A DNA stretch of 64,000 nucleotides, taken from the NCBI GenBank assembly GCA_028280285.1, contig JANQMA010000044.1, forward strand, positions 1,521 to 65,520, written 5' to 3'. This DNA is from Candidatus Omnitrophota bacterium. GTDB lineage: Bacteria; Omnitrophota; Gorgyraeia; Zapsychrales; Zapsychraceae. A program made the position numbers and the translations under genes. The notes beneath the pieces are model-generated. The model was not told where the DNA came from, did no database searches, and worked only from the letters and a program-made list of their open reading frames with translations. The first letter of the stretch is position 1; each line of letters opens with the position of its first letter. This document shows, one piece after another, positions 1-64,000 of this stretch.

Positions 1-1
1 T

Positions 2-934
2 GTCGGGCCGGAGACCCTGGATTTAGCTGTTTCGCCGATTTTGAATGAAAAAGGTGAGTTTACCATGACTATGGTTTCCTGGTCGGTGGTGACAGACAGA
101 GTTAAAATGGCCGATGATTTTGAATCAGAAATCGGTGGCATTGTCAGCACTGTCTCGGATGCAGCACGTGAGATGCTTGAAAAAAGTGGTGTTCTTGCAT
201 CCTCTTCAGAGGAAACGGTTCGCCAAGCGCAATCGGTTGCGTCTGCTTCTGAAGAGGCTTCGGCTAATGTGAATACTGTTGCCTCAGCTGCCGAGGAGAT
301 GTCGGCCAGTATTAAAGAAATTGCGTCGCAGGTGCAGGAGTCGGCATCGATTGCCCAACAAGCGGTTAAGTCGTCTAATCAAACCGGGGAGACAATGAAA
401 AAGCTTGATATCTCAAGCCAAGAGATTGGTCAGGTTGTTAAGGTGATTAATTCGATTGCGCAGCAAACTAATCTGCTTGCGCTTAATGCAACCATTGAGG
501 CGGCCCGCGCCGGTGAGGCCGGTAAAGGTTTTGCGGTTGTAGCGAATGAGGTTAAAGAGCTTGCCAAACAAACTGCCAAGGCGACAGGGGAAATCGAACA
601 GAAAATCAGTGGTGTTCAAAATGATACAAAATCAGCTGTTGATTCTATTGCGGAAATCTCAGAGGTTATTAACCGTGTTGATCAAATTGCCGGTACTATT
701 TCCGCTGCTGTTGAAGAACAAAGTGCATCAACGGCTGAAATTGCCCGGAATGTGAGCGAAGCTTCCAAAGGAACCGCCGATGTAACGAAGACAATTACAG
801 AGGTTACGAAAGTCGCGGAGAGCTCCGGAAGAGATGCCAGCAACATCAAGGAATCGTCTGAAAGTTTAGGAAGCGAATCAAGTAAGCTTTCTCAAGCAGC
901 ACAGCAGTTTCTTGAAAAGATGAGAGCTTTTTAA
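2..934 (+). CDS. mcp: Methyl-accepting chemotaxis protein, C-terminal signalling domain (5'-truncated by window edge)
   Basis: The reading frame is open from nt 2. It carries the conserved MCP signalling-hairpin motif [29 protein letters not shown]. Confidence 0.85.
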
Positions 935-1029
935 GTTATTGAAATTTAGAATTACACTATTTAATCAATTACTTTAAAAGGATCATAATAAAATCCCACG
1001 GGCAGGGCTGTGGGATTTTATTATGTGGG

Positions 1030-2100
1030 GTGAATATGGGGGAAGAAAATAAAGAAAAAATAAATGTCCTGGTCGTCGATGATTCGGCGATTATCCGCGG
1101 CAGTATTATTGAGATGCTGGAGTCGCAAGACGATATCAATATTGTGGGTTCTGTTGAAAACGGAGAGCTTTGTCTTAAAAAGCTTGAAAAAGAAGACGTA
1201 GATATTGTGACGCTGGATATCGATATGCCGGTTATGGATGGACTGACAGCCTTGGGGCATATTGCCGAGCGTTTTCCGGAAGTTAAAGTGATTATGTTTA
1301 GCACCTTAACGGAAAAAGGATCTAAAGAAACCTTTCAGGCTTTATCTAAGGGAGCGAGTGATTTTTTAACCAAGCCTGGCTCGCGTGCGCATGGTGGGAT
1401 GAGCGTTAAGGAAGTAACTGTTTTATTGCTTGAAAAAATCCGGGGGTTGGCCCCTAAAGAAAAGCAAAGAGAGCATGTGCCGGATTCCACAAATGTGAAA
1501 CTCAAAGAGGCAAAGCTTCATGTAAAGCCTAGCGTCCTTTTAATAGGATCGAGCACAGGAGGACCGGATGCCTTAAGTATTTTTTTCAATCAGCTTGCTT
1601 TGGCCGGGGCCAGTTTACCGCCTGTTCTTGTGGCCCAACATATGCCGCCTTTATTTACGGAACAATTAGCCAAGCGTTTGGGCTTCGACTCTGGTATTGA
1701 ATGCAAAGAAGGGGAGGATCGTGAAATAATTAAATCAGGGGTGGTGTATATTGCTCCGGGCGATTATCATATGGTAGTTAAAAAGGATGGGGATGATACT
1801 ATCCTTTCGCTTAATCAAAAGGAAAGGATTAATTATTGCCGTCCGGCTGTCGATCCTTTGTTTGAATCAGCGGCTGAAATTTATGGGTCAAAGATACTTG
1901 CCGTTATCCTGACAGGTATGGGGCGCGACGGTTGTGATGGATCTAAAACAATTGTGGACAAAGGCGGTGTTGTCATTGCCCAGGATGAGGAATCATCTGT
2001 TGTGTGGGGTATGCCGGGCGCTGTTGCGGAAGCGGGCATTGCCTCAGCACTTCTTCCCGTTGATCAACTTGCTGACTATGTAAAAAGGAAAATCACATGA
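1030..2100 (+). CDS. cheB: Chemotaxis response regulator protein-glutamate methylesterase CheB (REC + methylesterase)
   Basis: N-terminal receiver (VLVVDDSAIIRG...DIDMPVMDG) and C-terminal CheB esterase motifs (LLIGSSTGGPDAL, GMGRDG). Confidence 0.9.
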   Translation: MNMGEENKEKINVLVVDDSAIIRGSIIEMLESQDDINIVGSVENGELCLKKLEKEDVDIVTLDIDMPVMDGLTALGHIAERFPEVKVIMFSTLTEKGSKETFQALSKGASDFLTKPGSRAHGGMSVKEVTVLLLEKIRGLAPKEKQREHVPDSTNVKLKEAKLHVKPSVLLIGSSTGGPDALSIFFNQLALAGASLPPVLVAQHMPPLFTEQLAKRLGFDSGIECKEGEDREIIKSGVVYIAPGDYHMVVKKDGDDTILSLNQKERINYCRPAVDPLFESAAEIYGSKILAVILTGMGRDGCDGSKTIVDKGGVVIAQDEESSVVWGMPGAVAEAGIASALLPVDQLADYVKRKIT

Positions 2101-2915
2101 TTATTGACGACAAAAGTTATAATTCCTTGGCCTCATTTTTAAAATCCCAAATGGGTCTCACTCTTGATGGGGATAAAAAATATCTTTTAGAAACTCGCCT
2201 GGAACCCCTATTACAAGAACATAACATTCCTGATTTTAAAGATCTGGTTTTCCAACTGGAGCAGACAAATAATAAGGTGCTTATAAATGAAGTATGTGAT
2301 GCGCTAACAACTAATGAATCACTCTTTTTTAGAGATGCAAAACCGTTTGAACTTTTAAAGACGGAGCTTCTTCCACAGATCATTAAACAGAATGAAGCGA
2401 CGAAGAAGGTAATGATCTGGTCGGTGGCGGCATCCACAGGCCAGGAAGCGTATTCTATATCGATGACAATCGATGAGACTTTTCTGCATTATAAAGACTG
2501 GGATTTTAAAATTATTGGGACTGATATTTCGGATATCGCTTTAGACAAGGCTAAACAGGGTGTTTATAGCGAATTTGAAGTTCGCAGAGGATTAACAGAA
2601 GAACACTTAAGAAAGTTTTTTACACAGGAGGACAAAGACTGGAAGATTAATGACCGGATTAAAGACCGGGTCGAGTTCCGCAAATTCAACTTAATCGAAG
2701 ATTTTAGTTATATGGAGACATTCGACATTATTTTTTGCCGCAATGTACTCATCTATTTTGATGTTGCCATGAAGCAGCAAGTGGTTAAAAATTTAAGCAG
2801 GCATTTAACACAAACAGGATATTTCTTTTTAGGGGCAACGGAATCGTTGATCGGTATATCCGATGATTTTGTCAAGGCCAGTGATCTGACGGCCGTTTAT
2901 AAAAAGAAACTCTAA
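2097..2915 (+). CDS. cheR: Chemotaxis protein methyltransferase CheR
   Basis: CheR N-domain (FFRDAKPFELL) plus SAM-MTase fold (WSVAASTGQEAYSI). The start overlaps the cheB stop in an ATGA overlap. Confidence 0.9.
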   Translation: MIIDDKSYNSLASFLKSQMGLTLDGDKKYLLETRLEPLLQEHNIPDFKDLVFQLEQTNNKVLINEVCDALTTNESLFFRDAKPFELLKTELLPQIIKQNEATKKVMIWSVAASTGQEAYSISMTIDETFLHYKDWDFKIIGTDISDIALDKAKQGVYSEFEVRRGLTEEHLRKFFTQEDKDWKINDRIKDRVEFRKFNLIEDFSYMETFDIIFCRNVLIYFDVAMKQQVVKNLSRHLTQTGYFFLGATESLIGISDDFVKASDLTAVYKKKL

Positions 2916-2931
2916 AATTGTAAGGAAAAGT

Positions 2932-3906
2932 ATGAGTAATACATCAGTCGAAAAACCATCCTTCCATGTTGAAGATCATTTATTCAGCAATCCTTCCGGG
3001 CCGCGACTATGTTGCCACTCGGCGAGTATCTTTGAGACACAATCAAAAAAGCTGATTGTGACCTGGTACGCTTATGAAAGTGAAGAGACAGAAGCGGCGA
3101 CATTGGTTGTCGCGCAAAAATCTATTGATGGCCGGAAGTGGGGCGCGCCTAAGTTTGTTTTTACGGAACCAACCTCGTCATTAGGTAATCCTTGTCTTTA
3201 TCAGGAAGAGAGCGGAAGATTATGGCTTTTATATGTAACGCTTAAAGGTAATTACTGGGACAGTGCTAATATCTGCGGCATCTATAGCGATGATGACGGT
3301 ATTAACTGGTCCAGTTCGCAGACGATTTGTATGGACAAAGGGATTATGATTCGTCACAATCCAATTGCCTTTGATGCGAATCATGCCCTTGTCCCGGCCT
3401 ATGATGAAAGTAGTGGGGAGACTATTCTGTTTAAGACGGGCGATCCTTTTTCTAAATGGCAGGAGATGTACCGTTTTAAAAATTTTCCTCTTTTTCAGCC
3501 CTCTCTAATTCGTATTGACGATCAAAAACTGCTTATTTTTTTCAGGCCCAAGACAGATCCCCGTCTTATTTGGCGTAGTTTTTCAACCGATAATGGGAAA
3601 AACTGGGGGGTTCCTATCAAAACAGCTTTGGAAAATCCATTAAGCGGATTGGATATCACGGCCTATGACGATAAAGTTATATTATTATATAACCCTACCG
3701 ATGAATCACGATGGCCGCTTTCGATTAATTACTCGACCAACGAAGGATTGACTTGGCGGGATCCAGTCACACTCGAAGGCGCTGACTTTGAAGTCTCTTA
3801 TCCGGCGATTATTACGGGATCGGATGGCAAGTGTCATGGCGTCTTTACGTATAACCGACGAAAAATAAAATATGTAAGTTTTGATCCGGAGGGGCTATGG
3901 GTTTAG
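2932..3906 (+). CDS. BNR/Asp-box repeat protein, sialidase (exo-alpha-sialidase)-like glycosyl hydrolase
   Basis: Three Asp-box motifs (SDDDGINW, STDNGKNW, STNEGLTW). No obvious signal peptide. Confidence 0.6.
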   Translation: MSNTSVEKPSFHVEDHLFSNPSGPRLCCHSASIFETQSKKLIVTWYAYESEETEAATLVVAQKSIDGRKWGAPKFVFTEPTSSLGNPCLYQEESGRLWLLYVTLKGNYWDSANICGIYSDDDGINWSSSQTICMDKGIMIRHNPIAFDANHALVPAYDESSGETILFKTGDPFSKWQEMYRFKNFPLFQPSLIRIDDQKLLIFFRPKTDPRLIWRSFSTDNGKNWGVPIKTALENPLSGLDITAYDDKVILLYNPTDESRWPLSINYSTNEGLTWRDPVTLEGADFEVSYPAIITGSDGKCHGVFTYNRRKIKYVSFDPEGLWV

Positions 3907-4511
3907 AAAATATTCAAGATTTTAAAAATATACATAGAGATAAGAACTTATTCATCCTTGCGTCAGGTTCTTCGCTTAATGATTGTGATTTAAGCAAGCT
4001 TAAAAACAAAATTGTTATGGGATTAAACAGATCGTTTAAGGCCTATCCGGAACCGTATTATCACTGTGTCATGGATTTAAGGCTTTTTGAAATGTATAAT
4101 CAGGAGTTTAGAAAGGCAAGGTATTTATTTACATTGGAGGGTCGCCCCTTTGGCGTTCCAATTAAATTATTAGGGGCTGAGGGCTTTAGTTTTGATTTAG
4201 AAGAAGGCATTTATACGGGATATACCATTTGTTATTTAGCCATGCAATTGGCCTGCTATATGGGATTTAAGAAGATATTTTTTCTTGGGCTCGACTTAAA
4301 ACATGAAGGCTATAACACTCACTTTTTTGGTCATGATGCCAATACGGCCGGCACGTCTTATGAAGAATCCGAGTTTGTCAAAATGAAAAGAATGCTCGAG
4401 CAAGGTGCTAAAACCTTAAGAGACCAAGGGTACAGAGTCTATAATTGTAGTCCCGTTTCTAATTTGAAAAATTTCGAAAAGGTAGACTATGAGTGGACGC
4501 TTCAGCAATAG
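3897..4511 (+). CDS. DUF115 (MptE/Maf-like) / GT42 sialyltransferase-like protein
   Basis: ASGSSL motif near the N-terminus and FFLGLDLKHEGYNTHFFGHD. These resemble the AGNGPSL and YLSGIDFY motifs of the Cst-II/Maf family. Confidence 0.45.
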   Translation: MGLENIQDFKNIHRDKNLFILASGSSLNDCDLSKLKNKIVMGLNRSFKAYPEPYYHCVMDLRLFEMYNQEFRKARYLFTLEGRPFGVPIKLLGAEGFSFDLEEGIYTGYTICYLAMQLACYMGFKKIFFLGLDLKHEGYNTHFFGHDANTAGTSYEESEFVKMKRMLEQGAKTLRDQGYRVYNCSPVSNLKNFEKVDYEWTLQQ

Positions 4512-5088
4512 AAAAATACTCACATCAAAGCCTGCCCTCGACGAGTATAATCAAAAATATCATGAATTATATTTTTCGTTGGGAGATGCAGCGACCTACA
4601 AAAGGCTGCGTATTGTTGAATCTGGTTTGGTGAGTTGTTTTGATGATTCCAATATATATGATCCACAAAAACTTCAAGTTATGTCTTTGACCAAAGAAGG
4701 GGAAGTTCTAGGTGTTACGTCATTCGGAATTTTTACGAATAGTAAACGAACCGAAAGTCAAAATTTATATGCACGCATCGATTTGGTTATTACAGAAAAA
4801 AAATGGCGTGGGTTTGGCGTCGCAAGGATTTTAGTTTTAAGCGTTCTGGTTTATATTCTTGAGTTATATCGCAAACGTTTGTACTCAATAAGTTGTTTGG
4901 CCGCGCATGAGGCTATTGCCAATATTTTAGAAAGTATTTCATTTACGGGTGACAGGCGTGATGAAAAAGGCTTTACGCATGAAACACTTAGCTTTGAAGC
5001 AATTGATCCGAATGAGTACTTTACCGTGCGTAAATCCGAATTAGAGGACAATTTGGATAAGTGCTATCAAAAGTTGTATAAAAAATGA
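4489..5088 (+). CDS. GNAT-family N-acetyltransferase-like protein
   Basis: WRGFGVA matches the R-x-x-G-x-G/A acetyl-CoA-binding motif. It overlaps the previous gene by 23 nt. Confidence 0.4.
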   Translation: MSGRFSNRKILTSKPALDEYNQKYHELYFSLGDAATYKRLRIVESGLVSCFDDSNIYDPQKLQVMSLTKEGEVLGVTSFGIFTNSKRTESQNLYARIDLVITEKKWRGFGVARILVLSVLVYILELYRKRLYSISCLAAHEAIANILESISFTGDRRDEKGFTHETLSFEAIDPNEYFTVRKSELEDNLDKCYQKLYKK

Positions 5089-6068
5089 CATCTTCCCGGT
5101 TTGGATATTTTTGGAACAAAGAGTTAAGTTTAAGAAATACCGGTGCCCTTTGTCCGGAATCACCGGCGAGATATGATATTCTTGCGCCTAACCGGGTATT
5201 TACCGACGGAATAAAATACCAGCATTGTGATTTTACCGCGTTTAATCCCCGTATCTTAAACAGTGCGCATGATGCGGAGTATATTCAGCATGTTCGAGAT
5301 GCGTATAAAAACAATATCCGTTATTTAGATGCGCGCGACACTGTTGTCACGGAAGATATTTTTGATAAAGCTGTTCTCTCGGCAAGCGCGGGATGCCATG
5401 CTGTGGATAAAGTGATGCAGGGCGAGCTCATGACGGCATTTTGTGTGGTAAGGCCTCCCGGTCATCATGCCAACCGTATCCGCGGGATGGGTTTTTGTGT
5501 CTTTAATAATGTTGCGGTTGCCGCCAAGTATACCCAGGATAATTATGATATCGAGCGTGTAATGATTGTTGATTGGGATGTTCATCCTGGTAATGGTACC
5601 CAGGAAATACTTTATGAAGATCCGAGTGTTTTAACTATATCATTGCACCAAGCTGATTTATTTCAAGGAACAGGAGAGGAGAGTTTGACTGGTCGTGGGG
5701 AGGGAGAAGGGTTTAATCAAAATGTTGCCTTTCCGGGTAATATTAAACCTGATGAATATATTAAACGATTTGAAGAGGTTATTGGTCAAAGTGCGCAAAA
5801 ATATAAACCAGAACTTTTACTTATTTCCGCCGGGTTTGATGCGCACAAAAATGATCATGTCTCACAGATCGCTTTATCCGACGAGGATTTTGCAAAAATG
5901 ACCGACATTATTTTAAACGTGACCCAAGCTTTTACCAAGGGGCGCACAGTCAGTGTGCTTGAAGGAGGATATAATATCGGATCTTTGCTCTCTGGAGTGC
6001 GAGCGCACTGTGGTGTGCTGTCGCAATTTGCTGAAACTCAATCAAAGAAGGGAAACTCATATGTCTAA
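5085..6068 (+). CDS. Histone deacetylase / acetoin utilisation AcuC-family deacetylase (arginase-deacetylase fold)
   Basis: PPGHHA, FCVFNNVAVAA, DWDVHPGNGTQ, SAGFDAHKND and EGGYN are classic HDAC catalytic motifs. Confidence 0.8.
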   Translation: MTSSRFGYFWNKELSLRNTGALCPESPARYDILAPNRVFTDGIKYQHCDFTAFNPRILNSAHDAEYIQHVRDAYKNNIRYLDARDTVVTEDIFDKAVLSASAGCHAVDKVMQGELMTAFCVVRPPGHHANRIRGMGFCVFNNVAVAAKYTQDNYDIERVMIVDWDVHPGNGTQEILYEDPSVLTISLHQADLFQGTGEESLTGRGEGEGFNQNVAFPGNIKPDEYIKRFEEVIGQSAQKYKPELLLISAGFDAHKNDHVSQIALSDEDFAKMTDIILNVTQAFTKGRTVSVLEGGYNIGSLLSGVRAHCGVLSQFAETQSKKGNSYV

Positions 6069-6441
6069 AGAAGTAATCTTTATCCGTCTTGTCCAAATTG
6101 TCATCAGTTTGAATACACTTATTTTTATTTACGGCATTATGCAAGCGAAGAAAGGCAATATTGATCTGCACAAAAAAATCAACGGCGTAACCGCTCTTGT
6201 CACAATTCTTGGTGTTATTGGTTTAGTGATAACGGTTATACTTGGGTTTGATTATCATTCATTAACAACCCCATTAAGGATGACGATTCACCGGTCTTTC
6301 GCCAGTCCTTTATTTGTTTTACTTCTTCTGACGGTTTATTTTGGATGGCGTGAGAATCGTGCGTGGCATTTACGTCTTGTTTATATAACAATCCCTTTTT
6401 GGTTAGGGACATTTATTACGGGCATAGTATTTTTCTTATGA
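6061..6441 (+). CDS. Small integral membrane protein (4 predicted TM), DUF420-like
   Basis: The ORF-track start (5953) overlaps the deacetylase gene. An internal ATG at 6061 gives a compact hydrophobic protein of about 127 aa. Confidence 0.45.
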   Translation: MSKEVIFIRLVQIVISLNTLIFIYGIMQAKKGNIDLHKKINGVTALVTILGVIGLVITVILGFDYHSLTTPLRMTIHRSFASPLFVLLLLTVYFGWRENRAWHLRLVYITIPFWLGTFITGIVFFL

Positions 6442-7955
6442 AACGCGGACTTAAGTACGGCCAAGCGCTTAGTTATGGTGCCTTGGCCAAATTCACTCCA
6501 GGCGAAAATGCCAAGAAGGCACTTAGACGGGCCTTTGCCAAAAAACTCGTCGAGCTTCGCGGTGTTCCCATGAAGTTAAGCCAAATCCTTTCTATGGGAA
6601 ATAGTGCAGAGCAGACATTGGCGCATAAAGAAGCGATTGTTGATATTGAGCCGATGCCATTTGCATTTGTCGAAGAATATCTCCAAAAGAATGCTTCCGG
6701 TTTAATGGAAAAAGTGAGTGTCATCGAACCACAAGGTTTGGCCGCTTCCCTCGGGCAAGTTCATAAAGCAGAGACTAAAAATAAAGACACGCTTGCGATT
6801 AAAATAAAATATCCTGATATTTTTTCGCACATGGATATGGATAATGCCTTGTTCGGACTTGTGACAAAGACATTTAATAATTTTAAAGAAGGCTTTACTC
6901 TTCAGGATTATCAGAAAATTATACGCGCCGAATTAGAAGGCGAATTGGATTATCCACAGGAAGTAAAAAAACAACAAGAGCTTTTTGCCATATTTTCTAA
7001 TTCAGATACGATTGTTATTCCTCAGGCATTTCAAGAAATGTCGGGTGAGGATCACATTGCGATGACATGGGAGGATGGCCTTCCGATCGATTCATTTTTA
7101 AAACAGGCCAATGATCGTCAGAAAAAAGATATCGTTAATTCTTTCCTTGATTTTTATTTCACGGCTATATTTGAACATGGTATCATTCATGCCGATCCCA
7201 ATCGCGGTAATTTTGCGTTTCGTGTCCAAGGGGAAGAAGCCAAGCTTGTTGTTTATGACTTTGGTTCTGTTGTTTATTTTGATCGTGAGCGGGCCCTTGC
7301 GCTTTTAAAAATTATGCAGTTAACGAAAAGGGGGGAAGGTGACCTCTTGCCGTGGTTGGTGCAAGTCGGTTTTGATGCGGAATTACTCAAACCATTGCAA
7401 AAGAGTTTGCTTGCTTTCTGTGAACTCTTGTTTGAGCCATTCTTATCAGAAAGGCGTTATGATTTAAACACTTGGAATCGTAAAAAAAGAGCAGAGGATA
7501 TCCTCGGGGAGCATCGTTGGAATTTTATGATTGCGGCCAATGCCGATTTGCTTCCCTTTATGCGCGCGATGCAGGGATTATTTTATTATCTTAATGAGTT
7601 AGATGTAGGAATGTATGCACGACCCAAGGTTGAGCAGCTATGGAGTAAATGCAGAGAAGAATTAAGGAGTTTACAGCCGCCGCAGGTGGAGGGTGAGTCT
7701 ATTGATTTGGCCATGGCTAAGTATTTAAAGATACAGGTCTTTGAAAATGGGCAACAAAAGGTCGCATTGTCTTTCCCACGCATGAGCATTGAGAATTTGG
7801 AAGATATTGTCCCCGATGATGTGGAAGAAAAGCTTCATGAACAAAATATTAAAATTGATGACATTGTACAAAAGTCCAGGCAAAATGGGTATGAACCAAT
7901 GGATTTGTTTAAAGTAAGCAAGGGGACCAAAAATATAAGAGTAGCGCTGGAGTGA
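6438..7955 (+). CDS. ABC1/UbiB/ADCK-family atypical protein kinase
   Basis: ABC1 kinase motifs (LGQVHKAETKNKDTLAIKIKYPDI, HADPNRGNF, VYDFG). Start chosen at ATG 6438, which overlaps the previous stop (ATGA). Confidence 0.75.
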   Translation: MKRGLKYGQALSYGALAKFTPGENAKKALRRAFAKKLVELRGVPMKLSQILSMGNSAEQTLAHKEAIVDIEPMPFAFVEEYLQKNASGLMEKVSVIEPQGLAASLGQVHKAETKNKDTLAIKIKYPDIFSHMDMDNALFGLVTKTFNNFKEGFTLQDYQKIIRAELEGELDYPQEVKKQQELFAIFSNSDTIVIPQAFQEMSGEDHIAMTWEDGLPIDSFLKQANDRQKKDIVNSFLDFYFTAIFEHGIIHADPNRGNFAFRVQGEEAKLVVYDFGSVVYFDRERALALLKIMQLTKRGEGDLLPWLVQVGFDAELLKPLQKSLLAFCELLFEPFLSERRYDLNTWNRKKRAEDILGEHRWNFMIAANADLLPFMRAMQGLFYYLNELDVGMYARPKVEQLWSKCREELRSLQPPQVEGESIDLAMAKYLKIQVFENGQQKVALSFPRMSIENLEDIVPDDVEEKLHEQNIKIDDIVQKSRQNGYEPMDLFKVSKGTKNIRVALE

Positions 7956-7967
7956 TCCCGTGGAGGT

Positions 7968-8312
7968 GTGATTATGAAACGGTTTTTAAGAGTGGAGTTT
8001 CTAGACGGATCTATCTGGGATATCCCATTGCATTATATTGCGACCGAAGTTGCTAAAATGCTTACCGATGAGGAGACCGGAACGGATAAATTTCAAGGTG
8101 GTGAAGTTTACAGGCAAGTGTATAAAAGAGTGTGGGAAGATCTATTTCAGGATGAAAACCGATTGGTTGAATATGCACAGTCAAAAACGGGTTGGGAGGA
8201 TTATAAAAAGTTTGCTAAGTGTGCTAAAGAGAAAACTATAGATTTACCTGCCGAGGTCGAGCACGCGGTCGAATGGCCGAAAGCAAAAATGGAAGTGATT
8301 ATTATGGCATGA
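7968..8312 (+). CDS. Hypothetical protein
   Basis: ORF with coding-like composition in operon context. No family recognised. Confidence 0.35.
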   Translation: MIMKRFLRVEFLDGSIWDIPLHYIATEVAKMLTDEETGTDKFQGGEVYRQVYKRVWEDLFQDENRLVEYAQSKTGWEDYKKFAKCAKEKTIDLPAEVEHAVEWPKAKMEVIIMA

Positions 8313-8674
8313 AGAAAATCATTTTAAATATCTGTGGCTTATCATGCGTTGTCCTTGCCGGCATTGGAACGGTTGTGCCGGGGTTGCCGACAACGCCTTT
8401 TTTACTCGTTGCGGCTGCCTGCTTTGCCAAATCATCCCCCAAACTCCACAACTGGCTTTTGACCAACAAAGTCTTTGGTCCGATTATCAAAAATTGGCAG
8501 GAAACAAGAACAATACCCAAACGGGCCAAGTGGATTTCTTTAATTACCGTTATTCTTGTTGCAACCTGCTCGATTTTTACCTTAAACAATGTGTATTTGA
8601 AGGCAATGATTGTTATTATCCTTATTTTTCCGATTATTTTTCTATTTCGGCTTAAGGAAACAGAGGCGCTTTGA
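8309..8674 (+). CDS. DUF454 / YbaN-family inner-membrane protein
   Basis: GLPTTPFLLVAAACFAKSSPKLHNWLL is typical of YbaN. Internal ATG at 8309 is preferred over the overlapping upstream start. Confidence 0.7.
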   Translation: MKKIILNICGLSCVVLAGIGTVVPGLPTTPFLLVAAACFAKSSPKLHNWLLTNKVFGPIIKNWQETRTIPKRAKWISLITVILVATCSIFTLNNVYLKAMIVIILIFPIIFLFRLKETEAL

Positions 8675-8875
8675 GGTGATTTTAAATCAGTAGCCTGAAT
8701 TTTTTATGAAAAATTTAACAATTTACTTGCCTTTTATATTTTTATAGTAATAATAAATTCATATATAACTTTACTTTAAATTGCTGCAAACAAACAAGAT
8801 AGAAATAAATCATACAAAAAAGCCTTTAAGTCAGGTAATCATGCGTTATTCTCCATATAAAGGCAAGGAGCGGAC

Positions 8876-10648
8876 ATGTTTAATTTGAAAAATCTCGGTT
8901 TAGCACCAAAAATTATGAGTATTATAGCAATTGCATTTCTTATCAGCGGTTTAATCACATCAATTATATCCAGCAAGGCTTTAGAAAAAAGGGCCAATGA
9001 AGAGCTTGTGGCCAAATCGCGTGCGATTGCGCAAATTGCTGAAAATGCACGTAATTACACAGCACAATCACGTTCTAAATATGGTGTTTATCATGATGAA
9101 AAACTTCTTGGCGAGGTAGAACGACTAAAAGCAGAAAAAGGGGGAAGGGCTTTAACCATAGAGGAAATCCGTCAAACCGGTTTTTATAAGACGATTCCGG
9201 TTGTAGTTGCTTGGCAAAACGCAGAAAAAGAAGCAGAGAAAGCTGGGTATAGCTTTAATGTGCCAGCGTTTGATGCAAGAAATCCTGAAAATGCGCCTAA
9301 TGATTTTGAGGCTAAAATGCTCAAGGAGCTCAAATCCAAAAAGCTGGACGAACTCTACCGTATAGATGAAGAAGAAAATGTTCTTAGATACATGAAGCCG
9401 GTTATTTTAAGTGAGGATTGTATGGTTTGCCACGGGCACCCTAAGGGAGAGCCTGATCCTGTCGGATTCCCGAAAGAGGGATGGGAGCCGGGCATGCAGC
9501 ACGGAGCATTTGAAATTATTTCGGATTTGGGTCCACTACAGGCCGATATACGGAAAAACGCCCTGATCAGTTTTCTGGCTATGGGAGTATGTATTGTGTT
9601 GGCCATTGCGGCGCTATGGATGTTTTTGCAAAAAAGCCTTTTTGGGCCTATTAATAAAGTTGTGGCCACGGCCGAATCCGTTGCCGGCGGTGATTTAACG
9701 CGGCAAGTCCAGATCAATTCGAATGATGAAATAGGCAAACTTGGCCAGGCATTTAATAAAATGACTGAAAGCATGAGCGCAGTGGTTAAAGAGATTAAGG
9801 CATCGTGCGAGACAATGCTTACGTCGTCAAAAGAGTTTGATAGCAGTTCACAACAAATTGCCGATGGGGCCAGCCAGCAGGCGGCATCGTTTGAAGAATT
9901 GTCCGGTTCTGTGCAGCTTAATGCCACTAATGCCGGAACGGCTAATGAACTCGCCCAAGGCTCGGCCAAAGATTGTGAGAAAATCGGTCAAAGTATGGAT
10001 AATGTTATTGATTCCATGAACACCATTGAAAAAAGTTCAAAGCAAATTAGCGAGGCCGCTGAAGTTATCTCAGATATTGCCGATCAAACTAACTTGCTTG
10101 CGCTTAATGCCGCGATCGAGGCGGCCCGTGCCGGTGAACATGGGAAAGGATTTGCCGTTGTGGCCGACGAGGTACGTAAACTGGCTGAGCGCAGTGCGGA
10201 TTCCGCTAAAGATATCACGAACTTGATGTCCGATAATAAACAACAAGTTGAGCAAGGCGCAGGATTGTCGAAAGATGCAGGAGAAAATTTAAAGAAAATT
10301 GTCGATGATATTGTAAAGGTGGCCAACCAGATTCAGGCTATCTCAACTGCTACTCAGGAACAGGCGGCGACAATGGAGGAAAATACTTCCATCACTGAGT
10401 CCAATGCCTCGGCAGCAGAACAGTTGGCCGCTGGTGCTCAGCAAATTTCATCACAGGCTGAAAATCTAAAAATAGCGGTAGACCGTTTTAAGGTTGACCA
10501 AAGTACAAGTGGCAATGGAGAAAGCCAGGCTCCAGCCGATACAGAACCAACATCTTCGCCGGTGCCGGCACCAGAAGCTAATAAAAGTAAACCAAAGGAT
10601 GCGGGGAGTGACGAGGGTGGTTCGGAAGATCCTTTAGCATTTGGTTAA
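8876..10648 (+). CDS. mcp: Methyl-accepting chemotaxis protein with periplasmic c-type haem (CXXCH, Tll0287/DUF3365-like) sensor, HAMP and MCP domains
   Basis: Topology TM1, about 190 aa periplasmic domain containing CMVCH, TM2, HAMP, then the MCP signalling domain ([29 protein letters not shown]). Good SD sequence (AAGGAG) upstream. Confidence 0.85.
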
Positions 10649-10688
10649 ACAACTATGGATTTAAAAAACTGACTAAAGAAAATTAGCA

Positions 10689-11243
10689 ATGCCATCTGTC
10701 AATATTGATTTTCAGGTTTTAGCAACAACGCTCATGGGTACGGTGAGTGATACCTTTGAGTCAATGTGTAAAGAAAAGCTTTCGAGCCCGCCACAGCTTG
10801 AAACAAGGCCTGTGGAAGCCGAGAATGGCAAGGTCATTATTTCTGGGTTTCGTAAGTTTGCTGTTAAATGCTATCTTTCTGTTATCTATTTTTATCTGTC
10901 AGAAGCAGATAAACAGAAGGACAAAAGCTGTGGGTGTGCGGTTCTTTATGTTAAAGAGTCCGGTGCACTTAATTTCGTCAAGGCGATGGAGTATATGGAT
11001 GCCGAGACAGCGACGGAAGAAGAAATACAGGATATGTGCGGGGAATTTTGTAATGTTATCGTCGGGGCTTTCAGGCAGGATTTAGTTGAACTTGGATACA
11101 CTAATTTAGAAATGGGCACTCCGATTAATTATAGAGATAGCATACCGGAAGGTGTTCCGATTAATAAGAGTCAAAAAGACTATCAGGAATTAAGGGTTTT
11201 TTTATTTGGTGCCAATCCAGTTGTTATGGATATTTATGTTTAG
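10689..11243 (+). CDS. CheX/CheC-family CheY-P phosphatase-like protein
   Basis: Single E-x2-N...P active-site-like motif (GEFCNVIVGAF...P). Size and context fit a CheX. Confidence 0.5.
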   Translation: MPSVNIDFQVLATTLMGTVSDTFESMCKEKLSSPPQLETRPVEAENGKVIISGFRKFAVKCYLSVIYFYLSEADKQKDKSCGCAVLYVKESGALNFVKAMEYMDAETATEEEIQDMCGEFCNVIVGAFRQDLVELGYTNLEMGTPINYRDSIPEGVPINKSQKDYQELRVFLFGANPVVMDIYV

Positions 11244-11258
11244 GCATAGGATATTAAA

Positions 11259-11393
11259 TCGAGATCCCTCTTCCGGCCGCTTTGCTTCGCAAATCGAAGT
11301 TAGCAGAAGCTAACGAGATTAATAAAGCGAAGCAGCCGGAATCGGGATTAATTCGTATTTCTAATTTACGCGACCGTTAAGGAAGCGTAAATT
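11259..11393 (+). promoter_or_regulatory. Highly structured intergenic region upstream of cheY (nested inverted repeats)
   Basis: CCGGCCGCTTTGCTTCGC pairs with GCGAAGCAGCCGG; GTTAGC with GCTAAC; ATTTACGC-N13-GCGTAAAT is a perfect 8-bp stem. Confidence 0.4.
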
Positions 11394-11425
11394 AAATACT
11401 CATTAATCAAAGGAGAAAGTTTATC

Positions 11426-11815
11426 ATGAAAAAAATATTAGTTGTTGATGATTCAGCGGTACAAAGAAAAATGATTATTCAAATCATTAAAAAGGCAGGT
11501 TATGAAAATGAAATTTTAGAAGCAGGCGATGGGCAGCAGGCTATTGAGACAATTGGTGCCAGTTTTGCCGAAATAGCTGTTGTCCTCTGTGACTGGAATA
11601 TGCCGAATATGTCGGGACTTGAGGTCATTCAGGGGCTTGCTGCCGTTGATGCCGTTAAGGATCTTCCGGTTGTTATGGTTACCACCGAAGGAACGGAAGA
11701 TAAAATCAGAGAAGCAAGAGAAGCTAATCCGAATTTGGCCGGTTATGTCGCTAAACCTTTCACTCCAGAGCAATTGAAGGAAGCTATCAATCCAATTTTA
11801 GTAAGCGCTGGATAA
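11426..11815 (+). CDS. cheY: Chemotaxis response regulator CheY (single REC domain)
   Basis: Receiver motifs DD...D(WNMP)...T...K. 129 aa. Confidence 0.85.
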   Translation: MKKILVVDDSAVQRKMIIQIIKKAGYENEILEAGDGQQAIETIGASFAEIAVVLCDWNMPNMSGLEVIQGLAAVDAVKDLPVVMVTTEGTEDKIREAREANPNLAGYVAKPFTPEQLKEAINPILVSAG

Positions 11816-11828
11816 GGAAAGGAGTTTT

Positions 11829-12389
11829 ATGGATGCCAATGACTTTCTGACGAACACCTTGGTGGAAGCTATGGAGGATGTTGTTAATGTTTTGGAATTA
11901 AACGGTGAATTTGGCACGGAGGAAGATGAGACCAAACTTGAGAAAAACCTGGTTGGTTTTATCGGGTTAACAGGGTTGCTTGAAGGAAGCGTTGCTGTTT
12001 GTTTTAATGATTCAAGCGCGTGTGCTATGGTCTCAAAGATGTTGGATACAGAAGTGACACGCGATTCCCCCGATGTTGTTGATGGTGTTGGGGAGATTGC
12101 TAATATCATTGCCGGCGGCGCCAAAAACAGGCTTTCTCAAACCGAGTATAAATGTGACATAAGTATTCCAACGGTTATTGAAGGAAAAAGTTTAACTCTT
12201 CCTAACAAACATGAAGATATCACAAGAATTATAAAGAGCTTTACCTCCGATGAGATCACGTTAAATGTTATTCTTAACTATAAAATTAATGAGGAACAAA
12301 CAGATGAAAACGGATCTGATGCAGCGGCAAAGCAGAAGGCTAACACATTTGATCGGTTGCAACAGTTAGTTAAAGAAACTGATAAGTAA
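11829..12389 (+). CDS. cheX: CheX-family CheY-P phosphatase
   Basis: GEIANIIAGGAKNR is the E-x2-N motif in the CheX arrangement. Confidence 0.6.
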   Translation: MDANDFLTNTLVEAMEDVVNVLELNGEFGTEEDETKLEKNLVGFIGLTGLLEGSVAVCFNDSSACAMVSKMLDTEVTRDSPDVVDGVGEIANIIAGGAKNRLSQTEYKCDISIPTVIEGKSLTLPNKHEDITRIIKSFTSDEITLNVILNYKINEEQTDENGSDAAAKQKANTFDRLQQLVKETDK

Positions 12390-12397
12390 AAGTAACA

Positions 12398-12919
12398 ATG
12401 AGCGATGAGTCAACACCAGAGTCAGAACTACAATCAACCGAGCTTGAAATTGTCGAGTTTAAGATCGGCAATGAATATTACGCGATTAACGTGCTTAATG
12501 TGCGTGAGATTATCCGTGCTAATATCGGTATTGTTCCGGTTCCCGAGGCCCATGCATCGATATCGGGTATGGTCAATTTAAGAGGTAAAATAATCCCGGT
12601 TGTTAGTTTAGCGAAACATTTGCACGTAGATACAGAATATGACCCAACGACGAGCAGGATTATTATTGCGGAGTTAACCAATTGTCAGGCCGGATTTTGG
12701 GTTAGTGAAGTGACGCGTATTTTAAGAGTTGCGAGGGAAAACATTGAGTTTCCGACGGGCTTGCTTAATAAGGATGATAGTTACACGAAAGGCGTTGCCA
12801 AAATACACGACCGGGTTCTCTTATTGCTGGATTTTGAAAAAATTGCCTCGGTGATTAATACGAGTGCGATTGATGCGACTGTAACGGGTTCTGATGATTC
12901 CGAAGAAACTGACACCTAA
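12398..12919 (+). CDS. cheW: Chemotaxis coupling protein CheW
   Basis: CheW fold (EIVEFKIGNEYYAINVLNVREII...VNLRGKIIPVV). Confidence 0.85.
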   Translation: MSDESTPESELQSTELEIVEFKIGNEYYAINVLNVREIIRANIGIVPVPEAHASISGMVNLRGKIIPVVSLAKHLHVDTEYDPTTSRIIIAELTNCQAGFWVSEVTRILRVARENIEFPTGLLNKDDSYTKGVAKIHDRVLLLLDFEKIASVINTSAIDATVTGSDDSEETDT

Positions 12920-12934
12920 AATGTAAATAGAGAT

Positions 12935-13357
12935 ATGTCCGACGCACCCAACGCGGAAAACAGAAAATACATACGATTTACGAACAATAATGTTTTAAAG
13001 TGTCGTAAATATTCTTTGCAGTCTGGTGCCAGCCAAACCGAAATTAATGCGGTGGTTAAAAATATGAGTGCGGGTGGCGTTTTATTTGAAAGTAGTAAGC
13101 AGTATCAGATAAATGATCTTTTGAAGCTTGAGATTGATCTTCCTGGCTGGGAGAAGTTTAAGGCGGAATTTTATAAAGGTAACCGTGTTTCACAACCGGC
13201 ACCGGTTAGCGTCTTAGCTTCGGTCGTACGGGTAGAAGTGATGAAGCCGGGTAAACTGTTTGATATCGGGGCCTGTTTTGTCGGTATTGACGACGGGCAT
13301 CAATGGGCGCTTATCAAATATTCCAAAAATCGCATGAAGTACGGGGATAACGGATAA
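12935..13357 (+). CDS. PilZ-domain (c-di-GMP-binding) protein
   Basis: RKYIR matches RxxxR and NMSAGG matches D/N-x-S-x-G-G, the PilZ signatures. The stop abuts the start of the downstream MCP. Confidence 0.7.
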   Translation: MSDAPNAENRKYIRFTNNNVLKCRKYSLQSGASQTEINAVVKNMSAGGVLFESSKQYQINDLLKLEIDLPGWEKFKAEFYKGNRVSQPAPVSVLASVVRVEVMKPGKLFDIGACFVGIDDGHQWALIKYSKNRMKYGDNG

Positions 13358-15790
13358 ATGAAGAAATTAAGCATGTTTAAAACTTGCCGACCACTTTTTT
13401 TATTAACTTTTTTTGCCTTTGTGAATGTTTCTTTCGCCGCAGAACCAGTGGATGTAAAGCCTACGCACGATACCCATGTAGCCGTGCCTGATCCGTCACA
13501 TGGCAGTGATCACGCTAGCCATGCTAAGGTGAAAGAACATGTCGCGAAGAACAAGCATGTTGATCACAAAGGTCACGGAAAAACGCACGGGCATGCTGAT
13601 AGCAAAAACAGGATTAGTTTAGTTGACCCTGCATTTGTTGCGGAGTTTAAGCATCTTGACCATAAAGGTGATGAGGATGAGCATTTTACACTGAAGCGCG
13701 AAGAGCATGGTTCTAATCTTTTAACCTTGCTTATTTTAGGCTTGGTTGGGTTCTTGGTTATCGCCTTTGTGTTGTACAAGATGGACTTGTTGGTCAATAT
13801 GAAAATTACCAACAAGCTTTATTTTGGGTTTGGATTAATCCTTATCTTGTCCATTATTATGGGGGGTGTAAGCCTTAAATACCTCGGGATTATGAATGAA
13901 AAGACCCATATTGCCGAAGAGGCGTTTGAACTTGATCTTTTGACGCATAAGTTAAACATTTTGCAAGACGAATTTTTGAGAGTCGGTATCGAGGATATAG
14001 AAAAAGGTGATGCTATTCTTGTTAAGCATAAAAAGACAACCGAAGAGTTTCATCATATGCTTGATAAATTAAGCCAAGAAAATATTTCTTCACAGGCGAG
14101 TAAAGCTATTGATGAGGTTGTTATGTTTAATAAAGATTATGAGAAAAAGTTTGCGGAGGTGGTAGAACTTTATCATGAAATTGAAAAGGATAAAGGGCAT
14201 TTTCATGAGATCGGCGAGGCTGTTTTCCATGAGCTACAAACACTTATTCATGGACATGAAAAAGAGTTAGATGGTATGACGCTTAATCAAAGTGCGTTTC
14301 CTTTGATTCATCTTATAGAGGCGCTGAGTGAGGCAGAGGTCAGATTTTTGCATATGGAAGCCAAGCTGTTTGAATTCATGTTGGACAAACACCTCGAGCA
14401 TATTCCTGTTATAGAAGAAGAGTTAGGTGTTGCGTATTCCGAGCTTAAAAAGGCCAAAAAATATTTAAGTGAAACCAACATGAGTGCGGCCCAAAAAAGT
14501 GCGGAGCTTAAGGAGCTTAATAAGGTAGAAGGTCAACTGAAGGAGTTTCAAAAGCTCATGGCGGTGGTGATCAAAGATGAGTTGATCATCAAAAAGGATC
14601 TTGTGGTGATGAATCACGATCTGGCAGGCATTGAAGAGCGGGCGGCCGCCATTGCGCATGCCGCAGAAGAGGACGCGTATACGGCCAATAAAGAGGCCAA
14701 TATGGCGGTTATGTTGTTGATTGTGTTTTCTGTTGTTACCGGATTTTTATTTGCCTATTTTCTCTCGCGTATGATTGCTTTGCCTATTCGCCAGACGATT
14801 AATAAGATTGCGCATATCAGTGAAGAAAATGATTTAACACAGCGCATCAGTATTGCCTCAAAAGATGAAGTTGGGGAAATGGGCAATAACATGAATATCT
14901 TTCTTGCTAAGTTAGATAAGTCTCTGGGGATGGTCGCCGAATCTTCCGAATCATTTGCAGCTGCCTCCGAGGAAATATCTTCAAGCACCCAGCAGATTGC
15001 CGACGGGGCTAATCAGCAGGCAGCCAGCTTTGAAGAGCTCTCCAGCTCAGTTCAACAAAATGCAACCAATGTCAGCAATGCCAGCGAACTTGTGCAAGCC
15101 TCTTCCAAAGACAGTCAGAAAGCCGGTGAAGATATGGCCAATATCGTTTTAGCGATGGATGCGATTGAAAAAAGTTTTAAAAGGATTACCGAGGCTGTTA
15201 ATCTCATTACCGATATTGCCGATCAAACAAATCTGCTTGCGCTTAATGCAGCGATTGAAGCGGCACGCGCCGGTGAGCATGGTAAAGGTTTTGCGGTTGT
15301 GGCTGATGAGGTACGTAAACTAGCTGAAAGGAGTGCGGATTCGGCGAGTGATATTACACGGATGATGGATGATTGTTCAACTCAAGTCAATAAAGGATCG
15401 GAAATTTCGAATGAAGCGCAAAGCAGCCTTATAGTAATTGTCGAAAACATAGATAAGATTAAAGAGCAGCTAAACTCTATCTCATTGGCCTCTCAGGAGC
15501 AGGCCGCGTCTATGGAAGAAAATACGTCTATTACGGATACCAATGCATCTTCTTCTGAAGAGCTGGCTAGCACGGCCGAGGAAATGGCGGCCCAATCTGA
15601 GGAGCTGTTAAGATCGGTCAGTCAGTTTAAAACCGGAAGTGGGGCCAGTCGAACGCCTGATGATGGCAGTAATCTTGTTGCAGCAAATGCAGGGAGTCCG
15701 CAAAAAACTTCATCTCAAAAACAGGAAAAAACAAATGATGCCAATGGATCAAATGAAGATGGTCCAGACGAACCATTGTCTTTTGGCTAA
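13358..15790 (+). CDS. mcp: Methyl-accepting chemotaxis protein with signal peptide, His-rich periplasmic N-terminal region, three predicted TM segments, His/Glu-rich helical sensor domain, HAMP and MCP domains
   Basis: Signal peptide (cleavage at AFA/AEP). About 15 His in residues 30-115. TMs at about 119-139, 152-171 and 452-472. MCP signalling motif [29 protein letters not shown]. Confidence 0.85.
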
Positions 15791-15817
15791 TGCAAATATT
15801 TAGGATGTGATAAGCCT

Positions 15818-16312
15818 ATGGAAGATGCTGAAGAAATAATGGATACAGAAGTACAGGATGATTTATACCAGCTGGTCAGTTTTAAGCTGGCTGAGGAAGA
15901 ATATGCGTTTAAAATAACGGACATTCAGGAAGTTATCCATGTTCAGGCAATAAGGGGCATTCCACAGATGCCGGAGTTTATTCTCGGCGTTATTAATTTA
16001 CGCGGTAATGTGATTTCTGTTTTTGATTTGAGAAAAAAATTGCATCTACCGGCTAAAGAGTTTGATGATAAAACAAAAATTGTCGTGACAAAAGTCGATG
16101 ATACGATTATAAGCCTCGTTGTCGATGAGATTATGGAAAATATTACACTGACTCAATCGCAGGTGGAACCTGCGCCAAATGTGAAGATGAAAATTAATAA
16201 AGAGTGTATTGCCGGGTTAGGGAAGCTCAAAGGAAAGCTTATTACGATTTTGAATTTAGAGAAGATTCATGAAGAAATTATTGCGGATGTCGATATTAAT
16301 GTAGAGGTCTAA
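15818..16312 (+). CDS. cheW: Chemotaxis coupling protein CheW
   Basis: CheW fold (YQLVSFKLAEEEYAFKITDIQEVI...INLRGNVISV). Confidence 0.85.
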   Translation: MEDAEEIMDTEVQDDLYQLVSFKLAEEEYAFKITDIQEVIHVQAIRGIPQMPEFILGVINLRGNVISVFDLRKKLHLPAKEFDDKTKIVVTKVDDTIISLVVDEIMENITLTQSQVEPAPNVKMKINKECIAGLGKLKGKLITILNLEKIHEEIIADVDINVEV

Positions 16313-16319
16313 CTATTTA

Positions 16320-17162
16320 ATGGGCGTGAATAACCAAGATGGGATATTATCAATTTCAGATGGCGATTTCGATCGCATTAAGACAATTATGTATAACAAA
16401 ACAGGGGTTTTTCTTAAACCTAGCAAAAAACCTCTTGTTGTGGCCCGTTTACGTAAAAGATTAATAAACCTGGAACTGAAAACTTTTGGCGAATATATTT
16501 CTTATTTAGAGCAATCAGGTAATGAAGAGCTAGAAAATTTTATTAATGAAATCACGACGAATGAGACGTTCTTTTTCAGACACTCGATTCATTTTAATTA
16601 TCTCTATGAAACGGTTTTGCCGAAAGTCATCGCAGGCGGTGTGAGTAAGGTGAATGTATGGTCAGGCGCTTCATCCACAGGCGAAGAGCCGTATTCTTTA
16701 GCCATATGTCTGACAGAGTTCTTTAAGGATAAGGCGGGAAAGGGATTTAATCTCTACGCTTCTGATATTAACACACACGTTATTAATCAGGCTAAGCAAG
16801 GATGTTACGGGGAGCGTAGTTTAAAGGGTGTGACGGCTTCTCTTAAAGAGAGATATTTTCAACCAAAGGATCCGGCGGTAAGTAATGGGGATTATGTCGT
16901 TAAGGATTCACTTAAGCAAAAGGTTCAATTTAAGCAACATAATTTAAAGCAGCCTTTTGCACAAAAAGAGCTCGACATTGTTTTTTTACGTAATGTGATT
17001 ATTTATTTTGACCAAGAGGTCAAACAAAGGGTTATTAGCCTCATCGAGGCTAATGTCAAACCGGATGGATACTTATTTATCAGTTTGTCGGAAAATTTAA
17101 ATGATATTAAAACGTCTTTTCAACTTATTAAAGCAGGTATTTTTCAAAAACGCAGCAGCTAA
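16320..17162 (+). CDS. cheR: Chemotaxis protein methyltransferase CheR (second copy)
   Basis: NETFFFRH and SGASSTGEEPYSLAI motifs. Confidence 0.85.
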   Translation: MGVNNQDGILSISDGDFDRIKTIMYNKTGVFLKPSKKPLVVARLRKRLINLELKTFGEYISYLEQSGNEELENFINEITTNETFFFRHSIHFNYLYETVLPKVIAGGVSKVNVWSGASSTGEEPYSLAICLTEFFKDKAGKGFNLYASDINTHVINQAKQGCYGERSLKGVTASLKERYFQPKDPAVSNGDYVVKDSLKQKVQFKQHNLKQPFAQKELDIVFLRNVIIYFDQEVKQRVISLIEANVKPDGYLFISLSENLNDIKTSFQLIKAGIFQKRSS

Positions 17163-17171
17163 GGATAAGCT

Positions 17172-18212
17172 ATGATTAAATGTGTTATCGCCGATGATTC
17201 GGCATTAGTAAGACAGGTTTTAAAAGATATACTTGGGAAAAGCAGTAAAATAGAAGTTATGCATGCGGCTAAGAATGGTGAAGAAGCGGTCAAAGCGATT
17301 AAGGAAAACAAGCCGGACATTGCTATTTTTGATGTTGAGATGCCGGTCATGAACGGCCTGCAAGCGCTTAAAACAGTTATGAAGGAATGTCCACTGCCTG
17401 TTTTGATGTTTAGTTCTCTGACAAGTGAAGGGGCGAGCGTTACCATTAAGGCCCTGGAATACGGCGCTGTTGATTTCTTTTTGAAACCGACAAGTGGCTC
17501 GGAAGGGATTAAGGAGATCGCTCAGCAGATTGTAAAAAAGGTTGAAACGATTGCGTTAAAGAGCAGATTGCAGCGCCTCAAAGGTTCTCCTACGGAAGCG
17601 AGTGTTCCTAAGAAATCATCACTTAAAAATGTGCCAACCAAAAATATCGATCTTATTGCCGTTGGTTCCTCAACGGGCGGTGTCCAGGCAACCAATCGCA
17701 TTTTTTCGCAATTGCCTGCCGACATACCGCCTATTGTTTGGGTTCAGCATATGCCGGCGACATTTACCGAAAAGTTTGCTGAGCGTTTAAATGGTATTTG
17801 TGCTATGACAGTCAAAGAAGCAACGCATGGAGAAGTTATACAACGAGGCGTTTGTTACCTAGCTCCGGGTGGTATTCATTTTCAGTTAAAAAAGAAGGGG
17901 ACTCAATTGATCGTTGATTTAAACGGCAAAGATAAAGTCAATGGTTTTTGTCCTTCCTGTGATGTGTTATTTTCTTCTGTAGGAGCGGTTGATTGCAGTA
18001 AAGTGTTAGGGATTATATTAACAGGTATGGGTAATGATGGGGCGCAAGGATTGCTTGGGCTGCGTCAAAAAGGGGCTTATGTTTTGGGACAAAATGAAGA
18101 TAGCTGTGTGGTTTATGGTATGCCGAAGGCAGCCCAGGAGGCCGGCGCGGTTGATCAAGAGTTAGATGTCGGGGAGATAAGTGAAGCAATAAAGAAAGTG
18201 TGTAAACTCTAA
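17172..18212 (+). CDS. cheB: Chemotaxis methylesterase CheB (second copy, REC + esterase)
   Basis: REC domain plus AVGSSTGG, HMP and GMGNDG motifs. Confidence 0.9.
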   Translation: MIKCVIADDSALVRQVLKDILGKSSKIEVMHAAKNGEEAVKAIKENKPDIAIFDVEMPVMNGLQALKTVMKECPLPVLMFSSLTSEGASVTIKALEYGAVDFFLKPTSGSEGIKEIAQQIVKKVETIALKSRLQRLKGSPTEASVPKKSSLKNVPTKNIDLIAVGSSTGGVQATNRIFSQLPADIPPIVWVQHMPATFTEKFAERLNGICAMTVKEATHGEVIQRGVCYLAPGGIHFQLKKKGTQLIVDLNGKDKVNGFCPSCDVLFSSVGAVDCSKVLGIILTGMGNDGAQGLLGLRQKGAYVLGQNEDSCVVYGMPKAAQEAGAVDQELDVGEISEAIKKVCKL

Positions 18213-18253
18213 GAATAAGATAATCAAAGCAGTAAGTAGTTTCGGAGAATAGT

Positions 18254-21070
18254 ATGGCAGAATCTTATGAAATGTCGGATGATGAAAAGCAAGAAATTAT
18301 AGAGGAGTTTCTTGCCGAAAGTGATCAGTATCTACAGAGTCTCAACGATTGTCTTTTAAAAGCCGAAGAGTTAATTAAAGGCGGACAAACAGTTGAAAAA
18401 GATGATATTAATCTGATGTTCCGTGCGGCGCATACGATTAAAGGAACAGCTTCTTTTATTGATTTGACCACCATTAGCCATCTGACACATGAAATGGAGA
18501 CTGTGCTTGACCGGATCCGTAATGATCAAATGGATTTTACGGTTGAAGCCATCGATGTTTTATTTGCGGCGTTTGATTCCTTAAGTGCATTACTCGAAAG
18601 ATTAAAGACGGAAGGGGATGATCAGGGTGATGTTTCCGAAAGCCTAGAGAAGATTAGACAAATATTATCAGGGGAGGCTCCAGCGGCAGCAGAGGAGCCG
18701 GTTGCAGCCGAAAAGCCTGCCGAGCCGGCCGTCGAAGAACCGCAGGAAGTTGTGCCCGAAGAAAGTGAAGCAAGTTCTGAGTCGGACGAAGAGCTGGAAA
18801 AATACTGGGCGGCATTTATTGAGGACACACAGCAGAATATTGAGCGCTTTGATGAGATTTTGCTTAATATGGAAAAGGGTGATTTTAAGCCCGACTATCT
18901 TAATGAGCTTTTCCGGATCTCGCATACGATCAAAGGTTCTTCAGGCATCGTTAAAAGACGGGATTTAGAAATGTTATCGCATAAAATGGAGGATATTCTC
19001 TCTGGAATGCGTGAAAAAGAAGAACCGCCTGCCGAGCATATTACAACCCTTTTATTTAAAGGGATCGACTGGATTAAAGAAACGGTTAATGAAATTCAAA
19101 GTGGAAAAAGGCAAGAGCGGGATCCGGGTGAATTAGTACAGGAATTTGAAAAACTCCTTGCGGCAGAAGCGGCTTCTCCGGCAGGAGCTTCTGAGGTAAG
19201 TGCCCCAGCAGATCAAGGACAAGCACCGGCCATTGATATTAATGCGTTAAATAGTGAACAAGCTATCAAGTTAGAAGAGGCACGTGGGTTAAAGCAAGCT
19301 GTCTATAATCTTACCATAGCTGTTTCAGAAAAATGTCCGGCCAAAAGTATGAAGGCAATGCTCGCCAAAGAGCGGCTAAGTAAAGAAGGTATCATTATTG
19401 CTATGGTACCTGAGGAGACGGCGATTGACGATAGTTCAACGGCAAAGGTGTCCATTCAATTTTTATATTCGACGAGCGAATCGCAAGAAGGTATTCCTGC
19501 TTTCGTCAGCATTGATGAAATAGAACTTGTTTCTTTAGATAAAATCGATATGGCAGAAGAAAAACCGGCTGAACCGGCTGTTGCTGAGCCGAAGGCAGCC
19601 GCCGCGGCCCCTGCTGCTGCCGCAAAACCACAGGCCGCTCAAAAACCAGTCAAAAAAGAAGCAGCTAAAGAAAAGCAATCAAAGTCTGCTCCGGTTGAAG
19701 TAACAAGTATGCGTGTTGATGTGCGTAAACTCGATAATTTAATGAATCTGGCCGGTGAGCTTGTTATTACACGGGCACGGTTTTCCCAGCTTTTGCTTGA
19801 ATTGAGAAATGAGGTGAGCAGTACAAGGCAGACCATTGATAAGTTCCGGGAAATCGAAAATAGTTTAATGGGTTTAAAAATGAAGACGGCTGAGACGGTT
19901 TCGAGTGCAGAGGCAAACGGCGGTCAAGATCGCGATGAACTTAAGAAGATGATAGAGACCATTGGCCAAAAGTTTCAAGACACCAGCAGGCAAACATCCA
20001 CAAAATTAATTACAGAGAAGATTTATAATATGGATGAGGCCACAAGGAATTTGGAGAAGTTATCCAGTGATATTCAAAATGGTGTTATGCAAACGCGCAT
20101 GGTTCCGATTGAAGGTGTCTTTTCACGGTTTAAACGACTTGTGCGTGATATCGCCAAGGAAATCAAAAAAGATGTGAAGTTGGATATTTACGGCGAGGAC
20201 ACAGAGTTAGATAAGAAGATTACCGACGAGTTGGGTGATCCATTGACCCATATGATCCGTAATGCGGTTGATCATGGTCTTGAAAATACCGAAGAGCGTA
20301 AGGCGACCGACAAACCGCAGCAGGGTACGGTTACACTGGGTGCCATGCATAAGGGGAATAATATTTGTATTGAAATTTCTGATGACGGAAAGGGGCTGGA
20401 TCCGGATAAGATTGCCAACAAGGCGTTTGAAAAAGAAATTATTACCGAAGATGCATTGGAACAAATGAGTGATCGGGAAAAGATGGGTCTTATCTTTGCT
20501 CCGGGCTTTAGCACGGCTGAACAAGTTACCGGGTTATCCGGTCGCGGCGTTGGTATGGATGTGGTTAAAAAGATGATTGAGTCACTCAACGGCACGGTTG
20601 ACATTGAATCCGAAATGGGCCAAGGCACATCGTTTAAATTAAAGATACCACTTACCTTGGCTATTATTCAGGCGCTTTTGGTTGTTATCGATAATGAAGT
20701 GTTTGCATTGCCACTAGAATCTGTTTCGGAAATTGTTAAGGTTATGCCTGATGAAGTTTATCGCATCGAGGGAACAGCGACGATTAAATTGCGTGATCAT
20801 ACATTAAGTTTGGTGGAACTTGAAAAAGTGATTCAAATCGAGCAGAAAAAAATAGGAGCGGATGATGAGCGGCGGGTGGTTGTCATTACGGACGGTGAAA
20901 ATCAAGTCGGTATTTGTGTCGATGAATTAATTGGAGAAGACGAAATTGTTATTAAATCTTTACCGGTCCACTTTACCAACGTGATCGGTATCAGTGGGGC
21001 GTCCATCTTAGGGGATGGGCGGATATGTCTTATTTTAGATGTTGGGGCTATTATAAAGGAAGCGCAATAA
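18254..21070 (+). CDS. cheA: Chemotaxis histidine kinase CheA with two HPt (P1) domains
   Basis: Two HPt motifs (FRAAHTIKGTASFI and FRISHTIKGSSGI), an Ala/Pro-rich linker, dimerisation domain, HATPase (DDGKGLD, GRGVGMD) and a C-terminal CheW-like domain. Confidence 0.95.
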   Translation: MAESYEMSDDEKQEIIEEFLAESDQYLQSLNDCLLKAEELIKGGQTVEKDDINLMFRAAHTIKGTASFIDLTTISHLTHEMETVLDRIRNDQMDFTVEAIDVLFAAFDSLSALLERLKTEGDDQGDVSESLEKIRQILSGEAPAAAEEPVAAEKPAEPAVEEPQEVVPEESEASSESDEELEKYWAAFIEDTQQNIERFDEILLNMEKGDFKPDYLNELFRISHTIKGSSGIVKRRDLEMLSHKMEDILSGMREKEEPPAEHITTLLFKGIDWIKETVNEIQSGKRQERDPGELVQEFEKLLAAEAASPAGASEVSAPADQGQAPAIDINALNSEQAIKLEEARGLKQAVYNLTIAVSEKCPAKSMKAMLAKERLSKEGIIIAMVPEETAIDDSSTAKVSIQFLYSTSESQEGIPAFVSIDEIELVSLDKIDMAEEKPAEPAVAEPKAAAAAPAAAAKPQAAQKPVKKEAAKEKQSKSAPVEVTSMRVDVRKLDNLMNLAGELVITRARFSQLLLELRNEVSSTRQTIDKFREIENSLMGLKMKTAETVSSAEANGGQDRDELKKMIETIGQKFQDTSRQTSTKLITEKIYNMDEATRNLEKLSSDIQNGVMQTRMVPIEGVFSRFKRLVRDIAKEIKKDVKLDIYGEDTELDKKITDELGDPLTHMIRNAVDHGLENTEERKATDKPQQGTVTLGAMHKGNNICIEISDDGKGLDPDKIANKAFEKEIITEDALEQMSDREKMGLIFAPGFSTAEQVTGLSGRGVGMDVVKKMIESLNGTVDIESEMGQGTSFKLKIPLTLAIIQALLVVIDNEVFALPLESVSEIVKVMPDEVYRIEGTATIKLRDHTLSLVELEKVIQIEQKKIGADDERRVVVITDGENQVGICVDELIGEDEIVIKSLPVHFTNVIGISGASILGDGRICLILDVGAIIKEAQ

Positions 21071-21071
21071 T

Positions 21072-21557
21072 ATGAACGAAAATAATAGGATTGTTGTAGG
21101 GATAGGTGATCTAAAGACAGGGCAGGCGCCTTCAGTGATTCGTACAACACTTGGTTCGTGTATTGCCGTATGTTTATATGATCAACAAAAAAAGATAGGC
21201 GGGATGCTGCATTTAATGATGGCAGACTCGCGTGTGGCCGGAAACAGGCCGGATATGCGTCGGGCCAAGTATGCCGATACGGGTATTCCGGATCTAATTG
21301 ATGATTTAAAAAACAAACATAATGTCGAGGTTGGGTCGCTTAAGGCCAAAATATTCGGTGGAGCAAAAGTGTTAAAAGTCGTCACAGCGAATATAGGCGA
21401 GGAGAATGAGGAGGCTGCGAGAAAAATTTTGAAAGGTTATAATATCAGTATCGTAGCGGCGAAAACAGGTGGGGAAAAGGGGTACCAAGTTGATTTTTCT
21501 TTAGAAACAGGAAAAATACAATGCCGGATATTCGGGCAAGAACCAGAGGAGTATTAA
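21072..21557 (+). CDS. cheD: Chemoreceptor glutamine deamidase CheD
   Basis: VGIGDLK...LGSCIAVCLYD is conserved in CheD. Confidence 0.85.
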   Translation: MNENNRIVVGIGDLKTGQAPSVIRTTLGSCIAVCLYDQQKKIGGMLHLMMADSRVAGNRPDMRRAKYADTGIPDLIDDLKNKHNVEVGSLKAKIFGGAKVLKVVTANIGEENEEAARKILKGYNISIVAAKTGGEKGYQVDFSLETGKIQCRIFGQEPEEY

Positions 21558-21558
21558 T

Positions 21559-22161
21559 ATGTCGGAGACTACCAGACTTGATAAAATGATCCAGCTTGTT
21601 GCTGAGCAAGCTATTGAAAAATCATCGCAGGTATTATCCAAGTTGCTTAAACAGGGAGCTAAGATTGAACTCAAACAAGTTTCTTTAATGGATATAGCTC
21701 TTGTAACGGAAAAGATGAATGAAGAAGATAAGGAAGTTGTGGCTGCATTCATCGGGCTTGAGGGTGACGCTCCGTTTAAATTTTTATTTTCTGTTGGCAT
21801 GGCAGATGCACTTCAGATAACAGATTTATTTTTAGGTCAGGAAACAGGAACGACCATAGCTTTCGATGATATGACGGCCAGTGCTGTGCAGGAAGTCGGC
21901 AATATTCTATCGAGTGCTATCTCCAATGTCTTTTCTCAAGATTTTCAGGTGGAGATGAAGCCGACACCGCCTGAAGTCATTCAGGATTATTTGGGGACGC
22001 TATTCCAACAATTCATTATGGATCTGGCAATGGAATCGGATCAGATTTTGATTATCGAAAGTAAGTTTAAAATTGTTCGCAGCGAACTTGATTGTTATAT
22101 GTATCTTCTGCCGCTTGCGGGAAGTACTGAGGCGTTGGGTATGGCAACGGGGATGAAATAA
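21559..22161 (+). CDS. cheC: CheC-family CheY-P phosphatase
   Basis: E-x2-N motif (QEVGNILSSAISN). About 200 aa, adjacent to cheD as in Bacillus-type systems. Confidence 0.6.
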   Translation: MSETTRLDKMIQLVAEQAIEKSSQVLSKLLKQGAKIELKQVSLMDIALVTEKMNEEDKEVVAAFIGLEGDAPFKFLFSVGMADALQITDLFLGQETGTTIAFDDMTASAVQEVGNILSSAISNVFSQDFQVEMKPTPPEVIQDYLGTLFQQFIMDLAMESDQILIIESKFKIVRSELDCYMYLLPLAGSTEALGMATGMK

Positions 22162-22201
22162 TAAACATTTAACTAACATAATCAAACTATAGGAGTAAAC
22201 A

Positions 22202-22564
22202 ATGAGCAGAAAGCTACTATTAGTCGATGATGCTCCCATTATCCGCCTGAAATTAAAGAATATATTACAGGCGCAAAATTATGAGGTTGTCGGCGAGGCC
22301 AATAATGGCGTGGAAGCTATCGAAAAATACAAGGAGCTTAAGCCGGACCTTGTGACCATGGACATTGTTATGCCGGAGAAAGATGGTATCGAAGCGTTAG
22401 GCGATATTTTAAAGATCGACAGCAATGCCAAGGTTGTTATGGTGACCGCGATCGATCAGCGTGATTCTTTGATGAAAGCTATTCAGTTGGGGGCTGTCGA
22501 TTACATTATCAAACCCTTTGAAGATGAGCGTGTTATCGAGGCGATTAATAAGGCGGCGGGGTAG
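22202..22564 (+). CDS. cheY: Chemotaxis response regulator CheY
   Basis: Single REC domain, 120 aa (LLVDDAPIIR...DIVMPEKDG...KP). Confidence 0.85.
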   Translation: MSRKLLLVDDAPIIRLKLKNILQAQNYEVVGEANNGVEAIEKYKELKPDLVTMDIVMPEKDGIEALGDILKIDSNAKVVMVTAIDQRDSLMKAIQLGAVDYIIKPFEDERVIEAINKAAG

Positions 22565-22578
22565 GGTCGGGCAGGCGT

Positions 22579-23130
22579 ATGGATACGAATGCAATATTAA
22601 CACAAGCCCTTACAGAGTCTGTCGATGAGATGGCAGGCATTATCTCTCTTTCCCCTAAGATAATTGATGAAGATATAGCCCAGAGTGTTGAAGAGGGTGT
22701 TAGCAGTAAGATTTTTATTAAGGGAGCTTTTAACGGACGGATTATATTTCTTACTGATACCAAGAGTGCGTGTCAGATTGTCTCTAATATGCTTGGTACG
22801 GCTGTAGAAGAATGTACGGATGAGGTGTTGGACGGCATTGGAGAAGTGGTTAATATGGCAATCGGTGGGATAAAATCGCGGTGTGTCAATCAAGGTTATA
22901 ATTTTGAAATTAGTATTCCTAGTACACGTGTTTTAACCCGAAAAGAGGGGCCTGTCACATCTAAAGGAGAACTCATTCAAAAAGATTTCGTATCGGATGA
23001 TATTAAGTTTCAGATAAGGTTAATTTATCGCGTTGCCGAGGGAACGGAGAAGGAGGAGCCGCCACAGGAAGAAACGAAAAAGCCGTCGGCGGCTGACCTG
23101 TTGAGTCAGATGATTAATAAAAAAGACTAG
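22579..23130 (+). CDS. cheX: CheX-family CheY-P phosphatase
   Basis: GEVVNMAIGGIKSR E-x2-N motif. Paralogous to the ORF at 11829. Confidence 0.6.
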   Translation: MDTNAILTQALTESVDEMAGIISLSPKIIDEDIAQSVEEGVSSKIFIKGAFNGRIIFLTDTKSACQIVSNMLGTAVEECTDEVLDGIGEVVNMAIGGIKSRCVNQGYNFEISIPSTRVLTRKEGPVTSKGELIQKDFVSDDIKFQIRLIYRVAEGTEKEEPPQEETKKPSAADLLSQMINKKD

Positions 23131-23139
23131 GAGCATCTT

Positions 23140-23415
23140 ATGAATCTACAAAATTTAAAAAGGGCTCAATTTATTCAAAGATTTGCCGTTATTGTGGCTT
23201 TTTATTTTTTTATAAGGGCCATTGTTCAAATTTTTTCGGTAAAGCAGGGCGCTGCCGAACATATCGCTAATTACTTGGTTATTGTTATCTTTCATTCTTT
23301 GATTTTACAAATTGTCAAAGCAGAGCAATATAGAAAGTTAAATCAATTACTTCCTCTTGAAATCATTATGTTCCTCGCAGCTTTTCTCTTAATCGGTTTA
23401 GAGTTTATTTATTAA
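23140..23415 (+). CDS. Small hydrophobic hypothetical protein
   Basis: 91-aa ORF with two hydrophobic segments inside the che operon. No family recognised. Confidence 0.3.
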   Translation: MNLQNLKRAQFIQRFAVIVAFYFFIRAIVQIFSVKQGAAEHIANYLVIVIFHSLILQIVKAEQYRKLNQLLPLEIIMFLAAFLLIGLEFIY

Positions 23416-23419
23416 TTTT

Positions 23420-24376
23420 ATGAATAAGGCAGACGATTTTAGTTTAAAGGGTGTTAAAGTTCTCGTTGCTGAAGATGACATTTCGATTCAGAAGGTTGTT
23501 AAATTTTATCTGGAAAAATTTGGCTGTGTGGTTGATGTAGTTGAAGATGGGCGTGCGGCTGTTGGAAACGTCCAAAACAATGAGTATGACATTTGTTTTT
23601 TTGATATGAATATGCCTGAAATGGGAGGGTGCGAAGCAACGCAGACCATCCGTCAAGAAAAGGCAAACAATATTCCGATTATTGCTATGACAGCGGCGGA
23701 TTCGGCTGATGATAAAGAACAATGTATGACGGCCGGAATGGATGATATTATTACAAAGCCTATTGATTTTATTAAATTTAAAGAAATGATTGCCGCTTAT
23801 AGTAAAGAGGGGAGTCTGCAGTTTGGTATGGAACAAAAAGAATTTCTGGAATTGGCTATTTTTGACTCGGTTCATGATGCATTTACTTTTAATGAAAATA
23901 CTCCTGATTTAATCAAAGATGAGAATATAATCGATGCGCAAGAAGGTGTTTTCAGCACGATGGATTTAACAGGTAATATTTCTGGTACAACTTCGATTTT
24001 TGTTTCGAAAGAGTATGGGAGTGAGATTGTTTCAAAGATGTTAAACAAAAAATCACAAGAATTTTCAGAAGAAACGTTGGATGGCATGGGGGAAATTCTC
24101 AATATCATCAACGGAGGCATTAAAACAAGGTGCGCGTCTATTAATTATCAGTATGAAATAGGTCTGCCTAATACGAAGGTTTGTAGCGCTGCGGATGCAC
24201 AATTATCAGAGTATGATAATACCGTACAACATCACTATCTAGTTTTTGGGAATATTCACTTTCAAATAACCTTATCTTTTAATATTTCTTCTGGTGAGGC
24301 AAAGCAAGCCGCCGGAGAAACAACAAAGACGTCATATGCTGTTGATCTCTTAACGCAGTTAATAACAAAGCACTAA
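23420..24376 (+). CDS. Response-regulator receiver domain fused to CheX-like phosphatase domain
   Basis: N-terminal REC (VLVAEDDISIQ...DMNMPEMGG...KP), C-terminal GEILNIINGGIKTR CheX motif. Confidence 0.7.
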   Translation: MNKADDFSLKGVKVLVAEDDISIQKVVKFYLEKFGCVVDVVEDGRAAVGNVQNNEYDICFFDMNMPEMGGCEATQTIRQEKANNIPIIAMTAADSADDKEQCMTAGMDDIITKPIDFIKFKEMIAAYSKEGSLQFGMEQKEFLELAIFDSVHDAFTFNENTPDLIKDENIIDAQEGVFSTMDLTGNISGTTSIFVSKEYGSEIVSKMLNKKSQEFSEETLDGMGEILNIINGGIKTRCASINYQYEIGLPNTKVCSAADAQLSEYDNTVQHHYLVFGNIHFQITLSFNISSGEAKQAAGETTKTSYAVDLLTQLITKH

Positions 24377-24409
24377 ATAGTGATTGTCATTTTTTAAACA
24401 ATAAACTTT

Positions 24410-24475
24410 AAACATTAAACAGATTTAGTCAAAGGGTGTAATGTTGATTGTTTAATGTTTAACTATTTGTTTTGA
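24410..24475. terminator. Bidirectional hairpin terminator between convergent REC-CheX and yqhA-like gene
   Basis: AAACATTAAACAG pairs with TTGTTTAATGTTT (12/13 bp stem), followed by a T-rich tract. Confidence 0.5.
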
Positions 24476-24483
24476 AGTGGGCA

Positions 24484-25035
24484 TTAATCGATTTTGCGGA
24501 TAAAAAAGGTGCAGGCGGAGACCATGAGAATCGCTGCGCCCAGATAAAGCATTTCGAGTGGCGTACTAAAGTGAGAGGAGAGGATGGTTTTAAAGAAGTA
24601 GACGACAAGGACCATCACAATCACTTTGAGTAGTTTATTTTTAAGCCCATCAAGTGATGTAATCTCGAGAATATTAACATCTTTATCGTACTTGGCTGGA
24701 TCGATTTTCGATATAAAGAGTTCATAGACGCCGAAGCTAAAAATTAAAAGCACAATGCCAATTAAGTACAGATCGACCGCGCTGATAATGTTTATCACGA
24801 GATCATTGTAGCTTGGTTCAATAGACAGTGATGTGATAAAATATTGGATGCCTTGCATGATTTGAATGCTGCCGGCCACAAAAAGGGCCAGGGCAGAAAG
24901 AAGCGAAAAAAAGACGGCCAGAAAGGTTATAATACGTGATTTCCACAGAAAAGTTTCAACGAATAACTCGGCTTTTTTATCTGCTTGCTCACTCATAGAC
25001 AGTATTAGTTTAGAGAAGGGTTGGTGATTTGTCAA
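24484..25035 (-). CDS. YqhA/UPF0114-family membrane protein
   Basis: The pattern VDLYLIGIVLLIFSFGVYELFISKID...SLDGLKNKLL parallels E. coli YqhA. Confidence 0.55.
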   Translation of the reverse strand: MTNHQPFSKLILSMSEQADKKAELFVETFLWKSRIITFLAVFFSLLSALALFVAGSIQIMQGIQYFITSLSIEPSYNDLVINIISAVDLYLIGIVLLIFSFGVYELFISKIDPAKYDKDVNILEITSLDGLKNKLLKVIVMVLVVYFFKTILSSHFSTPLEMLYLGAAILMVSACTFFIRKID

Positions 25036-25129
25036 ACGAACCGTTAATTTTTAATATTTTTTGCTTTTATGATGTTTTGCTCTTAAAATAAAAGGCGTGC
25101 CGGTTAAATAATCAACCGCATAATATATC

Positions 25130-25636
25130 ATGGATGATAGATCTCAGGGAAAAAAGCCTTTTATCAAACGTATAGGCGGCTATTTACATAAAGTTACACC
25201 GATTGTTGATGGCACCGGCAAGGTAATAAACAGCATTGTTACCCCGTTTCAAGTTGAGCTTAAGCCTAGAGACATTTTTCAAATGATTGTCGGGGCATAC
25301 ATTTTGTGTGTGCCCGTTGCTTTTACTGAAGAAGTTTGGACTCTTTCGCAGGAACTTCCGCTCAAAAATGTGATGTATGTTGCCGGGATGTCGGTGTTTT
25401 TTGTGGCTTGTTATGTGTATTTCAATTTTTACCGGTATAATCTTAAAGAAAATATTTTTGAGTACATAAAGCGCGTCATTGCAACCTACGGGGTTTCTTT
25501 ACTTGCCGTCGGGTTGTTTTTGACGGTCATAGATAAATGCCCCTGGCAGACCGATATGATTTTGGCTGTTAAAAGGATTATTCTTGTCACCTTTCCTTCT
25601 TCGATGGCTGCGACCATCAGTGATACGATTAAATAA
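25130..25636 (+). CDS. Hypothetical integral membrane protein
   Basis: Several hydrophobic helices. No confident family assignment. Confidence 0.4.
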   Translation: MDDRSQGKKPFIKRIGGYLHKVTPIVDGTGKVINSIVTPFQVELKPRDIFQMIVGAYILCVPVAFTEEVWTLSQELPLKNVMYVAGMSVFFVACYVYFNFYRYNLKENIFEYIKRVIATYGVSLLAVGLFLTVIDKCPWQTDMILAVKRIILVTFPSSMAATISDTIK

Positions 25637-25642
25637 TATCTG

Positions 25643-26152
25643 ATGAAAGTTAAAACTATTACTGTTAATGACAAAATGCAAAAGCGTTATCGGTATGAAC
25701 TAGCCGAGCCGATGGGTAAAAACTTTGATAAAGAGTTTAAGCCTGAGCTTACGCCTAAAGAGATGCTCGCGCTGGGTATTTTTGGCGGCAAGTATATGAC
25801 CGATTGTGCCAAAGAGTTTCCGGCGGATTGGTTTAAAGAAGCAAAGCTTTGCACCAAACGTCATGATCCGACATTAAACTGCTTTGGTGTTAATGCCAGC
25901 CAACCGCTTAAAGAATGGGAAAAGAAGGGCTGGATCCACCCCGCCGATCCGCGTGGTTGGTTTCAGTGGTATTGCCGTTATTATATGGGACGGCGCATGC
26001 CGGAGGAAGATCAGCGCCAGATCAAACGCTGGAAAGCGATTAGACGACACATCGCCCAAATCAAAAAATACTGCTCCAAAGGCGACCTTAGTTGCCGCCC
26101 CCGCCAACGTCAGGCTGTTCTCCACTGGGCCTATGACAGCCGGAAAATTTAA
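25643..26152 (+). CDS. Conserved hypothetical protein (Trp/Cys/Arg-rich, basic)
   Basis: ORF with SD-like context. Motif GWFQWYCRYYMGRR. Family not recognised. Confidence 0.4.
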   Translation: MKVKTITVNDKMQKRYRYELAEPMGKNFDKEFKPELTPKEMLALGIFGGKYMTDCAKEFPADWFKEAKLCTKRHDPTLNCFGVNASQPLKEWEKKGWIHPADPRGWFQWYCRYYMGRRMPEEDQRQIKRWKAIRRHIAQIKKYCSKGDLSCRPRQRQAVLHWAYDSRKI

Positions 26153-26202
26153 AAAGAAAAAAATAGTTAAAAAGTAGTGCCTGGCACTACTTTTTACAGG
26201 TA

Positions 26203-26631
26203 CTATTTATTCTTGAATATATTCTTCGAAGGATCTTTGATTGCGGCTTTAATCTGTGCGATAACAGCTGCACGCTCGGTTTCGATTTTTTTAACCATGG
26301 CCGGCGGCGCAGCGGTGTTAGGATCGTGATGAGCGCCCCAGATGGACATCTCAAGCAAGACAGGAATAAGGTCAATACCTTTTGGAGTGAGGTCATAGAT
26401 ATTAACTTTGCTGTTGTTTGGGTCCTTGCTTTTGACAACAATGCCTTCTTTCTCGAGCAGGCTTAAGCGGTTGGCCAGGATATTGGTGGCAATGCCTTCC
26501 GGAGAATTTTTAAGTTCGCCGTAGGTTTTTTTATTAAACAGGATAAGGTCGCGGATAATAAGCAGAGTCCACTTATCCCCAAAGATCTCCAAGGCAAAAT
26601 TGACAGGGCAATGCGAACGATTTTTTTTCAT
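26203..26631 (-). CDS. HxlR-family winged-helix transcriptional regulator
   Basis: CPVNFALEIFGDKWTLLIIRDL is the HxlR signature. Confidence 0.8.
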   Translation of the reverse strand: MKKNRSHCPVNFALEIFGDKWTLLIIRDLILFNKKTYGELKNSPEGIATNILANRLSLLEKEGIVVKSKDPNNSKVNIYDLTPKGIDLIPVLLEMSIWGAHHDPNTAAPPAMVKKIETERAAVIAQIKAAIKDPSKNIFKNK

Positions 26632-26650
26632 ACTTTCAGTATAATCTTTT

Positions 26651-26705
26651 TACTTGCAAAACACAAGTAAATGTGTATACTTATATTAGTTGCAAAATGC
26701 AAGTA
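26651..26705. promoter_or_regulatory. Two palindromic operator-like sites in the hxlR/GST divergent region
   Basis: TACTTGCAAAACACAAGTA is a perfect 6-7-6 palindrome. TAGTTGCAAAATGCAAGTA is a near-identical second copy 36 bp away. Confidence 0.55.
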
Positions 26706-26807
26706 ATATATGGATATGTAAAATTGATAATGAGGTTAGAGGTGAAATTTAGAAATTGACTTTAACCCTTAACCTGTGACCTTTAACCTAACACAAGGAG
26801 AAAAAAG

Positions 26808-27470
26808 ATGATCAAACTTTACGGAATACCGGTTTCAAATAATGTCAACAAAGTAAGATATTGTCTTAACTATTTGGGGCTTGAATATGAATTTACTCCG
26901 ACTAATCCTATAGAAGGAGAGAATCACGCAGAAGACTACCTTGCTATTTGTCCGACGGCAAAAATTCCAGCCATGAGTGATGATGGATTTAATTTATTTG
27001 AAAGTCATGCGATCAATCGTTATTTGGCAACACGTGAAAATTCATCTATTTATCCGGCAGATGTGAAACAGCGTGCCGAAGTCGATGCATGGTCCGATTA
27101 TGTTAATATTCATGTGGCCGGTGCAGTCTCGCGCGTTGTCTTTAATCGTCTTTTGGCGCCTATTGTCGGGGCAGAAGTAGATGAAAAATCCATTGAGGCC
27201 GGACTCAGCTTCCTCGATAAACAGCTGCCTGTTCTTGATAAACAACTGTCGGCTAATATATATTTAGCCGGGAAAGAACTTACCTTAGCGGATATTGCTT
27301 TACTCGCTACATTAGATCCTTGCGAGGGGGCAGGGATTGATTTATCCCCCTATCAGAATATCATTAAGTGGCGGGAAGGACTCAAGGTACAGGCTTTTTA
27401 TCAAAAGTGTTATAAGGATTTCACCATTTTTGTTCAAGAAGCCATGCAGCAAATGATGGCGAGTAAGTAG
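26808..27470 (+). CDS. Glutathione S-transferase
   Basis: GST N-terminal thioredoxin-like fold and C-terminal helical domain. 220 aa. Confidence 0.8.
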   Translation: MIKLYGIPVSNNVNKVRYCLNYLGLEYEFTPTNPIEGENHAEDYLAICPTAKIPAMSDDGFNLFESHAINRYLATRENSSIYPADVKQRAEVDAWSDYVNIHVAGAVSRVVFNRLLAPIVGAEVDEKSIEAGLSFLDKQLPVLDKQLSANIYLAGKELTLADIALLATLDPCEGAGIDLSPYQNIIKWREGLKVQAFYQKCYKDFTIFVQEAMQQMMASK

Positions 27471-27557
27471 AATTAAGGGGACACAATACTTAATTGATTA
27501 GAAGTTATTTAATTAAGTATTGTGTCCCCTTAATTCCATTTGTTATACTTTCTTATC

Positions 27558-28232
27558 ATGAAGACTTTTGTGATAGGTGACATTCATGGCGCACATAAGG
27601 CGCTTATACAATGCCTTAAAAAAGCAAAATTTAATTATAAGAAGGACCGTTTGATTGTCCTTGGGGATGTGTGTGACCGTCATCGGGAAGTTGGCGAGTG
27701 TATCGATGAGCTTTTGCAAATCGATAATTGTGACTATATCATCGGTAATCATGATTTATGGACGCTTGATTGGGTACAAAAAGGTGTGAAGGATGAATTA
27801 TGGCTCAAGCAAGGCGGAATGGACACGATCGCTTCTTATGAAAAACGCGAAATGCCTCAAGCGCATATTGATTTTCTGAGTGGAGGCTGCGCCTGGATTG
27901 TCTTTGATAATAAACTGTTTGTGCATGGGGGGTTTAATCATGAAATCCCGATCGAAAAGCAGGATTTTGATATTTTGGCCTGGGACCGGGACCTGATCCG
28001 CAATGCGGTTGAGATGAATTTACAGGATAAGAAGTATAAGTTTGGCGGATACGAAGAGGTGTATATCGGACACACGCCGACTGATCATTTTGGTTCGGAT
28101 AAACCGCTTCATTTCTGTAACGTCTGGGATATGGATACCGGGGCCGGTCATGGTGGGAAATTAACGATTATGAATGTTGCCACAAAAAAGTTCTGGCAAT
28201 CTGATCCTACATCCGTATTGTACGATCATTAA
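27558..28232 (+). CDS. Calcineurin-like metallophosphoesterase (Ser/Thr phosphatase / ApaH-like)
   Basis: GDIHG, GDVCDR and GNHD motifs. Start moved to MKTFVIGDIHG. Confidence 0.75.
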   Translation: MKTFVIGDIHGAHKALIQCLKKAKFNYKKDRLIVLGDVCDRHREVGECIDELLQIDNCDYIIGNHDLWTLDWVQKGVKDELWLKQGGMDTIASYEKREMPQAHIDFLSGGCAWIVFDNKLFVHGGFNHEIPIEKQDFDILAWDRDLIRNAVEMNLQDKKYKFGGYEEVYIGHTPTDHFGSDKPLHFCNVWDMDTGAGHGGKLTIMNVATKKFWQSDPTSVLYDH

Positions 28233-28412
28233 GCTGATTGACAGAGTAAATAACATGTGTTATCCTTTTAGCACGATGAATAATTTAACGATTAAAACAA
28301 TGCATTCAATCTGTCTTGCGCTTTTTCCTGTCTGGAGAAAGCTGCCGACGAGGAGGTGTGCGTTTTAGATCGTTAATTGTGTAATATAAATTAGAGATTT
28401 TTAAAAACCGCC

Positions 28413-28448
28413 AACTCCAGCAATGTGAGTTGGCGGTTTTTTTTGTTT
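28413..28448 (+). terminator. Rho-independent terminator
   Basis: CCGCCAACTC-cagcaatgt-GAGTTGGCGG gives a perfect 10-bp stem followed by T8. Confidence 0.85.
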
Positions 28449-28454
28449 ATACAT

Positions 28455-28550
28455 GGTTGAAGGGCTAGGGGGTAAAAGGGTTAAAGGGATTGAGTTTCCT
28501 TTAACCCTCTAACCCTCTAACCCTTTGCCCCTTTATCCCTAATCCCTTAT
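28455..28550. repeat. G-rich / C-rich strand-asymmetric palindromic element (G-quadruplex motif plus i-motif arm, TTAGGG-like units)
   Basis: G arm GGGctaGGGGGtaaaaGGGttaaaGGG. C arm CCCtctaaCCCtctaaCCCtttgCCCCtttatCCCtaatCCC. Central perfect 11-bp hairpin AGGGTTAAAGG/CCTTTAACCCT. Confidence 0.7.
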
Positions 28551-28562
28551 TAAAGGATAAAA

Positions 28563-29417
28563 ATGATTCATTTCAAACTAACAATCATGGCGCTTTTATG
28601 GGCGGGAGGCTTTGTCGCCGGCAAGATTATTGTCGATTACGCAGGCCCTTTTACGGTGGCATTTTTCCGTTTTTTTATCGCCACAGGAATTCTGGTTGTG
28701 ATCTTAATGCGCGATAAGCCGGTTTGCACCAAGATCAACCTTAAGTTATTTACTATGGTTGCTGCGGCCGCGTTTACGGGAGAGGTGCTTTATAACTATT
28801 TATTTTTCTCAGGTATCAAATTAACTGATGCCGGGCAGAGCTCCGTTATATTAAGCATTACGCCTATTGCGATGATGATAGCCTCCTATGTTTTATTTGG
28901 GGAAAAACTGAAATTAGCCGGTCTATTGGGAGTTGCCATTTCCATTATTGGGGCATGGGTTGTTATTTCCCAAGGCAATTTAGGATCGGTATTATCGCAA
29001 ATCGGTCTTGGGGAAATATATATCCTTTTGTGTGTTATATGTGTCATTGCATTTGCGTTTTTATCTAAAGAGGTATTGAATCATTTAAGTCCGTTGGTCA
29101 CGCTTGTGTACCTTTCGGCGCTGGGCACTATGTTTCTCATGGGGCCGGCTTTTTTTGAAATGCAGCAAACACCAGTGGAGGTTTCAACACAATTTGTCGT
29201 TAGTTTGTTGTATATGGCCATCGGGCCATCAGTGTTTGCTGTCATGTATTATTACGAAGGCATTGCTCAGATTGGTCCGTCGAAAGCAAGCCAATATATG
29301 AATCTTGTCCCGGTTTTTTCGGTACTATTGGCTTTTCTAATACTTGGCGAAGAACTTTCCGCCTCACTGATTCTGGGAGGTGGGATGGTGACAACTGGAT
29401 TGTACCTTGCAAAATAA
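28563..29417 (+). CDS. EamA/DMT-superfamily transporter
   Basis: Ten TM segments in duplicated EamA architecture. Confidence 0.8.
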   Translation: MIHFKLTIMALLWAGGFVAGKIIVDYAGPFTVAFFRFFIATGILVVILMRDKPVCTKINLKLFTMVAAAAFTGEVLYNYLFFSGIKLTDAGQSSVILSITPIAMMIASYVLFGEKLKLAGLLGVAISIIGAWVVISQGNLGSVLSQIGLGEIYILLCVICVIAFAFLSKEVLNHLSPLVTLVYLSALGTMFLMGPAFFEMQQTPVEVSTQFVVSLLYMAIGPSVFAVMYYYEGIAQIGPSKASQYMNLVPVFSVLLAFLILGEELSASLILGGGMVTTGLYLAK

Positions 29418-29418
29418 G

Positions 29419-29483
29419 TGATCCGTGATCAGTGGTCTGTGATCTGAATAATATCTTTCAGACCACAGGCCACAGATCACAGG
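29419..29483. repeat. Degenerate palindrome built from GTGATC/CACAG units
   Basis: GTGATCCGTGATCAGTGGTCTGTGATCTG ... CAGACCACAGGCCACAGATCACAGG, with several alternative 7-10 bp stems. Confidence 0.6.
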
Positions 29484-29492
29484 AGAAAGGAG

Positions 29493-29732
29493 GTGATAAA
29501 GATGCAGGAAAGATTAGTCTTCGAAGAAGATGAATACCAGTCAATCAAGGCTGATGAAACACTCAAAGCAACAGCTTTGATTTATCTTCAAGATGCTATA
29601 GCTAATGAGCGTTATGAAGAGGCGGCTGAATTGCTTCAGCCGGCTAAACGGTTTGGGGCTTCCAAAGAAGAAATAGCAGCAGTTATTGCTAATACAATTG
29701 TGAAGCGACAAAACAGAATTGCCCGCTTTTAA
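29493..29732 (+). CDS. Small UVR-motif-containing protein (hypothetical)
   Basis: AIANERYEEAAELL resembles the UvrB/UvrC (UVR) motif. Confidence 0.35.
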   Translation: MIKMQERLVFEEDEYQSIKADETLKATALIYLQDAIANERYEEAAELLQPAKRFGASKEEIAAVIANTIVKRQNRIARF

Positions 29733-29844
29733 GGCATATCAATTAACCTGGAATGGAGGAATACAATATGCCTTATTGTGGTAAAATTGGGGACAGTTCC
29801 CCATGGGGAGCTGTCCTTAAACTGTTAAAAGAAAGGATGAGCGC

Positions 29845-30207
29845 ATGCAACATATTAAAGAACCTACGATTGTTAAGGCCTGCGGTAACAAAGAAAAAAT
29901 TATCAAGGAGTATATCGGGCGAGTCAATACTAACATGGATAATATCAGTATTGCTTTTATGGACAGTCCTGGCGGCTGGGAAGAGCCTGGCCAAACACCG
30001 AAGTTTGACGAATACACATTAGTTTTAGAGGGTTCCTTGCGTGTCACGACCAAGAATCAAGAAATAGATGTAGGCGCCGGAGAAGCGGTGATCGCCGAGG
30101 CCGGTGAGTGGGTTAAATACAGTACGCCGAACACCTCAGGGGCTCAATATGTGGCTGTATGCCTTCCGGCTTTTGGGCCGGATATAGTCCACCGTGATGA
30201 ATCTTAA
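29845..30207 (+). CDS. Cupin-domain protein
   Basis: Small beta-barrel-type sequence (TLVLEGSLRVTT...GEAVIAEAGEWVKY). Confidence 0.5.
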   Translation: MQHIKEPTIVKACGNKEKIIKEYIGRVNTNMDNISIAFMDSPGGWEEPGQTPKFDEYTLVLEGSLRVTTKNQEIDVGAGEAVIAEAGEWVKYSTPNTSGAQYVAVCLPAFGPDIVHRDES

Positions 30208-30326
30208 AAAGTAGCAATGTTTATTTTATTATTAGAGAAGCGGTGTTAATATCATATATAAAATATATTAACCAGTGAGGGCTGCTAATTTTATTTTGCT
30301 TGTGAACTTAAGAAAGTAGAGACGAA

Positions 30327-30701
30327 ATGGCCAAAAAAATACTCATAATTGATGATGAGAAAGACATCGCGGATATCACAGCTTTTAAATTTAAACAAAA
30401 AGGATTTGATGTCATCTTGGCGCATGGTGGTAAGGATGGTTTAAAGATGGCCCAGTCGGAGGGGCCGGACCTTATTCTTCTCGATGAAAAGATGCCTGAA
30501 ATGGATGGATTTCAGGTCTGCGCAGCTCTTAAGGCAGATGGTGAGCTTAAGGCCATTCCGGTCATTATGTTTACAGCGAGGACATCAGATGAAATTGATC
30601 AAGATTCATGTCAAGAAGCCGGGTTTGATGATGTTATAACCAAGCTTGCTGATTTTGAAGACCTATTGGCCAAAGTCAATACATTGCTGAACGAGACTTA
30701 G
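30327..30701 (+). CDS. Stand-alone response-regulator receiver protein
   Basis: REC motifs (ILIIDDEKD...LDEKMPEMDG...T...K). Confidence 0.8.
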   Translation: MAKKILIIDDEKDIADITAFKFKQKGFDVILAHGGKDGLKMAQSEGPDLILLDEKMPEMDGFQVCAALKADGELKAIPVIMFTARTSDEIDQDSCQEAGFDDVITKLADFEDLLAKVNTLLNET

Positions 30702-30718
30702 GTTGCTGTGCTTCCTCT

Positions 30719-31429
30719 ATGTTAAGTATAATTATTCCCACCCTTAATGAAGCAAAGTATTTAAAAAAAACTCTACGTGCTTTACAGAAGAACGCAACGC
30801 ATGAATGCGTTAAGGAAATTATTGTCGTTGATGGAGGTTCTTCCGATAAAACCGGCATTATTGCCATGGAAGGCGGAGCCCGTATTATTTATGAAACCGC
30901 AGCGCCCAAGGGCAGAGCCTTTCTCTTAAATAGAGGAGCCGAATTTGCGAGCGGCACAGCTATCCTTTTTTTGGATGCAGATTCGATCGTACCGAAGGGA
31001 TACGATGAGGATATTTTACATTGCCTTGCGTCCGACGGTAATGTTGGCGGTGCATTTGAGTTCACTTTGGTTGGTAAACAATTCGGCTTAAGAGTTGTGG
31101 AGGCGGTTAACCGTCTGCGTTACCGGTTATTTCCCTGGTATTATGGTGACCAGGGGCTTTTTGTTATTAAGGAAGTCTTTGATCAGGCTGGCGGTTTTCC
31201 CCAAGTTAAAATAATGGAGTCGTCTGATTTATCGCGCAGATTATGGAAGTACGGCAGGCTTTGTTTAATTAAAAAACCAATGTTAACATCGGCCAGGCGT
31301 TTTTTGAAATACGGGATTTATCGTGTTCTTGGGCAAGACTTTGAACTATGGCTTTTAAATATTTTAGGACGGGATGTCGAGCAGTATGCTGATGAATATT
31401 GGCGGTTTAATAAGAATAAAAAGCGATAG
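30719..31429 (+). CDS. Family-2 glycosyltransferase (TIGR04283-like)
   Basis: LSIIIPTLNE...VVDGGSSD...LDADS GT-A motifs. Confidence 0.75.
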   Translation: MLSIIIPTLNEAKYLKKTLRALQKNATHECVKEIIVVDGGSSDKTGIIAMEGGARIIYETAAPKGRAFLLNRGAEFASGTAILFLDADSIVPKGYDEDILHCLASDGNVGGAFEFTLVGKQFGLRVVEAVNRLRYRLFPWYYGDQGLFVIKEVFDQAGGFPQVKIMESSDLSRRLWKYGRLCLIKKPMLTSARRFLKYGIYRVLGQDFELWLLNILGRDVEQYADEYWRFNKNKKR

Positions 31430-31470
31430 ACGTTAATTTTTGATGTTTTATTCCCTATTTAATTATTTGT

Positions 31471-31499
31471 TTGACAAAGGGATAAAAATCATTCATACT
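31471..31499 (+). promoter_or_regulatory. Putative sigma70-type promoter of cold-shock gene (TTGACA-N17-CATACT), giving about 150-nt 5'UTR
   Basis: Perfect -35 hexamer and a 4/6 -10 hexamer. The long leader contains a hairpin (CCGCAGGGTAA...TTACCTGCGG) followed by a T-run. Confidence 0.4.
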
Positions 31500-31652
31500 C
31501 TCCTTGAATAAAGGGAGAGCTAAGGCCTCACGGCCGATGTTCTCTTTGAGTGAAGAAGGAAAGGTAAGACTAGTGCCGCAGGGTAAGAGGGTTATTTACC
31601 TGCGGTTTTTTATTTTTCCTTATGTTTGTAAAGCTTCAAAAGGAGACCAATA

Positions 31653-31853
31653 ATGGCAAAAGGTACAGTAAAATGGTTCAGTAATGAAAAAGGCTATGGC
31701 TTTATCACACCAGAATCTGGAGCGGATGTATTTGTACACCATTCAGAAATTCAAGGTGAAGGCTACAAAACTCTTGAAGAGGGTCAGGCTGTTGAGTTTG
31801 AAATTGCTGACGGAGAAAAGGGTCCACAGGCTAAGGACGTTGTAAAAGTATAA
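31653..31853 (+). CDS. csp: Cold-shock protein (CspA family)
   Basis: [16 protein letters not shown]...DVFVHHS matches the RNP1 and RNP2 motifs. Confidence 0.95.
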
Positions 31854-31865
31854 GCCTATATAAAT

Positions 31866-31910
31866 AAAAGGGTTATGTTCGAATGAAAGAATATAACCTT
31901 TTTATTTACA
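31866..31910 (+). terminator. Rho-independent terminator after csp
   Basis: AAAGGGTTATGTTC...GAATATAACCTTT stem followed by TTTATTT. Confidence 0.7.
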
Positions 31911-31918
31911 CAAAATAC

Positions 31919-31948
31919 TTGACATATCAAATATTGATATGTTAAACT
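31919..31948 (+). promoter_or_regulatory. marR promoter (TTGACA-N18-TAAACT) with perfect palindromic operator ATATCAA-ATA-TTGATAT in the spacer
   Basis: The palindrome at 31924-31940 lies between the -35 and -10 elements. This is the typical MarR autoregulation layout. Confidence 0.55.
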
Positions 31949-31990
31949 TATGGTGGATGAAAAAAGGTCTGCCAAAAAGGAGAGACAACC

Positions 31991-32488
31991 ATGATTGCCC
32001 CAACAAACTTTTACTTGAATGCCGTTAAAGGAAGGCCAAGTGCCGAGGTCTTTAACGCCATGCTTCATATTTATTCGCTCCTCCAAATGGAGATGGATAA
32101 ATACTTTGGTCCGTATGATCTGACACCGGTTAAATTCAACACACTCCTTCTCATTAAATATCTAGGGGGAAAAGAGGGTTTGAGTCAGAACGAGATTTCG
32201 CATCATATGATTGTGACACCGTCAAACATCACACGTTTGATTGATCGTCTGATTGCCGATGGCTATGCTGAACGCACTGTATCTATACATGACAGAAGAG
32301 TCAAGATGATTAAGATTACAAAGCCTGGATCACAAATTGTGGATAAAGTATTGCGTGGCTATGGGGATATGATCCAGCAGTCTGTTTATTTATTGGAACG
32401 CTCTGAGGTGGAGCAATTATCAGCGCTTCTGCTGAAATGGTTTCACCGCTTGGATGCGCAAAAAAGGGGAATGAAAAGTGGAGTCTAA
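31991..32488 (+). CDS. MarR-family transcriptional regulator
   Basis: Winged-HTH MarR signature (LSQNEISHHMIVTPSNITRLIDRLIADGYAER...DRRV). Confidence 0.85.
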   Translation: MIAPTNFYLNAVKGRPSAEVFNAMLHIYSLLQMEMDKYFGPYDLTPVKFNTLLLIKYLGGKEGLSQNEISHHMIVTPSNITRLIDRLIADGYAERTVSIHDRRVKMIKITKPGSQIVDKVLRGYGDMIQQSVYLLERSEVEQLSALLLKWFHRLDAQKRGMKSGV

Positions 32489-33269
32489 TATTATTGCGAT
32501 GGTTTTAATAAGTGCAGCGACCGTCATTAGTCTTTTTTTCATTATCTGGATTATACATCTTGTTCTTAATAATGCCGGCGTGGTTGATGTTGGTTGGGGC
32601 CTTGGTTTTACACTCATTGCTCTGATTTATATTTTGCGCGGAGAAGGTTTTAATGCGCGCAACATGCTTATGTTTATCATGGTAGCCCTTTGGGGTACAC
32701 GTATCGTGTTTTTTCTGATTAAACGCATTGTCTTCGAAGGTTACGAGGACAAGCGCTATGCACACTTACGTAATAAATGGGGGAGTAACGCGGCGTTTAA
32801 ATTTTTATGGTTTTTTGAAGCGCAGGCACTTATGCAGATACTTATTTCTATTCCGATATTACTGATCAGTCTAAATCCTAATCCAGCCGTCACGTGGATT
32901 GAGATTTTAGGTTTTGTGATTTGGATGGGCGCTTTATATGGAGAGGCTTTGACCGACGAGCAATTACAAAAGTTTAAAATGAATCCGGCGAATAAAGGAA
33001 AGGTATGTGAAGCAGGTTTGTGGAAATATTCACGTCATCCGAATTATTTTTTCGAAGTCTTGTGCTGGTTCGGATTATTTGTTTTCGGTCTATCCAGTCC
33101 TTATGGATGGTTGGGGGTTATTGCACCGGGGATTATGCTTTATCTTGTGCTATTTGTCACGGGTATTCCTTTAACAGAAGAATTGTCGCTTAAACATCGC
33201 GGCAAAGATTATGAAGAGTATCAGAAAAAAACAAGTTCATTTATTCCATTACCAAGGAGAACGATATGA
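32478..33269 (+). CDS. DUF1295 / isoprenylcysteine-carboxyl-methyltransferase-like membrane protein (steroid 5-alpha-reductase fold)
   Basis: Multi-TM protein with C-terminal YSRHPNYFFE motif. Overlaps marR by 11 nt. Confidence 0.7.
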   Translation: MESNIIAMVLISAATVISLFFIIWIIHLVLNNAGVVDVGWGLGFTLIALIYILRGEGFNARNMLMFIMVALWGTRIVFFLIKRIVFEGYEDKRYAHLRNKWGSNAAFKFLWFFEAQALMQILISIPILLISLNPNPAVTWIEILGFVIWMGALYGEALTDEQLQKFKMNPANKGKVCEAGLWKYSRHPNYFFEVLCWFGLFVFGLSSPYGWLGVIAPGIMLYLVLFVTGIPLTEELSLKHRGKDYEEYQKKTSSFIPLPRRTI

Positions 33270-34306
33270 AATCATTAGCCGCCACAACCCAACCTTTAAT
33301 AGAGAAGGGACTCATTCCCGATCCGCTTGTACGGTTCGGTATTAGAGGACTTCTTAAAGAGAAACTTAAAAAAGAACAACAGTGCCTGGAAGAATCGGGT
33401 AATCAGAGAATACAGCAAATGGTTGATTTTTTAAAGAAGAGTCCGATTGCTGTCAATACACAGGAAGCCAATGAGCAGCATTATGAGGTGCCTACGGAGT
33501 TTTTCCAACTTGTTATGGGTCAACACATGAAATACAGCTGTGGCTATTGGCATGACGGGGTCAAAGACTTTACCCAGTCTGAGCGTGACATGCTTGATAT
33601 CACCATTGAACGGGCCAGTCTTAAGGATGGGCAAGATGTCCTGGAGCTTGGGTGCGGTTGGGGCTCGCTTTCTCTGTATATGGCTGCGCGGTTTCCGGAC
33701 AGTCAGTTTACCGGCATATCCAATTCGCGTACACAAAAGGAGTTTATTGACGGTGAGGCGAAAAAGCGCGGTATTAAAAATCTTCAAATCCGCACCATGG
33801 ATATGAATGATTTTAAGATTGATCAGAAGTTTGATCGTGTTGTCTCGGTGGAGATGTTTGAGCATATGCGCAATTATCAAGAATTGTTTAAACGAATAAG
33901 CGGATGCCTTAAAGAGGGAGGGAAATTATTCGTGCATATTTTTAGTCATAAAAAGTATGCGTATACCTATGAACTCAATGAAGGGTTTGATTGGATGGCA
34001 AGGTACTTTTTTACCGGTGGTATTATGCCGTCGGATGATCTGCTGCTTCATTTTGCCGATCATTTTAATTTAGAAGAGCATTGGCAGGTCAACGGTAAGC
34101 ATTATGAAAAGACATCCAACGGCTGGCTTAAGAATATGGACGCTAATAAAGAAAGAATTATGACTATCTTTAAAGACACTTATGGTTTGGACTATAAAAA
34201 ATGGTGGAATTATTGGCGTATTTTCTTTATGGCCTGCGCTGAACTGTGGGGCTACAAAGACGGCACGGAATGGATTGTTTCACATTATCGGTTTGTTAAG
34301 AAATAG
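33266..34306 (+). CDS. Cyclopropane-fatty-acyl-phospholipid synthase-family SAM methyltransferase (copy 1)
   Basis: LELGCGWGSL SAM motif and a CFA/mycolic-acid cyclopropane synthase-like C-terminus. Confidence 0.85.
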   Translation: MKSLAATTQPLIEKGLIPDPLVRFGIRGLLKEKLKKEQQCLEESGNQRIQQMVDFLKKSPIAVNTQEANEQHYEVPTEFFQLVMGQHMKYSCGYWHDGVKDFTQSERDMLDITIERASLKDGQDVLELGCGWGSLSLYMAARFPDSQFTGISNSRTQKEFIDGEAKKRGIKNLQIRTMDMNDFKIDQKFDRVVSVEMFEHMRNYQELFKRISGCLKEGGKLFVHIFSHKKYAYTYELNEGFDWMARYFFTGGIMPSDDLLLHFADHFNLEEHWQVNGKHYEKTSNGWLKNMDANKERIMTIFKDTYGLDYKKWWNYWRIFFMACAELWGYKDGTEWIVSHYRFVKK

Positions 34307-34311
34307 ATAAA

Positions 34312-34375
34312 AGGTTTTGGGTGTTAGGTGTTGGGTTTTAGATTCTAAAACCTTACACCTTAAACCTAACACCCC
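34312..34375. repeat. G/T-rich vs A/C-rich imperfect hairpin (TTAGG-like units) inside the putative operon
   Basis: GGGTGTTAGGTGTTGGGTTTTAG-att-CTAAAACCTTACACCTTAAACCTAACACCC. The core has a perfect 8-bp stem. Confidence 0.65.
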
Positions 34376-34388
34376 AGGAATTAAAAAT

Positions 34389-35651
34389 ATGGACAGAATC
34401 GCCATAATAGGTACAGGTATTTCGGGCATGGCCGCCGGTTATTTTTTAAAAGATGATTATGACATTACATTCTTTGAGAAAAATGATTACGCCGGTGGGC
34501 ACACCAATACACTCATGGTTGATGAGGACGGCCAGAAGATTCCGATCGATTCTGCCTTTATGGTGTATAACGAAGTGACTTATCCAAAGCTCACGCGGTT
34601 GTTCAGAGAGTTGATGGTTGATACGCGTGACACAGATATGTCATTTAGTGTTCAGCATATGCCGAGTGGACTTGAATACTGTGGCACAGGGTTCAATGGG
34701 TTGTTTGCCCAGCGTCGCAATATTCTAAATCCCCTCCATTATAAAATGCTTTTGGATATCAATCGTTTCAATAAAGAAAGCCTCGAAGTGCTTGAGGAGG
34801 GACGGTTTTGTTATTATTCACTCGGTCAGTATGCGAAAGAAAAAAAATATGGCGAAGATATGCTGTATAAATATTTGATTCCGATGAGCTCGGCTGTCTG
34901 GTCGACACGGCCTGAAGGGATGCTTGATTTTCCCATAGTCACTTTGGTGCGCTTTTTTAAAAATCATGGCTTTTTAGGAATGAATACGCAGCATCAATGG
35001 CGCACGGTTGTCGGTGGCAGCCAAAGCTATCGCGATAAAATTCTCGGCCATTTTGGCAATAAAGTTTATCTGAACACGAATATTGTTGCAGCTAGAAGAG
35101 AAAAAGAAGGGGTTAAACTAAAGGATGCTAAAGATAGTATTTATGATTTTGATAAAGTAATTTTAGCCTCTCATGCTGACCAGACGCTTAAAATATTAGT
35201 TGACGCTCGAGAAGAAGAGCGGGAAGTGTTGTCCTTGTTTCCCTATGGGGCTAACAGGGCAACACTTCACACGGATGATTCGGTTATGCCCAAATGCAAA
35301 CGGGCCTGGTCATCGTGGAATTACCGGATGATTGAAAAAGATAATCAGGTGAAAACCTCAACCATTTACTATATGAATAAATTACAAAAGGTTTCTGAAA
35401 GACAAGACTACTTTATTTCGATTAATGAGTTGGGCGAAATCGATCCCGCTAAAATTATTTGGGAAAAAACCTATTATCATCCACTTTACACCATGGATTC
35501 ACTCGATGGACAAAAGCGCTTGGAAGCGCTTAATGATAACGGACAGGTATATTTTGCCGGGGCGTATTTTAAATACGGCTTTCACGAAGATGGTTTAGCC
35601 TCCGGCATTAATGTGGCATCAAAAATTTTAGGTCGGGAGATATGGCGATGA
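34389..35651 (+). CDS. FAD/NAD-binding amine-oxidase-like oxidoreductase (COG2907; UfaD-like fatty-acid desaturase candidate)
   Basis: Rossmann GxGxxG (IAIIGTGISGMAAG). ATG start at 34389 preferred over the TTG at 34317. Confidence 0.75.
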   Translation: MDRIAIIGTGISGMAAGYFLKDDYDITFFEKNDYAGGHTNTLMVDEDGQKIPIDSAFMVYNEVTYPKLTRLFRELMVDTRDTDMSFSVQHMPSGLEYCGTGFNGLFAQRRNILNPLHYKMLLDINRFNKESLEVLEEGRFCYYSLGQYAKEKKYGEDMLYKYLIPMSSAVWSTRPEGMLDFPIVTLVRFFKNHGFLGMNTQHQWRTVVGGSQSYRDKILGHFGNKVYLNTNIVAARREKEGVKLKDAKDSIYDFDKVILASHADQTLKILVDAREEEREVLSLFPYGANRATLHTDDSVMPKCKRAWSSWNYRMIEKDNQVKTSTIYYMNKLQKVSERQDYFISINELGEIDPAKIIWEKTYYHPLYTMDSLDGQKRLEALNDNGQVYFAGAYFKYGFHEDGLASGINVASKILGREIWR

Positions 35652-36430
35652 ATTCCTGTATTTATGAAGGAAAAGTTATGCATTCTCGGGTTAAGCCCAA
35701 ATATTATAAATTCATCCATGATGTCTTTATGTTTTATCTTGATCTAGATGAGATTGATGCCATTACGCAACGTAATTGGTTTATTTCTCGTAATAAACCT
35801 AATGTATTCAGCTTTTATGACAAAGACCATATGGATTTTGGGAATAAAAATATTAAAGAAAATGTTATTGCTTATGCGAGGAAAAAAGGGTTTAATGGGC
35901 CTATTAAACGGGTGATGCTTTTGACTAACCTTAGGGTTTTTGGGTATGTCTTTAATCCTGTTTCTTTTTATTATTGTTTCGATGAAAACGATAATCCCCT
36001 TTGTTCGATCGCCGAAGTAGGCAATACTTTTGGTGAAATCAAAAACTTCTTTTTAGGACCAGAAACTCTTCATAAAAATCAATTTCTCAGCGAGAAGAAA
36101 AAATATTTTTATGTTTCGCCTTTTGTTGACCTTGATGTGCCGATGGACTTTTGCCTTAAAGTTCCAGGGGAGAAGATAAATATCAAAATTGATGATTTAA
36201 AGAAAAATAAAAAATTTCTCTATACGACATTAACGGGCGAAAGAAGAAAGCTGACAACGTTTGGCGCGTTTAAGTTTGGCGCAATATATCCATTTATAAC
36301 ACTTAAAGTCATCGGCCTGATTCATTATCATGCCGCTGTTCTGCATTTTATTAAAAAAATACCACATCATAAAAAGGCAGCTAATCCGCATTTTCAAAGG
36401 GAGGTGCAAAGTGAATATATTACGAAATAA
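35642..36430 (+). CDS. DUF1365-family protein (UfaO-like candidate)
   Basis: N-terminus CIYEGKVMHSRVKPKYYKF is typical of DUF1365. Confidence 0.75.
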   Translation: MAMNSCIYEGKVMHSRVKPKYYKFIHDVFMFYLDLDEIDAITQRNWFISRNKPNVFSFYDKDHMDFGNKNIKENVIAYARKKGFNGPIKRVMLLTNLRVFGYVFNPVSFYYCFDENDNPLCSIAEVGNTFGEIKNFFLGPETLHKNQFLSEKKKYFYVSPFVDLDVPMDFCLKVPGEKINIKIDDLKKNKKFLYTTLTGERRKLTTFGAFKFGAIYPFITLKVIGLIHYHAAVLHFIKKIPHHKKAANPHFQREVQSEYITK

Positions 36431-37709
36431 TATCCATAAATTGTACCGGGTGATCATGGATCAAGTCTTTACCCATATGAAACTCGGGCGATTGACCGTA
36501 TCTATGCCGGATGGAACCAAGCGGCATTATGGCAACGGTGAAGGTCCGGCCAAGGCGCATATTAATATTCGTCGCGGGGACTTTTTCCGTAAATGTGTTC
36601 ATTACGGAGCGGTTGGATTTGGCGAAAGTTATGTCGACGGTGATTGGGATACGCCGGATTTGACCAAAGTGATCGCATGGATGATTTTAAACCATGAAAA
36701 TCTGCCGGCGGAACGCGGACGAAATAAAAAGTTTACCGTCATTGATGCGTTAAGCTTTCTTAATGTCATTCGCTCGAAATTCCGGCTTAATACCCTCAAT
36801 GGAAGCCGTAAGAATATTTCAGATCATTATGATTTAGGGAATGACTTTTTTAAGCTGTTCCTTGATGAAACGATGACCTATTCCTCGGCGATTTTTACTA
36901 AACCTAATCAGAGCTTGAAGGATGCTCAAGTCGAGAAATACGACCGGCTGTGCCGTCAATTAAAGCTTAGTCATCAAGACCATGTCCTTGAGATCGGAAG
37001 CGGGTGGGGTGGATTTTCGTGCTATGCGGCTAAAAAGTATGGATGCCGGATAACCACAACCACTATCTCGCAAGAGCAATATAAACACGTCAAAAATAAG
37101 ATCAAAAAAGAAGGCTTAGAAAATCAAATTAAGATCAAATTATCCGATTATAGAAGGCTCGCCGGCACCTATGACAAAATTGTCTCAATTGAAATGATCG
37201 AGGCGGTTGGGCATGAGTTTCTTCCGACTTATATCAAAAAGTGCCAGGAGCTTCTCAAGCCAAACGGCCTTTTAGGACTTCAAATGATTTTGTTTCCCGA
37301 TCAGCGTTATGATATTGCCCGCAAAAATGTCGACTGGATTCAGAAACATATTTTTCCCGGAAGTCTTTTGCCGTCAATGAATGCTATTCAAAAGGTGATG
37401 AGGCAGTTAGGAACCATGAATCTACTGGATTACAAGGATATCACGTCCCATTATGCCAAAACGCTTAAGATATGGCGTGAGGCATTTAATCAAAATAAAC
37501 AAAAGATTAAGTCGATGAAACAAACGGAGGAGTTCATTCGTAAATGGAATTATTATTGGTCTTATTGTGAAGCGGCTTTCCGTATGCGCCACATCAATGT
37601 CGCGCAAGCGGTCTTTACAAGGTCCAATAACCACATGCTTCACGATGATCTTGAAGTTGAGCTTAATGGAAAAGATAAGCAATTTATTGAGGAGCTAAGT
37701 TATGTATAA
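36409..37709 (+). CDS. Cyclopropane-fatty-acyl-phospholipid synthase-family SAM methyltransferase (copy 2)
   Basis: [13 protein letters not shown]-domain and [13 protein letters not shown] motif. GTG start at 36409 preceded by the strong SD AAGGGAGGTG. Confidence 0.8.
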
Positions 37710-38208
37710 AAAAACCTTAATGATCGGTCTTTTCATTGTTATCACTGTTTTTAGTTTTACACACAAGGTGGATGCCATGACAAAAACACAGAAATTTTTT
37801 GATGATCTTAGTGTTGATACCATGCATTTAGTCGATGAATATTATACCGAGGATATTCAGTTTCTCGATCCGATGGTCGAAATTACCGGTCGGGATAATT
37901 TAAAAGATTATTACGCCGGTGTTTATGCCGCTGCTGATGAGGTCTCGTTTGAGTATTTAAGTGAAATACAATATCAGCAGGAATTAGTTCTTGTCTGGCG
38001 CATGACGTTCAATAATAAAAAGCTTAATAAGGGAAAAGATATTATTGTTGACGGGACTTCCCATATTAAATTGAATGACCAGGGACAAGCCTACTATCAC
38101 CGGGATTATTTTGATATGGGGGCCATGATTTATAAGTATGTCCCGGTTATGAAGCATATGGTCAAATACGTCAATAGACGCCTCGCCCAAAGTCACGCGA
38201 ATCATTAG
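37702..38208 (+). CDS. Secreted NTF2/SnoaL-like fold protein
   Basis: Signal peptide plus about 140-aa domain with SnoaL-like composition. Confidence 0.45.
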   Translation: MYKKTLMIGLFIVITVFSFTHKVDAMTKTQKFFDDLSVDTMHLVDEYYTEDIQFLDPMVEITGRDNLKDYYAGVYAAADEVSFEYLSEIQYQQELVLVWRMTFNNKKLNKGKDIIVDGTSHIKLNDQGQAYYHRDYFDMGAMIYKYVPVMKHMVKYVNRRLAQSHANH

Positions 38209-38255
38209 ATTAACGATTTTTTCCACCAGTGGTATGTCGGCTCGAGTTAGCCGTT

Positions 38256-38328
38256 TGCATTGGAATGCTGAGTGACTGAAATCGTCTTCCAAACAGTAAA
38301 CGATTTCCGGAACGAAGCAACCAATGCA
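38256..38328. ncRNA. Candidate structured RNA/DNA element A (nested hairpins, CATTGG/CCAATG outer stem)
   Basis: Outer stem TGCATTGG/CCAATGCA encloses a perfect inner stem GAAATCGT/ACGATTTC. Confidence 0.35.
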
Positions 38329-38349
38329 GAAGCCTAACGAGAGCTTTGT

Positions 38350-38461
38350 CATTGGCAGGTAGTATTCTTCGCTCAAACAGTCCTCGCTCTATATCTTTTT
38401 CTGAGCTTTTAAAAGAAAGATATATGCTGCGGAACTCGCTCGGGAACACTACCTGCCAATG
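38350..38461. ncRNA. Candidate structured RNA/DNA element B (112-nt hairpin with perfect 14-bp outer stem)
   Basis: Outer stem CATTGGCAGGTAGT...ACTACCTGCCAATG. Inner stem ATATCTTT/AAAGATAT around the 10-bp palindrome CTTTTAAAAG. Confidence 0.4.
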
Positions 38462-38601
38462 TACACGCTCAATCCCAAGCAACCGCTTCCAAATATGTTG
38501 CACATTTGTAACATCCATGTCGCAAAAATGTAACATTCACTAGGTATATTAAAATCAGATAGGAAGGTGTTTAAAGTGCGTCTATAGAGGAGGAGCAACC
38601 T

Positions 38602-41037
38602 ATGAAAAGAGTCGATACACATGTCCATACTGAGTATTCCAATGAGCCGTCTGAATGGTTTTTGCGTCAAACAGGTATGAATGAAAGCTATGTTCCGGTT
38701 GAGGAGGCCTATCGTCTGGCCAAATCCAACGGGATGGACTATGTTGTTATTACAGACCATAACACGATTGACGGGGCCTTGGCTCTCAATAAGCTCCATC
38801 CGGAAGATACCTTTATTGGGGTGGAAGTCACCACCGAATTTCCGGAAAATGGCTGTAAAATGCACATCCTTGTCTTTGATATTACCGAAGAACAATTTGC
38901 GCACATCCAGAAAATACGAGGCAATATTTACACTTTTCGTGACTACATAATTGCTGAAAATATTGCCTATTCTGTCGCCCATGCCACTTTTGCGGTTAAT
39001 TGCAGCTTAAGTATGGAAGTGCTTGAAAAATTGATTCTTATGTTTGATGTCTTTGAGGGGATTAATGGGGCGCGTAATCCTTATTTTAATGAAAGCTGGA
39101 TGAAGGCGCTCACACAGCTGACACCGGCCGATATTGCCCGGCTTTACGCCAAATATAAAATTGCGCCTATGAGCCCGGATCCGTGGATCAAAGGGTTTAC
39201 CGGGGGGACGGATGATCATGCCGCGCTTTATATAGGAGAGACCTGGACAGGATGTGAGGCTAATTCAAAGGAAGAGTTTATCCAAAAACTGAAAGATAAA
39301 AAGACATTTGCCTCGGGCCGGCACAATGACTTTAAAGGCATGGCCTATACATTTTCAAAAATCCTTCACCAGGCTTCAGAAAATGGGCTCGCAAAAAAGA
39401 AAGATGAGAACATTTTCAAAATTGTAAGCAACTTAATTTTTAACGGCAGTCGTCCGAGTATGAAACAATCTTACGGTATTCACCGGATGAAATTCAGCCG
39501 TAAAAAGAAAAACAGAATACTGGCCAAATTCATCGATCAGCTCGATACGGATTTGCAAGACATAAAAGATCTGCATGTCGAGGATAAGATCGATTGCATT
39601 TATGATAATTTATCAAACTTGTGCGACGATTTGTTAAAACATTTTGTGACCAAGTCTCAAAAAGACATTGCGGCCGGTGATCTATTCAAATTTGTAAACA
39701 GTATTTCTTCACTGCTGCCTATTGCCTATTTGACGGCGCCGTTTGCCACAACAAGCAAACTGCTTAATCAAGACAGGGAGCTTCTCGAGGAATTCCGCAG
39801 TCAATATATAGAAGACGAGCCGAATGAAGGCAAACGCGTTTATTGGTTTACCGATACATTGATTGATCTCAATGGTGTTTCGGTAACAATCAATAATATG
39901 TATCAATGTGCCAAAAAATATAATGTCGGGCTTAAAATCGTAACCTCTAATCCAAACATAACCGTTGAGGATGACTTAAAAGATGAGATTATTAATTTAC
40001 CGACAATCACATCCATCAAGCCGGGGTTTTACGAAACATACACACTGCATATCCCATCAATCCTAAAATCGATTGAGAAAATTTGTGAATTAAATCCGGA
40101 TGAAATCATTATATCTACGCCGGGAACGGTTGGTCTCATCGGGCTTTTAGCGGCCAAGATATTAGGGATTAAATGCACAGGCATTTATCATTCCGATTTC
40201 GGCGCGCAGGCAAACTATTTGCTCGGAAGTGGATTTACAGCGACGACTGTCGAGAAATATACACATTGGTTTTATAAACAATTAGACAAAATCCGTGTGC
40301 CGACGCATGAGTATATTGACATACTTTCCGCCCAGGGATTTGAGGGAAAAGAAATGAAAAAGTTCAAACGCGGTATTAATACCGATCTATTCGCGTACAA
40401 CACATCTTTTGAAAATGAGGTTCGCAAAAAATACGGCATCAAAGACGGTTTTACCATGATTTATGCCGGACGTGTGAGTAAAGACAAGAGTGTTGATTTT
40501 CTTTCTAAAATCTACAAAGGTGTTTGCCGCAATTATAAAAAAGCAAACCTTATTGTCGCCGGAAACGGCCCGGAGTTAGAGTGGCTTAAAGAAGATCTGA
40601 AAGATTATCCACGCGTGGTTTTTACCGGGAGTATTGAGCGAACGGAATTGACCAAGCTTTATTCTTTTGCCGATCTTTTGGTTTTTCCAAGTACGACAGA
40701 TACATTTGGTATGGTTGTCTTAGAAGCGCAAAGTTGCGGACTGCCGGCGCTTGTTTCGGATCAAGGCGGACCGCAGGAAATTATAAAGAAGCGTGCGACA
40801 GGCCAAGTTATTCCTGCCAATAATTTGTATGAATGGATTGGGCAGATTCTTGAGTTTATTTATCTGTGCGATAATCATCCGGATAAATACATGTTAATCA
40901 GAAAAGAGACACGTAATTGGATTAAAGATAATTATTCCTGGGAAAAGGCATTAGAAGATTTACTTAATGTTTCTATTTTACCGGAAGGGCCGTCGCGTCC
41001 GTCACGTATTTCACTCATCGATGATCCAGTTATTTAA
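38602..41037 (+). CDS. PHP-domain (polymerase/histidinol-phosphatase metal hydrolase) fused to family-4 (GT-B) glycosyltransferase
   Basis: N-terminal HVHTEYSNEPSE...VVITDHN PHP motifs. C-terminal GT4 motifs (GRVSKDKSVD, FVFPSTTDTFGMVVLEAQSCGLPALVSDQGGPQEII). SD GAGGAGGA. Confidence 0.75.
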   Translation: MKRVDTHVHTEYSNEPSEWFLRQTGMNESYVPVEEAYRLAKSNGMDYVVITDHNTIDGALALNKLHPEDTFIGVEVTTEFPENGCKMHILVFDITEEQFAHIQKIRGNIYTFRDYIIAENIAYSVAHATFAVNCSLSMEVLEKLILMFDVFEGINGARNPYFNESWMKALTQLTPADIARLYAKYKIAPMSPDPWIKGFTGGTDDHAALYIGETWTGCEANSKEEFIQKLKDKKTFASGRHNDFKGMAYTFSKILHQASENGLAKKKDENIFKIVSNLIFNGSRPSMKQSYGIHRMKFSRKKKNRILAKFIDQLDTDLQDIKDLHVEDKIDCIYDNLSNLCDDLLKHFVTKSQKDIAAGDLFKFVNSISSLLPIAYLTAPFATTSKLLNQDRELLEEFRSQYIEDEPNEGKRVYWFTDTLIDLNGVSVTINNMYQCAKKYNVGLKIVTSNPNITVEDDLKDEIINLPTITSIKPGFYETYTLHIPSILKSIEKICELNPDEIIISTPGTVGLIGLLAAKILGIKCTGIYHSDFGAQANYLLGSGFTATTVEKYTHWFYKQLDKIRVPTHEYIDILSAQGFEGKEMKKFKRGINTDLFAYNTSFENEVRKKYGIKDGFTMIYAGRVSKDKSVDFLSKIYKGVCRNYKKANLIVAGNGPELEWLKEDLKDYPRVVFTGSIERTELTKLYSFADLLVFPSTTDTFGMVVLEAQSCGLPALVSDQGGPQEIIKKRATGQVIPANNLYEWIGQILEFIYLCDNHPDKYMLIRKETRNWIKDNYSWEKALEDLLNVSILPEGPSRPSRISLIDDPVI

Positions 41038-41042
41038 TTACA

Positions 41043-41120
41043 TGTTGTTTGTTGTTCGTTGATGGTTGTTGGCGGATTTGATTCTAACAACAAACAACTA
41101 ACAACCAACAACTAAAATAA
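41043..41120. repeat. G/T-rich vs A/C-rich palindromic element between GT4 and radical-SAM genes
   Basis: GTTGTTTGTTGTTCGTTGATGGTTGTTGG...CTAACAACAAACAACTAACAACCAACAAC, with flanking CATGTT/AACATG. Confidence 0.65.
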
Positions 41121-41122
41121 AC

Positions 41123-42403
41123 ATGTCACTTCAAGCAGAACTTTCCAAAGTTTTCCTGTTTAGCCAGAATAAAATTCCCGGCCAGTTGATTATTCAAATC
41201 ACCGACCATTGCAATGCCACCTGTCCGCAGTGCGGTATGCGCAAGACCGCTGAGTTTCGCCGTTCTAAACTTGATATAGATCAAATCAAACGTTATATCG
41301 ACAAGGCCGTTGAGAATGGTGTGGAGGCAATGTCGTTTACCGGCGGTGAGCCGATGTTGTTTTTAAATGACTTGGTTGAGATGATCAACTATGCTGGGGC
41401 CGCCGGGATTAAATATATTCGCACCGGCACGAATGGATATCTGTTACGCAAAGGTAAAAGCAAGGATGAATTTGATACACGCATTAAACGGGTCGTTGAA
41501 AAGATTGTGTCAACGCCTGTGCGTAATTTTTGGATTAGCATTGATTCGGCGTGTTTTGATACCCATGAACGGATGCGCGGGTTTGACGGACTAATTGAGG
41601 GTATCGCAATGGCAGTGCCGCTTTTTCATGAAGCCGGATTATACCCTTCAGCTAATTTAGGGATTAACCGTAATCTTGGCGGCGCCGTTACAGAATCTTT
41701 ATGGAGCGAAGATCCGGATGATGAAGAGCATCTTGATAAATTTTATATCGAATTTAAAGATGCGTTTGATCAGTTTTATCGCACGGTGATCGATATGGGA
41801 TTTTCTATTGTGAATATGTGTTATCCGATGAGTGTGCCGGAAGGCGGGACAGATCTTCAATCTGTGTATACTGCAACGTCGATTGATAAGATTGTCAATT
41901 TCTCAAGAGGGGAGCGGCTTAAGCTTTTTACGGCGCTTATTGATACTGTGCCCAAGTACCGTTCGCAAATTCGTATTTTTACCCCTATGAGTTCACTGTA
42001 TACGCTTAAAAAACAATATGAAGATGATGCTTACGAGGCAGGCTATCCTTGCCGCGGCGGCATTGACTTTTTCTTTGTGGACTCCCAGGATGGGCAGACC
42101 TATCCATGCGGCTTTCGCGGCAATGAGAGCTTTGGCGAGTACGACAAGCTTGATATGGAGACTATTGACCGCAATGCCTTTTGCACGAAATGCGATTGGG
42201 AGTGCTTCAGAGATCCATCGGTGCTTTTCGGCCCTTTTATTGAAGGAGTCCGCCAGCCCCTGCAGCTTTTGCGGAAATTCAGCAATAGGCGTGAGTTTCT
42301 TGATCTGTGGCGCAAGGATCTTGCCTACTATGAGTCCTGCGACCTTTTTGATGGCCGTAAGCCAATCAGTTACAATGCGTTAAGAAAATTTAACCTTTCT
42401 TAA
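41123..42403 (+). CDS. Radical SAM enzyme with C-terminal Cys-rich (SPASM/twitch-like) region
   Basis: CNATCPQC is the CX3CX2C motif. Additional Cys clusters (PCRGG...PCGF, CTKCDWEC) may bind an auxiliary cluster. Confidence 0.75.
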   Translation: MSLQAELSKVFLFSQNKIPGQLIIQITDHCNATCPQCGMRKTAEFRRSKLDIDQIKRYIDKAVENGVEAMSFTGGEPMLFLNDLVEMINYAGAAGIKYIRTGTNGYLLRKGKSKDEFDTRIKRVVEKIVSTPVRNFWISIDSACFDTHERMRGFDGLIEGIAMAVPLFHEAGLYPSANLGINRNLGGAVTESLWSEDPDDEEHLDKFYIEFKDAFDQFYRTVIDMGFSIVNMCYPMSVPEGGTDLQSVYTATSIDKIVNFSRGERLKLFTALIDTVPKYRSQIRIFTPMSSLYTLKKQYEDDAYEAGYPCRGGIDFFFVDSQDGQTYPCGFRGNESFGEYDKLDMETIDRNAFCTKCDWECFRDPSVLFGPFIEGVRQPLQLLRKFSNRREFLDLWRKDLAYYESCDLFDGRKPISYNALRKFNLS

Positions 42404-42489
42404 ACCCACTCTATTTTATTATCTTGAAAGATTTTTCTCCTTGGGCTAATATATATCTTCATATTAAAAAGCTAAAGAAAGGCCTTTGA

Positions 42490-42657
42490 ATGGATATTTT
42501 GAAAATTATCTTGTGCATCTTTCTTCCACCAGTTGCCGCATATCTGCAAGTTGGTGTATCCACACACTTGTGGATCAATATTGCTTTGACTATTTGCGGT
42601 GGTTTTCCCGGAATGATTCATGCATTGTGGCTTGTATTAGGTAAGAAAACAGCTTAA
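42490..42657 (+). CDS. YqaE/Pmp3 (UPF0057) stress-induced membrane proteolipid, 55 aa (below the ORF-track cutoff)
   Basis: MDILKIILCIFLPPVAAYLQVGVSTHLWINIALTICGGFPGMIHALWLVLGK matches the Pmp3 family. The stop overlaps the next start (TAATG). Confidence 0.75.
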   Translation: MDILKIILCIFLPPVAAYLQVGVSTHLWINIALTICGGFPGMIHALWLVLGKKTA

Positions 42658-43247
42658 TGACAAATTTAGGTTTGCTTAGTCTTGCGCTCGGCAGTTCATG
42701 GACCTCGGGGATTAACCTGTATTTGACAGTTGCCATTTTGGGGATTTCCGATCGTTTGGGGTATATTGAGCTTCCGGGCGGGCTTGAAGTATTTTCTCAC
42801 CCGCTGGTTATTGCTGTTGCTGTTATCCTTTATTTGATCGAATTTTTTGCCGATAAGGCGCCCTATGTCGATTCAGCCTGGGATTCAGTACACACATTTA
42901 TTCGTCCTCTGGGAGGGCTCGCGATCGGTGTTTTGGCCTTTAGTGAGGCCGCACCGCATATTCAAGTCGCCGTGGGGCTACTCACGGGGACGCTGGCCCT
43001 TGAATCGCATATGGCCAAGGCAACGACACGCGCCGCGATTAATACATCGCCTGAACCGGTCACGAACGTCAGTGCCAGTGTGGTGGAAGATGCCTCTGTT
43101 GCCGGAGTGTTGTATTTAATCATTCAACATCCGCTAATCGCTTTTTTTGTGATTATCGCGCTGATTGTTATGAGTGCTTTTATCATCCGGTTTTTCTTCC
43201 GGTTTGTGAAAAATATTTTTAGTCGTCGTAAAACAAATAAAGGATAA
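42657..43247 (+). CDS. DUF4126-family membrane protein
   Basis: GINLYLTVAILGI...FFADKAPYVDSAWD is typical of DUF4126. Confidence 0.6.
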   Translation: MTNLGLLSLALGSSWTSGINLYLTVAILGISDRLGYIELPGGLEVFSHPLVIAVAVILYLIEFFADKAPYVDSAWDSVHTFIRPLGGLAIGVLAFSEAAPHIQVAVGLLTGTLALESHMAKATTRAAINTSPEPVTNVSASVVEDASVAGVLYLIIQHPLIAFFVIIALIVMSAFIIRFFFRFVKNIFSRRKTNKG

Positions 43248-43249
43248 AC

Positions 43250-44785
43250 ATGCGTGCAGCTGTTATAGATATTGGATCCAATTCAACAAAATTAATTGTT
43301 GGGCAGACTAAAGGTAATTCTGTTGAGATCCTTGATTCACTTAAAAATGTCATTCCGATAGGGCGCAGCACATTTTATCAAGGTAGAATTTCTCAGGAAG
43401 TTTTTAATAATGTCATCCATGTTCTTTTGAAATATAAACGGATTATTAAAGAATATGGGATAGAGGCCCCCAAAGTCATTGCCACAACGGCCGTTCGTGA
43501 GGCGGTCAACCGCGATATTTTTCTCGATACAATTCTGCGTAAAACAGGTTTAAGTGTCGAGGTCCTCAATGTCGGGGATGTTGTTTATTACATTGATACA
43601 TTTTTGTCTTACAAGTTAGAAAAGACGTACCCGATCAATGAAAAAAATCTTTTGATCGCGGAGTTGGGTGCGGGGAGTCTGGATATCTCCATTATGGAGA
43701 AGGGCTTTACACTAATGAATATTGGTTTACCGATTGGAACATCACGCATAAAACAGTTTAAGACTAAAGTGGAGGGAAGCCAAAAGCAGCGTTACACAGC
43801 GCTTGAAGAATACGTGGATAATGAAATTACTCATCTTAAACGAAATTTCTCTCGTATTAAAATTGATGACGTTGTTTTGATAGATGACACATATTCACAG
43901 TATCTGCACCGCATTTTGCCTAATAAGAATAGAAAGAATGTCTTTTTTTCGTTTCAACATAATGAAGCGCAGAGACTCTATAAAAAAATTACGGAAATGA
44001 CAACCGAGGAGCTTGTTGAAAAGCATCAAATACCGGCCGAATCGATCGATGCGATTGACGGCTATGCGATTCTTTTGAAAAAACTTTTTAATCTCGTTAA
44101 GAAAAGATCGTTTTACATTTTAGAAACGTCGCTATCCGAGGCACTTATATCGGATACGTTGCTCGGTCTTAATCTCGACAATAAATTCAGCAAAGAAGCG
44201 CAGCTGGAATCCGTCGCCCAGTTTCTTTGTAAAAAATTTGACGCTGATCTTAGGCATGCCAAACATGTTGTTTATTTATGCGAAAAACTTTTTGAGCAGT
44301 GTCAAAAGTTTTTAGGATTAGAGCAGGGGGATCTTCTTTATCTAAAATTAGCGGCGTATTTACATAATATCGGACGTTTGGTCAATAACCGGGGACATCA
44401 CAAGCATGCCGAATATATTATTTCATCTCTTAATTTGTTCCGGTTAACACAACAGGAGATTAATGTGATCGCTTGTGTGGCGCGTTATCACCGCAAGGCT
44501 ATTCCACAAAAGTCGCATATTTTATTTAATACGCTGTCAACCGAACAGAAGCTCCTGGTGCACAAGCTCTCCGGTCTTCTGCGCCTGGCTAATGCATTGG
44601 ATGCTTCACACCGGCAGAAGGTTGAAAATTTGGATGTTGCTTTCAGTAAGCAAAGAGATATCACCATTACGGTGTATACGAAAAAGGATTTAAGTCTCGA
44701 GAAAGTCTATGTGGATGATGCGCGTAGACTCATTGAAGATATTTCGGGATTGAAAATGAATTTGATTACAAAAAGAGAGGTTTAG
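43250..44785 (+). CDS. ppx: Exopolyphosphatase / guanosine pentaphosphate phosphohydrolase (Ppx/GppA) with C-terminal HD domain
   Basis: AVIDIGSNSTKLIV at the N-terminus. HD motif (HNIGRLVNNRGHHKH). Confidence 0.85.
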   Translation: MRAAVIDIGSNSTKLIVGQTKGNSVEILDSLKNVIPIGRSTFYQGRISQEVFNNVIHVLLKYKRIIKEYGIEAPKVIATTAVREAVNRDIFLDTILRKTGLSVEVLNVGDVVYYIDTFLSYKLEKTYPINEKNLLIAELGAGSLDISIMEKGFTLMNIGLPIGTSRIKQFKTKVEGSQKQRYTALEEYVDNEITHLKRNFSRIKIDDVVLIDDTYSQYLHRILPNKNRKNVFFSFQHNEAQRLYKKITEMTTEELVEKHQIPAESIDAIDGYAILLKKLFNLVKKRSFYILETSLSEALISDTLLGLNLDNKFSKEAQLESVAQFLCKKFDADLRHAKHVVYLCEKLFEQCQKFLGLEQGDLLYLKLAAYLHNIGRLVNNRGHHKHAEYIISSLNLFRLTQQEINVIACVARYHRKAIPQKSHILFNTLSTEQKLLVHKLSGLLRLANALDASHRQKVENLDVAFSKQRDITITVYTKKDLSLEKVYVDDARRLIEDISGLKMNLITKREV

Positions 44786-46816
44786 GTGAAAGTTAAGTTA
44801 AACGAGCGTGAACGGTTTATTGCGCGAGATATAAGCTGGCTAAAGTTTAATCAAAGAGTGCTGGAAGAGTCTGAAGACCGCAATAACCCACTTCTTGAGC
44901 GTGCACGGTTTTTGGCTATTTGTGTGAATAACCTCGACGAGTTTTTGATGGTTCGGCTTGCCGGCCTTAAAGATATTATTGCCTCCGGGTTTAACCGCAA
45001 AGATAAATTCGGCTATTACCCTCAAGAACTGCTTAAGGAACTCAAGGAAGAAGTAAAGGTCCAGCTCGAGCAATTTTATAAAGTCTATCATGGAAGAGTC
45101 CTTAAAAGTTTTGAAAAAAATGATATTCATTTGTGTCGGTACAAGGATTTAAATAAACAGCAGCGGGCGGCAGCCGATGAGTATTTTGAGTCTACACTTT
45201 ATCCGATGATCACACCGATGGGGGTTGATCCGGGCCATCCTTTTCCGGTTTTATCGTCTAAAACGCTGTCCTTTGCCGTTGTTTTAAAGAAACAAAAAAA
45301 AGAATACCTGGCGATTGTGCCTGTACCGAAGTCTGTGCCACGTGTGTTTCTTCTACCGCAGAAAGAGTCGGAGTATAGTTTTATTTTAATCGATGAAATT
45401 ATTCGTCATAATCTAAAACGCTTCTTTAAAGGGTATACGATTAAATCTTTGTCTTTGTTTCGTGTTATTCGTAATAGTGAGCTGGATGTTGAGGAGGAGT
45501 TTACTCCGAATCTTTTGCATTCCATTGATCAAGAGGTTAAAAAACGTGTCCGTTCCAATGTAGTCTATCTTGAAGTGGATAAGCATTGTTCTGATGAGCT
45601 ATTGGAGGTGTTGGCCGAAGGCCTTGACTTTCCTGTCGAAGATGCCACGGTGATCGACGGGCCGCTCGATTTGACCTTCCTCTTTGATTTGATCAAAAAT
45701 GTTGATAAGCCGGAGTTTTTTTATCCGAGTTATGTCCGGAAACAATTAGACTATGAAAACATTTTTGAAAAGATCAAAGAAAAAGATTTTATTTTACATG
45801 TGCCGTATGATTCATTTGATCCAACAGTTGATTTGATTCAGACGGCAGCGCGTGATGTGGATGTCCTTGCCATTAAGATGACGCTTTATCGAACAAGTAA
45901 AGACTCGCCTATTGTCGAGGCGTTAAAAGAGGCGGCCCTTAATAACAAAATTGTCACGGTTTTGGTTGAGATAAAGGCAAGATTTGATGAACAGAATAAT
46001 ATCCGTTGGGTGCGTGAACTGGAGGATGCCGGATGCCATGTAATTTATGGTATTCCCGGGTTTAAGGTGCATGCTAAGATGACACTTGTTATTCGCCGTG
46101 AAGAAGAGCATATTAAGCGTTATGTTCATCTGTCGACCGGAAATTATAATGAAAACACATCTAAAGTCTATACGGACATCGGTTACTTTACGGCCAATGA
46201 AGATTTTGCCAGCGACATTTCCGAGATCTTTAATGTGGTCACCGGTTATTCTAATTCCACACCTTCAGGGAGACTGATTACATCCCCCAATGATATGCGC
46301 GATTATATTAGCGGCTTGATTGAGCAGGAAATTAAATATCATAAAAAATTTAAAAACGGACATATAAAAATCAAATTAAATTCGATTGAAGATACCAAAA
46401 TGATCGATAAATTGTATAAAGCTTCGTGCGAAGGGGTTAAAATCGAATTGATTGTGCGGGGGATTTGCTGTTTGATTCCGGGTTTGAAGGGAGTTAGTGA
46501 TAATATAAAGGTTAAGAGTCTGGTCGGAAGATTTCTGGAGCACACCCGGATATTTACGTTTAATAATAATGGCGAGCCGCGCGTGTTTCTTTCATCGGCT
46601 GATTTTATGAAACGCAATCTCGATAGGCGTATTGAGCTTTTATTTGAGATAACGACCGAGGATATAAAACAAAATATTATAGACATTATTGATGTTGCGT
46701 GGAAAGATACTCTAAAGACGCGTTGGTTAGATAAGACACGTGATTATAAACGACTGCAGCAAATTAAGCATAAGATCAATGCGCATGATGAATTTATCAG
46801 GCGGTATGCTGAGTAA
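44786..46816 (+). CDS. ppk: Polyphosphate kinase 1
   Basis: RFIARDISWLKFNQRVLEE, two PLD-like HKD-type domains and full length (676 aa). GTG start abuts the ppx stop. Confidence 0.9.
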   Translation: MKVKLNERERFIARDISWLKFNQRVLEESEDRNNPLLERARFLAICVNNLDEFLMVRLAGLKDIIASGFNRKDKFGYYPQELLKELKEEVKVQLEQFYKVYHGRVLKSFEKNDIHLCRYKDLNKQQRAAADEYFESTLYPMITPMGVDPGHPFPVLSSKTLSFAVVLKKQKKEYLAIVPVPKSVPRVFLLPQKESEYSFILIDEIIRHNLKRFFKGYTIKSLSLFRVIRNSELDVEEEFTPNLLHSIDQEVKKRVRSNVVYLEVDKHCSDELLEVLAEGLDFPVEDATVIDGPLDLTFLFDLIKNVDKPEFFYPSYVRKQLDYENIFEKIKEKDFILHVPYDSFDPTVDLIQTAARDVDVLAIKMTLYRTSKDSPIVEALKEAALNNKIVTVLVEIKARFDEQNNIRWVRELEDAGCHVIYGIPGFKVHAKMTLVIRREEEHIKRYVHLSTGNYNENTSKVYTDIGYFTANEDFASDISEIFNVVTGYSNSTPSGRLITSPNDMRDYISGLIEQEIKYHKKFKNGHIKIKLNSIEDTKMIDKLYKASCEGVKIELIVRGICCLIPGLKGVSDNIKVKSLVGRFLEHTRIFTFNNNGEPRVFLSSADFMKRNLDRRIELLFEITTEDIKQNIIDIIDVAWKDTLKTRWLDKTRDYKRLQQIKHKINAHDEFIRRYAE

Positions 46817-46850
46817 AATTTTTAAATGTGAAATGCAAAAAATAGCAATA

Positions 46851-46931
46851 TCGTATTTGGTAGTTAGTAATTAGTAATTTGTTGACAAGGTTTTTTGCCA
46901 ATTACCAACTACTAATTACTAAATACCAAAA
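46851..46931. repeat. Palindromic TAGTAATTAGTA-unit element after ppk
   Basis: GGTAGTTAGTAATTAGTAATTTGTTG...CCAATTACCAACTACTAATTACTAAATACC. Confidence 0.65.
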
Positions 46932-46976
46932 GTCTTTTTCGAGTTTTTACTGTGTAGCGGATAGGGAAAGTTACTT

Positions 46977-48314
46977 ATGAAGAAATATTACATCGGTGTT
47001 GATGTAGGGGGAACAAAAATTGCAGCGGCTTTGGTTGAAAGAGCTGGTCAGATTGTTTTACAAGATAAAGTTCCAACGCTGCAAAATGGCAAGCCCGAAG
47101 AGATATATCAACAAATCGTTTCGATTATTGGTTCCCTCCTCAAAGAGGCGAAAATTAAAAAAGAACAGTTAAAAGGTATTGGTATTGGCATTCCGGGCGT
47201 CATTAGCGCTGATCATCGCGATATTAAGGCCGCTCCCAATATTAATCTCACGGGATTTCCTCTCACCGTTTCTTTAGAAAAGGAATACGCAACCGCGGTT
47301 GCTTTGGGTAATGATGTTAATTTAGGTTTACTGGGTGAGATGTGGCTTGGCGCAGGAGGCGATACGCGTAATCTCATCGGAATATTTCCCGGGACCGGTG
47401 TTGGCGGAGCGATTATTGTTAATGGTTATTTAGTCACAGGGGCCCAAGGCGCGGCAGGCGAATTAGGGCATATGATTATCAATCAGTCGAGTAAGAAGTC
47501 CAGTGCCGGAATCAAAGGTACAGTTGAGGCGTTGGCCTCACGACGGGCCATCGAGCGTGATATCCGTGCAGCCGTACGTAATGGCGAGAAGACGGTTGTG
47601 ACCGATCTTTTAGATGGAAGCCTTGCGCAGATTAAGAGTAAGGTTATTGCTGAAGCGCTTAAACTGAAAGATGAAGTGGTGATGCGTGTGATTGATGATG
47701 TTTGTCAGACACTCGCTGACACATGCATTTCCATGCGTCATGCGCTTAATCCGGATAAGATTATTTTTGGCGGCGGACTAATCGAAGCCTGTGGTCATTA
47801 TATGATCCCACGTATTCAGAAGATATCGGACCGCAGTCCTTTTTTCAAAAGGATCGACAATTGTAAAATTGTCGCATCCTATTTAGGCGATGATGCCGTT
47901 CTTCTCGGTGGTGTTTATTTTATTCAGCAAATCTTAGGTGAGAAAATTTCAAGTGTTGATGCTTATTACCCCCATGTTGAATTAAAGGATAAAAATGTAG
48001 TAATCGATAAAAAGAATTATAAGGAAAGTATTTATGTGAGAGCCGATACCAAGGTGCGTTCTATTGAAAGCGAAGGTGATTTTAATAAATTTCGCAAGTC
48101 CAATAAAATTGATGTTGCGGCGATAAGCAAGATATGTAAAAAACATCCGGAGTTTGTGATTATTGCGACCAATGGTTCGCCTGTGCGGGTTACAAAGAAA
48201 GCAGAGAAGTGGCTTATTGGGCAGACGATTAACTATAGAATTGCCCCGATGGCGCAAGCCATTGATTTATACAACACGATTAAGAAGAGAAAAGTGTTAG
48301 TCGTTAAGCATTAG
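46977..48314 (+). CDS. ROK-family sugar kinase (possible polyphosphate/ATP glucokinase) with about 130-aa C-terminal extension
   Basis: YIGVDVGGTKIAAAL and ROK Zn-site region (GELGHM). Located immediately downstream of ppx-ppk. Confidence 0.7.
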   Translation: MKKYYIGVDVGGTKIAAALVERAGQIVLQDKVPTLQNGKPEEIYQQIVSIIGSLLKEAKIKKEQLKGIGIGIPGVISADHRDIKAAPNINLTGFPLTVSLEKEYATAVALGNDVNLGLLGEMWLGAGGDTRNLIGIFPGTGVGGAIIVNGYLVTGAQGAAGELGHMIINQSSKKSSAGIKGTVEALASRRAIERDIRAAVRNGEKTVVTDLLDGSLAQIKSKVIAEALKLKDEVVMRVIDDVCQTLADTCISMRHALNPDKIIFGGGLIEACGHYMIPRIQKISDRSPFFKRIDNCKIVASYLGDDAVLLGGVYFIQQILGEKISSVDAYYPHVELKDKNVVIDKKNYKESIYVRADTKVRSIESEGDFNKFRKSNKIDVAAISKICKKHPEFVIIATNGSPVRVTKKAEKWLIGQTINYRIAPMAQAIDLYNTIKKRKVLVVKH

Positions 48315-48816
48315 AGGGGGTACGCGTCTGCAGGTCCTTTACATCCCATATCCCAACTAATTCCCCCTTAGTCTTATTTGTGATTTGATCCCAATTTTCG
48401 ATAGAAAGTTCAACCTGGGCCAATGTTGCGGTTCGGAACATTTTTAGCTCTTTTGTCAAATGGGCGCAAAAATTTTCTATGGTGGGATTGTGCCCTACCA
48501 GGAGAAGTGTTTGCGGATCTTTTTTAAGGTCTTTAATCTGTTTGATATAGACTTCATAATCAGCTAAATAGAGCTCCTCGCATTTATCGATTTTTTCGGC
48601 AAAATCACAATTTTCTGCAACGAGTTTGGCTGTTGTGTGTGCCCTGAGCGCAGATGAGGACAGAATATAATCCGGGGTAAGCCCATTGTCTTTCATCCAG
48701 TTGCCCATAAAGGGGGCAGCCTTTTCACCGCGGTTATTTAACGGACGGTCATGATCGCTTATATCCGGCGTTTTCCAGCTGGACTTCGCATGACGCATAA
48801 GTAGTAGTGTTTTCAT
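48304..48816 (-). CDS. Histidine-phosphatase-superfamily protein (SixA/phosphohistidine phosphatase-like)
   Basis: LLLMRHAKS...RPLNNRGE is the RHG motif. Confidence 0.7.
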   Translation of the reverse strand: MKTLLLMRHAKSSWKTPDISDHDRPLNNRGEKAAPFMGNWMKDNGLTPDYILSSSALRAHTTAKLVAENCDFAEKIDKCEELYLADYEVYIKQIKDLKKDPQTLLLVGHNPTIENFCAHLTKELKMFRTATLAQVELSIENWDQITNKTKGELVGIWDVKDLQTRTPSNA

Positions 48817-48952
48817 ATACTTATTATGACAAACAGGTTTTAAAATTCATAGAAAAATTCGAAAAATCCAAAGTTTCCGCTGATTTTGAGTTGCCCGTTT
48901 TTTATCGGGCTTTTTTATTGCAAAGGCAATTATTCTCTTCTAAGATCTTGGT

Positions 48953-49324
48953 ATGGATGAATCGAGAAAGCTGGCAACAACGATAGTTTTGCGCAAAGAC
49001 GGCCTTATATTGATTGGTCAGCGTACCAAGGATGATATCTGGGAGCTTCCGGGAGGCAAGATTGATCCGGGCGAGGAGCCTGAAGACTGCGCGGTCCGCG
49101 AAATGCAGGAAGAACACGGTATTGAAGTCCAAATTAAGCAATTCCTTAAAAAGATTATCGGGATTTACCGCAAAATCCCTATGGAAGTTTACGGCTATGA
49201 GGTCGAATCGATCTCAGGTGATCCGCAATGCCTGGTCCACAAAGAGATAAAGTGGGCTTCAATTGAAGAAATTCAACAGATGGATTTTATTGATGAGGAT
49301 TTGGAGATTGTAAACCTTTTATGA
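48953..49324 (+). CDS. NUDIX hydrolase
   Basis: Nudix box GGKIDPGEEPEDCAVREMQEEHGI. Confidence 0.8.
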   Translation: MDESRKLATTIVLRKDGLILIGQRTKDDIWELPGGKIDPGEEPEDCAVREMQEEHGIEVQIKQFLKKIIGIYRKIPMEVYGYEVESISGDPQCLVHKEIKWASIEEIQQMDFIDEDLEIVNLL

Positions 49325-49380
49325 CCAAACATTAGACAATAAACATTAAACCAATTATAAGTTTGTTTAATGTTTAAAGT

Positions 49381-50364
49381 TTATTGTTTTGGTTTTTCCT
49401 TGATGTGGATGTCCCGCTGCGGAAACGGGATTTCGATATTATTCTTACCTAATGCTTCAAAAATAGCTTTATTCAATTTAAATTTCATATTCCAATATTC
49501 GGCTTGCGGGGTAAATAAGCGGATCATAATGTTTACACTGGAATCAGCAAATTCACTGATACCGATAACAGGTTGCTTTTCATTGACCAGTTTTTCACCC
49601 GCCACTACGTCATTAATGATTTTAAGAACTTTATCCATGTTGCTTGAGTAACTAACACCAATAGTTAGATCAAGGCGCTTGAGGTGAGAGAAATTTTGAA
49701 TGATCTCACCAATAATTTTATTATTAGGAATGATGACAAGTGATCCATCTGCATTGATCATTTCTGTTCGCGGTAGCTTGATATCTTTGATTTGTCCCAT
49801 TTCGCCGGCAACTTCCACGATATCGCCTACTTTAAAAGGTTTAGTGAAAATAAGGGAAATACCAGCGGCATAATTAGAAAGTGGACCTTGCAGTGCAAAG
49901 CTGGTCCCAAAACCGATAACGGATATACCGGCGATGAGTGGTGCGATTTCAATGCCGAATTTGCCCATGGCCACCATGATGGCAAAAGCCATGACAAGAA
50001 TGCGCACAGTCCCACCAATAAAACCTGTTACGGTGACATCAACATTTTTGCTTTTAAGGAATCCAGTAACAAAATTTGTCAGGTATCCGGCTGCGATCCA
50101 GCCAAGAATGAGAATGATAATACCACCGAGTGCTTGAAAGAAATATGTAACAACATATTCAATAACGGTATCGATCAGGCTTTTAACGGCTGTGAATTGT
50201 TTTTCAGCTTCGTGCTGGAGGTTTTCGGCTGCATTTTCAAAGGTAATGGGTTCAGCGCCTTCTTCCACTATTTGATTAACTTGGTCCGGTGATTGCGCGA
50301 AGACCAATGTAGGTGCAATAAAAATTAAGAACAGGAAAAGAATGATAGTTTTTTTCATAGTCAT
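49381..50364 (-). CDS. Small-conductance mechanosensitive channel (MscS family)
   Basis: Signal peptide/TM region, then the MscS beta-domain (FKVGDIVEVAGEMGQIKDIKLPRTEM). Confidence 0.85.
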   Translation of the reverse strand: MTMKKTIILFLFLIFIAPTLVFAQSPDQVNQIVEEGAEPITFENAAENLQHEAEKQFTAVKSLIDTVIEYVVTYFFQALGGIIILILGWIAAGYLTNFVTGFLKSKNVDVTVTGFIGGTVRILVMAFAIMVAMGKFGIEIAPLIAGISVIGFGTSFALQGPLSNYAAGISLIFTKPFKVGDIVEVAGEMGQIKDIKLPRTEMINADGSLVIIPNNKIIGEIIQNFSHLKRLDLTIGVSYSSNMDKVLKIINDVVAGEKLVNEKQPVIGISEFADSSVNIMIRLFTPQAEYWNMKFKLNKAIFEALGKNNIEIPFPQRDIHIKEKPKQ

Positions 50365-50436
50365 TTGATATTTGTGTTTTGAGGGGTTATTGGTTAAAAT
50401 GCTTACTCATCATAACATAAAACTATTCCATTGCAA

Positions 50437-50480
50437 CCTATGAGGTTTGTACGCCACACGAACCTCGTAGGTTCGTGTGG
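50437..50480. promoter_or_regulatory. Overlapping, mutually exclusive palindromes in the mscS/tag divergent region
   Basis: CTATGAGGTT pairs with AACCTCGTAG (9/10) or CCACACGAAC pairs with GTTCGTGTGG (10/10). The two stems share bases. Confidence 0.4.
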
Positions 50481-50497
50481 GAAATTTGGGAGTATAT

Positions 50498-51076
50498 ATG
50501 CCGAAAGAACTTAAGCGCTGCGCCTGGGTGGGGGAAGATCCGCTTTATCAAAAATACCATGACGAAGAATGGGGCCGGCCGCTTCACAACGACAAAAAGC
50601 TGTTTGAATTTTTGATTCTGGAAGGCGCGCAGGCGGGGTTAAGCTGGATTACTATATTAAGGAAGAGAGATAACTATCGCAAGGCGTTTGACAATTTTGA
50701 TTATGAAAAAGTGGCGAAATACAACAAACGCAAAATCACGGCTTTACTGAAAGATGAGGGGATTGTGCGTAATCGCTTGAAGATCAATGGCACGGTACAA
50801 AATGCCAAGGCTTTTATTGCCGTGCGCAAGGAATTCGGCAGCTTCAATAAATACATCTGGGGCTTTGTGGACAATAAGCCTATTATCAATAAGTTTAAGT
50901 CAATGAAGGACTTACCGGCTAAGACAGAACTATCGGATATTATCGCTAAAGATTTAAAGAAACGTGGATTTACCTTTGTGGGCTCAACCATTGTCTATGC
51001 CTTTATGCAGGCGGTCGGTATGGTCAATGATCATGAGGTCGATTGTTTTTGTTATAAAGAGGTGCAGGGGAAATAG
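50498..51076 (+). CDS. tag: DNA-3-methyladenine glycosylase I
   Basis: MPKELKRCAWVGEDPLYQKYHDEEWG aligns with the E. coli Tag N-terminus. ATG at 50498 with a GGGAG SD is preferred over the upstream GTG. Confidence 0.85.
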   Translation: MPKELKRCAWVGEDPLYQKYHDEEWGRPLHNDKKLFEFLILEGAQAGLSWITILRKRDNYRKAFDNFDYEKVAKYNKRKITALLKDEGIVRNRLKINGTVQNAKAFIAVRKEFGSFNKYIWGFVDNKPIINKFKSMKDLPAKTELSDIIAKDLKKRGFTFVGSTIVYAFMQAVGMVNDHEVDCFCYKEVQGK

Positions 51077-51117
51077 CAGCTTGCTAAAAAGCGGTGTTGG
51101 CTTTACAATAGCGAAAT

Positions 51118-51170
51118 GCCTATTCAACTGCGTCAGTTGAATAGGCTTAGGTTCATTCAACTGATGCAGT
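51118..51170 (+). promoter_or_regulatory. Two tandem 19-bp palindromes TTCAACTG-N3-CAGTTGA(A/G) 30 bp apart, upstream of the ORF at 51183
   Basis: CCTATTCAACTGcgtCAGTTGAATAGG is a perfect 12-bp arm. TTCAACTGatgCAGTTGAG overlaps the RBS region. Confidence 0.5.
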
Positions 51171-51182
51171 TGAGGAGGCGTA

Positions 51183-51944
51183 ATGAAACCAATTGTAATT
51201 ATCGGAGCCGGGGAAATGGGCGGGGTATTTGCCCGCGGCTTTTTAAAGGCAGGATATCCTGTCTATCCTGTCACCAGGAATATGGCGGTCCATCAAGTGG
51301 CTGATACGGTTGCAGATCCCGCAGCGGTGCTCGTTGCTGTTGGAGAAAAAGACTTACAGAATGTTGTGGCCGGTGTGCCGGAGGCCTGGAAAGATAAGCT
51401 GATCCTTCTTCAAAATGAATTATTGCCAAAGGACTGGGAAGGAAAGCTTAATAATCCGACGGTGATCTCTGTCTGGTTTGAGAAAAAACCGGGGCAGGAT
51501 TATAAAGTGATTATTCCATCTCCCGTATTTGGGCCTTATGCACAGCTCGTTAAGGATTCCCTCGAGGCGATTAATATTCCGGTTAATGCGCTTGCATCAG
51601 CGGACGATTTGTTGTTTGAGCTTGTTCTTAAGAATGTTTATATCTTAACAACGAATATTTCCGGCCTTGAAGTGGGCGGCAATGTCGGTGAGTTATGGGA
51701 ATCTAATCAGTCCATTGCCCGTGAAGTGGCGGGTAATGTTATGGATATTCAATTTAAGTTGGCGGCCAAAGAATTTGATCGCGAGGCGATGATTGAAAGC
51801 ATGGTCAAGGCCTTCGAAGGTGATTTAGAACATAAATGTATGGGACGATCAGCTCCGGCGAGATTGCAGCGTGCACTTGCGCAGGCGGATGAATTAGGTT
51901 TAGACGTAATAAAGCTGCGTGATATCGCCGCAGCAAAATTATAA
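51183..51944 (+). CDS. NAD(P)-binding Rossmann-fold protein (ketopantoate-reductase-like), function unknown
   Basis: IVIIGAGEMGGVFARGF is a GxGxxG motif. SD GAGGAGG. Confidence 0.4.
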   Translation: MKPIVIIGAGEMGGVFARGFLKAGYPVYPVTRNMAVHQVADTVADPAAVLVAVGEKDLQNVVAGVPEAWKDKLILLQNELLPKDWEGKLNNPTVISVWFEKKPGQDYKVIIPSPVFGPYAQLVKDSLEAINIPVNALASADDLLFELVLKNVYILTTNISGLEVGGNVGELWESNQSIAREVAGNVMDIQFKLAAKEFDREAMIESMVKAFEGDLEHKCMGRSAPARLQRALAQADELGLDVIKLRDIAAAKL

Positions 51945-51953
51945 AGAGGCAAA

Positions 51954-52406
51954 ATGAACAGAAAAGATTATAAAGGTGAAATTACAACTGATTTTCTCGA
52001 AAACGGGGAAGAGGTGTTGTTGGATTTTGAAAAATTACGCAAAGTAGCCGAAAGCGTAGATCCTGTTGTGCCGGTTGCGGTGCAAGACGTAGACAGTCGT
52101 GAGGTTATCCTCGTTGCTTATGCCAATGAAACAGCGCTTAAGCATACGATTAAAACAGGCAATGCCACATTTTGGTCAACCTCCCGTCAACAATTATGGG
52201 AGAAGGGGCTCACATCCGGCGATGTGCTTAAAATGGTTGATATTAGAATTAACTGCGAACAAAACTCTCTCTTGTATCTAGTCAACATGGTTGGCCGTGG
52301 TTCATGTCATACCAAAAAAGAGGGCGGCCAAACACGGTTTGGCTGCTACTATCGCTCTATCAAAGACGGCGAGCTTGAGTTTGTCCAGGATGAGCCGTAT
52401 ATATAA
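51954..52406 (+). CDS. hisI: Phosphoribosyl-AMP cyclohydrolase (stand-alone HisI)
   Basis: FWSTSRQQLWEKGLTSGDVLKMVDIRINCEQNSLLYLVNMVGRGSCHT parallels the HisI core motif. Confidence 0.75.
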   Translation: MNRKDYKGEITTDFLENGEEVLLDFEKLRKVAESVDPVVPVAVQDVDSREVILVAYANETALKHTIKTGNATFWSTSRQQLWEKGLTSGDVLKMVDIRINCEQNSLLYLVNMVGRGSCHTKKEGGQTRFGCYYRSIKDGELEFVQDEPYI

Positions 52407-52413
52407 AATTTGA

Positions 52414-54231
52414 ATGGCAAATATCAAAAGGTCATCATCTAAAAATATATCTTCATTTTTTCTCATTTATCTTGCCATCGGCATTCTTATTTATTTTAAT
52501 TCTTTTGATAATGCCTTTCAGTTTGACGACTATGATTTTATCGTCAACAATTACAACATCAGAGACCTCTTCGATATTTCTGCGATTTGGAACACCTTAG
52601 CACACCCCAGCCGGTTTATCGGTTTTCTCACCTTTGCGGTTAATTTTCATTTCGGGCAGCTCGATGTTTTGGGGTATCACATTGTTAATACGGTTATCCA
52701 CATTATTAATGCTGCTTTGGTTTGTTTGTGTACGCGAGCCTTACTCGAAAAGAAATCTTTGAAAGAAGAAAAGGTTGACGGCGCAGTGGTTGCGTTTATC
52801 GCGGGGCTATTATTTCTCGTTCATCCTCTGCAGACGCAAGCTGTTGCCTATATTTCCCAGAGATTCACGTCGCTTGCCGCGGTATTTTATTTGTTTTCTG
52901 TCTTTAATTATTTGCGCTATCACACAACGCAAAAAGGTATTTATGCGGCGCTTATGATCGTTTCTGCTGTGTGCGGTATGTTGACCAAACCGATTGTCTT
53001 TACACTACCGATTTTGATTATTATCTTAGATCAGGTTTTTCTAAAAAGAGATAAGCCTTGTTTAAATAAAACGCATGTATGTATTTTGCTTTTGTTGTTG
53101 GTCATTGTTCCGTGGACTATGCGTTTTAATGCGTCGTCTATTTTGGGAATGACGACGCTTTCCGGGTCCCACGATGGAGATGTCATCAATTGGTTTTCTT
53201 ATCTGTTAACACAAATGCGTGTCATTATCATGTATTTGACATTGTTTTTTGCGCCCGTGGGCCAGACGCTTGATCATGATGTCGCGTTATCGACTTCTTT
53301 TCTTGATCTACGCGTAATATCGTCACTGACGATTATTATAACCATATGGTTTTTAGCGGTTATTCAATATAAGAAACGACCGATTGTTGGTTTTTGTGTT
53401 GCCTGGTTTTTTATCACACTTGTGGTGACATCAAGTATTATTCCGATTCACCATGTGATGTTCGAACACCGTGTGTATTTGCCTAGTGTCGGGTTATGTA
53501 TTTTGGTTAGTTACCTAGCGGTTAGATTTCTTAACCAAGGCAGGTTGTATATACCGCTTGTTATGATTTTGCTTATTGTCTTAAGTGTGATGACCGTCCG
53601 GCGTAATGCTGTGTGGGATAATGATATTCTTCTGTGGGGGGATGTTGTCCAAAAAGCTCCCCAAAAATCACGTGGTTACCGCAGCCTTGCGGTTGCTTAC
53701 TACAAACGTGATGATTATCCAAAGGCGCTTCAGTTTATTCAAAAAGCTATTATGCTTTATCCGGAATATTTAGAAGCGTATGAAACGCGCGGACGGATAT
53801 TGTATATGATGGGAGACTTCACAAACGCACTTACGGACTATAATTATATTTTGTTCAAAAACCCCCGGCATGCCCTAGCTTATAAAGACCGCGCTGATCT
53901 TTGGGGGAGGCAGGACAAACTGGATCAGGCATTGGCGGATTATAATACGTCTATTTCGATTCATTCCGGCAATCCCCATGCCTACAATGGCCGGGCGCGC
54001 GTTTATGCCAAGCGCAAACAGATCGATTTGGCCCTGGCCGATATCAATCACGCGATTGCGATCGATGCCTATCAATCGGAGTTTTATAACAATCGCGGCA
54101 TTATCCTCTCGATGGCCGGTAGGCATATCAAAGCCCTGCAAGATTTCCACAAGTCATTGTCTCTCAATGAGAACCAGCCCGAGGTTCAAAAAAATATAGC
54201 CACCGTTAAGCAGATTTTAGAGCAAAATTAA
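52414..54231 (+). CDS. TMTC/DUF1736-like GT-C membrane glycosyltransferase with C-terminal TPR repeats
   Basis: FQFDDYDFIVNNYNIRDL (the F-x-FDD...I-x-NN motif) in the first loop. About 400 aa of TM domain, then at least six TPR units. Confidence 0.6.
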   Translation: MANIKRSSSKNISSFFLIYLAIGILIYFNSFDNAFQFDDYDFIVNNYNIRDLFDISAIWNTLAHPSRFIGFLTFAVNFHFGQLDVLGYHIVNTVIHIINAALVCLCTRALLEKKSLKEEKVDGAVVAFIAGLLFLVHPLQTQAVAYISQRFTSLAAVFYLFSVFNYLRYHTTQKGIYAALMIVSAVCGMLTKPIVFTLPILIIILDQVFLKRDKPCLNKTHVCILLLLLVIVPWTMRFNASSILGMTTLSGSHDGDVINWFSYLLTQMRVIIMYLTLFFAPVGQTLDHDVALSTSFLDLRVISSLTIIITIWFLAVIQYKKRPIVGFCVAWFFITLVVTSSIIPIHHVMFEHRVYLPSVGLCILVSYLAVRFLNQGRLYIPLVMILLIVLSVMTVRRNAVWDNDILLWGDVVQKAPQKSRGYRSLAVAYYKRDDYPKALQFIQKAIMLYPEYLEAYETRGRILYMMGDFTNALTDYNYILFKNPRHALAYKDRADLWGRQDKLDQALADYNTSISIHSGNPHAYNGRARVYAKRKQIDLALADINHAIAIDAYQSEFYNNRGIILSMAGRHIKALQDFHKSLSLNENQPEVQKNIATVKQILEQN

Positions 54232-54266
54232 CCCCCTTTCTTATCTATTGTTATTTTTAAAGAAAC

Positions 54267-55673
54267 ATGATAACCTTGTTGCCTATGGATCAAGAATTAG
54301 AACTATTAATGCCGGCCGGGAATTTTGAGAAGATGCAGTTTGCCTACGCATATGGCGCAGATGCGGTGTATCTGGGGATCCCGCAGTTTTCCTTGAGGGC
54401 TCGGGAGAATGGATTTAAGAAGCGCGCGTCCGTTATTGAAGCGGTCGAATACGCGCACAAACTAGGCAAGAAGGTCTACATCACAGCCAATATCCTGCCG
54501 CATAATCACAAGATCGAATCTTTCATTAAATACATCAATGACTTTTTGGCGGAATGTAAGCCCGACGCCTGGATTATGTCGGATCCTGGGCTCATTATGC
54601 TGATGCGCGAGAACCATCCCGATCAGGTGATTCACCTGTCCGTTCAGGCCAACACAGTGAATTTTGCCACCGCCCAGTTTTGGCAAAAGATGGGGATTAA
54701 GCGTGTCATTCTCTCCCGCGAGCTTTCGATTAAAGAAATTAAAGTGATATCCGAGGCCTGTCCGGATTTAGAGATCGAAGCCTTTGTGCATGGCGCGATC
54801 TGTATTGCCTATTCGGGACGGTGCTTGATTTCCAATTACATGTCCTATCGTGATCCGAATCAAGGGACATGTTCCAACTCTTGCCGCTGGAATTACAAGA
54901 TGTACGAAAAAAAAGATATTCAACCGCAGGCAATGTTAGACAATGCCAATCCCGAAGAGATAACCGAAACACAGCATGGCGATCCTTATGTGCCGATCAA
55001 AGGCGATTATTATTTGGAGGAAACAGAACGGCCCGGTGAGTTTTTACAATTAGATGAAGATGAAAACGGAACGTATTTGATGAACGCGCGCGATTTATGC
55101 GGTATTGAACATTTAGAGGAAATGCGTGACGCCGGTGTGATTAGTTTTAAAGTCGAAGGGCGTTCTAAGTCTATTTACTACGCGGCGATGGTCGCGCGCG
55201 CTTACCGTCGGGCGATCGATGATTTAAAGGCGGGCAAACCTTTTGACGCAAAGCATCTTGATGAGATTTATGCGACGTCTAATCGTGGTTTAATTGCCGG
55301 ATTTCTTAAAGGGAATCCCGGACATACGGCCCAAAACTTTGAGGATGGACGCTCTCAAGCATCGACTTGTCGTTTCTCCGGTGTTTTGCGTGATTATGAC
55401 GAAGATAAAAAATTGATGAAGGTTGAGGCGCGCAATCCCATCCGTCAAGGGATGACACTTGAAATCGCTTTGCCGGATCAAACAATCACATTTACCGTTG
55501 ATCAATTGTTTGACGCCAAGATGAATGACGTTGATATTGTTCATGGCGGCGTCGGCCATTGTTTTATTCCGTATCCGGAAAATTTGGGCGAGTTTGTGAT
55601 TTTTCGGGAGAAACTTGCTCAGGAAAATGAACAAGAGTTAATAAAATACAGTAGTGATAAAGTGATACAGTGA
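54267..55673 (+). CDS. Peptidase U32 family protein (collagenase-like / RlhA-type)
   Basis: ELLMPAGN...GADAVYLG N-terminal U32 signature. Cys cluster CSNSCRWN. Confidence 0.85.
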   Translation: MITLLPMDQELELLMPAGNFEKMQFAYAYGADAVYLGIPQFSLRARENGFKKRASVIEAVEYAHKLGKKVYITANILPHNHKIESFIKYINDFLAECKPDAWIMSDPGLIMLMRENHPDQVIHLSVQANTVNFATAQFWQKMGIKRVILSRELSIKEIKVISEACPDLEIEAFVHGAICIAYSGRCLISNYMSYRDPNQGTCSNSCRWNYKMYEKKDIQPQAMLDNANPEEITETQHGDPYVPIKGDYYLEETERPGEFLQLDEDENGTYLMNARDLCGIEHLEEMRDAGVISFKVEGRSKSIYYAAMVARAYRRAIDDLKAGKPFDAKHLDEIYATSNRGLIAGFLKGNPGHTAQNFEDGRSQASTCRFSGVLRDYDEDKKLMKVEARNPIRQGMTLEIALPDQTITFTVDQLFDAKMNDVDIVHGGVGHCFIPYPENLGEFVIFREKLAQENEQELIKYSSDKVIQ

Positions 55674-55744
55674 TAGTAGTGATAGATGTAATTTTATCTC
55701 TCGCGCATTTTATATCACTTTAACACTCTATCACTCTATCACTT
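55649..55744. repeat. (AGTGATA)n / (TATCACT)n palindromic element beginning inside the 3' end of the U32 gene
   Basis: CAGTAGTGATAAAGTGATACAGTGATAGTAGTGATAGATG...ATCACTTTAACACTCTATCACTCTATCACTT. The first arm encodes the C-terminal SSDKVIQ. Confidence 0.65.
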
Positions 55745-55747
55745 TTT

Positions 55748-56506
55748 ATGATTTCCACATTCGATCCCATTTTCATCCAATCCCTCCGCAAACGTGAAAA
55801 CCGCGATAAAACCGGCTTAACCATTGTCGAGGGATATCCGGAGGTGAAACACGCTTATGAAGCCGGAGTTGTCTTTGAATCACTTTTTATTTGTGAAGAA
55901 ATCTTCACCCCAGCCCGGGGGGAATTTAACAATATCGATATAACCACTATTTCTAAAGATGAGTTTGCCCAAATTGCCTTCGGTGCACGGCTTAAGGGTA
56001 TACTGGCTTTGTGCAAACCACATATTTACCCGCTCGATGAACTTAAACTTAAGGAAAATCCTCTGATCATTATGCTCGAGGGGGTTGAAAAACCGGGGAA
56101 TCTCGGTGCCGTGCTGCGCACATGCGATGGGGCCGGTGTTGACGCGGTGATTATGTGCGACGGCAAGACCGATGTGTATAATCATAATGTTGTCCGTTCA
56201 AGTATAGGTACAGTTTTTACCGTGCCAACTATCGCAACGACAAATGAGGAAGCTTTGCGTTATTTAAGAGAAAATAACATTGATGTTTATGCGGCGACCG
56301 CGCATGCCGATGCGCTTTACACAGATTGTGATTTAACGAAAGCGACCGCCATTATCGTCGGTAATGAGCATGAAGGGTTGTCTGATTTTTGGCTTAGAGA
56401 ATCTGATAAAAAAATCAAGATTCCTATGGTCGGCGAAGGCGGGTGTTTGAATGTTGCGATGAGTGCATCGATTTTAACTTATGAAGTGGTGAGGCAAAGA
56501 GGATGA
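55748..56506 (+). CDS. SpoU/TrmH-family RNA 2'-O-methyltransferase
   Basis: IMLEGVEKPGNLGAVLRTCDGAG and C-terminal SPOUT motifs. Confidence 0.8.
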   Translation: MISTFDPIFIQSLRKRENRDKTGLTIVEGYPEVKHAYEAGVVFESLFICEEIFTPARGEFNNIDITTISKDEFAQIAFGARLKGILALCKPHIYPLDELKLKENPLIIMLEGVEKPGNLGAVLRTCDGAGVDAVIMCDGKTDVYNHNVVRSSIGTVFTVPTIATTNEEALRYLRENNIDVYAATAHADALYTDCDLTKATAIIVGNEHEGLSDFWLRESDKKIKIPMVGEGGCLNVAMSASILTYEVVRQRG

Positions 56507-57165
56507 AAGTATTTATTATCGTTGTAAGTCTTTTGTTTGCGGTAGCAGCCCATGCTGAGCTATCCCTTGATTTCTTTTATGATCTGGACAAACAAAACCT
56601 AACGCTTAATGGCGACATTGAAAAAATCGAAGATCAAAAGTATATGCTTGTTATTTATAAAAACGGCATTTCTGTTTTAAGAGAAGATTCATTTGCTGTT
56701 AGCAATCTGTACGAGGAGCCGATGGCGCTTGAAGCACGCGAGGGGGAACTTTTGCGTGTCGAAATATGGGGTGATAATGGCCTGATGTTTTATGAGGAGA
56801 TTACTGCAGGAAGCAATGAACAAAAAGCGTCCAATGTAAAGAAAGCTGCTCCTAAGAAGGCACAAAGCGTACTTATTTCTGATACACCAGAAGTTAGCTC
56901 GTCTATTCTTATTGAAGGGGATGAAATGACAGATGAATTTGTTGAAGAGGATATTGAGCCGGTCCGTGAAAGTTATGGTTATAAAGATGAAGGAAACACT
57001 TCGATCGGTACAGAAAGCTACGGATATAAATTGAAACAAGAAAGCAAAAAGCATGAGACGTATGGTCATAAAGACATGGGATATGAAAGCAAGGATTCAA
57101 GTTATGGTCATGATAATTTGGGCTACGAAAGCAAAGATGAAAGTTACGGAAGGAAAGAATATTAA
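56503..57165 (+). CDS. Secreted protein with C-terminal Tyr/Lys/Ser/Asp-rich SYG(Y/H)K repeats
   Basis: Signal peptide (AAHA/E). At least six degenerate SYGYKDEG-like repeats at the C-terminus. Confidence 0.45.
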   Translation: MKVFIIVVSLLFAVAAHAELSLDFFYDLDKQNLTLNGDIEKIEDQKYMLVIYKNGISVLREDSFAVSNLYEEPMALEAREGELLRVEIWGDNGLMFYEEITAGSNEQKASNVKKAAPKKAQSVLISDTPEVSSSILIEGDEMTDEFVEEDIEPVRESYGYKDEGNTSIGTESYGYKLKQESKKHETYGHKDMGYESKDSSYGHDNLGYESKDESYGRKEY

Positions 57166-57971
57166 TGGACGCGAAAGCGGAAATTGAAGTTGCTCTACGA
57201 AAAAAATATGTTGTGCCGAAACTCTTGAAAGAAGTTTCGCGCCGCAGCGCGCGGGCCATTCTTGATTACGGCATGATTGAGGAGGGTGACAGAATTGCCG
57301 TTGCTGTCTCGGGGGGCAAAGATAGTATTTCATTACTGCATGTGTTGCGTCATCGTCGGCGTGTCAGCCCTGTTAAGTTTGATTTTACGGCGGTCCATAT
57401 TGATTTTGCCTTTGCTGATTTTAATCCGGAGAAATTAATCGATTATCTTAAACGGAACGAGTTTGATTTTCTGGTTGAAAAAGTCAGCGCTCTTAAAGGT
57501 GAAAATTATGAAGACATTGATTGCTTCCGCTGGTCATGGAACAGGCGTAAGGCGCTGTTTCAACTGTGCGAACAAAAAGGTTTTACTAAAATTGCTTTTG
57601 GCCATCATTTAGATGATATTGCCGAGACGATTCTCCTTAATCAGTTTTACCGGGCTGAAGTCGGGGCTATGAAACCGTGCCAAGAGCTTTTTGAAGGAAG
57701 GATTAAATTGATCCGCCCGCTTGCCTATGAGCGTGAAACTGTTATGGAGGCGCTGGCCCGGGAGCTTGATATTGAATCAATCGGCGGACAATCGAAATGC
57801 GCCAATGATGATACATCGCATCGGATGATCCTTAAGAAAATGCTGCGTAATATGGAACGTGATAATCCAAACGTTGTACCGAATATTTTTAAGAGCTTAC
57901 AAAACATACGTTATGAGTATCTTCTTGATAAAGTCGAAGGAAGAAAAGCGGCAAAGGTCAAAATGAAATGA
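57165..57971 (+). CDS. PP-loop ATPase, TtcA/TilS-like tRNA-modification enzyme
   Basis: SGGKDS PP-loop. Layout resembles TtcA. Confidence 0.6.
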   Translation: MDAKAEIEVALRKKYVVPKLLKEVSRRSARAILDYGMIEEGDRIAVAVSGGKDSISLLHVLRHRRRVSPVKFDFTAVHIDFAFADFNPEKLIDYLKRNEFDFLVEKVSALKGENYEDIDCFRWSWNRRKALFQLCEQKGFTKIAFGHHLDDIAETILLNQFYRAEVGAMKPCQELFEGRIKLIRPLAYERETVMEALARELDIESIGGQSKCANDDTSHRMILKKMLRNMERDNPNVVPNIFKSLQNIRYEYLLDKVEGRKAAKVKMK

Positions 57972-58579
57972 ATGAGCGTGCCGAGGCCATTTTAGATTAT
58001 TGGTTTGAAGGGTTTGAGGATAAGGATAAGGCGGATCAATCTAAGAATCCTTTTCGTAAATGGTTTATGGGAGGGGAAGCTGTTGATCGTGAAATTTGCG
58101 ATCAGTTTGGCGATGATCTTAAAAAAGCAATCGACGGGCAGTACGAAGATTGGACCGACGATCCTGAAAGTTGTTTAGCGCTTATTATTCTCCTTGATCA
58201 ATTTACCCGTAATGTTTTTCGCAATGACCCGCGTGCCTTTGATTGTGATCCAAAAGCCCAATCGATTGTTTTGGATGCTATTGATAAAGGACTTGATCAG
58301 AGGCTTTCACTTGTTAAGCGGGTATTTCTTTACATGCCGCTTATGCATGCCGAGGATATCGATATTCAAAATAAAAGTGTTGCTCTCTTTGAACAATTAG
58401 TCAAAGATTCTAAAGAAATTTCCCCTCAAAATACCTTCGTTTATAACGGCAATCTCAAGTATGCCATCATTCATCGTAATGATATAGAAAAGTATGGCCG
58501 CTTTCCTTATCGTAATGCTGTTTTAGGACGGGACAATACGTCCGAGGAGGAAGAGTTCTTAGCAGCGCGAAGCAAATAA
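57968..58579 (+). CDS. DUF924-family protein
   Basis: ILDYWFEG...LDQFTRNVFRN is the DUF924 signature. Confidence 0.7.
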   Translation: MNERAEAILDYWFEGFEDKDKADQSKNPFRKWFMGGEAVDREICDQFGDDLKKAIDGQYEDWTDDPESCLALIILLDQFTRNVFRNDPRAFDCDPKAQSIVLDAIDKGLDQRLSLVKRVFLYMPLMHAEDIDIQNKSVALFEQLVKDSKEISPQNTFVYNGNLKYAIIHRNDIEKYGRFPYRNAVLGRDNTSEEEEFLAARSK

Positions 58580-58580
58580 G

Positions 58581-58672
58581 GGCGGATAGCGTATAGGGTA
58601 TAGCGAATAGTTAGTAAATAGTTTTTAGTAACTGATGACTTTCTAGGCGCTATTCGCTAAACGCTGTATGCT
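58581..58672. repeat. Imperfect palindrome (TATAGCG/CGCTAT units) between convergent genes
   Basis: GGCGGATAGCGTATAGGGTATAGCGAATAG...CTAGGCGCTATTCGCTAAACGCTGTATGC. Confidence 0.55.
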
Positions 58673-58676
58673 GAAA

Positions 58677-59672
58677 TTACATTTTCCCCGCAAGTTTCTC
58701 GGTGTATTCAATATTACCCATAATCACCTTCAACACAACCGCAAGCGGCACGGCGAGAAACATTCCCACAATTCCCCAAATAATCCCCCAGAAGATTAAT
58801 GAGAGAAGAATAGTGATAGGGTTAAGACCGATCGAATCGCCCATTACTTGAGGCTCGATCACATTGCCGATAGTAAATTGAATGACACCGGGAATGGCAA
58901 TGGCCATAATCGCGGTTGCTGTTGTGACATCAGGGGAGATGAGCACAACCGGCAAAGGCAAAAGAGTGGCAATAAGAGAACCGATGCTGGGGATAAAGTT
59001 AAGAATAAACGCCATAAGGCCAAAGGCGAGTGCCAGATCAATATTGAGAATAGTAAGCACAATACCGACAAGAATACCGGTCACGCCTGAGATCAGCAGT
59101 TTGGTGACGATATATTTTTTAATACGCAGCTCAACGCCGACCCAATTTTCGTCAGGCTCCTCAGTTGCCTTTTTACCTCCCAAAAGAAGGAACAAAACAA
59201 AGATCAAAACAAGAATACCTTGGGAGAAAATACCGATGATCGCATTAAAAGTGCCGAGCACCATATTGCCTGCTCTTTGGGCCATGTTTCTAACGCTAGG
59301 TTCGATAATTGATTTTATATTGCTGCCGTGTCGCTCAAAGTATTGAGATGAGGTGACCTTTTCGGCCAGCTGCATAATTTTGGCTTGATACGAATCGGCA
59401 TTGGCAATCATCTGGCTGACTGAGGCTGAGATGAGTAAGCCAATGAGAAATAGAATAACCCCGGCAAGCAAAATAGATGTGACAACCGCGGTCGGATGAT
59501 TAAATTTCAAATATTTTTTTTGAACGTTAATGATCGTGGTCAGAATCAACCCTAAAAAAAGCGCCAGGATAAAAGGCACCATGACGGGTTTAAGGAAGGC
59601 CAGCGCAACGCCGGTGGCGATAAAGGTCAAAATGAGTAAACAGACTGATTGTAGGCGCTGTTGGCTTTCCAT
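58677..59672 (-). CDS. AI-2E family transporter (PerM/YhhT-like)
   Basis: Eight-TM architecture with the conserved GLNP and GNxxEP region. Confidence 0.8.
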   Translation of the reverse strand: MESQQRLQSVCLLILTFIATGVALAFLKPVMVPFILALFLGLILTTIINVQKKYLKFNHPTAVVTSILLAGVILFLIGLLISASVSQMIANADSYQAKIMQLAEKVTSSQYFERHGSNIKSIIEPSVRNMAQRAGNMVLGTFNAIIGIFSQGILVLIFVLFLLLGGKKATEEPDENWVGVELRIKKYIVTKLLISGVTGILVGIVLTILNIDLALAFGLMAFILNFIPSIGSLIATLLPLPVVLISPDVTTATAIMAIAIPGVIQFTIGNVIEPQVMGDSIGLNPITILLSLIFWGIIWGIVGMFLAVPLAVVLKVIMGNIEYTEKLAGKM

Positions 59673-59761
59673 AAGATGTATTTAGTGTAGATAAAGAACA
59701 GGAGCGTGTCAAATGGAAATAGGCTTGTCATAACCTAGAAAATTGTTACAATGTCACTGAA

Positions 59762-60019
59762 ATGGTAGCAAAACTCTTCCAATATATATTGATTCTCCCG
59801 ATCAGATTTTACCAGATCGCCCTATCGCCGCTTTTGGGGCGTAATTGCCGCCATATACCGACGTGCTCACAGTACGCCATTGAGGCAATCAAAGAGCATG
59901 GAGCATTTAAGGGCGTTTGGCTCAGCATTAAACGCATTTTGAAATGCCATCCGCTCGGCACATCAGGATACGATCCTGTGCCAAAGAAAGAAACACATGC
60001 CACTCAAAATCTACAATAG
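59762..60019 (+). CDS. yidD: Membrane protein insertion efficiency factor YidD
   Basis: [11 protein letters not shown]...[15 protein letters not shown] is the YidD motif. Confidence 0.8.
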
Positions 60020-61457
60020 TCTAGGACGCGAAAAACAAGAATTTGTTCCCCTTGAGCCCGGCGTAGTCAAACTCTATGTCTGCGGACCGACGGTCTATGA
60101 TCTTTTGCATGTCGGCAACTTTCGCGGCGCGATCTTTTTTAATCTGGTGCGCAATTGGCTTACCAAAAGCAGTTACGATGTAACGTTTGTTTATAACTAC
60201 ACAGATATTGATGACAAGATTATTAACCGGGCCCATGAAGAAGGTGTTGATCCGCTTAAACTCAGCGAACAATATATTGAAGAATTTGAAAAAGACTTTG
60301 GTCAACTTGGTCTTGTTAAACATGATCATAATCCTAAATGCTCGGATCATATTGATGACATGGTCCAATTTGTTGAAGGCTTGATTGAGCGTGGTCATGC
60401 CTATGAAGTGGAAGGTTCTGTTTTTTACGCGATCGATAGTTTTAAAGAATATGGCAAGCTCAGTGGGCGTAATGTCGATGAGCTTGAGGCCGGGCATCGT
60501 GTTGATCCGGATCCGCGTAAAAAAAACGCACTCGACTTTATATTATGGAAGCCGGCGAAAGAAGGTGAGCCGTCATGGTATTCACCATGGGGGCAGGGAC
60601 GGCCTGGCTGGCATTTAGAATGCTCGGCCATGAATAAGTGTGTGCACGGCGATCAAATCGACATTCACGGTGGCGGCTTTGATCTGACATTTCCTCATCA
60701 CGAAAATGAAATCGCGCAAAGCGAAGGCTTAACGGGTAAACAGTTTGCCAAATACTGGATGCACAATAACTTCATTAACTTCGGTGATGAAAAGATGTCG
60801 AAGTCTTTAGGTAATGTTGTTAAGGCGCGTGACTTTATGACGACGTATAATCCGGAGATTTTAAAGTATATGATGCTCGCCGTTCATTACCGCTCACCGC
60901 TTAACTTGTCGACCGGTCATATTCATCAAGCGATGGCGGCTTTGGCGCGCATATACGGTGCCATTGCCAATGCGGATGATATTATCGCGCGCAGCGCTGT
61001 AAAGCCGGAAGAAGACAGCGCGTTTAAAGGGCTGCTTGATGAGGCGGATCAAAAAATTCACGTAGCTTTGGATGATGATTTTAATACACCGGTTATGATG
61101 GCCGCTATTTTTGATATTGTTAGAAGTTTTAACGAAGGCTATAAGCCGGGAAAAAAAGTGAGTCCAATACTTGCCTACAAAGCCGATGCGTTTACTCAAT
61201 GGATCAAATCGTGGGGAGAGCTCGGCGCGTTATTTGGCGAACCGGCACTTAAGTTTCTTAAAGAACTGGATGAAATCCTCATAAAAAAGAAAGACATTGA
61301 TGTTTCTGAGGTAGAAGGTTTGATTCAAAAGCGTAATGAGGCCCGCGCTAATAAAGATTTCCAAACGGCTGATGAGTGTCGTGATCAGCTTCTTGCCATG
61401 GATATTCTCCTCCAAGACACACCCACCGGAACTATCTGGGAAGTTAAGAAGTCATAA
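59997..61457 (+). CDS. cysS: Cysteine--tRNA ligase
   Basis: HVGN (HIGH-like) and KMSKS motifs, plus Zn-binding Cys residues. Confidence 0.95.
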
Positions 61458-61541
61458 CTAATATTTATTGATTTGATAAATATAAAAACTTTGTCTTATC
61501 AATTGCTCTAAACTATACTAAGAGTTAAAAAAGAGCGCGTT

Positions 61542-62933
61542 ATGACAACTATACGTAAAGTACTGCATAATATGGTAACAAACAAGCAATGGCTTAAGGC
61601 TTTGGGCGTCATTGTGCTGGCGTTTGTCTGCTATCTTGTCTTTCCGGAATCGGCAGGTGAAGGTGCCCGGCGTATGGTGTTTATTTTTGTCTTTGCCGCG
61701 CTTTTCTGGGCGCTTGAAATCGTTCCGCTTTATGCAACCAGTTTTCTGGTTGTCCTCCTTGAGGTATTTTTGCTCGCGCGGCCCGGCGGTGTTTTAGGAA
61801 TGGAGCCTTCCGGCTATAAAACGTTTCTTCTTCCATTCGGTAGTCCTATTATTATGCTTTTTCTAGGCGGTCTAACTATTGCCTCTGCACTGCATAAATA
61901 TAAGGTAGACCACTTCATTGCAGAGAAACTGATCGCACTGTTTGGCAATAAACCGTATTTTATTATGTGCGGGTTTATGGTGACGACCGCCTTTCTTTCG
62001 ATGTGGATGTCAAACACCGCGACAACCGCCATGATGATTTCGATGATCACACCGGTCTTGGGCCATATCAACCATGATGATCCGTATAAAAAAGGAATTG
62101 TTTTAAGTATTCCTTTTGCGGCTAATATCGGCGGGATCGGTACGCCGGTTGGAACACCGCCTAATGCGATCGCGCTTGGGATTTTGGCAGACTACGGGAT
62201 TAACTTAAGTTTTACTTCGTGGATGCTGATGGCTATCCCACTTGTTGTTATTTTGCTTTTTTTAGCCAGTGTTGTAATTTATTTCCTTTTTCCACCGAAG
62301 AATAAAGAGTTTAATTTGCACTTAAAACTTGAAGAGCCGTTAACACATGAGGCAAAACTATCAGGTGCCATTGCGGTCGTAACGGTTTTGCTTTGGCTGA
62401 CATCTTCTTTTCACAAATTACCGTCAGCCGTTGTCGCGCTTACGGCTGTATGTTTGTTTTTTTCTTTTCATCTTCTTAAGCAAGATGATTTTAAACGCAT
62501 TGATTGGGATGTTTTGGTTCTAATGTGGGGAGGGCTGTCTTTAGGCAAGGGTCTTGGTGTAAGCGGGCTTACGGAATGGATTGTCCAACTTCCTGTTTTT
62601 GATCAGACGGGGATTATTTTAGTTATTTCATTCAGTATTCTCGGATTGTTTGTATCAACATTTATGAGCCATACAGCGACGGCGAATTTGCTTATTCCGA
62701 TTGTGCTGGCTATTCCCGGACAAAACATCATATTTCTGGCGGTTACGATTGCGCTTGCCTGTTCCTTTGCTATGGCGCTTCCCATCTCAACACCACCGAA
62801 CGCGATTGCTTTTTCAACGAATGCCCTGCGCATCAATGACATGCTTAAGGCGGGTGCGATTATCTCGGTTATTGCCTTTGCGCTTTTAATGATGGGGTTT
62901 CAATTTTTTATTACCAAGGCATTTGGGTTATGA
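61542..62933 (+). CDS. Divalent anion:Na+ symporter (DASS/SLC13) family transporter
   Basis: Duplicated SxNT/SNTATTAMM hairpin motifs. Confidence 0.75.
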   Translation: MTTIRKVLHNMVTNKQWLKALGVIVLAFVCYLVFPESAGEGARRMVFIFVFAALFWALEIVPLYATSFLVVLLEVFLLARPGGVLGMEPSGYKTFLLPFGSPIIMLFLGGLTIASALHKYKVDHFIAEKLIALFGNKPYFIMCGFMVTTAFLSMWMSNTATTAMMISMITPVLGHINHDDPYKKGIVLSIPFAANIGGIGTPVGTPPNAIALGILADYGINLSFTSWMLMAIPLVVILLFLASVVIYFLFPPKNKEFNLHLKLEEPLTHEAKLSGAIAVVTVLLWLTSSFHKLPSAVVALTAVCLFFSFHLLKQDDFKRIDWDVLVLMWGGLSLGKGLGVSGLTEWIVQLPVFDQTGIILVISFSILGLFVSTFMSHTATANLLIPIVLAIPGQNIIFLAVTIALACSFAMALPISTPPNAIAFSTNALRINDMLKAGAIISVIAFALLMMGFQFFITKAFGL

Positions 62934-63607
62934 AATGTCAAAGAATCATATTATTAACTTTAGGCTTACTCTTATTGTCATCGTTGGGCCACGGCAGCGA
63001 TGACTTTCAGTACTGGTCGCAGTATTCATTTAAACTCATCGATACAAAGCATATTGATGGGACATTGTTTTCCGAAGCGCGTCTTTATAATGATACGCAT
63101 GACACGGGGCTCTATTATGTCAGTGCGCGTGTCACGTATGACTATATTAATCATTTGCAATTAGGAACAAACTACACATATATGAATTACAAATCGCAGC
63201 CGCAAAGCGGTGATCTGGGTGCCTGGCGGTTTCAGCACCGCGCGGAGCTGGAAGTGAACCCTTATTTTTTTATTGGCGATTGGCTGAAAGTCAAAAACCG
63301 CAATCGCATCGAGTTCCGCTGGATTGAGGGCAGAGGGTCGTATAACACACGCCTTAGGCATCGCTGGACCCTCACACATCCCTTAAAGGATAAGGGGAGA
63401 TTTAAGTCCATTTATTTAAGCAGCGAATTTATCTATAACGTCGCCGAGCACACCTATGATGAAAACAGAACGGTGCCGTTTGGCGCGGCAGTTAAACTGA
63501 ATGATCAACTAACGGTTAAGTCTTACTATATGATTCAGTCTAAGAAAGGAGGTAATGGCTGGTTCAGCAATCAGATAATTGGGACATTATTGTCCTATAA
63601 ATTTTAA
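62930..63607 (+). CDS. DUF2490-like secreted/outer-membrane protein
   Basis: Signal peptide. DFQYWSQY start and Tyr/Asn-rich beta-strand pattern. Confidence 0.45.
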   Translation: MKCQRIILLTLGLLLLSSLGHGSDDFQYWSQYSFKLIDTKHIDGTLFSEARLYNDTHDTGLYYVSARVTYDYINHLQLGTNYTYMNYKSQPQSGDLGAWRFQHRAELEVNPYFFIGDWLKVKNRNRIEFRWIEGRGSYNTRLRHRWTLTHPLKDKGRFKSIYLSSEFIYNVAEHTYDENRTVPFGAAVKLNDQLTVKSYYMIQSKKGGNGWFSNQIIGTLLSYKF

Positions 63608-63612
63608 AAACT

Positions 63613-63655
63613 GTGGTAGAGTGGTAGGAGTGGTAGAGCGGCAATTTTACCACCC
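63613..63655. repeat. Tandem (GTGGTAGR)3 repeat followed by TACCACC complement
   Basis: GTGGTAGA GTGGTAGGA GTGGTAGAG, then cggcaattt TACCACCC. Confidence 0.6.
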
Positions 63656-63689
63656 TTATAACTTTTCTGATTAAAAAAAGGGGTCAAAA

Positions 63690-64000
63690 ATGGCTGATAT
63701 TGATTTATCCAAATACGGTATAACACCAACAGAGGTTGCCTATAATCTTTCTTATGACGAACTATATGATCTGGAGCTGGATCCTTCCAATGAAGGTTAT
63801 GAGAAGGGGACAGTGACATCTTTAGGGGCTGTGGCGATTGATACAGGGAAGTTTACCGGCCGTTCCCCCAAAGATAAATATATTGTTGAAGATGATATCA
63901 CACGCGATACTGTTTGGTGGACCGATGGGACGGCCGCCGGGTCAGACAACAAAAAAATGTCACAAGAAACATGGGAATATGTTAAGAAAATTTCCATTGC
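63690..64000 (+). CDS. pckA: Phosphoenolpyruvate carboxykinase (ATP), N-terminal part (3'-truncated by window edge)
   Basis: [19 protein letters not shown]...[17 protein letters not shown] is the PckA N-terminus. Confidence 0.9.

Follow-up and report, generated by a model that had tools for sequence, protein, structure and literature searches.

Furan fatty acids (FuFA) are scavengers of radicals and singlet oxygen. Their synthesis in Rhodobacter and Rhodopseudomonas depends on UfaM (RSP2144/RPA2569), a CFA-synthase homologue, UfaD (RSP1091/RPA2571), an NAD/FAD-binding desaturase, UfaO (RSP1090/RPA2570), a DUF1365 protein, and FufM (RPA0924), a second methylase that C-methylates the furan ring (PMC7380195). 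All steps of the pathway act on phospholipids and those of UfaD and UfaO need O2, while FufM, reported to be 26 % identical to UfaM, converts 9M5-FuFA to 9D5-FuFA on its own, both in vivo and in vitro (PMC7380195). These roles had been described accurately in the initial annotation of the locus considered here. In Halomonas the genes are consecutive, and the cluster-linked methylase made 11-methyloctadec-12-enoate, not cyclopropane, when expressed in E. coli. The cluster-linked CFA-like gene of R. sphaeroides, RSP1089, is dispensable for FuFA synthesis, with UfaM encoded elsewhere; synteny alone is thus no proof that a cluster-linked methylase such as mt2 (below) is UfaM.

The window analysed is a stretch of 64,000 nt from a contig of an Omnitrophota MAG. 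Positions 31991–38208 contain seven intact ORFs on the + strand, in the order MarR, DUF1295, methyltransferase mt1, FAD oxidase, DUF1365, methyltransferase mt2 and SnoaL/NTF2 protein; they lie at the coordinates given initially, and profile matches place each of them in the family named there. The tight coupling that had been claimed is evident at most junctions. marR and DUF1295 overlap by 11 nt, DUF1295 and mt1 by ATGA (translational coupling), the oxidase and DUF1365 by 10 nt, DUF1365 and mt2 by 20 nt, and mt2 and the SnoaL gene by 8 nt. Comparison with locus L035 indicates purifying selection on the operon genes (dN 0.12–0.32, dS saturated). The seven genes probably form one operon under MarR repression, whose products build methylated furan fatty acids on acyl chains already present in phospholipids. 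Based on family membership, synteny and links in the literature, we infer that its genes are orthologous to those for UfaM, UfaD, UfaO and FufM. Since other bacteria are known to have this pathway, the operon would add a member with a different regulator to a known type of system.

The upstream boundary of the operon is cspA with its own stem-loop (31861–31908). Just 3′ of this stem-loop starts a sigma-70-type promoter (31919–31948, + strand), composed of TTGACA, an 18 nt spacer and TAAACT with an extended −10 TG; it matches the consensus at 10 of 12 positions and is located 43 nt 5′ of the marR ATG. A candidate MarR operator (31919–31942) combines the 12 bp palindrome-like TTGACATATCAA over the −35 box with a perfect 9-3-9 inverted repeat, ACATATCAA-ATA-TTGATATGT, which fills the promoter spacer at 31922–31942. 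The 12 bp palindrome over the −35 box (TTGACATRTCAA) is kept in all six MarR-led Omnitrophota loci, where the motif TTGA(C/T)AT(A/G)TCAA is invariant. The regulator itself (31991–32488, + strand; 165 aa; PF12802, 2.8e-10; PF01047, 8e-8) is a winged-helix protein of the MarR family that scores under every NCBIfam equivalog cut-off, and its gene is the first of the cluster in six of seven Omnitrophota-type loci. A profile search found no ECF sigma or ChrR gene adjoining the operon. The conserved palindrome and this negative result both favour the earlier suggestion of MarR rather than sigma-E/ChrR control, and we infer that MarR controls the operon by binding the candidate palindrome. Transcription would start at the TTGACA/TAAACT promoter, and a MarR dimer occupying the palindrome over the −35 box and the spacer would keep the operon, marR included, switched off until released by an effector. 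As this MarR has no cysteine (nor does its L035 orthologue), release is probably triggered by a lipophilic ligand and not by thiol oxidation.

The second gene encodes a polytopic DUF1295 membrane protein of 263 aa (32478–33269, + strand; PF06966, 1e-71; Steroid_dh, 3.7e-8). The protein belongs to the steroid-reductase/ICMT superfamily, and its C-terminal RHPNY...EE region matches the M. acetivorans ICMT 4a2n (E 1.8e-4). In every locus examined, the DUF1295 gene lies directly 5′ of the mt1 orthologue. Since FufM suffices by itself, in vitro as well as in vivo, the published pathway leaves no place for DUF1295; the protein may be an uncharacterised partner of mt1 in the last branch. This conserved partner is the most interesting open point of the system.

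mt1 (33266–34306, + strand; 346 aa; CMAS PF02353, 7e-45) is a CMAS-family SAM methyltransferase. Its best PDB match is CNMT 6gkv, over the full length at 35 % identity (249 bits, vs 107 bits for Cfa), and its AF2 model (pLDDT 89.8) aligns by Foldseek with a TM of 0.95 to CNMT and 0.65 to Cfa. The E-x-x-E-H motif is conserved as VEMFEHM. mt1 is therefore a member of the coclaurine-N-methyltransferase-like branch of the CMAS family, which has more than 8000 bacterial members at 45–65 % identity. FufM is reported to be 38 % identical to AT4G33110/LIME1, annotated as ‘coclaurine N-methyltransferase, putative’, a link that places it indirectly in the same branch. mt1 is proposed, by analogy, to be a FufM-type furan fatty-acid methylase. 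Identity between mt1 and mt2 is 19 % in a multiple alignment and 21–26 % in local tblastn comparisons of each with the orthologues of the other, which agrees with the 26 % reported between FufM and UfaM.

The internal hairpin noted initially between the first methylase and the desaturase was confirmed as an imperfect 62 nt structure (34313–34374, + strand) within the 82 nt mt1–oxidase spacer. Its RNA MFE is −31.9 kcal/mol, against −18.5 ± 3.1 for shuffled sequences (z = −4.3; 0 of 200 shuffles as stable). It occurs once in the window and has no U-tract 3′ of it. The hairpin is missing from the closest relative, L035, with a spacer of 27 nt, from L001, L036, L038 and L039, in which mt1 and the oxidase gene overlap or abut, and from L040, with a gap of 3 nt. 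By this comparison it is specific to this genome and may be a recent lineage-specific insertion, outside the conserved design, that could stabilize or punctuate the transcript.

The oxidase gene (34389–35651, + strand) most likely starts at ATG 34389 (MDRIAIIGTG...), giving a protein of 420 aa, the length of the orthologues. A mechanically called ORF starting at TTG 34317 crosses the hairpin and was dropped. The protein has an FAD amine-oxidase fold (Amino_oxidase PF01593, 2.4e-14; NAD_binding_8, 3e-10) with an N-terminal dinucleotide-binding motif, IIGTGISGMAAG. Its best PDB match, LkcE, reaches 115 bits, compared with only about 25 bits for true monoamine oxidases. The gene immediately precedes DUF1365, in the way that ufaD precedes ufaO, and its product is proposed to be a UfaD-like desaturase of the methyl-branched acyl chain. 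The UfaO-like DUF1365 protein (35642–36430, + strand; 260–262 aa; PF07103, 2e-65) is likewise proposed to be the O2-dependent enzyme that forms the furan ring.

mt2 (36411–37709, + strand; CMAS, 3e-86) is a two-domain CFA-synthase-like SAM methyltransferase with a DUF7884 N-domain. Its most likely start is GTG 36411, behind GGGAGGTG, which yields 432 aa and a 20 nt overlap with DUF1365 identical to that in locus L001. The protein is 34–38 % identical to E. coli and L. acidophilus Cfa, and scores 273 and 275 bits in the Cfa equivalog models with cut-offs of 400 and 600. Positions 139, 236, 240 and 266 are Ser, Glu, Ala and Gln in mt2 vs Cys, Gly, His and His in Cfa, so that the bicarbonate ligands Cys139 and His266 are replaced; Glu239 and Tyr317 of the Cfa site are retained. 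The mt2-type signature (Ser/Ala at 139) is shared by each of the six cluster-linked orthologues in the comparison, which span three phyla, and is not found in E. coli or L. acidophilus Cfa. Judged by its sub-cut-off scores and the two replaced ligand positions, mt2 is not a bona fide Cfa, and it is proposed to be a UfaM-type acyl-chain C-methylase. Firm grouping with bona fide Cfa, which had been named as a result that would speak against a furan pathway, was thus found for neither methylase. The last gene (37702–38208, + strand) encodes a SnoaL_2/DUF2358 (NTF2-like) protein of 168 aa (PF12680, 1e-10; PF10184, 5e-7) with an N-terminal Sec-type signal, an orthologue in L035 at 61 % identity and no informative match in the PDB. 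Once exported, it may serve as an accessory lipid-handling or lipid-binding protein.

The chemistry of the steps can be taken from the characterized alpha-proteobacterial pathway, with mt2 proposed as the UfaM-like and mt1 as the FufM-like enzyme. mt2 would use SAM to methylate a cis-monounsaturated chain, for example vaccenate, giving the methyl-branched trans-alkene 11Me-12t-18:1. From this the UfaD-type oxidase, with O2 accepting the electrons, would produce the conjugated diene 11Me-10t,12t-18:2. The UfaO-type DUF1365 beta-barrel protein would then insert one O atom from O2 and close the furan ring to give 9M5-FuFA, and mt1 would add the second ring methyl, giving 9D5-FuFA. The products in Omnitrophota could differ in chain length or methylation, depending on the acyl substrates. 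The oxidase–DUF1365–CMAS order, together with a UfaM-like mt2 and a FufM-like mt1, supports the original reading of a complete, possibly dimethylated, furan fatty-acid pathway.

The core DUF1295–mt1–oxidase–DUF1365–mt2 is kept in seven Omnitrophota-type and two Bacteroidota loci, and is present in a different order on an Acinetobacter plasmid, where an NTF2-family gene is also found in the neighbourhood. At least 12 further contigs, recognized by their identical lengths, were common to the match lists of DUF1365 and mt1. The cluster is widespread (Omnitrophota, Bacteroidota, Proteobacteria) and therefore not unusual. The DUF1295–mt1 pair of Shinella comes directly after the singlet-oxygen regulators ECF sigma/ChrR, and DUF1365 and the oxidase gene lie close by. 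The singlet-oxygen/SAK1 regulon of Chlamydomonas co-induces CFA1, a ‘coclaurine N-methyltransferase’ (CFA2/CPLD27), DUF1365 and DUF1295. COX1/COX2 are located close to the cluster on one related contig.

Other readings of the locus centre on the two methylases and DUF1295. Under the older annotation, mt2 would be an ordinary cyclopropane fatty-acid synthase and the cluster would yield cyclopropane- or cyclopropene-type lipids. In the PDB and NCBIfam alike, mt2 does match Cfa enzymes best, and the retained Glu239 and Tyr317 fit this; however, mt2 is far under both equivalog cut-offs, the changes Cys139 to Ser/Ala, His266 to Gln, Gly236 to Glu and His240 to Ala are present in all cluster-linked orthologues, the cluster-linked homologues of R. 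palustris and Halomonas are UfaM by experiment, and cyclopropanation does not involve UfaD or UfaO, which makes this reading highly improbable. There is an even slimmer chance that mt1 is an N-methyltransferase acting on an amine, whether a small molecule or a lipid head group, and tied to the ufa genes only by co-regulation. Its closest structures are plant benzylisoquinoline N-methyltransferases and the catalytic E-x-x-E-H motif is conserved, yet in both Omnitrophota and Bacteroidota the gene is flanked by DUF1295 and the UfaD-like gene, the sole characterized bacterial member of the branch, FufM, is a furan-ring C-methylase, and more than 8000 bacterial members suit a conserved housekeeping or stress function on lipids better than alkaloid chemistry. 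A modified membrane fatty acid other than 9M5/9D5 (further reduced, carboxyl-methylated, differently methylated, or a furan acid on other chain lengths), in whose synthesis DUF1295 would act catalytically beside mt1 as a membrane reductase or methyltransferase, is unlikely but retains some weight. In its favour, the coupling of DUF1295 to mt1 holds for every locus, spanning at least three phyla, and in Chlamydomonas DUF1295 is induced together with the other genes. The protein also has the cofactor-binding region RHPNY...EE found in ICMT and steroid/sterol reductases, and the published pathway gives it no role. Against a catalytic role, to our knowledge no activity has been assigned to any DUF1295 protein; FufM alone turns 9M5- into 9D5-FuFA, and a non-catalytic role as membrane tether or chaperone for mt1 fits equally well.

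The oxygen requirement of the diene and furan steps raises a further possibility, namely that the operon is carried by an anaerobe and is silent, or makes only the methyl-branched alkene. The scanned parts of the window contain no oxidase or oxygen-defence gene, which counts in favour of this. However, none of the seven genes is disrupted, all are under purifying selection, many Omnitrophota have kept the entire core, the COX1/COX2 genes mentioned above lie near the cluster on a related contig, and a repressor-controlled operon suits conditional use upon oxygen exposure; disuse is thus very unlikely. The synthesis of methylated furan fatty acids remains the preferred reading.

Among known systems, R. 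palustris CGA009 (ufaD-ufaO-ufaM, RPA2571-2570-2569) and Halomonas have the same oxidase–DUF1365–CMAS order as the window. R. palustris also has a second, very divergent CMAS methylase (FufM/UfaM 26 %, here mt1/mt2 19 %), and its fufM overlaps the upstream RPA0923 by ATGA, just as mt1 overlaps DUF1295. However, fufM is at a separate locus in R. palustris, whereas in the window all genes form one operon with the FufM-like branch first, and the MarR regulator is unlike the setting of the R. palustris FuFA genes. In the R. sphaeroides sigma-E/ChrR regulon operon RSP1091-1087, which serves to make singlet-oxygen-scavenging 9M5-FuFA on phospholipids, a CFA-like gene comes after adjoining genes of the UfaD and UfaO families, as here. 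In contrast to the window, R. sphaeroides has ufaM (RSP2144) beside a photolyase away from the cluster, lacks FufM, and uses an ECF sigma/anti-sigma pair in place of a MarR repressor.

The two Bacteroidota MAGs (L022, L024), Acinetobacter piscicola plasmid pYH12207-1 (L027) and Shinella plasmid p1 (L026) hold all five families at 33–63 % protein identity to the window, with the same active-site signatures and with accessory genes drawn from one pool (NTF2, chalcone-isomerase-like, lipocalin, SOUL and fatty-acid desaturase). They differ in regulation and arrangement: the Bacteroidota loci have no obvious regulator, the Acinetobacter locus has LysR and sensor kinase genes nearby and a permuted gene order, and the Shinella genes are dispersed, with a sigma-E/ChrR regulator. 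E. coli and Lactobacillus Cfa (6bqc, 5z9o) share with mt2 the two-domain architecture and the SAM-binding GxGxG motif, but form cyclopropane, whereas the expected product of mt2 is a methyl-branched alkene. The plant coclaurine, pavine and tetrahydroprotoberberine N-methyltransferases (6gkv, 5kn4, 6p3m) and LIME1/AT4G33110 resemble mt1 in full-length fold, including the N-terminal helical domain; these plant enzymes N-methylate alkaloids, whereas the bacterial mt1, from its context and the analogy with FufM, is expected to C-methylate a lipid furan ring.

Between 31991 and 38208, seven ORFs are present on the + strand, and competing long ORFs are absent. A MarR gene (Pfam PF12802/PF01047) is followed by genes for a DUF1295 protein (PF06966, 1e-71; Steroid_dh also matches, less strongly), a first CMAS-family methyltransferase (mt1; Pfam, 7e-45), an FAD oxidase (34389-35651; Amino_oxidase/NAD_binding_8), a DUF1365 protein (35642-36430; PF07103, 2e-65), a second methyltransferase (mt2; 36411-37709; CMAS 3e-86, 289 bits, plus a Cfa-type N-terminal DUF7884 domain) and, last in the operon, a SnoaL_2/DUF2358 protein of NTF2-like type with a typical N-terminal Sec signal. 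Adjacent genes overlap by 4-20 nt everywhere except between mt1 and the oxidase gene, where a spacer of 82 nt contains a hairpin. The tightly coupled seven-gene set proposed in the initial annotation is thus borne out by the ORF coordinates and Pfam families. Mechanically called ORF starts are too long for two of the genes. For the oxidase, ATG 34389 (MDRIAIIGTGISG...) is the preferred start, giving 420 aa like its orthologues; a start at TTG 34317 would cross the hairpin. Likewise, mt2 should start at GTG 36411, after GGGAGGTG, giving 432 aa and a 20 nt overlap with the DUF1365 gene, as in the Omnitrophota-type locus L001. Compared with L035, the closest related locus, dN is 0.12-0.32 with saturated dS for all seven genes, which indicates purifying selection.

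The furan fatty-acid pathway has been described as acting at all steps on phospholipid-bound chains (PMC7380195, Lemke et al. 2020). The CFA-synthase homologue UfaM (RSP2144/RPA2569) adds a methyl group to vaccenate; the NAD/FAD-binding protein UfaD (RSP1091/RPA2571) forms the 10,12-diene in a step that needs O2; UfaO (RSP1090/RPA2570) closes the furan with O2-derived oxygen; and FufM (RPA0924) converts 9M5- to 9D5-FuFA by methylation (PMC7380195). Judged from its sequence, the operon described here probably encodes this pathway in complete form, with the dimethyl type probable and with MarR control. Furan-type methylated fatty acids are its likely product; a dimethylated end product in particular is about as likely as not. 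On a related contig, COX1/COX2 genes adjoin the cluster.

The oxidase has both NAD_binding_8 and Amino_oxidase domains, and so carries the Rossmann motif with an amine-oxidase/phytoene-desaturase-like fold that is characteristic of UfaD. Its N-terminus has weak matches to CrtD, PPOX and HpnE, and LkcE matches at 115 bits. A 19-mer from the start of RPA2571 retrieved seven loci, all unrelated. The DUF1365 gene is located directly 3' of the oxidase gene with a 10-nt overlap, and its product matches PF07103 over its full length (221 bits; residues 7-246 of 262, profile positions 1-233 of 235). UfaO has been described as a DUF1365 protein (PMC7380195). Adjacency of the two genes is found in all Omnitrophota loci and in L024, from a Bacteroidota MAG; in L022, also from a Bacteroidota MAG, a small ORF is located between them. 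No solved-structure relative of the UfaO-like protein was found by sequence. In its AF2 model (pLDDT 93, pTM 0.91), the chain forms a closed beta-barrel and ends at the C-terminus in two hydrophobic helices.

The two methylases are only 19% identical to each other in a multiple alignment. mt1 is a full-length relative of the plant coclaurine, pavine and tetrahydroprotoberberine N-methyltransferases, scoring 249 bits (35% identity) against coclaurine N-methyltransferase (CNMT, 6gkv) versus 107 bits against Cfa. Its AF2 model (pLDDT 89.8) has a TM of 0.95 to CNMT and 0.65 to Cfa, and the E-x-x-E-H motif is retained. mt1 therefore belongs to the coclaurine-N-methyltransferase-like (LIME1-like) CMAS branch, in which published work indirectly places FufM as well: FufM is reported to be 38% identical to Arabidopsis AT4G33110/LIME1 (PMC10940516), itself annotated as 'coclaurine N-methyltransferase, putative' (PMC3388832). 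With AT4G33110 as intermediary, mt1 is therefore assigned as a predicted FufM-type enzyme, and mt2 as a predicted UfaM-type enzyme. The mt1 start codon is overlapped by the upstream gene (ATGA, 33266-33269), and the same arrangement is seen in Shinella; in R. palustris, RPA0923 overlaps fufM (RPA0924) by ATGA, as read off the primer sequences in the supplement of PMC7380195. Scanning of genome contigs with a 21-mer from the RPA0924 start gave 20 chance matches, mostly in Chloroflexia and none in Rhodopseudomonas, at which tblastn revealed no encoded homologues. A 25-mer across the RPA0924 stop codon had no match in metagenome contigs. With the Shinella FufM-like protein as query, a homologue search returned Rhizobiaceae/Phyllobacteriaceae-type matches only, none of which had the termini expected of RPA0924 (MSGLASL.../...RLKPA).

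Like UfaM, mt2 is a SAM methyltransferase of the CMAS family and carries a Cfa-like domain at its N-terminus. Its alignment with E. coli Cfa covers residues 34 to 375, and it is 34% identical to that protein and 38% identical to L. acidophilus Cfa. Its gene is located immediately 3' of the DUF1365 gene (20-nt overlap), as ufaM follows ufaO in R. palustris and Halomonas. Six cluster-linked orthologues from Omnitrophota, Bacteroidota and Acinetobacter (the window, L001, L022, L024, L027 and L035) were compared with the E. coli and L. acidophilus Cfa enzymes. At E. coli positions Cys139/Gly236/Glu239/His240/His266/Ile268/Tyr317, mt2 and the five other orthologues have S(A)/E/E/A/Q/I/Y versus C/G/E/H/H/I/Y in Cfa. 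Cys139, Glu239, His266 and Tyr317 (E. coli numbering) form the bicarbonate site of Cfa, with Cys139 and His266 as the bicarbonate ligands. In mt2 these four positions carry Ser, Glu, Gln and Tyr, and the changes are kept in all six orthologues. Loss of Cys139 and His266 would fit an enzyme that releases a methyl-alkene and does not close a cyclopropane. The motif SIEM(I/L)EAVG, together with Gln at His266 and Ser/Ala at Cys139, sets all examined cluster-linked methylases apart from both Cfa enzymes and, if UfaM shares the signature, could serve as an annotation rule. This simple division of cluster-linked methylases from true cyclopropane synthases (S/A-E-A-Q versus C-G-H-H) is a feature that the published pathway does not explain.

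The initial annotation had named two groupings that would speak against its furan reading, of the methylases with bona fide Cfa and of the FAD protein with true amine oxidases; neither was found. Both methylases score below the NCBIfam Cfa equivalog cut-offs (mt1, 163.7 versus 400; mt2, 273.3 versus 400 for PRK11705 and 274.7 versus 600 for the Brucella type), and monoamine oxidases A and B match the oxidase over its first ~100 residues only, at 22-26 bits. The reading as a furan fatty-acid operon is supported by the gene families, the gene order in R. palustris and Halomonas, and the methylase assignments.

The internal hairpin previously noticed between mt1 and the oxidase gene (34312-34375) is real. 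At 34313-34374 it folds with -31.9 kcal/mol and is more stable than shuffled sequences (z = -4.3). A role as an intrinsic terminator is rejected, since a U-tract is absent and the structure is directly followed by the ribosome-binding site and start codon (ATG) of the oxidase gene. A role as a conserved regulatory feature is likewise rejected, since the hairpin is missing from all related loci: L035 has a 27-nt spacer without it, mt1 and the oxidase gene overlap or abut in L001, L036, L038 and L039, and a gap of 3 nt separates them in L040. No second copy of the kind expected for a REP/MITE-like repeat was found within the window, where the hairpin is unique, and it was unmatched in Rfam at gathering thresholds. 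The hairpin is a lineage-specific insertion, which at most may tune how stable the mRNA is or how strongly the two operon halves are expressed relative to each other.

Upstream of the operon are cspA (31653-31853; CSD 5e-30), a stem-loop (31861-31908) and the best promoter match of the region (31919-31948), TTGACA-18-TAAACT with a TG extension. The promoter spacer is occupied by a perfect 9-3-9 inverted repeat, ACATATCAA-ATA-TTGATATGT, and the -35 hexamer sits inside the near-palindrome TTGACATATCAA. When the regions upstream of marR in six Omnitrophota loci were aligned, TTGA(C/T)AT(A/G)TCAA was the only invariant block (6/6). Both a winged-helix domain (Pfam) and an inverted repeat across its own promoter are therefore present for this MarR protein, and a palindrome over its own promoter is the classical layout for an autoregulated MarR repressor, which would presumably bind there. 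Two further modes of control were considered. Sensing of thiols or peroxides in the manner of OhrR is ruled out by the lack of the reactive N-terminal cysteine: neither the window MarR nor its closest orthologue (L035) contains any cysteine, and the match to the OhrR model reaches 26.7 bits, where the cut-off is 200. A mechanism that responds to a ligand is more probable than a thiol switch. Control by sigma-E/ChrR, which the initial annotation had set aside in favour of MarR, finds no gene beside the operon: among the genes called in 27540-31853 and 38602-44785 there is no ECF sigma factor or ChrR, the flanking genes on the two sides being those for a phosphoesterase, EamA, cupin, response regulator, GT2, CspA, PHP-GT4, radical SAM, DUF4126 and Ppx. 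The MarR gene and the conserved palindrome agree with the earlier view. By comparison, a sigma/ChrR pair is present at the Shinella cluster.

The DUF1295 gene is located immediately upstream of mt1 in all loci, usually with an overlap. Its C-terminal RHPNY...EE segment can be aligned with Steroid_dh and with the part of M. acetivorans ICMT that binds the cofactor; thus, DUF1295 could be a membrane methyltransferase or reductase. The published pathway does without DUF1295 (PMC7380195). In Chlamydomonas, CFA1, CFA2/CPLD27 ('coclaurine N-methyltransferase'), a DUF1365 gene and a DUF1295 gene are induced together as part of the singlet-oxygen regulon that depends on SAK1 (PMC4067076), which is independent evidence that these four families (CFA, CNMT-like, DUF1365 and DUF1295) work together. 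We entertain, as a rather doubtful extension, that DUF1295 is an obligatory, hitherto overlooked catalytic part (a membrane-embedded reductase or methyltransferase of the steroid-reductase/ICMT superfamily) of a dimethyl-furan branch, paired with the FufM-type enzyme, and that the Omnitrophota operon, as a lipid defence dependent on oxygen, is induced via the cysteine-free MarR sensing a lipid-derived ligand. If DUF1295 were catalytic, the product or mechanism of the five-gene core would differ from that of the published four-enzyme pathway. The constancy of DUF1295 as a partner of the FufM-type methylase is a further feature that the published pathway leaves unexplained.

Named relatives among the DUF1365 matches are 'Candidatus Omnitrophica/Omnitrophota' MAGs. 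The closest locus, L035, has ~70% DNA identity and a collinear GT2 gene, cspA, marR and six downstream genes. MarR is first in six of the seven Omnitrophota-type loci (the window, L001, L035, L036, L038 and L040), with a PAS-GerE regulator in its place in L039. The five-gene core (DUF1295-mt1-oxidase-DUF1365-mt2) is also found in Bacteroidota MAGs, with mt1 identity of 61-63%. On the Acinetobacter piscicola plasmid pYH12207-1 the core is reordered and located beside photolyase, lipocalin, acyl-CoA desaturase, chalcone-isomerase-like and NTF2 genes; on Shinella plasmid p1, genes for an ECF sigma factor and the ChrR anti-sigma-E directly precede DUF1295-mt1, and the FAD oxidase and DUF1365 genes are close. 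At least 12 further contigs, recognised by their equal lengths, are common to the DUF1365 and mt1 match lists. Given its presence in several phyla and on these contigs, the cluster is common and ancient, and not peculiar to the window genome. The NTF2-like gene is drawn from a variable accessory pool, to which chalcone-isomerase-like, lipocalin, SOUL and fatty-acid desaturase genes also belong.

Two of these loci carry additional features. In the MarR-less L039 (GCA_015233335.1, JADFXX010000011.1, 1617-11691), DUF1475 accompanies the PAS-GerE regulator upstream, while the genes downstream encode an NAD-dependent epimerase (DUF1731), a chalcone-isomerase-like protein, a lipocalin and the UV-damage endonuclease UvdE; these accessory genes resemble the photo-oxidative stress sets beside Proteobacteria clusters. 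The Shinella sp. H4-D48 plasmid p1 locus (L026, 2217-11346) encodes catalase C, the FAD oxidase, ECF sigma, ChrR, DUF1295, the mt1-like methylase, a MASE7-like membrane protein, DUF2177, DUF2147 and DUF1365, and no UfaM-like gene is present in this interval. DUF2177 is also within the Chlamydomonas singlet-oxygen regulon (PMC4067076).

Several features of the surrounding window were also observed. A 60-nt non-coding stretch upstream of cspA (31552-31611) is 90% identical to L035, with flanks at ~70%, and is probably a conserved cspA leader. The Rfam cspA thermoregulator gives a sub-threshold match over 31579-31806 (19.8 bits versus a gathering threshold of 78, E 0.0057). Relative to L035, the chalcone-isomerase-like gene after the SnoaL gene is missing, with ~4.3 kb in its place (38210-42489); no Chalcone_3 remnant was found 3' of the SnoaL gene. 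This segment contains two antisense ORFs, neither of them matched in Pfam (38210-38536 and 38449-38982), nested inverted repeats (38240-38470), a gene that fuses a PHP domain to a GT4 glycosyltransferase (38602-41037) and a radical SAM gene (41123-42403), after which synteny with L035 picks up at Pmp3 (42490-42654) and DUF4126. Downstream of DUF4126, adjoining Ppx/GppA phosphatase and polyphosphate kinase genes (43250-46816) look like ordinary polyphosphate metabolism. An unusually large chemotaxis cluster (41-24376) contains three MCPs, two CheB/CheR/CheW sets, CheA, CheD and at least five CheX/CheC-type phosphatases, one of which is fused to a receiver domain.

Current understanding is not overturned by this finding, which amounts to a solid, unsurprising annotation. 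It extends the reach of a lipid-protection pathway with defined biochemistry to the uncultivated phylum Omnitrophota, about whose membrane chemistry and relations to oxygen next to nothing is known, and for which methylated furan fatty acids become a predicted and testable lipid biomarker. Additionally, a compact single-operon mono- plus dimethyl-furan pathway may be of use in heterologous production. Among known systems, the ufaD-ufaO-ufaM order of R. palustris is the order in the window, and the three genes are consecutive in Halomonas as well. The cluster-linked methylase of Halomonas yields 11-methyloctadec-12-enoate in E. coli, whereas true cfa yields cyclopropanes. A caveat to such synteny comes from R. 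sphaeroides, in which the syntenic CFA-like gene product, RSP1089, is dispensable and is not UfaM, which is encoded elsewhere. The pathway itself is thus already known; what is new here is the phylum, the regulator and the presence of all genes in one operon.

Follow-up and report, generated by a model that had tools for sequence, protein, structure and literature searches.

A PHP phosphoesterase–GT4 glycosyltransferase fusion with a radical-SAM neighbour: a possible module for membrane-lipid remodelling under phosphate limitation

What would a cell make with a protein that joins a metal phosphoesterase to a glycosyltransferase, and why would a radical-SAM enzyme be encoded beside it? An earlier note on the window (the whole 64,000-nucleotide stretch of DNA analysed here) had offered two kinds of product, a compatible solute or a cell-envelope component such as a glycolipid. 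Both reading frames (811 aa and 426 aa, plus strand) lie where that note had placed them, and Pfam, invariant ligands and structural models searched with Foldseek bear out its domain calls of PHP, GT4 and a radical-SAM enzyme with auxiliary cysteine clusters (Table 1). In the reading we favour, to which we give about an even chance (roughly 0.5), the fusion, with tailoring by the radical-SAM enzyme, is a phosphate-limitation membrane-lipid remodelling enzyme, an analogue of the PlcP-Agt pair. If this is true, the gene pair lets an anaerobe replace phosphate-containing membrane lipids by sugar lipids when phosphate is scarce.

Table 1. Features of the fusion gene, its radical-SAM neighbour and the adjoining DNA, in window coordinates.
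Feature	Position	Strand	Basis or remark
Four direct TGTnnCA units, 11/10/11-nt spacing	38496..38535	+	67-106 nt upstream of fusion start codon
-10-like hexamer TATATT	38545..38550	+	read in sequence; 9 nt past last repeat unit
Shine-Dalgarno-like GAGGAGGAG	38587..38595	+	read in sequence; ends 6 nt before fusion ATG
PHP - helical domain - GT4 fusion gene, 811 aa	38602..41037	+	ORF, Pfam, 914 homologs, alignment A1
PHP phosphoesterase domain, aa 1-244	38602..39333	+	invariant columns, pLDDT 91.6, Foldseek
All-helical domain, aa ~245-405	39334..39816	+	model, conservation
GT-B family-4 glycosyltransferase domain, aa ~410-790	39829..40971	+	Pfam
Imperfect palindrome in spacer	41044..41112	+	~four GTTGTTN heptads and their complements; predicted hairpin
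Radical-SAM enzyme gene, 426 aa	41123..42403	+	ORF, Pfam PF04055 55 bits, 1,793 homologs, model pLDDT 90.4
C30-X3-C34-X2-C37 radical-SAM cluster motif codons	41210..41233	+	invariant in 26 sequences
Auxiliary-cluster motif codons C310-X13-G-X4-C329, C354-X2-C357-X3-C361	42050..42205	+	invariant columns, fold match

The N-terminal domain of the fusion is a PHP domain despite a sub-threshold Pfam score (21 bits; cutoff 26.4) and a HMMER search with the family profile that found no solved PHP structure. The assignment is confirmed by the PHP metal ligands H7, H9, E75, H88, H127 and D204/D205-H206, which are invariant among 25-46 aligned homologs, together with the Foldseek matches of the high-confidence fusion model (pLDDT 91.6). 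The top PDB matches were PHP phosphoesterases, first RNase AM (7ug9, E 3.6e-7) and then 9etk, 3e0f, 2anu and 2yb1. E28 and D52-H53 are also invariant in this domain. Its nearest structural relatives work on nucleotides and RNA (RNase AM, pAp phosphatase), and no lipid phosphoesterase of the PHP family is known to us.

The segment that the earlier note had taken for a roughly 200-aa linker (residues ~244-405) is instead a conserved and confidently predicted all-helical domain. Its eight helices are modelled at pLDDT values of mostly 83-95, homologs share an invariant D342 and P380, and no PDB match was found for it. The module with this domain is kept in 1,364 representative clusters, and homologous forms of ~600 aa that lack the donor-binding half of the GT4 domain still keep the PHP-helical-acceptor-half arrangement. 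In the glycosyltransferase portion, Glycos_transf_1 (104 bits, aa 605-753) and Glyco_transf_4 (33.8 bits, aa 424-595) exceed their Pfam cutoffs. The top-scoring curated GT4 model was NF053787, the GlcNAc-PG synthase GpgS, yet it reached 106 bits here and 152 bits in clade B, one of two deep clades of the fusion, against a cutoff of 480; indeed, every curated family score for the fusion and the radical-SAM enzyme was far under its cutoff. Mgs, IagA/BgsA, Dgs and PimB' also matched the domain, and its PDB matches include BshA, GlgA, PimB' and MshA. As judged from sequence, its closest curated relatives are lipid-head-group glycosyltransferases. Transmembrane segments were found in neither the fusion nor the radical-SAM protein.

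We compared the genes flanking homologous modules. pstSCAB-phoU lies directly downstream of the module in locus L166, phoH and pstS lie beside it in L168, and phoH and an OlsF-like gene in L171. An alkaline phosphatase gene adjoins the module in L167 and in seven radical-SAM loci, and an OlsF-like (aminolipid synthase) gene, scoring 406 bits, is present in eight radical-SAM loci. Psd, Lipase_3, PhoU and an Lgt-like gene are further neighbours, extra glycosyltransferases are frequent, and Ppx/PPK/ROK genes occur in the window and in L001/L002. These neighbourhoods are heterogeneous, with the top single neighbour present in at most about 10% of loci in a census based on crude ORF calling. Genes of solute pathways (MIPS, glycerate kinase, osmolyte transporters) numbered zero among about 290 flanking genes. 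The neighbourhood points to phosphate-starvation lipid remodelling and not to compatible solutes, in support of the glycolipid alternative of the earlier note and against its model of sugar transfer to a solute followed by dephosphorylation. The note had also read a stress context from the downstream Pmp3 and DUF4126 proteins. Pfam identifies both, but they are never conserved beside the module, and the stress that the context does support is phosphate limitation.

A split variant, from three independent loci only (L128, L142 and L143/L144), bears on the role of the PHP domain. Here, a Zn-dependent phospholipase-C-family gene is followed by a GT4 gene without PHP, and the module is completed by a UDP-glucose 6-dehydrogenase gene (TuaD-like, 507 bits) and the radical-SAM gene. 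The presence of a phospholipase-C-type gene in place of PHP suggests that the phosphoesterase acts on a lipid. The phosphoesterase step probably comes before the glycosyltransferase step rather than after it. In the proposed pathway, the PHP domain would be the built-in metal phosphoesterase, most likely freeing an acceptor hydroxyl on a phospholipid or phosphatidate by taking off its phosphate or phospho-head group, and the GT4 domain, with a UDP-sugar as donor, would glycosylate this glycerolipid acceptor with a hexose or hexuronic acid, giving a phosphorus-free glycolipid. Were the PHP domain to free the hydroxyl in this way, the fusion would be a single-polypeptide, non-homologous analogue of PlcP (phospholipase C) plus Agt (GT4). 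The radical-SAM enzyme, optional and closely coupled to the fusion, would tailor this product; most likely it oxidizes, decarboxylates or rearranges the sugar or uronic-acid head group by radical chemistry.

The precedent is PlcP with Agt/GTcp, a GT4 enzyme that glycosylates diacylglycerol from UDP-Glc or UDP-GlcA; as proposed for the fusion, a GT4 works together with a metal-dependent phosphoesterase (PMC4796936, PMC8231724). Both are encoded in one operon, which phosphate stress induces, and are found together with alkaline phosphatase and the synthesis of aminolipids (PMC4796936, PMC8231724). However, PlcP is a calcineurin-like Mn metallophosphoesterase rather than a PHP protein, and PlcP and Agt/GTcp are separate proteins, whereas the window encodes one fused protein. 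Agt/GTcp, of about 334 aa, belongs to its own GT4 clade and has neither a helical bridging domain nor a radical-SAM partner, and carriers of the pair are mostly aerobic Proteobacteria and Flavobacteria, whereas carriers of the fusion are anaerobes. A closer counterpart may be Dde_3613 ('agt') of Desulfovibrio (Oleidesulfovibrio) alaskensis G20, mutants of which make no MGDG or GADG at all and lose fitness under phosphate limitation only (PMC5193443, Bosak et al. 2016). Dde_3613 is probably a member of the window fusion's family, a link that rests on its annotation string. The paper reports a co-acting OlsF homolog, and OlsF-like genes also neighbour the modules compared here; it treats Dde_3613 as a plain Agt homolog without discussing a PHP domain and reports no radical-SAM partner (PMC5193443). 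The immediate neighbours of Dde_3613 carry no fitness data. The two also differ in origin, Dde_3613 being from a Desulfovibrio and the window from an Omnitrophota-like MAG. In two further systems, GpgS-GpgD-GpgF (P. aeruginosa GlcN-PG) and HexSDF (C. difficile), the head group of a membrane lipid receives a sugar from a cytoplasmic GT4, whose partner is a flippase-like protein of UPF0104/COG0392 (PMC12713373). A UPF0104/LPG_synthase_TM gene, of the family of the predicted flippases GpgF/HexF (PMC12713373), likewise immediately precedes the fusion gene in L004, L021 and L064. GpgS lacks the PHP domain, the helical domain and the radical-SAM enzyme, and the window module lacks a deacetylase partner.

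Other roles for the phosphoesterase can be envisaged. The GT4 domain might make a glycolipid while the PHP domain hydrolyses a nucleotide (the UDP by-product or a pAp-like compound), driving the reaction or salvaging phosphate. The closest structures, RNase AM/TrpH and the 3',5'-bisphosphate nucleotidase Cv1693 with AMP bound, agree with this, as does a JGI annotation placing the PHP domain of the fusion in the TrpH-type phosphoesterase group. We nevertheless consider it unlikely: the gene that replaces PHP in the split variants is of the phospholipase C family and not of a nucleotidase family, and the helical domain joins PHP closely to the half of GT4 that binds the acceptor, also in the ~600-aa forms without a donor half, which points towards an acceptor-side role. 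Less probable is that the fusion remodels some other phosphorylated lipid of the envelope, for instance by exchanging a phosphate of a lipid A or polyprenyl-linked precursor for a sugar, perhaps a uronic acid, that the radical-SAM enzyme then tailors. Lipid A phosphates are replaced by uronic acids in some bacteria, almost all carriers of the fusion are diderm anaerobes, and LPS-type GT4 models (WaaG, PRK15484, RfaG), the additional glycosyltransferase neighbours and the UDP-glucose dehydrogenase of the split variants are compatible with such a route. But lpx, kdo or waa genes did not stand out in the neighbour censuses, the neighbours are the glycerophospholipid enzymes Psd, Lgt-like, PLC, lipase and OlsF, and the Dde_3613 phenotype concerns diacylglycerol glycolipids. 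Less probable again is a soluble phosphorylated acceptor (such as a sugar-, glycerate- or inositol-phosphate) that GT4 glycosylates and PHP then dephosphorylates; the product, modified by the radical-SAM enzyme, would be a soluble glycoside or compatible solute. GT4 precedents are MshA, whose acceptor is inositol phosphate, and sucrose-phosphate synthase, which is followed by a phosphatase. MshA, BshA and SPS-type models match the domain at 51-69 bits, the proteins lack transmembrane segments, and sample ids of several radical-SAM loci recur in batches. Against it, phospholipid, Pho and aminolipid genes dominate flanks devoid of solute-pathway genes, a phospholipase-C-family gene substitutes for PHP, the strongest GT4 matches are lipid glycosyltransferases, and the probable family member Dde_3613 makes glycolipids.

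The PHP::GT4 fusion is not rare, with full-length homologs in many anaerobic phyla. The radical-SAM gene adjoins it in 7 of 80 loci of the window's clade (clade A), from three phyla, and in 4 of 7 unbiased clade-B loci; conversely, the fusion adjoins the radical-SAM gene in roughly 20 of 31 fully informative radical-SAM-centred loci. The two genes overlap by 1-4 nt in the clade-B loci L115, L169, L170 and L171, and apparently in L008. That the pair recurs across phyla, in either order and frequently with overlapping frames, makes chance adjacency very unlikely and argues that the radical-SAM enzyme is a real functional partner. The partnership proposed in the earlier note thus recurs in several phyla but is optional, with no radical-SAM gene near most window-clade fusions. 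Least probable of all is that the enzyme is a SPASM-type maturase of the fusion or a small peptide, or a neighbour without functional meaning: SkfB, SuiB, anSME and CteB, which modify peptides, nearly equal BlsE in the fold search, most clade-A fusions lack the gene and 6 of the 31 informative loci lack a nearby fusion, but the pairing recurs as described, no conserved small ORF was found beside the pair, and an essential maturase of the fusion would not be missing from most lineages.

As a tailoring enzyme, the radical-SAM protein has suggestive relatives. Seven cysteines beyond the radical-SAM motif are conserved, C233 being invariant and C406 nearly so outside the auxiliary motifs of Table 1. 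Although Pfam gives no SPASM match, the model matches SPASM/twitch enzymes by fold, as the earlier note had anticipated. BlsE (PDB 7vob) was the best match by phmmer, family profile and fold, yet a remote one (~16% identity, TM-score 0.48-0.60; TIGR04466 at 39.6 bits against a cutoff of 400), and an alignment places C310...C329 on the corresponding hairpin of BlsE, although this stretch is not significant by itself. BlsE is a radical-SAM cytosylglucuronate decarboxylase whose substrate is a glucuronide that a glycosyltransferase makes from UDP-GlcA, which fits the UDP-glucose dehydrogenase of the split variants. That substrate is a nucleoside-antibiotic intermediate, however, not a lipid, and the window enzyme differs in that its conserved auxiliary cysteines are more numerous (six or seven) and its C-terminal helical region is unlike that of BlsE. 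The calditol synthase Cds and HpnJ are radical-SAM enzymes that reshape glycolipid head groups. The likeness to them is one of pathway logic alone, in that a glycosyltransferase adds a sugar to a membrane lipid and a radical-SAM enzyme rearranges it; HpnJ binds B12, whereas Pfam finds no B12 domain in the window enzyme.

Finally, we inspected the DNA around the two genes. The TGTnnCA array upstream of the fusion equals a 22-nt tandem repeat (77% identical) and is unique in the window on both strands; such a chain occurred in 0 of 200 simulated sequences, for a pattern chosen post hoc with the sequence already inspected. It is absent from 2.19 Mb of related loci except in the identical sequence L164, and so is not conserved in relatives. 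We infer a candidate operator with Pho-box-like geometry, and the module may be phosphate-regulated in this organism. TATATT would serve as a -10-like hexamer; no -35-like element was found for it, and a sigma-70 scan, which needs a -35 hexamer, did not report it. The fusion and radical-SAM genes are separated by 85 nt containing no terminator-like or promoter-like site, and the predicted hairpin there is not followed by a U-tract. In L008, L003, L040 and L065, whose two genes touch or overlap, the palindrome is absent; it is window-specific. It is nonetheless real, as the earlier note had described it: its 27-nt arms (41044-41070 and 41086-41112) are 85% complementary, with a predicted fold of -25.7 kcal/mol (z = -4.56). 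Co-transcription of the two genes in the window is plausible.

Both reading frames proposed in the earlier note are present, an 811-aa fusion protein followed by a 426-aa radical-SAM (rSAM) enzyme. Both Rossmann halves of a retaining GT4 glycosyltransferase of the GT-B fold are recognised in the fusion: the Pfam model Glyco_transf_4 matched aa 424-595 (33.8 bits, cutoff 28.5) and Glycos_transf_1 matched aa 605-753 (104.3 bits, cutoff 26.4). PDB sequence matches of this domain were BshA, GlgA, PimB', MshA and WaaG. At the N terminus, the match to the PHP model PF02811 reached 21.0-21.5 bits, under the Pfam cutoff of 26.4; across the fusion family, 13 of 22 members matched at E < 0.01, with a lowest E of 1.9e-6. 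A HMMER search with a profile built from the 22 N-terminal sequences recovered no PHP chain from the PDB. With a sub-threshold Pfam match and an empty profile search, sequence alone did not establish a PHP identity and a predicted structure was required. In alignments of 25, 22 and 46 sequences that included both deep clades of the family, H7, H9, E75, H88, H127 and D204/D205-H206 were invariant. This is the PHP-type ligand pattern, with an N-terminal HxH, an internal E and H, and a C-terminal D-H; our allocation of each residue to a particular metal site is presumptive. An AlphaFold model of residues 1-410 had a pLDDT of 91.6, and its best Foldseek match in the PDB was the PHP domain of RNase AM (7ug9; E 3.6e-7, TMt 0.63), followed by 9etk, 3e0f, 2anu and the pAp phosphatase 2yb1, and then by Pol III PHP domains and histidinol phosphatase. 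The invariant metal ligands, together with a confident model whose best matches are PHP structures, settle the call: the N terminus is predicted to adopt the distorted (beta/alpha)7-barrel of PHP proteins and is a divergent PHP subfamily. Accordingly, the PHP and GT-B family-4 domains named in the earlier note both hold.

What had been described as a linker of roughly 200 aa between these domains is in fact a conserved eight-helix domain. The helices are predicted with confidence over residues ~244-405, D342 and P380 are invariant, and Foldseek found no PDB match for the region. An active-looking PHP phosphoesterase is joined to a GT4 glycosyltransferase through this conserved helical domain. 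The full-length architecture of ~800 aa had 914 matches at 41-56% identity, nearest in other Omnitrophota and also in Elusimicrobiota, KSB1, Lentisphaerota, Spirochaetota, Fibrobacterota, Cloacimonadota, Desulfobacterota, Deferribacterota and others, and the PHP-plus-helical module by itself was found in 1,364 representative clusters. A neighbour-joining tree divided the fusion family into two deep clades with ~30% identity between them, and the window protein fell in clade A. Many relatives of ~575-650 aa (P0249-P0254, P0260, P0267, P0275, P0300 and P0323) carry the PHP domain, the helical domain and only the Glyco_transf_4 half, which is the acceptor-binding half of the GT-B fold; these are either naturally split glycosyltransferases or gene fragments that stop at the inter-domain hinge. 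An 810-aa reading frame elsewhere in the window (13358-15790) was considered as a second fusion paralog and is not one. No transmembrane segments were predicted in the fusion or the rSAM enzyme, and membrane anchoring of the fusion was rejected, its sole hydrophobic stretch being the GT4 Rossmann core. Our search for literature on PHP-GT fusions found nothing direct.

The second reading frame belongs to the radical SAM superfamily. It matched PF04055 at 55.3 bits (Pfam cutoff 29.5) and carries C30-X3-C34-X2-C37, a CX3CX2C motif that was invariant in a 26-sequence alignment. Its family is large, with 1,793 matches. C233, C310-X13-G-X4-C329 and C354-X2-C357-X3-C361 were also invariant, and C406 almost so. 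The model of this protein had a pLDDT of 90.4 and 126 PDB matches at E <= 0.001, and every match listed (the best 50 of 126) was an rSAM enzyme, in keeping with the partial TIM-barrel core of the superfamily. In SPASM and twitch domains, a C-terminal CX9-15GX4C hairpin and further cysteines (CX2CX5CX3C...C for SPASM) ligate one or two additional [4Fe-4S] clusters. C310-X13-G-X4-C329 matches the first half of this pattern, and C354-X2-C357-X3-C361, C233 and C406 make up a non-canonical second half. The Pfam SPASM model had no match on the protein; its predicted fold aligned with SkfB, SuiB, anSME, CteB and BlsE over 330-390 columns, most of its length. The CX3CX2C motif and extra cysteines reported in the earlier note are therefore confirmed, and its label 'twitch/SPASM-like' is a reasonable, though non-canonical, description. 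By phmmer, family profile and fold, the closest solved relative was BlsE, a cytosylglucuronate decarboxylase that takes a glucuronide as its substrate. This relationship is remote: identity was ~16%, peptide-modifying SPASM enzymes scored almost equal to BlsE, and at 39.6 bits against an equivalog cutoff of 400 the protein lies outside TIGR04466 (BlsE).

An rSAM homolog (45-66% identity) adjoined the fusion in 7 of 80 clade-A loci, these being from Omnitrophota, Desulfobacterota and Deferribacterota. Viewed from the rSAM side, a PHP-GT4 gene, full-length or truncated by the contig, lay directly beside the rSAM gene in ~58 of 83 loci, nearly always on the same strand, on either side and with gaps of ~70-370 nt. 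In 31 rSAM loci each flank reached 2.7 kb or more; of these, ~20 had the fusion adjacent and 6 had nothing. Since earlier clade-B partners had been found via rSAM, we picked a clade-B sample for contig size alone; rSAM was adjacent in 4 of its 7 loci, which refutes the idea that clade B is always rSAM-linked. Counts from the fusion side, the rSAM side and this unbiased sample identify rSAM as a recurring, tightly coupled yet optional partner. The synteny expected by the earlier note is thus found in relatives of both clades, and the partnership it proposed is real, though not constant.

In the window, the fusion and rSAM genes are likely co-transcribed, judging from their arrangement. The palindromic spacer between them was confirmed as an imperfect palindrome with 27-nt arms that are 85% complementary, and it folds far better than shuffled sequence (z = -4.56). 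A scan of the 85-nt gap called neither a terminator-like nor a promoter-like site. A role as a conserved regulator or terminator was rejected: the hairpin lacks a U-tract and a terminator call, the palindrome occurs once in the window, and the hairpin was missing from four relatives (L008, L003, L040 and L065). The two genes seem to overlap in L008, the closest relative; those of clade-B loci sit end to end or share 1-4 nt. The hairpin is peculiar to the window. The CA-rich arm of the palindrome reaches the rSAM start codon and no Shine-Dalgarno sequence precedes the gene; the hairpin could therefore gate rSAM translation.

Positions of features in the window and in related loci of other genomes (L numbers)
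Feature	Positions	Strand	Remarks
Upstream lipid-modification cluster	window 31991-38208		co-directional
Four TGTnnCA direct units	window 38496, 38507, 38517, 38528 (array 38496-38535)		upstream of fusion; 11/10/11-nt spacing
TATATT	window 38545-38550		after repeat array; no -35 element
Fusion ORF	window 38602..41037	+	811 aa
Spacer palindrome	window 41044-41112		within 85-nt gap; ~four tandem GTTGTTN heptads and complements
rSAM ORF	window 41123..42403	+	426 aa; co-directional with fusion
Ppx/GppA, PPK1, ROK kinase	window 43250-48314		shortly downstream of module
Split modules	L128 5308-9224; L142 4854-9194; L143 6211-10387; L144 203-4379		
LMWPc genes	L120 5211-5663; L131 1824-2270; L083 3726-4166; L133 4123-4632; L145; L147		
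~570-aa protein	L014 12442-14163; L016 7407-9119; L030 8063-9769; L068 12446-14158; L009 5317-6269		
810-aa/Psd-like/Lgt-like trio	L165 1-4043; L167 1192-5817; L100 4074-7543; L149 2843-7451		

The module has no universal neighbour, yet the themes of its surroundings are consistent. In the unbiased clade-B sample, the fusion lay directly upstream of pstS-pstC-pstA-pstB-phoU in one locus (L166), adjoined phoH and pstS in another (L168), was divergent from phoH and an OlsF-like gene in a third (L171) and had an alkaline phosphatase nearby in a fourth (L167). A Pfam census of 149 genes that flank the module in rSAM-centred loci was led by phosphatidylserine decarboxylase (5), followed by LysE, LMW phosphatase, alkaline phosphatase, class-3 lipase, Zn-phospholipase C and the two OlsF domains; OlsF-like genes, at 406 bits to the ornithine-lipid synthase model, occurred in 8 rSAM loci. 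The clade-A census (142 genes) contained OmpR/PhoB-type two-component regulators, PhoU, Ppx, ROK, UPF0104/LPG_synthase_TM, GNAT aminolipid-type acyltransferases and additional glycosyltransferases. Polyphosphate genes recur beside the fusion across phyla, the Ppx/PPK1/ROK trio of the window also adjoining it in the Victivallales MAGs L001 and L002 (about 5186-9734). The fusion thus couples repeatedly with a single rSAM family, and it lies among phosphate and phospholipid genes.

A split form of the module was present in three independent loci (L128, L142 and L143/L144), each with a ~200-aa gene of the Zn-dependent phospholipase-C family (Zn_dep_PLPC), a PHP-less GT4 gene, a gene for UDP-glucose 6-dehydrogenase (TuaD model, 507 bits) and rSAM. 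A phospholipase-C-type metalloenzyme here stands in for PHP, which suggests that lipid phosphoester hydrolysis is integral to the pathway, and the dehydrogenase suggests a uronic-acid donor. The best curated match of the GT4 domain was GpgS (NF053787), at 106 bits for the window protein and 152 bits for the clade-B protein of L115 (equivalog cutoff 480); Mgs, Dgs, IagA/BgsA and PimB' also matched. Because all these scores are far under family cutoffs, they point to a resemblance to lipid glycosyltransferases, nearest to GpgS, rather than membership. GpgS is an experimentally characterised GlcNAc-phosphatidylglycerol synthase that works with a UPF0104 flippase-like protein (PMC12713373), and in three loci (L004, L021 and L064) the gene next upstream of the fusion is a UPF0104 gene. 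The glycolipid or cell-envelope function suggested in the earlier note is supported by this resemblance and by the phosphate and phospholipid neighbours.

The phospholipase C PlcP of marine and soil bacteria shares an operon with the GT4 enzyme Agt/GTcp, and under phosphate stress this operon converts phospholipids to diacylglycerol and then to glucosyl- and glucuronosyl-diacylglycerol (PMC4796936, PMC8231724). The module is like PlcP-Agt in its working logic and lies outside that system by phosphoesterase type: PlcP is a calcineurin-like metallophosphoesterase, whereas the enzyme here is PHP, or Zn_dep_PLPC in the split variants. No NCBIfam model for Agt was among the GT4 matches. A possible Pho-regulon link, with induction by phosphate limitation, is suggested by sequence context, namely pstSCAB-phoU, phoH, PhoU, alkaline phosphatase and Ppx/PPK neighbours and a Pho-box-like array. 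Transposon disruption of Dde_3613 ('glycosyltransferase group I, Agt homolog') in the sulfate reducer Desulfovibrio (Oleidesulfovibrio) alaskensis G20 left the strain without any glycolipids and impaired it under phosphate limitation only; ornithine lipids in this strain are made by an OlsF homolog (PMC5193443). Judging from its annotation string, Dde_3613 very probably has the same PHP-GT architecture as the fusion, and the two are probably related; the authors never mention the PHP part (PMC5193443). Desulfatibacillum alkenivorans answers phosphate limitation with glucuronosyl lipids and with BACys, a lipid tentatively assigned as containing cysteine; biosynthetic genes are named for neither (PMC11181052).

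These comparisons lead us to a model in which, under phosphate limitation, the PHP domain would strip phosphate or a phospho-head group off a glycerophospholipid or phosphatidate, and the GT4 domain would then add glucose or glucuronic acid to the freed hydroxyl. Where present, rSAM would alter the head group by radical chemistry; our leading guess is that it decarboxylates or oxidises a uronosyl group. The phosphoesterase would act ahead of the transferase; the phospholipase-C replacement and the PlcP-Agt precedent are the main grounds for this order, and they favour the reverse of the transfer followed by dephosphorylation put forward in the earlier note. A serious rival is that the PHP domain hydrolyses nucleotides instead of lipids. 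Its nearest structural relatives act on nucleotides, not lipids, and this is the main weakness of the lipid model; for lipids speaks the phospholipase-C-type enzyme of the split variants. A compatible-solute system, one of the options in the earlier note, fares worse. The solute glycoside-phosphate systems (SPS/SPP, GpgS/GpgP and MpgS/MpgP) have HAD- or histidine-phosphatase-type partners, whereas the partner here is PHP. They also use dedicated GT20/55/78/81 or SPS-clade transferases, whereas the fusion scored 37.8 bits on the SPS model against a cutoff of 576. Neither census (149 and 142 flanking genes) contained compatible-solute genes, and the fusion lies outside these systems. A CpsB-type tyrosine phosphatase role, raised by nearby LMW-PTP genes, was set aside, since no CpsB/YwqE-named entry was among the 50 structural matches listed.

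The description that fits the fusion best is that of the known PlcP-Agt remodelling logic in a fused, non-homologous variant. A stronger joint reading, to which we give about one chance in four, is that PHP is the first lipid-directed PHP phosphoesterase, that one polypeptide turns a phospholipid directly into a glycosyltransferase acceptor, and that rSAM carries out an undescribed radical reaction on the head group of a membrane glycolipid, such as the decarboxylation or rearrangement of a glucuronosyl lipid. If true, this would mean a new class of phosphorus-free lipids in anaerobes. Phosphorus-free glycolipids mark phosphate stress in anoxic waters and sediments, and their genes in anaerobes are scarcely known. 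The analysis ties to them a very widespread architecture, its homologs numbering in the thousands across Omnitrophota, Desulfobacterota, Fibrobacterota, Spirochaetota, PVC and candidate phyla. Cultured carriers include Desulfosarcina alkanivorans (AP021874), Desulfococcus and Denitrovibrio. It proposes an enzyme that brings its own phosphoesterase, a point left undiscussed in the published Dde_3613 work, defines an rSAM family of ~1,800 sequences as a dedicated partner, and flags candidate genes for lipids found by lipidomics, the GlcA-ether lipids and BACys.

Some of these candidates lie beside clade-B fusions, where a ~810-aa protein, a Psd-like decarboxylase and an Lgt-like (diacylglyceryl transferase) protein form a conserved trio. 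Lgt joins the thiol of a Cys to the diacylglyceryl group of PG through a thioether, and because of this chemistry we speculate that the trio is a candidate for the sulfur-containing 'BACys' aminolipids of phosphate-starved sulfate reducers. The locus family, with these three neighbours, might account for both the GlcA-ether and the 'BACys' lipids of these organisms. In loci of Fibrobacterota, Lentisphaerales, Spirochaetes and Chitinivibrionales, the gene directly after the fusion encodes a soluble, unannotated protein of ~570 aa. Searches of Pfam, NCBIfam and PDB sequences matched neither this recurrent neighbour nor the ~810-aa one. In six rSAM-centred loci, a gene of the LMWPc (ArsC/Wzb-type) family lies within three genes of the module.

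Upstream of the fusion, the four TGTnnCA units together make a 22-nt tandem repeat. In PhoB/PhoP boxes, direct repeats at helical periodicity stand in place of the -35 element, and the array is a candidate Pho-box-like regulatory site. The TGTnnCA pattern, defined post hoc from sight of the window sequence, gave a single array in the window and 0 in 200 simulated sequences. With the same unit definition, relatives had no array, and 2.19 Mb of related loci contained none beyond the identical sequence L164. L008 has merely two GTAAC(A/C) motifs ~22 nt apart, a weak likeness. Because the pattern is post hoc and is not conserved in relatives, the array is only a lead.

The stress context drawn in the earlier note from Pmp3 and DUF4126 did not hold, neither gene being conserved with the module: Pmp3, DUF4126, SnoaL and the CFA-synthase cluster had no tblastn match in any of 163 related loci and were rejected as part of the system. 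The lipid-modification cluster upstream of the fusion encodes MarR, DUF1295, a CMAS-like methyltransferase, an amine-oxidase-type flavoprotein, DUF1365, a cyclopropane-fatty-acid synthase (289 bits) and a SnoaL/DUF2358 protein, and a terminator-like hairpin (38238-38253) closes it. The ROK kinase of the window carries a fused region that matches DUF498 weakly, below threshold. Finally, 53 of the 62 window ORFs of at least 150 aa are on the + strand; the other 9 are on the minus strand, several of them overlapping + strand genes. The entire window (1-64000) has a positive GC skew; strand bias and skew fit a single replication arm with strong gene co-orientation.
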